Notes under the pieces: generated by a model
Told to the model about the DNA's origin: nothing
Databases searched by the model: none
The model's input: only the letters and a program-made list of their open reading frames with translations
Assembly (NCBI RefSeq): GCF_023204835.1
Contig: NZ_CP096270.1
Span: 2,472,907 to 2,496,906, forward strand
Direction: 5' to 3'
Source of the DNA: Salinarchaeum laminariae
Lineage (GTDB): Archaea > Halobacteriota > Halobacteria > Halobacteriales > Salinarchaeaceae
Length of the DNA: 24,000 nucleotides
Program-made: the position numbers and the translations under genes
Part shown: positions 1-24,000 of the stretch, one piece after another
Position numbering within the stretch: position 1 is the stretch's first letter
How the letters are laid out: each line of letters begins with the position of its first letter

Positions 1-8640: not shown

Positions 8641-11001
8641 ATGGAAGTCGCCGAGGTTCTGCCGAACTTCGCTGACGCGTTCGCGTTCGAGGAGTTCAAC
8701 GCGATGCAGCGAGCGGCGATTCCGGGCATCCTCGAGACCGATCACAACCTCGTCGCGAGCGCGCCGACGGCCAGCGGCAAGACCGCGATCGCAGAGCTGG
8801 CGATCTGCAAGACGCTCGACGCTGGCGGCACGGCGCTGTTCGTCGCGCCGATGCGGGCGCTCACCAACGAGAAAGAACGTGACTGGGAACGCTTCGAGGA
8901 GCTTGGCTACTCGGTCTACGTCGTCACGGGCGAGCGGGATCTGAACCCCCGGCGCGCTCGCCGCGCGGACATCCTCGTCATGACGCCCGAGAAGGTCGAC
9001 TCCGCGACGCGCAAACACGACACCCGCCGGTACGACTTCGTCACCGACGTCGAAACCGTCGTCGTCGACGAGGTGCACCTGCTCGATTCCGAACGCCGCG
9101 GGAGCGCACTCGAAGTCACAGTCTCGCGCCTGCGCCGGCTCTGCGATCCACGGATCGTCGCGCTCTCCGCGACGATGCCGAACGTCGAGGAGGTCGCGGA
9201 GTGGCTCGATGCACCCGACGCGACCACCTTTGACTTCGACGAGGATCACCGTCCCGTCGAACTCAATGCCGACGTCAAGACCTACAGCCACGGCGAGAAC
9301 TCCTTCGCGGACAAATACCGGCGACTCTACCGCGCGCTCGACCTCGCACAGCCACATCTCGAAGAGGACGGACAGTCGCTCGTGTTCGTCGCCTCTCGCC
9401 AGGACACCCAGCGGGCGGCCGCCAAGGCACGCGACGAGCTGGCAGAGCGCGACGTCCGGATCGGCGCGCGAGGGGATTACGATTTCCACACCGAAACCGA
9501 ACGACTCGAGGACGACGAACTCCGGCAGGGCGTCCTCGACGGCGTCGCCTACCACCACGCCGGACTCTCGAAGTCCGACCGGGACCTGATCGAGCAGTGG
9601 TTCCGTGAGGGCCAGATCGAGCTACTGTTCTCGACATCGACGCTGGCGTGGGGCGTCAATCTTCCCGCACGCTGCGTTATCATCCGGGACACGAAATACC
9701 ACGACCCGCTGGAGGGCGAAGTCGAGATGAGCCCGCTCGACGTCCTCCAGATGCTCGGCCGCGCAGGCCGTCCAGGCTACGACGACGTCGGGTACGGCTG
9801 GGTCGTCACGGACCGCTCCGACGCCGACCGCTACAGACGATTGCTCCGCGAGGGCACTGAGATCCACTCGAACCTCTCCAACGACCTCCCCGAACACCTG
9901 CTCGCAGAGGTCTGCGTCGGAACGATCGAATCCCGAGCGGACGCACTGGAGTGGCTCGACACGACCTTCTACGCCGTCCGAGCCGACGGGGTCGCAGCCG
10001 ACGACGGGGCGGACGACTCGAGCGAGGCACTCGCCGGAGAGATCGACGATACGCTCGCTTCGCTCGCGGGGGACGGATTCCTCGACCTCGACGGGCCAGG
10101 CGGGACCGATGGCGTTGCCCCCACTGCGCTGGGCCGCCTCGCCTCCCAGTTCTACCTACGCCTCGAGACGGCCCGTGGGTTCCACGACCTGGCGACCCGC
10201 GATCACGTCGACGAGGCCGGGATTCTCCGGGCGGTCGCAACCGCCGTCGAGTTCGACGACGTCGCCGCACGGAGCGACGAGGCCGACGCCATCGACGCAG
10301 TGCTCGGCGAGCGAGGGACGGATCTCCCCGACGGCCAGCGGAAGATTCTCGCGATCCTCCGGGCGGCAGTCTCCGGCGCTACCCCAGCTTCGCTCCGCTC
10401 GGACGCGTGGATCATTCGCCAGAACGCACTCCGGATGCTCGCTGCACTCGGTGCCGTCCTCGAGGAGTTCGCTGGCCCCGAAGCGGCAAACGAGTGCTGT
10501 CGGCTGGAGGCCCGGATCGAACACGGCGTCGGTCCAGACGCCGCGGCGATGACCGCCATCGACGGCGTCGGAGAGGGGCGCGCCCAGTCGCTGGCCAAGG
10601 CCGGCTTCGACTCGCCGGTAGACGTGGCTGGCGCATCGCCAACGACGATCGCCGCCGCGGGCGTCGGTGACGGCGTCGCCGAGCGAATCGTCGAAGCCGC
10701 GGCGGCGCTTCCACGAATCGAAATCGAGTGGGGGGAGCTCCCGAGTTCGATCGCTGCGGGCGAGCGGACCTTCTGCGAGGCGACGATCCGCAACCGTGGC
10801 GGCGGAGCACAGGCGGGTGTTCGCGTGACCGTCAACGACGTGGAGATGACGGCCGACGAGACCTACCTCAGCGACGCAACGACGGTCCCGGTCGCCTGCT
10901 TCGGTGCCGACGCCAACGAGCTCGAACTCCGGATCCAGGTCGTCTTCCCGGAACTCCCCATCGACCCGATCGTCGAAACGCGAACCGTCTCCGTCGAGTG
11001 A
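8641..11001 (+). CDS. Ski2-like superfamily-2 helicase (Hel308/Brr2/ASCC3-like) with Sec63-like C-terminal module
   Basis: 786 aa. It has the 'FNAMQ' Q-motif, motif I 'APTASGKT', motif II 'VVDEVHLL' (DEVH box), motif III 'SATMPN' and motif VI 'QMLGRAGRPGYD'. A helical/HhH region follows ('IDGVGEGRAQSLAKAGFDSPVDVA'). The final ~90 aa look like a beta-sandwich (IEIEWGELP...VRVTVNDVEM...LELRIQVVFP). Confidence 0.85.
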   Translation: MEVAEVLPNFADAFAFEEFNAMQRAAIPGILETDHNLVASAPTASGKTAIAELAICKTLDAGGTALFVAPMRALTNEKERDWERFEELGYSVYVVTGERDLNPRRARRADILVMTPEKVDSATRKHDTRRYDFVTDVETVVVDEVHLLDSERRGSALEVTVSRLRRLCDPRIVALSATMPNVEEVAEWLDAPDATTFDFDEDHRPVELNADVKTYSHGENSFADKYRRLYRALDLAQPHLEEDGQSLVFVASRQDTQRAAAKARDELAERDVRIGARGDYDFHTETERLEDDELRQGVLDGVAYHHAGLSKSDRDLIEQWFREGQIELLFSTSTLAWGVNLPARCVIIRDTKYHDPLEGEVEMSPLDVLQMLGRAGRPGYDDVGYGWVVTDRSDADRYRRLLREGTEIHSNLSNDLPEHLLAEVCVGTIESRADALEWLDTTFYAVRADGVAADDGADDSSEALAGEIDDTLASLAGDGFLDLDGPGGTDGVAPTALGRLASQFYLRLETARGFHDLATRDHVDEAGILRAVATAVEFDDVAARSDEADAIDAVLGERGTDLPDGQRKILAILRAAVSGATPASLRSDAWIIRQNALRMLAALGAVLEEFAGPEAANECCRLEARIEHGVGPDAAAMTAIDGVGEGRAQSLAKAGFDSPVDVAGASPTTIAAAGVGDGVAERIVEAAAALPRIEIEWGELPSSIAAGERTFCEATIRNRGGGAQAGVRVTVNDVEMTADETYLSDATTVPVACFGADANELELRIQVVFPELPIDPIVETRTVSVE

Positions 11002-11170
11002 GGCCCAAGGCGAGTCCCACTCCGTGGCCAGACTGTCGTCCACACCGGTTCAGATCGAGCAGTTTCCTCGGAGTTTGGCGCGCTCGAATCGGGCGCGATA
11101 CCGTGCCCTGAACCCTCCCCCGCTCGCCGCCACCAGACGCCCTTAGTGTCCAGACGGCGTTCGAAGTATC

Positions 11171-11842
11171 ATGAGCGATCCCCACGGAGAAGCGGACGTC
11201 GTGACGGCGGGCGCGGACCTCGAGGACGCGTCTATCGCCGTCGTAGCGGTCCACGGTCGCGGTGCCACGGCACGCAGCGTCGTCCAACTGGTCGAACAGG
11301 CGGCCAAGCGCAGTGGCGCCGACGAGCCCGCAGTTCTCGCCCCACAGGCGACCAGAAACACCTGGTACCCGAACTCGTTTCTGGCGCCGATCGACGCCAA
11401 CGAGCCCCACCTCACGAGCGCCCTGGACCTGCTCGGACGCGTCGTCGATCGTGCAGCCGACGCCGTCGGCCGCGACCACGTGATCCTCCTCGGGTTCTCA
11501 CAGGGCGCCTGCCTCTCCAGCGAGTTCCTCGCTCGGAACCCCGCCAGCTACGGTGGGCTGGCTGGACTCTCTGGCGGACGAATCGGTCCGGAGGGTATCG
11601 AGTGGGACGAAGAAGCGACGCTGGCGGAGGCCAACGCCGATCTCGACGACACGCCGATCTTCCTCGGCTGTAGCGACGTCGATCCGCACATCCCCGAGGA
11701 TCGCGTCCACGCGACCGCGGAGTCCCTGAACACCCTCGGTGGGGACGTAACCGTCGAGATCTACCTGGGAATGGGCCATACGGTCAACGATGACGAACTC
11801 GACCACGTCGGACGACTGCTGAAGGGCGCTGGTGCCGACTGA
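11171..11842 (+). CDS. alpha/beta hydrolase, phospholipase/carboxylesterase family
   Basis: 223 aa. It has the nucleophile elbow 'GFSQGA', a later 'CSDVDPHIP' (Asp) and 'GMGHTV' (His). This order is typical of the Abhydrolase_2 / carboxylesterase fold. Confidence 0.75.
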   Translation: MSDPHGEADVVTAGADLEDASIAVVAVHGRGATARSVVQLVEQAAKRSGADEPAVLAPQATRNTWYPNSFLAPIDANEPHLTSALDLLGRVVDRAADAVGRDHVILLGFSQGACLSSEFLARNPASYGGLAGLSGGRIGPEGIEWDEEATLAEANADLDDTPIFLGCSDVDPHIPEDRVHATAESLNTLGGDVTVEIYLGMGHTVNDDELDHVGRLLKGAGAD

Positions 11843-12039
11843 GGGCACGCATGATCTCGTTACTCTCGACACGGCTGGAGTTACCGCTCACGTCGTGGAG
11901 GATCGCAGGCTGCGCGGAGATGGACGATCGGCTCGTTACCGAGGATCCCGTCGTGCGGAGCGACTGGAATGGTGGCGTTGTCCCAGGGTTCGGGACTACT
12001 ATTTAACGGCGCCGAACCCCCCGATCCAGACGAAACCCG

Positions 12040-12864
12040 ATGTCGACAGCAACCAATCCCATGGCGGCGGCGTTCGAACTGCAACGACGGTCGATCGAGT
12101 TCGGGGAACGACTGTTCGAGCAGCTGCTCACGGCACAGCGAGACACCATGCAGACGACGATGCACAATGGATTCGCGATGCAGCGAGAAGCCCAGGAGCA
12201 GGGAGCCGAACTCGCTCGGCGACTCTTTCACGCGCAGACGGACGCGGTCCAGGCCACGGTGAACGGCGACGAGTTCCGCGCGATCGTCGACCGCCAGTTC
12301 GAAGCCTACGACGACGAGGGCGCTGCAGCGATGGAGGCGTTCGAAAACGCGTTCCTCGACGCGTTCGAGGACCTCACCGCTCAGCAGCGCGATCTTGTCG
12401 TCGAATCAGTCGATTCGGCCTTAGACGCCCACGCTACCGTCGAAAAGCAGGCCATCGAAAGCGCCGGTCGGACTCGTGACGTCGCCAAGACAGCCCAGCG
12501 GCAGGGCGAGGAGTTTGCATCAGAGACGGTGACAGCAACCGAACAGGGGCTGGAGGCTGCGGACGAGGGGGGCGCCGTCCATGGACAGACCCGCGGTGCG
12601 CAGCAGGCCAGAACGACGCATCACGATGACGCACAGAACGACAGCGGTCACGCACGACAGGAAGGAGGGCATACGCAACAAGAGACGATCGAGCAGCTCG
12701 AAGTGATCGACGGACTCGGCCCGACGTACGCTGAACGGCTCTACGAGGGCGGCATTCACTCGATGACGGAACTCGCAGACGCAGCTGCGGAGACGATCGC
12801 GGACGAAGCTGACGTCGCGACGAGCCGAGCCGAGGAGTGGATCGAGGTGGCCCAGTCCACGTAG
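12040..12864 (+). CDS. hypothetical helical protein with C-terminal helix-hairpin-helix (DUF4332-like) motif
   Basis: 274 aa with an ATG start. The N-terminal half is helical and Q/E/A-rich, followed by a His/Gln-rich linker (TTHHDDAQNDSGHARQEGGHTQQE). The C-terminal 'VIDGLGPTYAERLYEGGIHSMTELA' is an HhH-type pattern. A TATTTAA box lies at 12000-12006, 34-40 nt upstream. Confidence 0.6.
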   Translation: MSTATNPMAAAFELQRRSIEFGERLFEQLLTAQRDTMQTTMHNGFAMQREAQEQGAELARRLFHAQTDAVQATVNGDEFRAIVDRQFEAYDDEGAAAMEAFENAFLDAFEDLTAQQRDLVVESVDSALDAHATVEKQAIESAGRTRDVAKTAQRQGEEFASETVTATEQGLEAADEGGAVHGQTRGAQQARTTHHDDAQNDSGHARQEGGHTQQETIEQLEVIDGLGPTYAERLYEGGIHSMTELADAAAETIADEADVATSRAEEWIEVAQST

Positions 12865-12886
12865 TGACTGGCGCAGGCGGCAGCCG

Positions 12887-13543
12887 TTACTGATCGCCGC
12901 CGAACTCGCGGTCGTTTTGAATCTTCGAGGCCTGCGGACCGCTCTGACCCTGGTACTTCGAGCCACGCTCCTTGCCGTAGGGCCGTTCCGCCGCCGAGCT
13001 GAGTTTGGTGAAGGTCAGCTGGGAGATTCGCATGTCCGGCGTCAATGCCACGGGTGCAGTGCCGAGATTCGACAGTTCGAGCGTTATCTGGCCCTCGTAT
13101 CCAGGATCGACGATGCCCGCGGTCGCGTGGACGACGATCGCAAGGCGCCCGAGAGAGGACCGGCCCTCGACGTGTGCGATGAGGTCGTCGGGGATCGCGA
13201 CCCGCTCCTTCGTCGTCGCGAGCACGAAATCTCCCGGGTGTAAAATGAACTCGTCGTCGATGGTATCGGTCTGCTCGTCGGTCTCGTCGGCGACGTCCTG
13301 GAGCGTTTTCTGGCCCGATCCGCTGGAGCCGGGAATCGTCGTTCGCTCGGTGTAGTCCGCGGCCACCGATCCCTGATCCGGTCGGATACAGGGAATGTTC
13401 GACTGCCGGAAGGTGAGGAACTCACGGCCCAGGCGCATGTCGACGCTCGCCGGCTGAATCTGCATGTCGGGGTCGTCGAGCGGCTCGATCAGGAGTTCGC
13501 CGTCCTGTAGCCGACGACGGATGTCCCGGTCCGAGAGGATCAT
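12887..13543 (-). CDS. dcd: dCTP deaminase
   Basis: The ATG at 13543 gives [24 protein letters not shown]...[10 protein letters not shown] and '...[36 protein letters not shown]', the dCTP deaminase/dUTPase-fold signatures. The track start at 13642 adds 33 non-homologous aa. An acidic insertion ([27 protein letters not shown]) sits in the middle. Confidence 0.88.
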
Positions 13544-13634
13544 ACCTGTCGTCTGCGCGGCGGTCGGCGTAAATGGTGCGGTCTGGCGCGGTTTTGGCCA
13601 ACCGTCGGCGGCGGCTGGATCGAGTGGCCTGGCA

Positions 13635-14501
13635 CTATACACTCATCAAGAGTGTGATCACCCAGAAGACGGCGGCGACGACCCCGGCCTTCTGTCTGTC
13701 GAGATCGTGCAGCCCGCGCAATCCACCGTACCAGACTGCGGCCTGCCAGGTCGTCCCGACGACCGCCAACACGAGGAGGATCGGCTCGACCGATGCCAGT
13801 GCGGCCTCGATCGCCGCTTGCGTCGTTTCTGGATCCTCTAACGTTAGATCCTCGGATCGGAGTGCGTACGCTATCACGGCCACCGTCGGGAGCGTCGCAA
13901 CCGCAGACGGAACCCCGCTCCAGGCTGCGATCGCGAACGTGTCGCTCATGTCAGCTACGCCATCGGCGACCTTCGCGCCGACGTGCAACAGAATGGCTCC
14001 GACGGCCCACGCGAGCATCCAGCCGATGAAGGCGTAGACGGCGACCTCGTTGAATGCCTCCCGAACCATCGGCCCAGGGTCGCGCTCGACCGTCGCAGGT
14101 TCGTCACACGGATCGTGGCCCTCCGGTCCACTTGGGAACGATCCGTCGTTTATCTCACAGAACTGATCGCCCGGGTAGGCGGGGTTATCGACCGTGACGG
14201 TCTCGGAAAACTGCGAGGCGAACTCCACGCCGAGCGCGTAGACCGCGATCGCCAGCAGGAGAGCCGACCCAACCGCGACGCCGACCGCGACCGCGGGGGA
14301 ACGGGCCCACCTGGGCGCGTCCGAGAAGAACGTGACCGGACGGTGGAACGGCGTCGGCGGAAGCACGTTTCCAGCAATCACGGCGCGCACCAAGTGTTTG
14401 GTGCTTCTCGTTGTCGTCGGAATGAAGTGGGTCAGAGTGGAAAGGATCGGATCCTGGGGGTCGTAGCCACCCGTCTGAATTCGCCCTGTCCCTATCGCCA
14501 A
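13635..14501 (-). CDS. Yip1-domain-like polytopic membrane protein
   Basis: 288-aa ORF whose only upstream start is the TTG at 14501, so the start is uncertain. A TM helix follows '[12 protein letters not shown]', then a soluble loop and about four C-terminal TM helices. This matches the haloarchaeal Yip1-family proteins I recognise. Confidence 0.55.
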
Positions 14502-14890
14502 GCCGACGATCCGCCACCGGTGACGCTGTCGTTCGCTTTCGTCAGCGACGAAGATGTCGGCGACGACGGGCTACGGGCGGTGGCGATGCGAAGACCCTCC
14601 GGAACGCCCAGATTCCGACTGTCGAGTGTGCGCTGAGCACCGACACCGTCCACGCCGTGGACGAGTACACGACAATCGACGCACTCGTCGGCAACGGCAC
14701 GATCAACGCGAGACTCCCGGTGATCTGGAACGCCGCGGTCGGCATGGTCTATCCCGTTTGCCGCGTCAAGCTGAGTTCGTTCTGACTACCTGGGTGAGGG
14801 GGTAGAGTGTGGCCGAAGCTGTACAGTGGGCCTACGGGGTGCAGAATGATGGAGGGGTAGAACGGGTTCGGTGTGTAGATTACCACAATC

Positions 14891-14914
14891 TTGGAACTGA
14901 CGCACAATATTAAG
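14891..14914 (+). promoter_or_regulatory. 24-nt conserved motif copy 1 (TTGGAACTGACGCACAATATTAAG), 31 nt upstream of the TusA-like ATG
   Basis: 19 of 24 positions are identical to 21770-21793. It contains the CGCACAA core and an A/T-rich 3' half at TATA-box distance from the ATG. Confidence 0.5.
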
Positions 14915-14944
14915 AGCCCGGACGTCGTAGCTGCACCTGTGACA

Positions 14945-15187
14945 ATGCCGAGTCCAGACATCGATCCGGCGACGATCGTGGATGCACGGGGAGCAAGCTG
15001 CCCGGGACCCCTGATGGACCTGATTGGGGCGATCCGTGGCATCGACTCGGAAGCCGTCGTCAAGCTTCTGAGCGACAACGAGCAGTCGCTGACCGACGTG
15101 CCGGAGTGGGCCGAAGAGTCCGGCAACGAGGTGCTCGAGGTCGAGGGGGCCGAGGACCACTACGCGATCTACGTACAGAAAGCATGA
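14945..15187 (+). CDS. TusA-like sulfur-carrier protein (SirA/YedF/YeeD family)
   Basis: The ATG at 14945 gives MPSPDIDPATIVDARGASCPGPLMDLIGAIRG..., with the CPxP active-site motif. The track start at 14891 is a TTG. The stop TGA (15185-15187) overlaps the next ATG (15184-15186) as ATGA. Confidence 0.8.
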   Translation: MPSPDIDPATIVDARGASCPGPLMDLIGAIRGIDSEAVVKLLSDNEQSLTDVPEWAEESGNEVLEVEGAEDHYAIYVQKA

Positions 15188-16329
15188 CCGAGCACGTCGT
15201 CATCGTCGGCGCGGGGACCGGGGGGACCGTCCTCGCCAACGACCTCGCCGATCGACTCGAACGGGAGATCGACGCTGGTGACGTCGAGGTCACCCTCTAC
15301 AACGACGATCCCGACCACGTCTACAAACCGGTCTGGCTGTACGTCCCCTTCGGACTCCGCGAACCCGAGGACGGCCGGCGGGCCCTCTCGGACCTCGTGG
15401 ACGACCGGATCGACCTCCGGATCGACCGGATCACCGACCTGGACAGCGACGCGAAAGAACTGCGGACTCGCGACGGCGCCGGAACGGTGCGCTACGACCA
15501 CCTCGTGCTCGCGACCGGCTCGACGCTCGCGCCAGAGACCGTGCCGGGGCTCGCGGAGGCCGGGCACGACTTCTACAGCGAGGACGGGGCCGAGGCGCTC
15601 CGCGAGGACCTCCTCGCCTTCGAGGAGGGGCGGGTCGTCCTCAGCGTCGTCGGGTCGCCACACATGTGCCCAGCGGCGCCCCTGGAGTTCGCGTTCATGG
15701 TCGACGACTGGTTCCGGAAGCGTGGGCTGCGCGACGACGTCGAGGTCGTCTACACCTACCCGATCCAGCGCGTCCACGGGAACCCGCACATCGCCGAGTG
15801 GGCCGAGCCGATCATGAAAGAGCGCGGGATCGAGGTGCACACGTTCGTCAACGCCGAGGAGATCGATCCCGACGCGGAGACCATCGAGACGATGGAGGGG
15901 GACTCCATCGACTACGACCTTCTCGTCACGATCCCACCCCATGCAGGCGTGGACCTGATCGCCGAGGCGGGCCTCGGCGACGAGGGTTGGGTCGACGTCG
16001 ACAGCCACACGCTCGAAGCCACGGCCGCCGAGGACGTCTACGCACTCGGCGACACCGCCGACACTGGCGTCCCGAAAGCGGGCAGCGTTGCCCACTACCA
16101 GGCCGGCGTCGTCGCCCAGCGGATCGCCAGCGACGTCAGGGGCCGCCCGGCGACGGCGACCTACGACGGCAAGACGCTGTGCTTCATCGAGACCGGCATG
16201 GACGAGGCCAGCTTCGTCGAGTTCGACTACGAGACCCCGCCGTCGCCCGCGCCGCCCTCGACGGCGCTGCACTGGTCGAAGCTGTCGTACAACGAGTCCT
16301 ACTGGCTCACCGCGCGGGGGCTACTGTAG
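15184..16329 (+). CDS. sulfide:quinone oxidoreductase-like FAD-dependent oxidoreductase
   Basis: The ATG at 15184 gives MTEHVVIVGAGTGGTVLAN (FAD GxGxxG). 'HVYKPVWLYVPFG', 'PHMCPAAPLEFAF' and 'KTLCFIETG' place two Cys where SQR-type flavoproteins carry redox cysteines. 'YALGDTA' is the second FAD motif. The track start at 15106 is a GTG inside the TusA gene. Confidence 0.72.
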   Translation: MTEHVVIVGAGTGGTVLANDLADRLEREIDAGDVEVTLYNDDPDHVYKPVWLYVPFGLREPEDGRRALSDLVDDRIDLRIDRITDLDSDAKELRTRDGAGTVRYDHLVLATGSTLAPETVPGLAEAGHDFYSEDGAEALREDLLAFEEGRVVLSVVGSPHMCPAAPLEFAFMVDDWFRKRGLRDDVEVVYTYPIQRVHGNPHIAEWAEPIMKERGIEVHTFVNAEEIDPDAETIETMEGDSIDYDLLVTIPPHAGVDLIAEAGLGDEGWVDVDSHTLEATAAEDVYALGDTADTGVPKAGSVAHYQAGVVAQRIASDVRGRPATATYDGKTLCFIETGMDEASFVEFDYETPPSPAPPSTALHWSKLSYNESYWLTARGLL

Positions 16330-16332
16330 ATC

Positions 16333-17001
16333 ATGACCGAGAACGATCCAGAAATCGCCGACGGCGGCGTCGCGGAAGGCGCCGAGGCAGGCCAAAGCGA
16401 CGCCCTCGAAGCCGCGATCGCGGAGAACCCCGAGGCGGTCGCCGAGTTCGTCCGCCGGCTCGACGCCGTCAACGAACTGCTCGACGTCGTCGCGCTCGGC
16501 GAGAGCGCGATGACCGACGAGATGGTCACCGAACTCGCCGGAACGGGCGCCACGCTCGCGGAGTCCGCCGACGGCCTCGCGACTGAGGAAACCGTCGCAC
16601 TCGCCGAAACCGTCGGCGACAACGGCGAGGAACTCGGGGACGCGCTGGAGACAATGCTCGAACTCCAGCGGGCGGGCACGCTCGACGACCTCGCGGAGCT
16701 GGCGTCGATCGCCTCGCTGGCCACCGCCGCGCTCGACGACGAGATGGTCCGCTCGCTCGCGGCGATGGGCGGATCGCTGGGCGAGGTCGCCGACACGGCT
16801 GCGGCGCCGGACACCAGAGACGGCATCGAGACGATGCTCGAGGGGATCGGCGAGGCCCAGCGCGCGGAGCCCGAACCCGTCGGCGCGATCGGGATGGCGA
16901 GGGCGATGCGCGACCCCGAAGTGAAGTACGGGCTGGGCTACGTGCTAGCCATGGCACGAGCGATCGGTCGAGCACGCGCAGCGGACGCATCGTCGCAATG
17001 A
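16333..17001 (+). CDS. DUF1641-domain protein (frequent partner of SQR/NDH-2-like flavoproteins)
   Basis: The ORF starts 3 nt after the SQR stop. It is an acidic helical protein ending in 'GAIGMARAMRDPEVKYGLGYVLAMARAIG', the DUF1641 C-terminal signature as I recall it. Its stop overlaps the next ATG (ATGA at 16998-17001). Confidence 0.72.
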   Translation: MTENDPEIADGGVAEGAEAGQSDALEAAIAENPEAVAEFVRRLDAVNELLDVVALGESAMTDEMVTELAGTGATLAESADGLATEETVALAETVGDNGEELGDALETMLELQRAGTLDDLAELASIASLATAALDDEMVRSLAAMGGSLGEVADTAAAPDTRDGIETMLEGIGEAQRAEPEPVGAIGMARAMRDPEVKYGLGYVLAMARAIGRARAADASSQ

Positions 17002-18149
17002 CGTCGCGAGATCCACGCGGGACGGGCGAGGCGATGACGCCGCTGGAGTTGCGCGCCGACGTCCCCGCGCTGCAGGATGGCGCGTACTTCAACTTCGGCG
17101 CGCACGGCCCGAGCCCGCGGTTCGTCGTCGAGGCAGCCGAAGCTTTCATCGAGAGCCACGAGTACGAGTCGCCGATCGTCGACGACCCCTACGAGACGGC
17201 GTTCGACACGTTCGAGATGGTCCGCGAGACGGTCGCCGACTTCGTCGGTGCCGAGGCCGAGGAGATCGCGCTCACGGAGAGTACCACCGCCGGCATCAAC
17301 GCGATCGCCGGGGCGATCGACTGGGAGCCATGGGACGTGGTGGTCCGCACCGACCTCGAACACCCCGCCGGGATCCTCGCGTGGCAGCGCCTCGAACGCG
17401 AGGGCGTCGAGGTCCGGGTCGTGGAGACCACCGACGGCCGCGTCGATCCCGAGGAGTTCGCCGAGGCCGTCGAGGGCGCGGACCTCGCCTGCTTCAGCGC
17501 GCTCACCTGGACCCACGGCACCCGCCTGCCGGTCGCGGAGCTGGTCGACATCGCCAACGACGCCGGCGCGTTCACGCTGGTCGACGCGGTGCAGGTCCCC
17601 GGCCAGACCGAACTGGACGTTTCGGAGTGGGGCGCCGACGCCGTCGCAGCCGCTGGCCACAAGTGGCTCCTCGGACTCTGGGGCGGCGGCTTCCTCTACG
17701 TCGACCGCGAGGTCGCCGAGGAGCTTGAACCCCGGACCGTCGGCTACCGGAGCGTCGAGAAGCCCACCGCCGAGCCGTTCGCGTTCGAACCCGGCGCGAA
17801 GCGATTCGAGGTCGGCTCCGCGAACCCGGCGTCACACGTCGCATTGGCGGAAGCGATCGAAGCGATCGAAGAGGTCGGCGTGGATCGAATGGAAGAGCGG
17901 ACGCTCGACCTGGCGGGTCGACTTGCCGACGGGGTGCCGGAGGAGCAGCTATTGAGTCCTGCCGAGCCGGAGTCAGGGTTGGTGACGATCGACGTTCCCG
18001 ATCCCGAGGCGACGGTGGAGCGGCTCGCGGACGAGGGGATCGTCGTTCGACCGCTGCCATTTCCGGACGCTATTCGGGCGTCGGTTCACGCAGTGAACAC
18101 GGCGGAGGAGGTTGATCGGTTGTTGGGCGGGCTGGAGGATGAGTACTAA
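16998..18149 (+). CDS. class-V aminotransferase-fold PLP enzyme (cysteine-desulfurase-like but lacking the catalytic Cys)
   Basis: 383 aa. It has 'TESTTAGIN', 'LVDAVQ', the PLP lysine in 'AAGHKWLLG' and a C-terminal 'IRASVHAVNTAEEVDRL', as in NifS/SufS/CsdA-type enzymes. There is no Cys anywhere C-terminal of the PLP Lys; the only Cys is in 'DLACFSAL'. The alternative start M13 is at 17034. Confidence 0.78.
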   Translation: MTSRDPRGTGEAMTPLELRADVPALQDGAYFNFGAHGPSPRFVVEAAEAFIESHEYESPIVDDPYETAFDTFEMVRETVADFVGAEAEEIALTESTTAGINAIAGAIDWEPWDVVVRTDLEHPAGILAWQRLEREGVEVRVVETTDGRVDPEEFAEAVEGADLACFSALTWTHGTRLPVAELVDIANDAGAFTLVDAVQVPGQTELDVSEWGADAVAAAGHKWLLGLWGGGFLYVDREVAEELEPRTVGYRSVEKPTAEPFAFEPGAKRFEVGSANPASHVALAEAIEAIEEVGVDRMEERTLDLAGRLADGVPEEQLLSPAEPESGLVTIDVPDPEATVERLADEGIVVRPLPFPDAIRASVHAVNTAEEVDRLLGGLEDEY

Positions 18150-18167
18150 GCGCTTTCGCGCCGTTTT
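18150..18167 (+). terminator. short GC hairpin (GCGC-TTTC-GCGC) followed by a TTTT run directly after the stop codon
   Basis: Seen directly as 'taa gcgctttcgcgc cg tttt ag'. Oligo-T tracts are the usual archaeal termination signal. The hairpin is short, so confidence is modest. Confidence 0.35.
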
Positions 18168-18422
18168 AGTGGCTCTAATTGGCTTTCAGTCGCTGACGGT
18201 CCTACCGGATCGTACTGAATCGCAGGTGCGTATCTAACACGCCATCCGTTTTCATATGAGGTATGTCGGTGAATCCTTTTGGAGGGGAAACGAGGTCAGA
18301 TCTTCTCATGAGTATTGCTCATTCCTCGCCAACCAGTTTGCTTCAACTGTTTCCTGTTGGGAGGGGGTCGATTGGCTTCAAGGGATCAGATTAATGTATT
18401 TCAAAGGGCCAATCATACTGAA

Positions 18423-19187
18423 ATGCTCCCCTTCGACGTTACCTGGGGTCAGATTTCAATAGCTAGCGTAGCGGGAGCTATTCTGATATTTGCTGTGAAT
18501 AAACGATGGGATCTTTGGTCGCGTAGAAGAGAACGTAAACGTCAACAAACTCTCAAATGGCACCGGGAGGTGCAAGAGCTGTTTGCTGAGGTGATCTCAG
18601 TGGGCCGTCGTATGCGAACGTCTCGGACACGCGACGAAGAACTGATTCAAGAACTGATCCCAACAACTATTAAACTCGATTCGAAGGTAAATTCTCTGCC
18701 TATTTGGGTGCGATTGAGGGTGAGTAGCGAGGTTCAAAATCGTGTCATCGCAGCAGCCGGGATGGCGTACCATTTGGCCCATCTGCCCCAACCAGACCGA
18801 AATGAAGATTCGGTCGCTGGAATGATGTATCATTTATACAGGGTTGCAGACTTGGTGGACGCTGACACGGATGTCGAGGTTGGAGAGCTGATTGAACTGA
18901 TTGGTGGATTAGATCCTTCCGGTACTCCTGATCTGTCGGAAGAGAAAGCCGATCAGATTTTGCAAGAATTCGAAGACGAATCACAGCGGCGAATGGAAAC
19001 TTGGGAAGAGATGACTGTTGACGAATTGATGGACCTCCCATGGGAGAAAGTCGACCAAATTCTTTCCGAGCGCGATCGAGTGAAGTTGATTAGACAATGT
19101 ATTGAAGCCTATTACGAACAGGCACTAATTGAAAAACCACGGGAAGCTCGGAACGCGATACAGGAATCGGAGCAAGCATATGCGTGA
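18423..19187 (+). CDS. orphan N-terminally membrane-anchored helical protein
   Basis: The ATG at 18423 gives MLPFDVTWGQISIASVAGAILIFAVNKRWDLWSRRRERKRQ... This is one TM helix followed by a positive patch and then about 200 aa of acidic helical sequence. The track start at 18315 is a TTG. A TATA-like 'ttaatgtatttc' lies at 18391-18402. I recognise no family. Confidence 0.55.
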   Translation: MLPFDVTWGQISIASVAGAILIFAVNKRWDLWSRRRERKRQQTLKWHREVQELFAEVISVGRRMRTSRTRDEELIQELIPTTIKLDSKVNSLPIWVRLRVSSEVQNRVIAAAGMAYHLAHLPQPDRNEDSVAGMMYHLYRVADLVDADTDVEVGELIELIGGLDPSGTPDLSEEKADQILQEFEDESQRRMETWEEMTVDELMDLPWEKVDQILSERDRVKLIRQCIEAYYEQALIEKPREARNAIQESEQAYA

Positions 19188-19448
19188 ACTGAATCGGTGA
19201 CACTAGTCCTTTCGTATATGGTTTCTCAATGCCCGCCACTCCTCAACGAGATTCCTCGTACGATCAAGTAGAATCTCCGAGGATTTGATCAGAATGGATG
19301 AATTGAGGATCAGCACGAATATTCGCCAACTCCAAAGGCAGATGATCAATCAGGTTTGACTGATTCATTTGTTGGACTCGGTTTTTGAAGTTTCAGAGGC
19401 CATCAGGGCCGATAATCTAGTAAAATGCCACGGTTTCCCTGGCATTGT

Positions 19449-20603
19449 TCAGGAAGCGAAGTCTATTTCTTGATCTGAATAGTTGAGAGCTGTGTCAAGA
19501 GTCATCGACAAGAATAGTAATGATATTGTAGCGATATTTTCATCGAAGAACGCGACGGGATCGCCATGCATGATCGCATTTCTATGGGCATAAAATGATT
19601 CAAGATTATTGATAAAATTTCCAGTGGAAACCCCATACCATTCAACGTGAAGTTCAGCCAGTTTGTTACGTTTGGTGTCCCATTTATAAACTGGGTCTCC
19701 AAATCGGTTCATGTAATCAGGTGATACATTTTCCTGCTCACAAAGCCAATGCATTATGCCGTCCTGAACACTGATAAAGCTAAAAACCGGTGTTAAAAAC
19801 CTTCCATCCCTGAACTCTTCGATTCCCCTTTCTAACCGGTTGTAATAAGGGTCTAATGGATGTTCCTGAATATTAGCCATGCCATTTAGTACTTCGTCAA
19901 GATACTGAGTCCCAGCAGCCTGAGCAACAGAATTTAATTGGATAATTTCTGGATCGTAATTAGAAGGTTCTTCAAAGTTAGATATCCCCTCTTCAATGGC
20001 CTCCCGGACCTCTCTGGCAAACTCTTGAAGTTGTTGAATAAGCGGTCTAAACTGATCTATCATGTCTTGAAACATCGACGTCAAGTTGGGCGCGACAGGT
20101 TGGATTGATTCAGCAACTTGCCTACTAACCTGATTTACGGTTTCATGAATGGCATCGACCGACTGTACAACACCCTCTGGATATTTTACGCCTTCAAATA
20201 TCGAGACCGATCTCAAATCTATCTCCCGATTTTCTTCTGCCAGTGTCATCCCCACAAATTCACGTATTGACATCCTGACCTCCTCGGCTGAAGATTCTGA
20301 TTCATCCACAATTTCGTCGAAAGAATTCTGGCCGCCATAGAACTGGACTCCACTAAATATTGCCTCCCAGGTAACTCTAGCTGTTGGATAATTCACTAAT
20401 TTCACATATTGGATAACAAGCTCCCTTGTGTCAGAACGACTAATATCGAACTCTCTGGCAGCCTCTGATAGAGTCGAATCACGGTAAAACTCTCCAACCT
20501 CCTTGATTTGCTCGCATTGGTCGAACGAAATTTCATCGCGGAGCTCCTCCCTCTTCTCAACCTCCTCTTCAACAATCTCACGTAAACGACTCACATCCGA
20601 CAT
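19449..20603 (-). CDS. orphan protein with N-terminal HTH-like segment and C-terminal HEPN-like (R-x4-H) domain
   Basis: 384 aa with an ATG at 20603. Residues ~43-66, 'STLSEAAREFDISRSDTRELVIQY', look like a helix-turn-helix. The C-terminal ~130 aa are helical and carry 'FYAHRNAIMHGD'. R341 is codon 19581-19583 and H346 is codon 19566-19568, both checked on the DNA. A final hydrophobic helix follows. This is the RNxxxH(G) arrangement of HEPN RNase domains. Confidence 0.6.
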   Translation of the reverse strand: MSDVSRLREIVEEEVEKREELRDEISFDQCEQIKEVGEFYRDSTLSEAAREFDISRSDTRELVIQYVKLVNYPTARVTWEAIFSGVQFYGGQNSFDEIVDESESSAEEVRMSIREFVGMTLAEENREIDLRSVSIFEGVKYPEGVVQSVDAIHETVNQVSRQVAESIQPVAPNLTSMFQDMIDQFRPLIQQLQEFAREVREAIEEGISNFEEPSNYDPEIIQLNSVAQAAGTQYLDEVLNGMANIQEHPLDPYYNRLERGIEEFRDGRFLTPVFSFISVQDGIMHWLCEQENVSPDYMNRFGDPVYKWDTKRNKLAELHVEWYGVSTGNFINNLESFYAHRNAIMHGDPVAFFDENIATISLLFLSMTLDTALNYSDQEIDFAS

Positions 20604-20627
20604 CGTCCCGAAAACGCACTGTGAAGG

Positions 20628-20633
20628 TTAAAA
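20628..20633 (-). promoter_or_regulatory. TATA-like TTTTAA box 25-30 nt upstream of the HEPN-like gene ATG
   Basis: The reverse strand reads 'ggattttaaccttcacagtgcgttttcgggacgATG'. The spacing fits a leaderless archaeal transcript. Confidence 0.35.
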
Positions 20634-20862
20634 TCCAATGGGTCCCTGTAGAACTAATTGAGGCCATTGTCATTGCTATTTACTATTCAAATAATAATCA
20701 TAAAGCTCCTTCTCAGCGAGTATCACAAATCCGTCCAAATGACATCGGTCTTCAACGGCGATCGCAAGACGGCTGCATCTGATCAGCAGGGGCGCCGCTC
20801 GCGGGCCAAATCGCCGAGAGAAGTAAACGGTGGGGCTGGTCAGGCAACGTGTACAGCGCGAT

Positions 20863-21498
20863 TCAGACCAGCAACTGCACGTCCGACTCGGCCATGTGCT
20901 CGAGCGCGGTCGCCGCGCCGACTCCCACTGTGACGTCGTCGTAGAAATCGTCCTCGTCGTAGTCCATCAGCTCGATCGTCATCTGGCAGGCCTGCATCTC
21001 GACGCCCTGCTCGAGGGACACTTCGATGAGTTCCTCGATCGTCGCGGTGTTGTTGTCGTCGATCTTCTTCGCCATCATCTTCGTCGTGACCCGGTCCATG
21101 CCCGGGAGCGCGGCGAGCGCGTTCGGGACGGGCATGTTCGGGTTGCCGACGGAGGACAGCTGGAGGTTCGAGGACTTCTCCTCGTGGAGGATGTCCAGGC
21201 CCCAGAACGTGTGGAAGACCACGACGTCCCAGCCGAAGGCGGCCGCGGTGCTCGCGAGGATCAGCGGCGGGTACGCCATGTCGAGCGTGCCCTTCGTCGC
21301 GATGATCGTCATCTTCATCGGCCCGTCGTCGACCTCGCGCTCGAGCGTCGTGACCGTATCCTCCAGTTCCTCGATGCGGGCCTGTAGCTCCGCCTCGGTC
21401 TGTGGGACGTCCGCCCCGTCCGCCGTCGGGGCCTCGTCGCCACTCGCGGCGGCCTTCTCCTCGGGCGTCTCCTCCGTCTCGGCTGCGTCGGTGCTCAT
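20863..21498 (-). CDS. DsrE/DsrF-like sulfur-relay protein (COG2210-type) with a 60-aa acidic coiled-coil N-terminal extension
   Basis: The core 'MKMTIIATKGTLDMAYPPLILASTAAAFGWDVVVFHTFWGLDIL' and 'VEMQACQMTIELM' (conserved Cys) match DsrE-like/COG2210 proteins. The ATG at 21498 directly abuts the TusA stop (21499-21501). The extension is GC3-rich. Confidence 0.78.
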   Translation of the reverse strand: MSTDAAETEETPEEKAAASGDEAPTADGADVPQTEAELQARIEELEDTVTTLEREVDDGPMKMTIIATKGTLDMAYPPLILASTAAAFGWDVVVFHTFWGLDILHEEKSSNLQLSSVGNPNMPVPNALAALPGMDRVTTKMMAKKIDDNNTATIEELIEVSLEQGVEMQACQMTIELMDYDEDDFYDDVTVGVGAATALEHMAESDVQLLV

Positions 21499-21744
21499 CT
21501 ATGCGGTCTTCTCCACGTAGTGTTTGTAGAGGTCGCCGTCCTCGACCTGGTCGAGGAGCGAGACGCCCTTTGTCCCACTCGCCCACCCGTCGATGTCGCT
21601 CATGCTGCCGGAGTCCGTCGAGAGTACCTCGAGGACCTCACCCTCGGCGAGGTCGTCGATCGCGGACTTCGTCTTGACGACCGGCATTGGACACGATGCT
21701 CCCTTCACGTCGAGCGTCTCAGTAACGTCGATTGCGTCTGTCAT
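21499..21744 (-). CDS. TusA-like sulfur-carrier protein (second copy)
   Basis: The ATG at 21744 gives MTDAIDVTETLDVKGASCPMPVVKTKSAIDDL..., with the CPxP motif. The track start at 21792 is a TTG with an AT-rich, atypical N-terminus. Confidence 0.8.
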   Translation of the reverse strand: MTDAIDVTETLDVKGASCPMPVVKTKSAIDDLAEGEVLEVLSTDSGSMSDIDGWASGTKGVSLLDQVEDGDLYKHYVEKTA

Positions 21745-21769
21745 CGGTGAATCACTCCGTTGGTTTGTA

Positions 21770-21793
21770 TTGGAGTTAACGCACAATACCAAG
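21770..21793 (+). promoter_or_regulatory. 24-nt conserved motif copy 2 (TTGGAGTTAACGCACAATACCAAG), 26 nt upstream of the second TusA ATG, on the opposite strand relative to that gene
   Basis: 19 of 24 positions are identical to 14891-14914. It lies in the 250-bp divergent intergenic region between the TusA/DsrE and rhodanese-PDO operons. Confidence 0.5.
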
Positions 21794-21818
21794 GCCGATC
21801 ACTAAAGGATATCGGTTC

Positions 21819-21839
21819 TTGTGCGATCTGCGAACTACT
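21819..21839 (+). promoter_or_regulatory. repeat B: TTGTGCGAT-CTG-CGAACTACT
   Basis: It is identical to 21926-21946 at 18 of 21 positions; only the central 3 nt differ. Its TTGTGCG core is the reverse complement of the CGCACAA core of the 24-nt motif. Confidence 0.5.
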
Positions 21840-21925
21840 GCCCCGTACGAGATATCTAATAATTCTTGCGTATGGGCGTAGTGGCTCATCTGCAACGATC
21901 TCGCCGCGTCTCGCCGATTGCTGTA

Positions 21926-21946
21926 TTGTGCGATTGCCGAACTACT
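21926..21946 (+). promoter_or_regulatory. repeat C: TTGTGCGAT-TGC-CGAACTACT
   Basis: This is a direct repeat of 21819-21839, 107 bp downstream. It ends about 49 nt upstream of the rhodanese-PDO ATG. Confidence 0.5.
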
Positions 21947-21994
21947 ATGCAAACTCTTATGTGCTCGCCTCTGGAACGTGGAGGTACACGACAC

Positions 21995-23242
21995 ATGAAC
22001 GCTGACGACTTCCCCACGCCCGACGTGGCGGTCGAATCGGTCGAACCGGATCAGCTCAAGGCACGCGTCGACGCCGGTGAGGACCTCACCATTCTCGACG
22101 CCCGGATGAGCTCGGATTACGCCGAGTGGCGCATCGACGGCGACGGCGTCGAGTCGATCAACGTCCCCTACTTCGAGTTCCTCGAGGACGAGATCGACGA
22201 GACCGTCTTCGACCAGCTCCCCGAGGACGAGGAGATCGTCGCCCTGTGTGCGAAGGGCGGCGCCAGCGAGTACGTCGCGGGCCGTCTCATCGAGGCAGGC
22301 TACGACGTCGTCCACCTGGAGGACGGGATGAACGGCTGGGCGCGCATCTACGAGCAAGTCGAGGTCAACGACTACGACGGCGCGGGCACGCTCTACCAGT
22401 ACCAGCGGCCCTCCTCGGGCTGTCTCGGCTACCTCCTCGTCGAGGGCGACGAGGCCGCGGTGATCGATCCCCTGCGGGCGTTCACCGATCGATACCTCGA
22501 GGACGCCGAGGCGTTCGGCGCCGACCTCCTGTACGCGATCGACACCCACATTCACGCGGATCACATTTCGGGGGTCCGCGAACTCCACGAGTTCGCGGGC
22601 TCGTCAGGAGCGGAGCGAACTGACGGTGTTCGTGATCTGGACGACGAAGGAGTCGAGGGCGTCATCCCCGCCGCAGCGGTCGACCGCGGCGTCGCGTACG
22701 CCGACGACCTGACGCAGGCCGCGGACGGCGACGAGTTCGCCGTCGGCGACGCGACGATCGAGACGGTCTCCACGCCCGGCCACACGACCGGGATGACCTC
22801 CTACCTCGTCGACGACAGCCTGCTCGCGACCGGCGACGGCCTGTTCATCGAGAGCGTCGCGCGCCCCGACCTCGAAGAGGGCGACGACGGTGCGCCCGAC
22901 GCTGCCCGGATGCTCTACGAGTCGCTCCAGGAGCGCGTCCTCACGCTGCCCGACGAGACGCTCGTCGGCGGCGCGCACTTCAGCGACGCGGCAGTGCCGG
23001 CCGACGACGGGACCTACACCGCTCCGATCGGTGACCTGAAAGAGCGCATGGACGCGCTGTCGATGGACGAGGCGGAGTTCGTGGAGCTGATCCTCTCGGA
23101 CATGCCGCCCCGTCCCGCGAACTACGAGTCGATCATCGCGACGAACCTCGGCCAGCAAACCGTCGACGACGAGAAAGCGTTCACGCTCGAACTCGGTCCG
23201 AACAACTGCGCGGCGAGCCAGGAGTCGCTCGCGGGGGACTAA
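21995..23242 (+). CDS. rhodanese-domain / metallo-beta-lactamase-fold persulfide dioxygenase (ETHE1-like) fusion protein
   Basis: The ATG at 21995 is used; the track start at 21866 is a TTG. The N-terminal rhodanese has the active-site loop 'LCAKGGASEY'. The MBL domain has 'THIHADH', 'STPGHTTGM', 'ATGDGLF' and 'GGAHF', the metal ligands and spacing of ETHE1-type persulfide dioxygenases. Confidence 0.8.
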   Translation: MNADDFPTPDVAVESVEPDQLKARVDAGEDLTILDARMSSDYAEWRIDGDGVESINVPYFEFLEDEIDETVFDQLPEDEEIVALCAKGGASEYVAGRLIEAGYDVVHLEDGMNGWARIYEQVEVNDYDGAGTLYQYQRPSSGCLGYLLVEGDEAAVIDPLRAFTDRYLEDAEAFGADLLYAIDTHIHADHISGVRELHEFAGSSGAERTDGVRDLDDEGVEGVIPAAAVDRGVAYADDLTQAADGDEFAVGDATIETVSTPGHTTGMTSYLVDDSLLATGDGLFIESVARPDLEEGDDGAPDAARMLYESLQERVLTLPDETLVGGAHFSDAAVPADDGTYTAPIGDLKERMDALSMDEAEFVELILSDMPPRPANYESIIATNLGQQTVDDEKAFTLELGPNNCAASQESLAGD

Positions 23243-23253
23243 CTCGGTAGCCA

Positions 23254-23799
23254 ATGCTGTCCGACCTCATCACCGTAGCGCTTGCGGCCGACCTGGTTGC
23301 CGCCACCAGCGCGGTCGACCTCGCGCCCGCTTCGATCGCATCCGACCCGTTTCCCAACGGGATTAGTCGGTACGCCGTCGGCGGGTTGCTCGTCGGCCTC
23401 GGAACCGCGGTCATCTACCTCGGGACCGGCATCAGCGCCGGCGCGAGCACGTTCCTCGAGTCGACGCTGTCCTACGTGTCCGGCGAGTCTCGCTTCCAGC
23501 GGTACGTCGCCTCGCGTGACTGGCGGCTCCTGTTCACGGGTAGCATCGTCCTGGGCGCGGCCGTCTACGCCGTGACGATCCAGGGCGGCGCCTGGACGAC
23601 CGACGTCCACCCGTGGCGGCTCCTGGTCGGCGGCATCTTCGTCGGCGTGGGCACCCGCGTCGGCAAGGGCTGTACCTCCGGACACGGCGTCTGCGGGGTC
23701 GGCTCTGCGTCGAAGACGTCGATCGTTGGCGTCGTGACGTTCCTGCTGGTCGCGATCGTGACAGCGCAACTGGTCGCAGCAGCCGGGGTGACGCCGTAA
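23254..23799 (+). CDS. YeeE/YedE-family sulfur-compound (thiosulfate-type) transporter subunit
   Basis: A 181-aa polytopic membrane protein with the conserved 'GKGCTSGHGVCG' motif of the YeeE/YedE (PF04143) family. It starts 12 nt after the PDO stop. Confidence 0.8.
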   Translation: MLSDLITVALAADLVAATSAVDLAPASIASDPFPNGISRYAVGGLLVGLGTAVIYLGTGISAGASTFLESTLSYVSGESRFQRYVASRDWRLLFTGSIVLGAAVYAVTIQGGAWTTDVHPWRLLVGGIFVGVGTRVGKGCTSGHGVCGVGSASKTSIVGVVTFLLVAIVTAQLVAAAGVTP

Positions 23800-24000
23800 T
23801 GGCGGGGAGCGCCGCGCAGCGACACCCGCTGTTCGCGCCGCTGGTGATCCTCGGCGGCCTGATATTCGGCTTCGGGCTCGCCTACAGCCACATGGCGCGA
23901 CCGGAGGTCGTGCTCGACTTCCTCCAGTTCGAGGACTTCGGGCTGGTGTTCGTGATGTTCGGCGGAGCGGCCGTCACCGGCGTCACGTACTTCCTGGCTC
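23799..24000 (+). CDS. second YeeE/YedE-like membrane protein (partial, runs off the window)
   Basis: The ATG at 23799 overlaps the previous stop (TAATG). Hand translation gives MAGSAAQRHPLFAPLVILGGLIFGFGLAYSHMARPEVVLDFLQFEDFGLVFVMFGGAAVTG..., typical of the paired second YeeE-like subunit. Confidence 0.7.
   Translation, partial: MAGSAAQRHPLFAPLVILGGLIFGFGLAYSHMARPEVVLDFLQFEDFGLVFVMFGGAAVTGVTYFLA

Follow-up and report, generated by a model that had tools for sequence, protein, structure and literature searches.

The sulfur-relay locus and its AT-rich islet

The analysed window is a 24,000-nt stretch of Salinarchaeum laminariae DNA in which two operons of sulfur-relay genes converge on a small AT-rich islet. 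According to Pfam, the left operon runs TusA, SQR-like flavoprotein, DUF1641 and class-V aminotransferase. The last of these genes encodes a cysteine-desulfurase-like PLP enzyme (16998–18149, plus strand; Pfam Aminotran_5, E 2e-51) and forms the left anchor. The right anchor, a DsrE-family sulfur-relay protein (20863–21498, minus strand; Pfam DrsE_2, E 3e-50), is the last gene of an operon that it shares with a minus-strand TusA, beyond which lie rhodanese-MBL and Sulf_transp genes. These identities bear out the initial annotation, which placed the islet between convergent operon ends of a sulfur-relay cluster. The islet itself holds two convergent genes, ORF A (18423–19187, plus strand, 254 aa; start set by homologue N-termini) and ORF B (19449–20603, minus strand, 384 aa), with a 261-bp spacer between them (19188–19448, GC 0.448).

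The islet stands out sharply by its composition. A window GC scan reveals a drop from 0.62–0.72 to 0.40–0.50 between ~18200 and ~20800. The islet core (18246–20765, 2.52 kb) has a GC content of 0.449, whereas 326 sliding 2.52-kb windows over the rest of the 24,000-nt window have a mean of 0.645 (sd 0.022, minimum 0.608), which puts the core ~8.8 sd under the baseline. The two genes behave similarly: GC is 0.485 in ORF A and 0.429 in ORF B vs. 0.648 ± 0.031 for the 21 other ORFs of the window, and GC3 is 0.459 and 0.410, respectively, vs. 0.808 ± 0.073. Overall, the GC/GC3 deviation amounts to ~5–9 sd, GC3 alone being ~5 sd below the native genes. The initial annotation had described an AT-rich stretch amid GC-rich genes, with both ORFs favouring A/T-ending codons, and had proposed a quantitative GC/GC3 check; with the check now run, both descriptions hold.

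The limits of the islet are less simple. Homology with the sister genome breaks at 18151, one base past the PLP stop, and returns 45 bp before the DsrE stop, the far end of the break being 20817. The segments 18151–18245 and 20766–20817 can still be aligned to intergenic DNA of other relatives, and the foreign core is therefore put at ~18246–20765, a segment that is missing from every syntenic relative. The 3′ flank of the PLP gene (18151–18245, GC 0.54) is native-like. It aligns with relative L041 up to ~18232–18245 and weakly with L033; it is kept in these two and in the window and replaced in the sister contig L032. The 3′ flank of DsrE (20766–20862, GC 0.63) is native; within it, at 20818, the BLAST alignment to the sister genome picks up again. 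The limits first proposed, 18150 to ~20750, call for minor adjustment, since the first ~95 bp past the PLP stop and the last ~50–100 bp ahead of DsrE look native.

The junction in related genomes

Among the matches listed there is no other Salinarchaeum genome, and the closest comparators are metagenome contigs. Twenty fetched loci, ~14 of them distinct, keep the PLP and DsrE genes as collinear anchors. At 9 distinct haloarchaeal or metagenomic loci (11 fetched) the slot is empty, and the two genes are directly convergent over 75–453 bp; the GC content of this gap is 0.62–0.76 (L009, L015, L042, L044–47, L050–51). These loci show that the junction was ancestrally empty, spanning roughly 75–450 bp.

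Other relatives carry something else at the same place. The sister genome (L032/L058) is 97% identical to the window over 9003–18150 and 20818–24000, with identities to L032 of 96% for the left-anchor PLP gene and 97.6% for DsrE. Its slot is occupied by an unrelated AT-rich cargo of 2369 bp (GC 0.425), which consists of a defence-type 448-aa AAA_15/AAA_21 ATPase (Pfam E 1e-23) and an overlapping 197-aa partner gene. The ATPase matches the PADLOC models PDC-M38A, AbiLi and AriA at E 1e-26 to 1e-27. This cargo of the sister, which is not that of the window, resembles the ABC/OLD-type two-gene defence modules (AbiL, PARIS AriA/AriB, Septu-like, PADLOC PDC-M38) in combining an ATPase with an overlapping small partner. 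It differs from them in that the 197-aa partner fits no model, being neither DUF4435/TOPRIM nor HNH. In L043 the slot contains a MazE_antitoxin and PIN pair plus two ORFs, in L033–35 a 98-aa ORF, and in L041 yet another cargo.

Since the slot is empty in most relatives and differently filled in others, it is a variable hotspot, and sequence comparison shows that its cargo differs from genome to genome in the lineage of Salinarchaeum and in a few further ones. The slot limits vary between lineages, so no att site is defined. The synteny comparison proposed in the initial annotation thus found relatives that are either empty or hold other genes at this position; neither of the two refuting conditions named there, shared genes in relatives and a lack of GC/GC3 deviation, holds, and the interpretation given there is largely supported. 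Its remark that defence or toxin genes tend to gather at such junctions fits the AAA_15/AAA_21 ATPase, the MazE/PIN pair and the HEPN-like domain of ORF B described below.

These observations bear directly on whether the region could consist of native, fast-evolving AT-rich orphan genes that were never transferred horizontally. The lack of any mobility gene or repeat would suit such a view. However, the GC3 values lie ~5 sd below those of native genes. Moreover, the slot of a sister with 97% identity is filled by unrelated DNA, the junction is empty in more distant relatives, and both ORFs possess homologues of 55–81% identity in unrelated genomic contexts; these last three findings already refute a native origin.

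The two cargo genes

ORF A and ORF B appear to be separate units. Each has a TATA-like box read from the sequence: ATTAAT at 18390–18395 on the plus strand for ORF A (−33 to −28 of the ATG) and ATTTTAA at 20628–20634 on the minus strand for ORF B (−31 to −25). The ORF A box lies where a leaderless haloarchaeal promoter would have it; such a box occurs at only 4.5% of random islet positions. At one homologue locus of ORF A (L040), DNA similarity begins at 18382 and thus takes in the ORF A promoter region. A putative terminator-like element, also read from the sequence, lies past the ORF B stop (19422–19445, minus strand) and consists of a 6-bp stem, ATGCCA/TGGCAT, followed by T4. In general, DNA similarity to the homologue contexts is confined to a single gene and its promoter. 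Sequence evidence thus establishes that the cargo consists of two single genes independent of each other, each behind a TATA-like box; their homologues sit singly in other low-GC haloarchaeal mobilome contexts. Neighbours of the homologues include integrases (L004, L060 and L064), an ISH3 transposase (L060), an HNH endonuclease (L004) and a DUF1156 methylase with an SNF2 helicase (L007). The convergent arrangement with a box for each gene had been noted in the initial annotation and is upheld here.

A linked pair, such as a type II toxin–antitoxin, was considered and rejected because the homologues of the two genes never co-occur (0 of 10 other contexts). More broadly, ORF A and ORF B might form one two-gene defence or toxin–antitoxin system made up of a membrane partner and a HEPN toxin. 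They are neighbours, both AT-rich and both unclassified, and HEPN toxins often have partners (PMC3710099). Against this, the genes are convergent and form no operon, each occurs alone in all ten other contexts, their families are of unlike size (5 relatives for ORF A vs. 27, or 129 by profile, for ORF B) and their GC contents differ. A joint system is very improbable.

ORF A has only 5 homologues among 5.8 billion proteins and no family in Pfam, PHROG, PADLOC or NCBIfam. A transmembrane helix at its N-terminus is predicted to be followed by a basic stretch and then by a helical cytoplasmic part that bears an invariant AYHLAHxPxP motif; the AF2 model is poor (pLDDT 64). The product may be a membrane-anchored accessory protein.

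ORF B matches a hypothetical protein of Salinarchaeum laminariae with 100% identity and has 27 homologues; a profile search returned 129 representatives (clusters) among 1.84 billion. The family appears to be distributed mainly in haloarchaea and hypersaline metagenomes. The protein (AF2 pLDDT 80.5) is predicted to fall into three parts: a helical HTH domain at the N-terminus, a HEPN-like domain at the C-terminus and, joining them, a disordered linker. The N-terminal domain (aa 1–125; 20229–20603, minus strand; pLDDT 85–97) has its HTH at ~aa 33–76. This stretch overlaps a weak Pfam match to Sigma70_r4 (aa 39–61), and the multi-HTH proteins P0270/P0271 match positions 32–104 of the ORF B profile. 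In ~47 relatives the N-terminal domain is fused to a C-terminal membrane anchor in place of the HEPN-like domain, which is in turn also found standing alone.

The C-terminal domain (aa 246–384; 19452–19868, minus strand) was assigned from its helix pattern, its conserved residues and sub-threshold HEPN matches. The HEPN fold is characterized by a four-helix up-down core, an insert between helices 2 and 3, an acidic residue in helix 2 and an Rx4-6H motif at the end of helix 3, in which R is followed by a polar residue (N/D/H) (PMC3710099). In the AF2 model of ORF B the helices span residues 251–265 and 270–290 and, after an insert, 328–345 and 355–378. Conserved positions are S278, D281, H340, R341, H346, G347 and D354. 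R341 and H346 are the only invariant columns in a 57-sequence C-domain alignment; they belong to a predicted catalytic Rx4H motif at the end of helix 3, R341-N-A-I-M-H346 (codons at 19566–19583, minus strand). The context H-R341-N-A-I-M-H346-G provides the polar N that the HEPN criterion asks for after R. D281 lies inside the predicted helix 270–290 and is invariant in a 27-sequence alignment and >90% conserved in the 57-sequence one.

Profile searches give a more ambiguous picture. HEPN families alone recur among the weak Pfam/PADLOC matches (HEPN_Apea, RiboL-PSP, MAE_28990 and Csm6_HEPN), and these matches come from divergent family members, ORF B of the window itself giving none. The best of them remain below the cut-off: Csm6_HEPN reaches 22.2 bits (cut-off 23.4), HEPN_Apea 20.6 (24.4) at E 6e-4, and RiboL-PSP 19.8 (28.4), so that no HEPN Pfam model attains its gathering score in the ORF B family. 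Searched with ORF B itself, Pfam, PHROGs and PADLOC return only coiled-coil noise (ApoLp-III, tape-measure, ZorA) besides the weak Sigma70_r4 and RTasHEPN matches, and NCBIfam gives nothing. PADLOC matches ORF B only with ZorA at E 4e-4, in a coiled/low-complexity stretch, and RTasHEPN at E 0.04, and gives none for ORF A. Foldseek returned no significant match in PDB or BFVD for the AF2 model of the whole protein. A PDB sequence profile search found nothing for the C-terminal domain and only apolipoprotein/designed-helix noise for the full-length family. A recognised defence system was rejected as cargo of the window, there being no convincing PADLOC match and nothing in NCBIfam. Neither ORF has a convincing match in the PHROGs virus-protein families either.

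It could be argued that ORF B is an HTH regulator of the neighbouring sulfur-relay genes and that its C-terminal domain serves ligand binding or dimerisation, not nuclease activity. The HTH-like signals of the N-terminal domain and the failure of HEPN models and fold searches to reach significance agree with this. However, homologues occur in unrelated, mostly mobilome contexts and never beside sulfur genes, relatives with the same sulfur cluster lack ORF B, and invariance is limited to two residues, R and H, of an RNxxxH motif placed as is canonical for HEPN. A regulatory role of this kind is improbable.

ORF B looks instead like a previously unclassified predicted RNase of an apparent unclassified HEPN branch, judging from its conserved residues and the modelled fold. 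It resembles the stand-alone HEPN RNases (Apea-like, RiboL-PSP, MAE_28990/18760-like, AbiU2/AbiV-like; Anantharaman et al. 2013, PMC3710099) in several respects: a modelled all-alpha order of helix 1, helix 2, insert, helix 3 and helix 4, the invariant R-N-x3-H where helix 3 ends, the conserved acidic residue in helix 2, the fusion to an N-terminal HTH-type domain, and mobilome or defence neighbourhoods. It departs from them in lacking any above-cut-off Pfam HEPN match and any significant structural match, and in its family-specific motifs S-x-Q-D-G and F-D-x-N-I-A. We predict that ORF B is a stand-alone RNase of HTH plus HEPN type that acts independently of metal and serves abortive infection or as a toxin. 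A viral or nucleic-acid cue would be sensed or bound by its N-terminal domain, and its C-terminal Rx4H site would cut RNA, stopping growth or virus replication.

Origin of the islet and comparison with known systems

An ORF and Pfam search of the window revealed no integrase or transposase; the window contains no tRNA and the islet no ncRNA. The search for direct or inverted terminal repeats, a target-site duplication and att sites returned only chance-level repeats of 12–19 nt. Flanking repeats reach at most 14 nt at 86% identity, and inverted repeats are only weak and internal. The same gaps (integrase, transposase, tRNA, clear target-site duplication) had been pointed out in the initial annotation. 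An integrase-mediated integrative element (provirus or integrated plasmid) was rejected for want of a recombinase, att repeats or a tRNA, and an IS element or transposon for want of a transposase, with terminal inverted repeats and a target-site duplication not found. The comparison with haloviruses, plasmids and proviruses that had also been proposed brought little: by tblastn, neither islet protein matched any of 50,697 phage records, and 72,556 plasmids yielded a single weak match, confined to the C-terminal domain of ORF B. That match lies on the megaplasmid of halophilic archaeon DL31, between integrases and adjoining an ISH3 element.

Some of the homologue contexts might suggest a decayed provirus, plasmid or integrative element that has lost its integrase and att site and left ORF A and ORF B behind. 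Homologues sit in DNA of 45–53% GC, and tyrosine integrases are found near those in L004, L060 and L064, accompanied by an ISH3 transposase in L060. L001 has a run of small ORFs without known function, typical of haloarchaeal mobile elements. On the other hand, neither an integrase or other element gene nor a tRNA or att-like direct repeat is present in the window, and the islet is only 2.5 kb long with two self-contained gene units. Neither protein is matched by a phage record, and the alternative cargoes of L032 and L043 in the same slot are integrase-free too. A decayed element is therefore unlikely.

Our preferred reading, to which we assign a probability of about 0.7, is that the segment ~18246–20765 is horizontally acquired DNA in a variable slot, carrying two independent units, and that ORF B encodes an HTH plus HEPN-type RNase. 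As there is neither a recombinase nor a repeat signature, the cargo most likely entered by illegitimate or otherwise unknown insertion. Later swapping among related genomes would most likely rely on homologous recombination within the conserved genes on either side, which would correspond to the haloarchaeal pattern of conflicting islands at one locus. Identity between the window and the sister is lowest beside the slot (~92–93%); with comparable dips elsewhere, this is suggestive of a recombination tract and not distinctive.

A bolder proposal is tentative, and we would sooner bet against it than for it. According to it, the PLP/DsrE junction may be an archaeal counterpart of bacterial core defence hotspots, ORF B may found a new family in haloarchaea, made up of abortive-infection RNases that work as single proteins and couple a shared HTH-containing sensor domain to either a HEPN-like nuclease or a C-terminal membrane anchor, and ORF A may be a second, stand-alone membrane-acting defence gene.

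Sharply bounded, integrase-free and variable, the slot lies in a haloarchaeal chromosome, and related genomes and metagenomes show at least four or five alternative contents for it. Such a site could be a natural hunting ground for uncharacterised archaeal defence or toxin genes as well as a case for small-cassette swapping by recombination in conserved flanks. The ORF B family has no Pfam, NCBIfam or PADLOC model, and that of ORF A, with its five relatives, is rarer still; the HEPN call, if true, adds a family to the archaeal immune and toxin repertoire. Current concepts are unchanged: the islet is of a known kind, here well documented, and its cargo family is rare and unclassified.

As a small genomic islet at a hotspot of recombination, the feature is of an ordinary kind. 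In Halorubrum ezzemoulense, islands that take each other's place between one pair of core genes are described as recombination hotspots (PMC11078007). The Salinarchaeum islet differs from those islands in being very small (2.5 kb, two genes) and in having no integrase, whereas many Halorubrum islands have one. Compared with both these islands and bacterial core defence hotspots, the slot here is a convergent operon junction in a sulfur-relay cluster, set against metagenomic relatives only. It is like both in its two conserved syntenic anchor genes, in the empty site of many relatives, in the unrelated cargoes that close relatives hold in one slot, in its G+C deviation, and in a surplus of hypothetical and defence- or toxin-type genes.

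Composition and boundaries of the AT-rich islet

Pfam searches on the left flank of the islet identified, all on the forward strand, TusA (14891-15187), an SQR-like flavoprotein (15184-16329), DUF1641 (16333-17001) and a class-V aminotransferase, the cysteine-desulfurase-like PLP enzyme (16998-18149). The right flank encodes DsrE (20863-21498) and TusA (21499-21747) on the reverse strand, followed on the forward strand by a rhodanese/metallo-beta-lactamase fusion (21995-23242) and a Sulf_transp protein (23254-23799). The two operons meet tail to tail exactly at the islet, as the initial annotation had described.

A sliding GC profile reveals a trough of 0.40-0.50 at ~18200-20800, as compared to 0.62-0.72 elsewhere in the window. 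The islet core (18246-20765) has a GC of 0.449, against a mean of 0.645 (sd 0.022, minimum 0.608) for 326 sliding 2.52-kb windows from the remainder. The A/T-leaning codons previously noted in both resident ORFs are evident in the numbers: GC and GC3 are 0.485 and 0.459 in ORF A (18423-19187, forward strand) and 0.429 and 0.410 in ORF B (19449-20603, reverse strand) vs. 0.648 ± 0.031 and 0.808 ± 0.073 in the 21 flanking ORFs. Both the profile and this gene-wise contrast show that the foreign composition of the islet is real and lies far outside local variation.

Relative to the sister genome L032, the variable segment in the alignment is 18151-20817. The alignment with another relative, L041, runs ~80-95 bp further beyond the PLP stop, a third one, L033, is also weakly alignable just past it, and on the right side residual similarity of L033 and L032 reaches back to about 20766. 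GC drops between 18210 and 18250 and rises between 20700 and 20780. Based on these alignment ends and GC steps, the foreign core is therefore set at about 18246-20765, a refinement of the nearby limits proposed initially, 18150-20750.

A second, smaller GC dip (0.535) at 21600-22000 is kept in the sister genome; it is the divergent intergenic/promoter region between TusA (reverse strand) and the rhodanese fusion gene and no insertion. Strong strand asymmetry at 4400-5200 (GC skew -0.35, AT skew -0.54, GC slightly low at 0.57-0.59) overlaps a reverse-strand ORF (4463-5257) with a weak DUF445 match just under the cut-off. Upstream of the sulfur cluster, amid housekeeping genes, there is a heliorhodopsin gene (6711-7556, forward strand; Pfam Heliorhodopsin, E 2e-91). 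The sole Rfam match in the window, unrelated to the islet, is the C/D-box sRNA sR-tMet (8393-8466, reverse strand; RF02163, 63 bits vs. a gathering score of 50), just upstream of a Hel308-like helicase gene (8641-11001).

The slot between the PLP-enzyme and DsrE genes in relatives

Loci with PLP-enzyme relatives were taken from genome and metagenome collections, and all window proteins were mapped onto them; the interval classes cover those loci where a convergent DsrE gene comes after the PLP gene. None of the relatives carries the islet genes at this slot. Eleven of the fetched loci, representing nine distinct ones (L009 from Natrinema, L015 from Halapricum, L042, L044-47, L050-51), show the empty ancestral site: the two anchor genes are directly adjacent, with a junction of 75-453 bp and a GC of 0.62-0.76. 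Loci L033-35, with an 85% identical PLP enzyme, have a 672-bp interval with a single 98-aa ORF of normal GC.

Other relatives carry alternative cargoes. The closest one among the fetched loci (L032 = L058, on metagenome contigs 340 and 641 kb long) has anchors 96% (PLP enzyme) and 97.6% (DsrE) identical to those of the window and aligns at 97% across 9003-18150 and 20818-24000. Homology ends one base past the PLP stop codon and restarts 45 bp before the DsrE stop, and its slot is filled with 2369 bp of unrelated DNA with a GC of 0.425. The genes of this DNA (L032 9318-11257, the same in L058) encode a 448-aa AAA_15/AAA_21/DUF2813 ATPase, with PADLOC matches to PDC-M38A, AbiLi and AriA (E 1e-26 to 1e-27), and an overlapping 197-aa gene, whose product has no match among known models. 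In L043 (PLP enzyme 77% identical) the interval measures 2.9 kb, and its genes (7383-9652) encode a MazE-type antitoxin, a PIN-domain protein and two products of unknown nature, one of 278 aa and one, a membrane protein, of 121 aa. The slot content of L041 (PLP enzyme 93% identical) is different again, sharing the 121-aa gene with L043 at 90% nucleotide identity. The end of the L041 metagenome contig (5237-5286) also has two short stretches of 27-32 nt that match the PLP gene, in its 3' part, at 94-96% identity; they may reflect an insertion-linked partial duplication or an assembly artefact.

The slot is thus a variable hotspot, and its states number at least four or five. Neither of the two outcomes that would have spoken against a foreign islet was found, since the relatives lack these genes here and the composition deviates strongly.

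The two resident genes

In a set of 5.8 billion clustered proteins, homologues number 27 for ORF B and five for ORF A. In ten other genomic contexts homologues of each occur without the other, and DNA similarity of the window to these contexts is confined to a single gene, plus the promoter region in the case of ORF A (18382-19197 vs. L040, including 41 bp upstream; ORF B, 19467-20603 vs. L038). ORF A and ORF B are independent units. DNA around the homologues has a GC of 45-53%. Nearby genes encode tyrosine integrases in L004, L060 and L064, and also an HNH endonuclease in L004 and an ISH3 transposase in L060 (the DL31 megaplasmid); in L007 they include those for a DUF1156 methylase and an SNF2 helicase. 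These contexts are the low-GC accessory pool of haloarchaea.

The claim that each gene has its own TATA-like box holds: ATTAAT spans positions -33 to -28 of ORF A and ATTTTAA positions -31 to -25 of ORF B, the spacing expected of leaderless haloarchaeal transcripts, and for random islet positions a box falls within this interval in just 4.5% of cases. These boxes would drive leaderless transcription. Directly 3' of ORF B there is a 6-bp stem followed by T4 (19422-19445).

In the AlphaFold2 model of ORF B (384 aa; pLDDT 80.5, 27-sequence alignment), an N-domain (aa 1-125) and a C-domain (about 190-376), both helical, are predicted with confidence, and residues 150-183 between them are disordered. 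Part of the N-domain (aa 39-61) weakly resembles Sigma70_r4, and multi-HTH proteins align to profile positions 32-104. Strongly conserved in the family are P213, Y216, R256, S278, D281, G282, H340, R341, H346, G347, D354 and N356; in a 57-sequence C-domain alignment, R341 and H346 are the sole invariant columns (H-R-N-x-I-M-H-G). In the HEPN superfamily, a conserved Rx4-6H motif sits where helix 3 ends or the loop starts, the residue following R is usually N, D or H, helix 2 bears a conserved acidic residue, and helix 2-helix 3 inserts are frequent (PMC3710099). The modelled C-domain has a similar layout: helix 270-290 with D281, insert 291-327, helix 328-345 with R-N-A-I-M at its end and, after a loop, helix 355-378. 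HEPN families are the only ones found repeatedly among weak matches of family C-domains. Six members match HEPN_Apea (E 6e-4 to 0.1), and further matches are to RiboL-PSP-HEPN (E 8e-4), Csm6_HEPN (22.2 bits vs. a cut-off of 23.4), MAE_28990-like HEPN, PADLOC RTasHEPN and DUF3644, the last listed as overlapping a HEPN family (PMC3710099). None of these HEPN matches attains its threshold, and Foldseek and PDB profile searches with ORF B were negative; for these reasons we regard the domain as HEPN-like, with a probability of roughly 75-80%, and assign it to no named HEPN family.

In an exhaustive profile search the family amounts to 129 representative clusters among 1.84 billion. Some representatives are the C-domain alone (about 230-270 aa). 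In ~47 others (P0190-P0262) the HEPN-like domain is replaced: a long low-complexity linker joins the N-domain to a conserved C-terminal hydrophobic/membrane segment with the motif (A/E)RxWF...YQI. Abortive-infection/defence proteins typically show such exchange, in which a nuclease module and a membrane-anchored module alternate behind a common N-terminal domain. ORF B would act as a HEPN-type RNase, toxic or abortive once activated. It resembles stand-alone HEPN RNases, but its sequence places it in none of the named families, and the most fitting description is that of an unclassified HEPN-like family.

The start of ORF A (254 aa) at the ATG at 18423 is backed by the conserved N-termini of its homologues. 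A membrane helix is predicted at the N-terminus; after it come a basic stretch and then a helical part that bears the invariant motifs W46-H-R, G61-R-R and A115-Y-H-L-A-H-x-P-x-P. The AlphaFold2 model is poor (pLDDT 64 from six sequences), and neither a family match (Pfam, PHROG, PADLOC, NCBIfam) nor a fold match was obtained. One homologue lies near an integrase. In L007 (487-7622 and 8001-12678), another lies directly downstream of a DUF7680/DUF1156-methylase/SNF2-helicase cluster, a defence-island-like context, and is followed by a 1234-aa protein of unknown nature. One may speculate that ORF A is a membrane-acting accessory or defence protein.

Proposed cargo exchange and the class of the islet

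The reported lack of an integrase, tRNA or target-site duplication is borne out. ARAGORN finds no tRNA in the window; the repeat search gave nothing above chance level (repeats of 12-19 nt), with neither terminal inverted repeats nor a target duplication; the islet has no ORFs >100 aa besides A and B, and in Pfam, PHROG and PADLOC searches neither is a recombinase. An integrative element, an IS element and a TA pair were each considered and rejected, because the defining features tested for each are lacking in the islet.

The break points of the slot vary between lineages, which disfavours a site-specific att mechanism. The most economical inference is that cargo would enter the slot rarely, by illegitimate means, and would then spread among related genomes via homologous recombination in the conserved flanks. 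Identity between the window and L032, about 97% overall, is at its minimum beside the slot, with 91.7% on the left (17697-17996) and 93.0% on the right (20818-21117); similar dips occur elsewhere, so this is to be taken as a hint. In the Halorubrum ezzemoulense pan-genome, such 'conflicting island pairs', which share their anchoring core genes, are described as recombination hotspots (PMC11078007).

The finding is real and tidy, yet unsurprising to specialists, and the slot offers a small natural place for finding archaeal defence or toxin genes. In general, the islet has every tested defining feature of core-gene-anchored variable islands, or defence hotspots, and works like those of bacteria and Halorubrum (PMC11078007).

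What the first reader, a model, noticed from the sequence alone, without database searches (positions are those of the whole stretch)
19449..20603. Orphan HTH + HEPN-like (RNAIMHG) protein: candidate novel toxin/abortive-infection effector
The 384-aa protein ends in a helical domain carrying 'FYAHRNAIMHGD'. R341-x4-H346 was verified on the DNA at 19566-19583. This is the RNxxxH(G) catalytic signature of HEPN RNases such as Abi, toxin-antitoxin and Cas13/Csm6-type enzymes. As in HEPN folds, one more hydrophobic helix follows.

Upstream there is an HTH-like segment (STLSEAAREFDISRSDTRELVIQY) and a long helical linker. I do not recognise the protein as a named family. There is no adjacent MNT-type nucleotidyltransferase antitoxin.

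Location in a foreign islet and a stand-alone promoter fit a defence or addiction function. This is an inference from the motif, not a homology result.
Basis: partly seen in the sequence, partly recalled or inferred. Interest (0 to 1): 0.78.

Follow-up and report, generated by a model that had tools for sequence, protein, structure and literature searches.

The report
New HEPN-like RNase in haloarchaeal islet
A gene inserted by horizontal transfer into the chromosome of the salt-loving archaeon Salinarchaeum laminariae encodes a protein whose C-terminal half looks like an undescribed family of HEPN RNA-cutting enzymes, the kind microbes use as suicide or antiviral toxins; it is a credible but untested defence candidate, not a new kind of system.

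Summary
ORF 19449-20603 (-) encodes 384 aa, and 19566-19583 encodes RNAIMH (R341...H346). The window is from Salinarchaeum laminariae; the protein is WP_248515826.1, "hypothetical".

R341 and H346 are two of only three invariant columns (with Y216) across 56 C-terminal-domain relatives that go down to 13% identity.

An AlphaFold model of this domain (pLDDT 91) has the canonical HEPN secondary-structure layout:
- helix 2 carries an always-acidic residue (D281);
- there is an insert between helices 2 and 3.

The gene lies in a 2.5-kb low-GC insertion, confirmed by comparison with 12 related genomes. It has no conserved partner gene. Its N-terminal, weakly HTH-like domain is modular: most relatives carry a hydrophobic tail instead of HEPN.

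Best reading: a new, rare HEPN-superfamily family, probably a self-regulated stand-alone RNase toxin or defence effector. The RNase activity and the defence role are inferred, not shown.

The parts
19449..20603 (-). Whole gene: 384-aa protein (WP_248515826.1, 'hypothetical protein', Salinarchaeum laminariae). The stop codon is at 19449-19451.
20169..20603 (-). N-terminal domain (aa 1-145). It is all-helical, with pLDDT mostly 83-97 over aa 11-140. It is modular: found in 75 proteins with different C-termini. C30 and G37 are invariant.
20406..20477 (-). HTH-like segment (aa 43-66, STLSEAAREFDISRSDTRELVIQY). It has weak similarity to Sigma70 region 4 and other HTH families.
20019..20168 (-). Helical linker (aa 146-195). 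It has low model confidence (pLDDT <50 for aa 149-192) and varies in length among homologues.
19452..20018 (-). C-terminal HEPN-like domain (aa 196-384). This is the conserved core of the family and also occurs as stand-alone proteins of about 230-270 aa.
19956..19979 (-). Family-specific motif NFxxPxxY (aa 209-216) with invariant Y216 and near-invariant P213. It lies N-terminal to the four-helix core and has no counterpart in the published HEPN definition.
19758..19772 (-). SVQDG (aa 278-282) in predicted helix 2. Position 281 is D or E in 56 of 56 sequences, making it the candidate HEPN helix-2 acidic residue.
19566..19583 (-). R341-N-A-I-M-H346, the Rx4H motif. It sits at the end of predicted helix 3 and the first residue of the following loop, and both residues are invariant.
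20628..20633 (-). TTTTAA at -30 to -25 from the ATG. It is a candidate archaeal TATA box for a leaderless transcript.
   Evidence: The sequence is read directly; the promoter function is inferred.
18200..20740 (.). Low-GC inserted islet of about 2.5 kb holding two convergent genes. It has no tRNA, integrase or flanking direct repeats.
18423..19187 (+). ORF2: 254 aa from the first in-frame ATG before the hydrophobic segment, with an N-terminal hydrophobic helix and no family assignment. It is co-resident in the islet but is not linked to the family elsewhere.

Best explanation
The gene encodes a two-module protein. The C-terminal ~190 residues form a previously unannotated family of the HEPN superfamily. 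By analogy with characterised HEPN enzymes, it is most likely a metal-independent endoribonuclease. In those enzymes two HEPN domains pair so that their Rx4H motifs (here R341/H346, helped by N342 and the helix-2 acidic residue D281) form a composite active site.

The N-terminal ~145 residues form a helical, HTH-like module joined by a flexible helical linker. This module most likely keeps the nuclease off or senses a trigger, as proposed for the N-terminal domains of AbiJ and shown for ligand sensing in ApeA.

The gene is single-gene cargo in a 2.5-kb horizontally acquired insertion. It has its own TATA-like element and no antitoxin. It therefore most likely works as a self-regulated stand-alone toxin or abortive-infection-type effector.

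Shown here: motif invariance, predicted secondary-structure layout, modularity, the insertion, absence of a partner gene.
Inferred: HEPN homology (convergent weak evidence), RNase activity, dimerisation, regulation by the N-terminal domain, a defence role.
For: 1. R341 and H346 are invariant, and together with Y216 they are the only invariant columns in 56 sequences going down to 13% identity. In those 56 sequences the residue after R is N in 37, H in 15, and C, K or S in four, which largely fits the HEPN rule 'mostly N, D or H' (PMC3710099).

2. The AF2 model of the domain is confident (pLDDT 91.4, pTM 0.88). Its helix order matches the canonical HEPN description: helix 1 is aa 251-265; helix 2 is aa 270-290 and carries D281 (D or E in 56/56); an insert (aa 291-326) follows, made of a beta-hairpin and a short helix; helix 3 is aa 327-345 and ends with R341, with H346 the first loop residue; helix 4 is aa 355-383 in this model.

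3. When each member is scanned alone, the only Pfam families hit by more than two members are HEPN_Apea (8) and HEPN_RiboL-PSP (6). There are also hits to Cas_Csm6_HEPN (E 2.8e-4), HEPN_Swt1, HEPN_MAE_28990, HEPN_Cthe2314 and DUF3644. DUF3644 is called a HEPN domain in PMC3710099. In PADLOC, RTasHEPN is hit by 15 members and a Csm6 model by one at E 2.9e-6. For the family consensus, all four best hits are HEPN-containing models, and the two whose matches are longest cover consensus positions 32-152. Every hit whose coordinates I could see covers the helix-3/motif region.

4. Among weak Foldseek hits, HEPN-type structures have some of the best TM-scores: RnlA 6y2p (TMq 0.41) and HI0074 1jog (TMt 0.42).

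5. The N-terminal domain occurs in 75 proteins. 24 have this HEPN-like C-terminus, 2 have a divergent RxxxxHG domain plus wHTH (hhalign E 8e-5, motifs in register), and at least 28 have a strongly hydrophobic C-terminal tail. One N-terminal module with interchangeable effector-like modules is the pattern described for AbiJ N-terminal domains.

6. The islet is an insertion. In 12 related genomes the flanking aminotransferase and DsrE genes are 199-531 bp apart, against 2.7 kb here. Gene GC is 0.43 against 0.65 for the host. One homologue lies next to an integrase and an HNH protein.

7. No partner gene is conserved in 9 distinct homologue contexts. Solo HEPN defence proteins are known: HepS (PMC13043305) and ApeA (bioRxiv 10.64898/2026.01.26.701840).
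Against: - No single homology test is significant. Foldseek against the PDB gave best E 0.46 for the domain and 1.0 for the whole protein. The profile-versus-PDB sequence search found no HEPN. hhalign against RnlA found nothing. No Pfam hit reaches its gathering score.
- The weak HEPN hits could be driven largely by the short RNxxxHG motif plus helical periodicity.
- The helix-2 acidic residue is not in the usual Ex3[KR] form.
- I could not read model coordinates, so the proximity of D281 and Y216 to the motif is unverified.
- Most homologue neighbourhoods are not recognisable defence islands. No relatives were found in IMG/VR, PHROGs or BFVD.
- The putative recognition helix of the HTH is acidic in many members, so DNA binding is doubtful.
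- Activity, toxicity and phenotype are all untested.
Confidence: 0.55

Rival explanations
1. It is a helical-bundle domain that is not homologous to HEPN and happens to carry a conserved HRNxIMHG motif. It would be a different enzyme or a phosphate/nucleotide-binding module whose resemblance to HEPN is convergent or superficial.
For: All HEPN matches are sub-threshold. Foldseek found nothing significant, and its top-ranked weak hits are generic helical bundles such as PduO-type adenosyltransferases, pectin methylesterase inhibitor and Bcl-xL. The family has its own invariant Y216/P213 motif and two extra N-terminal helices that are not part of the HEPN definition.
Against: The motif position (end of helix 3 into the loop), the polar residue after R, the acidic residue in helix 2 and the helix 2-3 insert all match the published HEPN description at once. 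Out of 24,736 Pfam and 5,027 PADLOC models, the recurrent hits are HEPN models from at least ten different families. That is hard to explain through a six-residue motif alone, because some matches span more than 100 residues.
Confidence: 0.2
2. It is a transcription regulator. The N-terminal HTH binds DNA, and the HEPN-like domain is a non-catalytic sensor or dimerisation module, as in HEPN domains that have lost nuclease function (MtlR-type or nucleotidyltransferase-associated substrate-binding domains).
For: There are weak HTH-family hits in the N-terminal domain: Sigma70_r4 (best E 2.7e-4), HTH_28, IclR, AbiEi_4 and UPF0122, plus weak Foldseek hits to KorA, ArdK and UPF0122. Sibling proteins P0095 and P0102 add a C-terminal wHTH. 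PMC3710099 notes non-catalytic HEPN domains.
Against: According to PMC3710099 the non-catalytic HEPN groups have lost the Rx4-6H motif entirely or partly. Here R and H are the most conserved residues of the family. The C-terminal domain also exists without any HTH module, and the N-terminal module is more often joined to a hydrophobic tail. Neither fact fits a plain DNA-binding regulator.
Confidence: 0.15
3. It is the toxin of a two-gene toxin-antitoxin or toxin-immunity pair with the convergent islet gene ORF2 (18423-19187).
For: The two genes share the same low-GC insertion and presumably arrived together.
Against: ORF2 has no homologue in any of the nine distinct homologue contexts (17 loci, L001-L017) that carry family members. 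No family member is encoded near any of the three ORF2 homologues whose contigs were examined (four loci, L098-L101). The genes are convergent, not co-transcribed. ORF2 is a predicted membrane-anchored protein.
Confidence: 0.05

Closest known systems
HEPN superfamily as defined by Anantharaman et al. 2013 (PMC3710099)
   Same: [quoted passage not shown] A conserved acidic residue in helix 2. An insert between helices 2 and 3. A final long helix. Carried on a mobile islet.
   Different: It matches no existing HEPN family model above threshold. The acidic residue sits in SxQDG rather than Ex3[KR]. It has an extra invariant NFxxPxxY motif and two helices in front of the core. It is found mainly in haloarchaeal isolates and metagenome contigs, and is rare: 129 cluster representatives among 1.84 billion.
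ApeA / Pfam HEPN_Apea (PF18739)
   Same: This is the Pfam model hit by the most family members (8 of 56, best E 0.0021). ApeA is a single-protein HEPN abortive-infection system that cleaves tRNA anticodon loops and is switched on by a ligand-binding pocket outside the catalytic centre (bioRxiv 10.64898/2026.01.26.701840). That is the same 'solo HEPN plus sensor' logic proposed here.
   Different: The hits are below the gathering score (24.4 bits). The ApeA N-terminal domain (ApeA-NTD1) is described as about 300 aa and mostly beta strands. The N-terminal domain here is about 145 aa and all-helical.
AbiJ-type proteins (variable N-terminal domain + C-terminal HEPN)
   Same: The architecture matches: an N-terminal domain of about 100-160 aa fused to HEPN, with the same N-terminal domain also fused to other effector modules, and versions that lack it. 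PMC3710099 proposes that these N-terminal domains act as sensors and/or intramolecular antitoxins.
   Different: No sequence similarity to AbiJ or AbiJ-NTD Pfam models was detected in any scan. The alternative partner here is a hydrophobic tail rather than nucleases, kinases or TIR domains. AbiJ is listed as bacterial.
HepS, 'HEPN Solo' defence protein of prophage Gifsy-1 (PMC13043305)
   Same: A stand-alone HEPN protein with a canonical Rx4-6H motif, no antitoxin, carried on a mobile element, and kept inactive until triggered.
   Different: HepS homologues were defined as 250 aa or shorter with no extra domain. HepS is a tetramer triggered by a phage tail-tip protein. The protein here has an added N-terminal module and linker, and no virus link was found.
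HepT/MntA (HEPN-MNT) type II toxin-antitoxin systems
   Same: A HEPN RNase toxin with an Rx4-6H motif (PMC4621449, PMC7641770).
   Different: There is no adjacent MNT nucleotidyltransferase here or in any homologue locus. The protein is much larger and has two modules.
Csm6/Csx1 CARF-HEPN CRISPR ancillary RNases
   Same: A sensor domain joined through a helical region to a C-terminal HEPN. Several PADLOC CARF_HEPN and Csm6 models give the longest weak alignments.
   Different: No Pfam CARF-domain model was hit. The PADLOC CARF_HEPN matches whose coordinates were shown fall in the C-terminal part of those models. No cas genes were seen next to the gene here or in the homologue loci, and no CRISPR-like repeat array was found in the window.

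Membership tests
HEPN superfamily | Conserved Rx4-6H motif | tested here: met
   R341 and H346 are present in 26 of 27 homologues and invariant in the 56-sequence domain alignment.
HEPN superfamily | The residue immediately after R is polar, mostly N, D or H | tested here: met
   Across the 56 sequences it is N in 37, H in 15, C in 2, and K and S in one each. The rule is from PMC3710099.
HEPN superfamily | [quoted passage not shown] | tested here: met
   In the AF2 model (pLDDT 91.4) helix 3 is domain residues 132-150. R146 is inside its last turn and H151 is the first loop residue. This is a predicted structure, not a solved one.
HEPN superfamily | [quoted passage not shown] | tested here: inconclusive
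HEPN superfamily | Second conserved acidic residue in helix 2 (typically Ex3[KR]), close to the motif | tested here: inconclusive
   Position 281 in predicted helix 2 is D or E in 56/56.
HEPN superfamily | Significant profile match to a HEPN family | tested here: inconclusive
   There are convergent sub-threshold hits to seven Pfam models that are, or overlap, HEPN families and about ten PADLOC HEPN-containing models, the best being one member against Csm6 at E 2.9e-6. None reaches a Pfam gathering score. The profile-versus-PDB sequence search and hhalign against RnlA were negative.
HEPN superfamily | Metal-independent RNase activity dependent on R and H; dimeric composite active site | not testable with these tools
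   This needs biochemistry or a multimer model.
HEPN-MNT (HepT/MntA) toxin-antitoxin | Adjacent minimal nucleotidyltransferase (MNT) antitoxin gene | tested here: not met
   There is no such gene in the islet or next to any homologue. The neighbours are unrelated to each other.
AbiJ family | Sequence membership in the AbiJ HEPN or AbiJ-NTD models | tested here: not met
   No AbiJ-related Pfam or PADLOC model appears in any scan. Only the architectural logic is shared.
Csm6/Csx1 (CARF-HEPN) | N-terminal CARF domain and CRISPR-cas association | tested here: not met
   The N-terminal domain gives only weak HTH-type hits. No Pfam CARF-domain model was hit, and the PADLOC CARF_HEPN matches whose coordinates were shown fall in the C-terminal part of those models. 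No cas gene was seen next to the gene here or in the fetched homologue loci, and no CRISPR-like array in the window.
Helix-turn-helix DNA-binding domains (N-terminal module) | Significant match to an HTH family or fold | tested here: inconclusive
   Sigma70_r4 scores E 0.0071 for the query's N-terminal domain and best E 2.7e-4 among members. Other weak hits are HTH_28, IclR, UPF0122 and AbiEi_4. Foldseek probability is 0.57 for UPF0122 at E 2.3. The profile-versus-PDB search found nothing.

The most novel reading that the evidence does not exclude
The N-terminal ~145-aa module defines a previously unrecognised, mainly haloarchaeal sensor or regulator domain. It would be coupled through a flexible helical linker to interchangeable killing modules: a HEPN RNase (as here), a divergent HEPN plus wHTH, or a membrane-inserting hydrophobic tail. 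Together these would make up a new family of single-protein abortive-infection systems in archaea, where almost no such systems have been characterised experimentally.
Probability: 0.3. Interest if true: 0.65.

Novelty: new member of a known kind. Interest (0 to 1): 0.42.

Why it matters
Many HEPN RNases have been shown or predicted to be toxin or defence effectors in bacteria (the abortive-infection families AbiD, AbiF, AbiJ, AbiU2 and AbiV, plus ApeA, HepS, Csm6, Cas13 and HepT). Stand-alone versions are only now being understood mechanistically, and I found no paper describing such a protein in haloarchaea.

This family is absent from Pfam, NCBIfam and PADLOC, so current defence-finders would miss it. 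It comes with clear mutational targets (R341, H346, D281 and the unexplained invariant Y216). It also offers a natural comparison set, because the same N-terminal module is joined either to a HEPN domain or to a hydrophobic tail. Finally, a tractable relative host exists (Haloferax), along with haloviruses for challenge.

If confirmed, it would add a family model for archaeal genome annotation and an entry point to how archaeal single-protein effectors are held in check. If not, it remains one more conserved hypothetical protein.

Tried and rejected
- Direct family assignment. Pfam, NCBIfam, PADLOC and PDB-sequence scans of the whole protein gave nothing significant; the coiled-coil-like linker attracted spurious apolipoprotein, ZorA and ESCRT-III hits.
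- Foldseek of the full model against the PDB. Nothing significant.
- Foldseek of the high-confidence C-terminal model against the PDB and BFVD. Nothing at E <= 0.001.
- Profile of the C-terminal domain against PDB sequences. No HEPN hit; the best was a Bcl-2 homologue at E 0.18.
- Profile search of the 5.8-billion-protein set at E <= 10, hoping to bridge to annotated HEPN families. It returned only family members, none with Pfam annotation.
- hhalign of the domain profile against E. coli RnlA. No alignment.
- Conserved partner gene. Upstream and downstream neighbours from nine distinct contexts were compared all against all, and none are related across loci. I therefore rejected a two-gene system.
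- ORF2 as antitoxin. Rejected.
- Mobile-element hallmarks of the islet. No tRNA, no meaningful direct or inverted repeats at the borders, no integrase, no Rfam element, and no intrinsic-terminator-like sites (that scan is bacterial-type and of limited relevance).
- Recurrent insertion hotspot. Rejected: the larger gap in Halopenitus holds normal-GC genes.
- Viral carriage. No relatives in IMG/VR with the derived patterns or in PHROGs.
- Species-genome scan with the family alignment. It found none.
- A2 was too divergent for the search for related loci.
Full report
**1. The observation**

The minus-strand ORF 19449-20603 starts with ATG and encodes 384 aa. Translating 19566-19583(-) gives RNAIMH, that is R341 to H346. 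The HTH-like string begins at aa 43.

The protein is 100% identical to WP_248515826.1, a 'hypothetical protein' of Salinarchaeum laminariae, on a 3.17-Mb contig.

GC drops from 0.60-0.70 to 0.37-0.50 between about 18200 and 20740.

A single-sequence Rx4H is weak evidence. Composition-matched shuffles contain Rx4H 33% of the time, R[NDH]x3H 4.7% and RNxxxHG 0.09%. The case therefore rests on conservation and structure.

**2. The family**

A search of 5.8 billion proteins found 27 homologues, none annotated.

R341 and H346 are present in 26 of 27. The exception, P0007, diverges before the motif and ends early.

An exhaustive profile search of 1.84 billion cluster representatives found 129 relatives, 48 of them at E <= 1e-30. 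They split into three kinds: full-length proteins, proteins of about 230-270 aa that have only the C-terminal domain, and proteins that share only the N-terminal ~145-200 residues.

In a 56-sequence alignment of the C-terminal domain, with identity to the query down to 13%, the only invariant columns are Y216, R341 and H346. P213, R256, S278, D281, H340, G347 and D354 are at least 90% conserved. In those 56 sequences the residue after R is N in 37, H in 15, and C, K or S in the other four. Position 281 is D or E in all 56.

**3. Is the C-terminal domain HEPN?**

The AF2 model of aa 196-384, built with the 56-sequence alignment, is confident (pLDDT 91.4, pTM 0.88). In full-protein numbering, its elements after two family-specific helices are:
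- helix 251-265;
- helix 270-290, carrying S278 and D281;
- an insert made of a beta-hairpin and a short helix;
- helix 327-345, with R341 in its last turn and H346 as the first loop residue;
- helix 355-383.

This is the canonical layout.

Sequence-profile evidence is individually weak but convergent. Scanning each of the 56 domains separately, the only Pfam families hit by more than two members are HEPN_Apea (8, best E 0.0021) and HEPN_RiboL-PSP (6, best E 0.0026). Single or double hits go to Cas_Csm6_HEPN (E 2.8e-4), HEPN_Swt1 and DUF3644, and to HEPN_MAE_28990 and HEPN_Cthe2314. PMC3710099 calls DUF3644 a HEPN domain.

In PADLOC, RTasHEPN is hit by 15 members, a Csm6 model by one at E 2.9e-6, and several CARF_HEPN models and Cas13-ApeA are also hit. 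The family consensus has RTasHEPN and three CARF_HEPN models as its four best PADLOC hits. The two with the longest matches cover consensus positions 32-152. Every hit whose coordinates were shown includes the helix-3/motif region.

Against this, several tests failed:
- Foldseek against the PDB found nothing at E <= 0.001. HEPN-type chains appear only among the weak hits: RnlA 6y2p TMq 0.41, HI0074 1jog TMt 0.42, and 2q00 TMt 0.58 at rmsd 5.5 A. I recall 2q00 as a HEPN-type protein, but did not verify that.
- The profile-versus-PDB sequence search returned no HEPN.
- hhalign against RnlA failed.
- A permissive profile search of the big database did not bridge to annotated families.

I put HEPN-superfamily membership at roughly 0.75.

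**4. The N-terminal domain and the modular architecture**

The full-length model is confident for most of the first 140 residues (pLDDT mostly 83-97 over aa 11-140) and for the C-terminal domain, but not for aa 149-192 (pLDDT below 50), a helical linker of variable length.

The N-terminal domain gives only scattered weak hits, mostly to HTH or winged-helix families: Sigma70_r4 (best E 2.7e-4), Sigma70_r3, HTH_28, IclR, UPF0122, AbiEi_4 and MCM_WH. There are also weak Foldseek hits to UPF0122, KorA, ArdK and CENP-B. A profile search of PDB sequences found nothing. An HTH-like fold is plausible but DNA binding is unproven, and in many members the putative recognition helix is acidic.

The modularity is more informative. 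Of 75 proteins that carry this domain:
- 24 have the HEPN-like C-terminus;
- 2 (P0095, P0102) have a divergent RxxxxHG domain followed by a wHTH, and hhalign to the domain profile gives E 8e-5 with QLDG and RIDILHG in register;
- at least 28 end in a strongly hydrophobic segment (Kyte-Doolittle at least 1.5 over 19 residues). Inspection of the listed C-termini shows that many of these, and many of the remaining proteins, share a conserved ...FEIPALLVESILSxGxxRxWF...APAVR... tail.

One N-terminal module with interchangeable effector-like C-termini, plus versions lacking it, is exactly what PMC3710099 describes for AbiJ N-terminal domains. That paper suggests they act as sensors and/or intramolecular antitoxins.

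**5. Genomic setting**

The flanks are a host sulfur-trafficking cluster: DUF1641, a class-V aminotransferase, the islet, DsrE-like, TusA and rhodanese-MBL.

In 12 other haloarchaeal genomes the aminotransferase and DsrE genes converge with only 199-531 bp between them. Here the gap is 2.7 kb, and none of the 80 fetched loci contains either islet gene. The islet is therefore a real insertion of about 2.3-2.5 kb.

It carries no tRNA, integrase, border repeats or Rfam element.

TTTTAA lies at -30 to -25 from the ATG (20628-20633). That suits an archaeal TATA box on a leaderless mRNA; the promoter function is my inference, from established knowledge of haloarchaeal promoters.

The only other islet gene, ORF2 (18423-19187, 254 aa, N-terminal hydrophobic helix), has five homologues in the whole database. 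One sits beside a DUF1156/N6-methyltransferase and an SNF2 helicase, another near an integrase. None is near a family member, and no family member is near an ORF2 homologue.

Across nine distinct homologue contexts the neighbours are unrelated to each other. One context has an integrase and an HNH protein. In six of nine contexts the gene's GC is at least 0.04 below its surroundings. No relatives were found in IMG/VR, PHROGs or BFVD.

**6. Mechanism**

Most likely (0.55), this is a self-contained HEPN RNase effector. The HEPN domains would pair to form a composite R/H active site, as is typical for HEPN enzymes (stated in PMC13043305). The N-terminal module and linker would hold the enzyme off or couple it to a trigger. 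Activation would cleave cellular RNA and arrest growth.

This parallels the solo HEPN defence proteins HepS and ApeA, both of which are anticodon nucleases. The target RNA, the trigger, the oligomeric state and the defence role are all inferred.

The rivals are:
- a non-HEPN helical bundle with a convergent motif (0.20);
- an HTH regulator with a non-catalytic HEPN-like sensor domain (0.15), disfavoured because non-catalytic HEPN domains have lost the motif entirely or partly;
- a toxin-antitoxin pair with ORF2 (0.05).

**7. Novelty and verdict**

The family is unannotated and rare, and I found no paper describing it. But it fits inside a well-known kind: HEPN toxins with accessory N-terminal domains.

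I rate it a new member of a known kind, with interest 0.42. The most novel reading not excluded is that the N-terminal module defines a new archaeal single-protein abortive-infection family with swappable HEPN or membrane effectors (probability about 0.3).

Noticed in passing
window 4463-5257 (-), repeats at 4620-5014: A 264-aa ORF with an N-terminal hydrophobic segment, followed by a long acidic tandem repeat (VSKEVEETVSDT...; TRF periods of 24, 36, 60 and 108 nt). It accounts for the GC dip and strong negative GC/AT skew at 4000-5500.
   Followed up: partly
window 18423-19187 (+): ORF2, the second islet gene: 254 aa, with an N-terminal hydrophobic helix then a basic stretch, and no Pfam hit. 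It has only five homologues among 5.8 billion proteins. One (L098) lies between a DUF1156/N6-methyltransferase + SNF2 helicase pair and a 1234-aa unknown protein, which looks like a defence island. Another (L100) is 1.4 kb from a phage-type integrase.
   Followed up: yes
proteins P0065-P0137 (relatives of aa 1-145 of the target): The N-terminal domain is more often joined to a long low-complexity linker and a conserved hydrophobic C-terminal tail (FEIPALLVESILSxGxxRxWF...APAVR) than to the HEPN-like domain. These are possibly membrane-acting siblings. Their gene neighbourhoods were not examined.
   Followed up: partly
proteins P0095 and P0102: Sibling architecture: the N-terminal domain, a divergent HEPN-like domain (RIDILHG / RNDILHG), and a C-terminal winged HTH. 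The wHTH gives weak Pfam hits to HVO_A0114, HTH_24 and MarR_2, and PHROG 2440 'transcriptional regulator' at E 4.4e-7.
   Followed up: partly
proteins P0138, P0143, P0147, P0149, P0151: K/N/I-rich relatives of the C-terminal domain (316-336 aa) whose composition does not look haloarchaeal. Their motifs are degenerate but recognisable (YRNDVVHGE, HRSHNVHAN), so the domain may not be restricted to haloarchaea. Their source organisms are unknown.
   Followed up: no
window 16333-18149 and 20863-23242: The host context is a sulfur-trafficking cluster: DUF1641, a class-V aminotransferase, DsrE-like, TusA and a rhodanese-metallo-beta-lactamase fusion. DsrE, TusA and rhodanese-MBL recur together in nearly all 80 haloarchaeal loci fetched, several of which are on plasmids or megaplasmids.
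   Followed up: partly
window 20604-20660 vs L015 upstream region: The upstream regions of the target and of its 66%-identical homologue P0004 both contain the string CCCATTGG, at different distances from their start codons. This could be a shared regulatory element or a chance match.
   Followed up: no
L028 6594-7781 (Halopenitus malekzadehii): At the equivalent aminotransferase-DsrE junction this genome has about 1.25 kb of normal-GC DNA, encoding a 265-aa multi-pass membrane protein and a 116-aa ORF. The junction varies between genera but is not a low-GC insertion hotspot.
   Followed up: yes

What the first reader, a model, noticed from the sequence alone, without database searches (positions are those of the whole stretch)
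21745..21994. Dense array of related repeats in the divergent sulfur promoter (candidate operator set)
The 250-bp region between TusA/DsrE (minus) and rhodanese-PDO (plus) contains three related elements. The first is TTGGAGTTAACGCACAATACCAAG (21770-21793). The other two are direct repeats: TTGTGCGAT-CTG-CGAACTACT (21819-21839) and TTGTGCGAT-TGC-CGAACTACT (21926-21946). These two are 18/21 identical and 107 bp apart.

The TTGTGCG core of the two direct repeats is the reverse complement of the CGCACAA core in the first element. The first element and repeat B therefore form an inverted pair about 30 bp apart.

This looks like multiple binding sites for one transcription factor controlling both divergent operons. 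No obvious regulator gene (for example a CstR/SqrR/BigR analogue, ArsR or TrmB) is present in the window.
Basis: seen in the sequence. Interest (0 to 1): 0.62.

Follow-up and report, generated by a model that had tools for sequence, protein, structure and literature searches.

The report
Conserved operator sites of haloarchaeal sulfur regulon
The three repeats between the divergent sulfur genes are conserved binding sites for one transcription factor, and the likely binder is an uncharacterised cysteine-bearing regulator encoded 8 kb away, which makes sulfide or persulfide sensing in salt-loving archaea directly testable.

Summary
The two 21-nt direct repeats (18/21 identical, 107 bp apart) and the inverted first element are real, and the 21-mer occurs nowhere else in the 3.17-Mb genome.

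Comparison with 17 related haloarchaeal loci shows each element is one copy of a 23-bp imperfect palindrome, GTATTG(TG)-N-CCAAtAC (6-N11-6):
- O1 (21767-21789) lies over the predicted tusA transcription start.
- O2 (21816-21838) abuts the tusA BRE/TATA.
- O3 (21923-21945) abuts the rhodanese-PDO BRE/TATA.

A matrix built only from other genera puts its five best genome-wide hits inside 16 kb. These are O1, O3, and sites before a second tusA-SQR operon, a Usp gene and a thioredoxin gene. Weaker sites precede TauE and a 133-aa TrmB-family regulator.

That regulator has invariant Cys15 and Cys21. It is probably the HVO_1360 paralogue of the thiol switch OxsR. It is syntenic with the cluster and carries the motif in its own promoter in at least 10 relatives.

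The regulator lies just outside the window. Binding, signal and sign of regulation remain inferred. Other first readers of this scan noted the same motif and regulator on other haloarchaeal genomes.

The parts
21767..21789 (.). O1: perfect 6-N11-6 palindrome GTATTG-GAGTTAACGCA-CAATAC. It lies 23-45 nt upstream of the tusA ATG, between the predicted tusA TATA box and the Shine-Dalgarno sequence. That places it at about -13..+10 of the inferred transcription start.
   Evidence: It is the top genome-wide hit (34.1 bits) of a matrix built without this genus. It is present in all 18 orthologous loci, with TTG and CAAT invariant.
21816..21838 (+). It is a weaker variant site that abuts the upstream side of the tusA BRE/TATA.
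   Evidence: It scores 24.2 bits with the full matrix but falls outside the top 25 (<13.2 bits) with the O1/O3-only matrix. An equivalent site is present in 12 of 18 orthologous loci, always centred 49 bp from O1.
21923..21945 (+). It ends 3 nt before the BRE-like element of the rhodanese-PDO promoter and lies 50-72 nt upstream of the PDO ATG.
   Evidence: It scores 27.8 bits with the leave-out matrix, third in the genome. It is conserved in all 18 loci, and alignable sequence begins exactly at its left half.
21802..21814 (-). Predicted tusA-dsrE core promoter, read on the minus strand as CGATA (BRE-like) - TCC - TTTAG (TATA-like).
   Evidence: The block TAAAAG..T..CGGT is invariant or nearly so in alignment A1. 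Assigning it as BRE/TATA rests on the published haloarchaeal promoter consensus, recalled from my own knowledge. No transcription-start data are available.
21947..21963 (+). Predicted rhodanese-PDO core promoter: ATGCAAA (BRE-like) - CT - CTTATGTG (TATA-like), 32-48 nt before the ATG. This implies a very short leader.
   Evidence: The block ATGCAAAnnCTT(A/T)(T/A)GTG is conserved in all 18 loci. The assignment is inferred.
21499..21744 (-). tusA (81 aa), first gene of the leftward operon.
   Evidence: Pfam TusA, 70.9 bits.
20863..21498 (-). dsrE2-like sulfur carrier gene (211 aa), downstream of tusA.
   Evidence: Pfam DrsE_2, 170.6 bits. NCBIfam DsrE2 scores 160 bits, below that model's cut-off.
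21995..23242 (+). Rhodanese / metallo-beta-lactamase fusion (persulfide-dioxygenase type, 415 aa), first gene of the rightward operon.
   Evidence: Pfam Rhodanese plus Lactamase_B. Weak NCBIfam match to the bifunctional sulfurtransferase/dioxygenase Blh.
23254..23799 (+). First YeeE/YedE-type sulfur-transport half-protein. The second half runs off the window.
   Evidence: Pfam Sulf_transp.
14888..14910 (.). Fourth in-window site of the same motif, ATCTTG-GAACTGACGCA-CAATAT. It lies 35-57 nt upstream of a second tusA gene and overlaps the TATA-like ATATTAAG.
   Evidence: 24.1 bits, fifth-best hit in the genome with the leave-out matrix. An equivalent site lies upstream of tusA2-sqr in G040, G025 and G011.
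14945..18149 (+). Operon tusA2 (14945-15187), type III SQR-like flavoprotein (15106-16329), DUF1641 (16333-17001) and class V aminotransferase (16998-18149). It is a predicted member of the same regulon.
   Evidence: Pfam. NCBIfam SQR_III scores 337.8 bits, below the cut-off of that selenoprotein-specific model.

Best explanation
O1, O2 and O3 are operators for one dimeric winged-helix transcription factor. The most likely factor is a 133-aa TrmB-family protein encoded 8 kb downstream (genome 2503030-2503431, window-equivalent 30124-30525).

This protein is the 2-Cys paralogue of the Haloferax thiol switch OxsR. Cys15 and Cys21 are invariant and sit in the N-terminal helix. It is probably orthologous to HVO_1360.

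Each operator is a 23-bp imperfect palindrome, GTATTG(TG)-N-CCAAtAC.

**Proposed mechanism**
- In its DNA-binding state the factor sits over the tusA transcription start (O1).
- It also sits directly against the BRE of both divergent promoters (O2 and O3).
- At the other promoters it sits on or against BRE/TATA. These precede tusA2-SQR, Usp, DUF7512-TauE, thioredoxin and its own gene.
- Bound there, it keeps TBP, TFB and RNA polymerase off the DNA.
- Modification of the cysteine pair by sulfane sulfur or another thiol oxidant changes DNA binding. The whole sulfide-to-sulfite detoxification set is then induced together.

**What is shown**
- The sites, their conservation and their positions.
- The confinement of the motif to this cluster.
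- The linkage of the regulator gene with the cluster and its self-site.

**What is inferred**
- That this protein is the binder (about 0.75 to 0.8).
- The core-promoter assignments.
- Repression rather than activation.
- The nature of the signal.
For: **The cis elements**
- The repeats are real and exceed chance.
- The divergent tusA-dsrE / rhodanese-PDO arrangement is kept in 18 loci from many genera.
- O1 and O3 are conserved in sequence and position in all 18 loci, and O2 in 12. The sequence between them is unalignable.

**A local regulon**
- A matrix was built from 32 sites of 16 other genera. Its five best hits in the 3.17-Mb genome all lie within 2487793-2503598.
- Those five hits score 34.1, 29.3, 27.8, 26.2 and 24.1 bits. 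The next hit scores 17.3, and a Markov-simulated genome reaches at most 15.4.
- The flanking genes are tusA2/SQR/DUF1641, tusA/dsrE, rhodanese-PDO/YeeE, Usp, DUF7512-TauE and thioredoxin.
- The same promoters carry the site in relatives.
- Paralogous PDO loci carry no site.

**The regulator**
- It matches Pfam TrmB at 59.4 bits.
- It is the only transcription-factor gene found among the GC3-selected ORFs tested in the 37 kb examined.
- An orthologue is present in 35 of 40 relatives. It lies within 1 to 11 kb of the PDO cluster in at least 10 genomes.
- A site at about -60..-36 of its own start codon is present in at least 10 relatives. In this genome the equivalent site is weak, at 13.6 to 14.0 bits.
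- The CEGLLEC motif is invariant in 21 orthologues and in 25 database homologues.
- Both cysteines lie in the N-terminal helix of the model, next to a confident wHTH.
- The closest solved structures are 3r0a and the Lrs14-like AbfR2, 6cmv.
- The single-Cys paralogue in this genome aligns its cysteine with Cys21, in the way OxsR C24 would.
- OxsR needs C24 for DNA binding. It activates or represses depending on where its motif lies relative to BRE/TATA (PMC9426492).
- That paper describes HVO_1360 as a small, uncharacterised paralogue with C15 and C21.
Against: - There is no binding, expression or transcription-start data.
- The BRE/TATA and start-site assignments come from the consensus only.
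- O2 and O3 lie upstream of BRE, at about -40..-64. That is where OxsR's activating motif lies (-50..-74 from the start codon). Repression from these two sites is therefore uncertain.
- The self-site in this genome is weak.
- Four relatives (G021, G028, G039, G017) showed no site above threshold at the regulator's own promoter.
- In Haloferax volcanii, HVO_1360 is reported as co-transcribed with a quorum-sensing two-component gene. Its context there differs.
- Orthology with HVO_1360 rests on matching size, family and cysteine positions. It was not checked by sequence comparison.
- OxsR binds DNA better when oxidised. That is the opposite polarity to bacterial persulfide repressors.
Confidence: 0.5

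Rival explanations
1. The sites and the regulator are the same, but the factor has two roles, as OxsR does. O2 and O3 lie just upstream of BRE and act as upstream activating sites for tusA and PDO. O1 and the sites overlapping BRE/TATA at other promoters repress. The thiol state would decide which sites are filled.
For: - O2 and O3 are placed symmetrically, at about -40..-62 and -42..-64 of the inferred starts.
- O3 lies at -50..-72 from the PDO ATG. That nearly matches the -50..-74 region whose deletion abolishes OxsR-dependent activation of hvo_1043.
- OxsR activates when its motif is 5' of BRE/TATA and represses when it is 3'.
Against: - A state that activates PDO would at the same time repress trx, tauE, tusA2-SQR and the regulator gene. 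These genes belong to one pathway.
- O2 is missing in 6 of 18 loci.
- The O3 core ends only 3 nt from the BRE-like element, close enough to clash with TFB.
Confidence: 0.25
2. The three elements are true operators, but they are bound by a different factor encoded elsewhere. This could be the single-Cys OxsR orthologue at genome 668979-669305 or an unrelated regulator. The linked TrmB-like gene would then be only another target.
For: - No binding data exist.
- The self-site in this genome is weak, at 13.6 to 14.0 bits.
- A target gene would also carry the motif in its promoter.
- An OxsR-like paralogue exists in the genome.
Against: - OxsR's described motif is CG-rich, CGGnCGnGCG. It is unlike the AT-rich TATTG motif here.
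- The linked regulator is the only transcription-factor gene found in the cluster.
- It stays syntenic with the cluster across families, and the motif is conserved at a fixed place in its own promoter. That is the usual signature of an autoregulated local regulator.
Confidence: 0.15
3. The repeats are not transcription-factor sites. They could be extended core-promoter elements for an alternative TBP or TFB, an RNA hairpin in the tusA leader (O1), or leftovers of a local duplication (O2 and O3).
For: - The O1 arms could pair as a 6-bp stem in the tusA 5' leader.
- O2 and O3 in this genus share spacer bases (18/21 identical) that are not shared in other genera. This hints at recent copying or gene conversion.
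- The promoter-proximal half-sites at trx, tauE and the regulator gene coincide with the BRE position.
Against: - The same 23-bp motif occurs upstream of BRE, on TATA, and downstream of TATA at different promoters. A core promoter element would not do this.
- Most copies lie in untranscribed DNA.
- The half-sites are conserved as sequence, not as pairing.
- Rfam finds nothing in the region.
- O2 and O3 are conserved independently in genera where their spacers differ.
Confidence: 0.05

Closest known systems
OxsR (HVO_2970) of Haloferax volcanii: a thiol-based, single-domain TrmB-family transcription factor (PMC9426492)
   Same: - Same family (Pfam TrmB PF01978) and same build: a wHTH flanked by an N-terminal and a C-terminal helix.
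- The cysteine aligned with OxsR C24 (Cys21 here) lies in the N-terminal helix.
- Sites are placed either 5' of or over BRE/TATA.
- Targets include thioredoxin-type genes.
   Different: - This is a paralogue. The same-genome OxsR-like protein is 24% identical here, and the paper gives 28% between OxsR and HVO_1360.
- It has a second invariant cysteine (Cys15, in a C-x5-C motif).
- Its motif is an AT-rich 6-N11-6 palindrome, not the CG-rich repeat.
- Its predicted targets are sulfide and persulfide handling genes clustered around it.
- Nothing has been tested experimentally.
Bacterial persulfide-sensing repressors CstR (CsoR fold), and SqrR and BigR (ArsR fold)
   Same: - They are encoded next to sqr / pdo-rhodanese / tusA / dsrE / TauE-type genes.
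- Their operators lie in the promoters of those operons, often divergent ones.
- They have a pair of conserved cysteines.
- The logic is the same: one sensor switches on a sulfide-to-sulfite detoxification set.
   Different: - The protein fold is unrelated (TrmB/Lrs14-like wHTH).
- The promoters are archaeal, so the sites are placed relative to BRE/TATA and not to -35/-10.
- The operator sequence is different.
- Persulfide sensing is not shown here.
SurR of Thermococcales: an archaeal sulfur-response regulator with a CxxC redox switch
   Same: It is an archaeal wHTH factor with a cysteine pair. It ties sulfur availability to transcription, and its sign depends on site position relative to BRE/TATA.
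   Different: - SurR has a different domain build and a different motif (GTTn3AAC).
- It controls hydrogenase and sulfur-reduction genes in anaerobic hyperthermophiles. It does not control an SQR/PDO oxidation pathway.
Lrs14/Sta1/AbfR-type small wHTH regulators (PDB 6cmv) and the Methanosarcina mazei protein 3r0a
   Same: These are the closest solved structures by sequence (3r0a E = 1.4e-9) and by fold (TM about 0.65 to 0.77).
   Different: - Identity is low, at 20 to 23%.
- The NCBIfam Sta1 and Lrs14 models score below their cut-offs.
- Those proteins have no known role in sulfur metabolism.

Membership tests
Transcription-factor operator set in an archaeal divergent promoter | Repeated, related sequence elements that exceed chance. 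| tested here: met
   2 matches against 0.02 expected in the window. The 21-mer is unique in the genome.
Transcription-factor operator set in an archaeal divergent promoter | Conservation of the elements, but not the DNA around them, in orthologous intergenic regions. | tested here: met
   O1 and O3 are present in 18 of 18 loci and O2 in 12 of 18. The intervening DNA is unalignable.
Transcription-factor operator set in an archaeal divergent promoter | The same motif occurs at other, functionally related promoters and not genome-wide. | tested here: met
   The top five hits of the leave-out matrix lie within 16 kb, at sulfur and thiol genes. The same promoters carry it in relatives.
Transcription-factor operator set in an archaeal divergent promoter | Physical binding by a factor, and an effect on transcription. 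| not testable with these tools
   This needs EMSA or footprinting, ChIP-seq and reporter assays.
OxsR-type thiol-based single-domain TrmB-family factors (arCOG02242), for the candidate binder | Pfam TrmB (PF01978) wHTH as the only domain, in a protein of about 130 aa. | tested here: met
   59.4 bits against a cut-off of 25.6, in a 133-aa protein.
OxsR-type thiol-based single-domain TrmB-family factors (arCOG02242), for the candidate binder | wHTH flanked by N- and C-terminal helices that form the dimer interface. | tested here: inconclusive
   The monomer model has helices at 5-22 and 93-125 around a confident wHTH. The closest folds are 3r0a and 6cmv. The N-terminal helix has low confidence, and no dimer was modelled.
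OxsR-type thiol-based single-domain TrmB-family factors (arCOG02242), for the candidate binder | A conserved cysteine equivalent to OxsR C24. | tested here: met
   Cys21 is invariant. It aligns with the only cysteine of the same-genome OxsR-like paralogue and with a cysteine of 3r0a.
OxsR-type thiol-based single-domain TrmB-family factors (arCOG02242), for the candidate binder | A CG-rich CGGnCGnGCG binding motif. | tested here: not met
   The motif here is an AT-rich TATTG-N11-CAATA type. This fits a paralogue with its own specificity, not OxsR itself.
Persulfide-sensing repressors (CstR, SqrR, BigR) | CsoR-type or ArsR-type fold. | tested here: not met
   The best Pfam, PDB and fold matches are TrmB, Lrs14 and MarR-like wHTH proteins. 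Of the ArsR-type family only one weak, sub-threshold hit (PF12840 HTH_20, 22.7 bits against a cut-off of 27) appeared.
Persulfide-sensing repressors (CstR, SqrR, BigR) | Two conserved sensing cysteines. | tested here: met
   Cys15 and Cys21 are invariant in all 46 sequences compared. Their chemistry has not been tested.
Persulfide-sensing repressors (CstR, SqrR, BigR) | Genomic and regulatory linkage with sqr, pdo, rhodanese, tusA and sulfite-export genes. | tested here: met
Persulfide-sensing repressors (CstR, SqrR, BigR) | Loss of DNA binding on persulfidation or polysulfide bridging. | not testable with these tools
   This needs biochemistry.

The most novel reading that the evidence does not exclude
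The array is the core of the first reactive-sulfur-sensing regulon described in haloarchaea.

- It would be run by a 2-Cys OxsR paralogue of the HVO_1360 family. That family was found in 35 of the 40 related haloarchaeal genomes searched and is annotated only generically.
- A TrmB/Lrs14-type fold would thus have been recruited independently to the role that CsoR- and ArsR-fold sensors play in bacteria.
- The exact 49-bp O1-O2 spacing, and the often-kept spacing of about 156 bp between O1 and O3 across unalignable DNA, would reflect a higher-order complex. This could be a loop or an oligomer spanning both divergent promoters.
Probability: 0.4. Interest if true: 0.7.

Novelty: new member of a known kind. 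Interest (0 to 1): 0.5.

Why it matters
Sulfide and persulfide sensing is well worked out in bacteria (CstR, SqrR, BigR, FisR). I found no paper on it for haloarchaea in the library I could search.

This array gives four concrete things to work with:
- **A motif.** A defined 23-bp sequence.
- **A compact predicted regulon.** It comprises SQR, TusA/DsrE, rhodanese-PDO, YeeE, TauE, thioredoxin and Usp.
- **A named candidate sensor.** The family is nearly universal in Halobacteria but carries only generic database names. The OxsR paper mentioned it only as an uncharacterised paralogue.
- **Direct tests.** Several haloarchaea are genetically tractable, so the prediction can be tested with standard methods.

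A positive result would assign a function to a widespread orphan regulator. It would also show how thiol-switch TrmB paralogues divide their targets.

As a sequence feature, though, the array is an ordinary kind of thing: operators in a divergent promoter.

Tried and rejected
- **Mobile or dispersed repeat.** Rejected. The 21-mer occurs nowhere else in the genome.
- **Structured RNA or riboswitch.** Rfam at E <= 1 found nothing in 21600-22100. The middle of the spacer is not conserved.
- **A fourth overlapping site in the PDO promoter.** I considered GATTGC...GCAAAC. The half-site spacing is N13, not N11, and the left part is not conserved in other genera, so I dropped it.
- **A regulator inside the window.** None was found among the GC3-selected ORFs of 1-14500. 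These are an aldo-keto reductase, DUF5789, a GTPase, a heliorhodopsin, a Hel308-type helicase, a hydrolase, a dCTP deaminase, Yip1 and an HhH protein.
- **Paralogous PDO loci (41 to 53% identity) as further regulon members.** They carry no sites.
- **Regulator presence or absence against counts of the perfect palindrome per genome.** The pattern is too strict to discriminate. The enrichment does hold: 57 sites against 11 for the reversed control across 41 genomes.
I used database homologues instead.
- **Literature on HVO_1360, arCOG02242 and haloarchaeal persulfide regulators.** I found only the OxsR paper and one incidental mention.
Full report
**Setting**

The window is bases 2472907-2496906 of a single-contig, 3.17-Mb, 65% G+C genome. 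Proteins are acidic and relatives are haloarchaea. The same-genus relative is Salinarchaeum sp. Harcht-Bsk1.

The finding lies between two diverging operons:
- tusA (21499-21744, minus strand), followed by a dsrE2-like gene (20863-21498).
- A rhodanese / metallo-beta-lactamase fusion of the persulfide-dioxygenase type (ATG at 21995, plus strand), followed by split YeeE/YedE genes.

**Observation**

- The repeat finder gives the direct pair 21819-21839 / 21926-21946 at 18/21 identity and 107 bp apart.
- It also gives a perfect 10-nt inverted repeat between 21780-21789 and 21923-21932.
- The degenerate 21-mer has 2 matches in the window against 0.02 expected.
- No other match with fewer than 3 mismatches exists in the whole genome.

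**What the elements are**

A search of 40 related genomes found orthologues of the PDO fusion at 58 to 92% identity. In 17 further loci from many genera the same divergent tusA partner is present.

I oriented the 18 intergenic regions alike and found short blocks conserved inside otherwise unalignable DNA. Reading from tusA towards PDO, these are:
- **O1.** On the tusA-sense strand it reads rTATTGTG...TAGCTCCAATAC. TTG and CAAT are invariant.
- **The block TAAAAG..T..CGGT.** On the tusA strand this reads as a BRE-like CGAnA plus a TATA-like TTTTA.
- **O2.** TTnTTGTg-N-AACnAC, present in 12 of the 18 loci.
- **A variable stretch.**
- **O3.** GTATTGt-N-GAAnTAC.
- **The block ATGCAAAnnCTT(A/T)(T/A)GTG.** This lies 32 to 48 nt before the PDO ATG.

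- O1 = 21767-21789, GTATTG-N11-CAATAC, a perfect palindrome.
- O2 = 21816-21838, TTCTTG-N11-AACTAC.
- O3 = 21923-21945, GTATTG-N11-AACTAC.

The TTGTGCG shared by all three in this genome is the inner edge of the left half-site (TTGTG) plus two spacer bases. O2 and O3 are identical in their spacers only in this genus.

**Positions**

These positions rest on the haloarchaeal promoter consensus as I recall it: BRE about -38..-34, and TATA beginning about -30. They do not rest on data.
- The tusA start would fall near 21776, and the PDO start near 21987.
- O1 then covers about -13..+10 of tusA.
- O2 covers about -40..-62 of tusA.
- O3 covers about -42..-64 of PDO.

O2 and O3 therefore sit symmetrically against the two BREs.

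Spacing is unusually constant:
- The O1-O2 centre distance is exactly 49 bp in all 12 loci that have O2.
- O2-O3 is 105 to 108 bp in 7 of those 12.
- O1-O3 is 155 to 157 bp in 9 of 18 loci, although the DNA between them does not align.

**A local regulon**

I first built a position matrix from all the orthologous sites and scanned the genome. Its best hits clustered around the locus.

To avoid circularity I rebuilt the matrix from 32 O1 and O3 sites of 16 other genera, using none from this genus. The five best hits in the genome were these:

| Site | Score (bits) |
|---|---|
| O1 | 34.1 |
| Site before a thioredoxin gene | 29.3 |
| O3 | 27.8 |
| Palindrome before a Usp gene | 26.2 |
| Site at window 14888-14910, before a second tusA gene | 24.1 |

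- All five lie within 16 kb.
- The next hit scores 17.3, and a Markov-simulated genome reaches at most 15.4.
- Weaker hits precede a DUF7512-TauE operon (15.1; 19.4 with the full matrix) and a small regulator gene (14.0).
- O2 scores 24.2 with the full matrix but is not among the top 25 of the O1/O3-only matrix. It is a conserved weak variant.

Together the genes make a coherent pathway from sulfide to persulfide to sulfite, followed by export:
- tusA2, a type III SQR-like flavoprotein, DUF1641 and a class V aminotransferase.
- tusA and dsrE2.
- Rhodanese-PDO and YeeE/YedE.
- Usp.
- DUF7512 and a TauE/SafE sulfite exporter.
- Thioredoxin, followed by a DsbA-like gene.

In relatives the motif recurs at the same promoters. 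It is absent from paralogous PDO loci. Across 41 genomes the strict palindrome TATTG-N11-CAATA occurs 57 times, against 11 for its reversed control. Many of those copies lie at PDO or regulator loci.

**Candidate binder**

The candidate lies at genome 2503030-2503431, between tauE and trx and 6.1 kb past the window's end. It encodes a 133-aa protein that matches Pfam TrmB at 59.4 bits. It is the only transcription-factor gene I found among the GC3-selected ORFs in the 37 kb examined.

Evidence linking it to the motif:
- Orthologues at 56 to 93% identity occur in 35 of 40 relatives.
- Orthologues lie 1 to 11 kb from the PDO cluster in at least 10 genomes of different families.
- In at least 10 relatives a motif copy sits at about -60..-36 of the regulator's own start codon, directly against a TTTTA box. 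In this genome the corresponding sequence is AGAATTGTAGGGACCATGCACAAGT-CTTTTG.

Features of the protein:
- The N-terminal motif DMECEGLLEC(F)HGLK holds Cys15 and Cys21. Both are invariant in 21 orthologues and in 25 database homologues. Cys32 is about 90% conserved.
- An AlphaFold model (mean pLDDT 72) gives helix 5-22, a confident wHTH at 27-90, and a long C-terminal helix.
- The nearest solved structures are the M. mazei regulator 3r0a and the Lrs14-like AbfR2.
- Database names are generic.

**Link to OxsR**

The one described relative is OxsR of Haloferax volcanii (PMC9426492).
- OxsR is a single-domain TrmB-family factor. It needs Cys24, at an antiparallel-helix dimer interface, for DNA binding.
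- It activates when its CG-rich motif lies 5' of BRE/TATA, and represses when the motif lies 3'.
- The paper mentions an uncharacterised paralogue, HVO_1360. It is 28% identical to OxsR, in the same arCOG, and has C15 and C21.

Size, family and cysteine numbering match the protein here, so orthology is likely. I did not test it by sequence.

This genome also encodes a single-Cys paralogue at 668979-669305. Its cysteine aligns with Cys21, so Cys21 corresponds to OxsR C24 and Cys15 is the extra residue.

I found no paper that assigns a function to HVO_1360 or that describes a persulfide-responsive regulator in haloarchaea.

**Mechanism**

The following are shown:
- The sites, their conservation and spacing.
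- Their restriction to a sulfur and thiol gene cluster.
- The conserved linkage and self-site of the regulator gene.

The following are inferred:
- A homodimer of this regulator binds the 23-mers.
- In most promoters the site overlaps BRE/TATA (tusA2 -57..-35, trx -56..-34, regulator -61..-39, Usp -49..-27 from the ATG) or the start site (O1). This is the usual geometry of archaeal repression by exclusion of TBP, TFB or polymerase.
- The Cys15/Cys21 pair senses sulfane sulfur or another thiol oxidant and changes DNA binding, so the set is induced together.

The sign at O2 and O3 is the weakest step. Their position upstream of BRE matches OxsR's activating position. A dual activator-repressor model is therefore the main rival. 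The constant O1-O2 and frequent O1-O3 spacing suggests cooperative or looped binding, but that is speculation.

**Rivals**

- **A different, unlinked factor.** This cannot be excluded without binding data. It is disfavoured by the self-site and synteny, and OxsR's own motif is unlike this one.
- **Non-TF readings (core promoter element, leader hairpin, duplication remnant).** These do not fit. The same motif occurs upstream of, on, and downstream of TATA at different promoters. Rfam finds nothing. O2 and O3 are conserved independently in genera where their spacers differ.

**Verdict**

- As a class of feature this is ordinary: operators in a divergent promoter.
- Its value lies in making an orphan, widespread 2-Cys TrmB-family regulator, and haloarchaeal sulfide or persulfide sensing, directly testable.

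Other first readers of this scan independently noted the same motif and regulator on other haloarchaeal genomes. Those notes are unchecked AI leads and I do not count them as evidence.

Noticed in passing
window 6711-7556 (+): This ORF of 281 aa matches Pfam Heliorhodopsin very strongly (305.8 bits). A heliorhodopsin gene therefore lies in this haloarchaeal chromosome.
   Followed up: no
window 18150-20800: A low-GC islet (0.40 to 0.50 against about 0.65) sits between the tusA2-SQR operon and dsrE. Its two ORFs (18315-19187 on the plus strand, 19449-20603 on the minus strand) have no Pfam match. In relatives such as G025 and G011, DUF1641 and dsrE are adjacent. Earlier notes of this scan already treat it as a foreign islet with a HEPN-like gene.
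   Followed up: partly
L031 5562-5708 (genome 2501561-2501707): A 48-aa membrane ORF matching Pfam DUF7512 (72 bits) lies between the motif site and tauE. The gap of about 230 bp between site and tauE is kept in relatives. DUF7512-TauE is therefore probably a conserved two-gene operon.
   Followed up: partly
L031 1242-2423 and 2534-4204 (genome 2497241-2500203): A PHO4/PiT-type transporter and a protoglobin-MCP (HemAT-like) transducer lie between the YeeE genes and the Usp gene. The PiT gene stays inside the sulfur cluster in G040 and G037. It may carry a sulfur oxyanion rather than phosphate.
   Followed up: no
L036 and L037 (G013 contigs C17 and C9): One relative has two copies of the regulator (83 to 84% identical to the query). 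It also has two tusA-dsrE loci whose O1 sites share an identical 21-nt core (TATTGTGCGATAGCTCCAATA). Part of the cluster has been duplicated together with its operator.
   Followed up: no
genome 1842348-1843520 (outside the window): This second, distant rhodanese-PDO paralogue (42% identity, with one in-frame TGA in the match) shows no motif hit nearby.
   Followed up: no
window 21899-21916: There is a tandem TCTCGCCG-nn-TCTCGCCG in the non-conserved middle of the spacer. It is not conserved in relatives and is probably without meaning.
   Followed up: partly
L053 5917-5941 and L054 2728-2752: In G013 and G040 a further motif copy lies between DUF1641 and the class V aminotransferase gene. The aminotransferase may therefore have its own regulated promoter there. 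In this genome the two genes overlap (16998-17001) and no such site exists.
   Followed up: no
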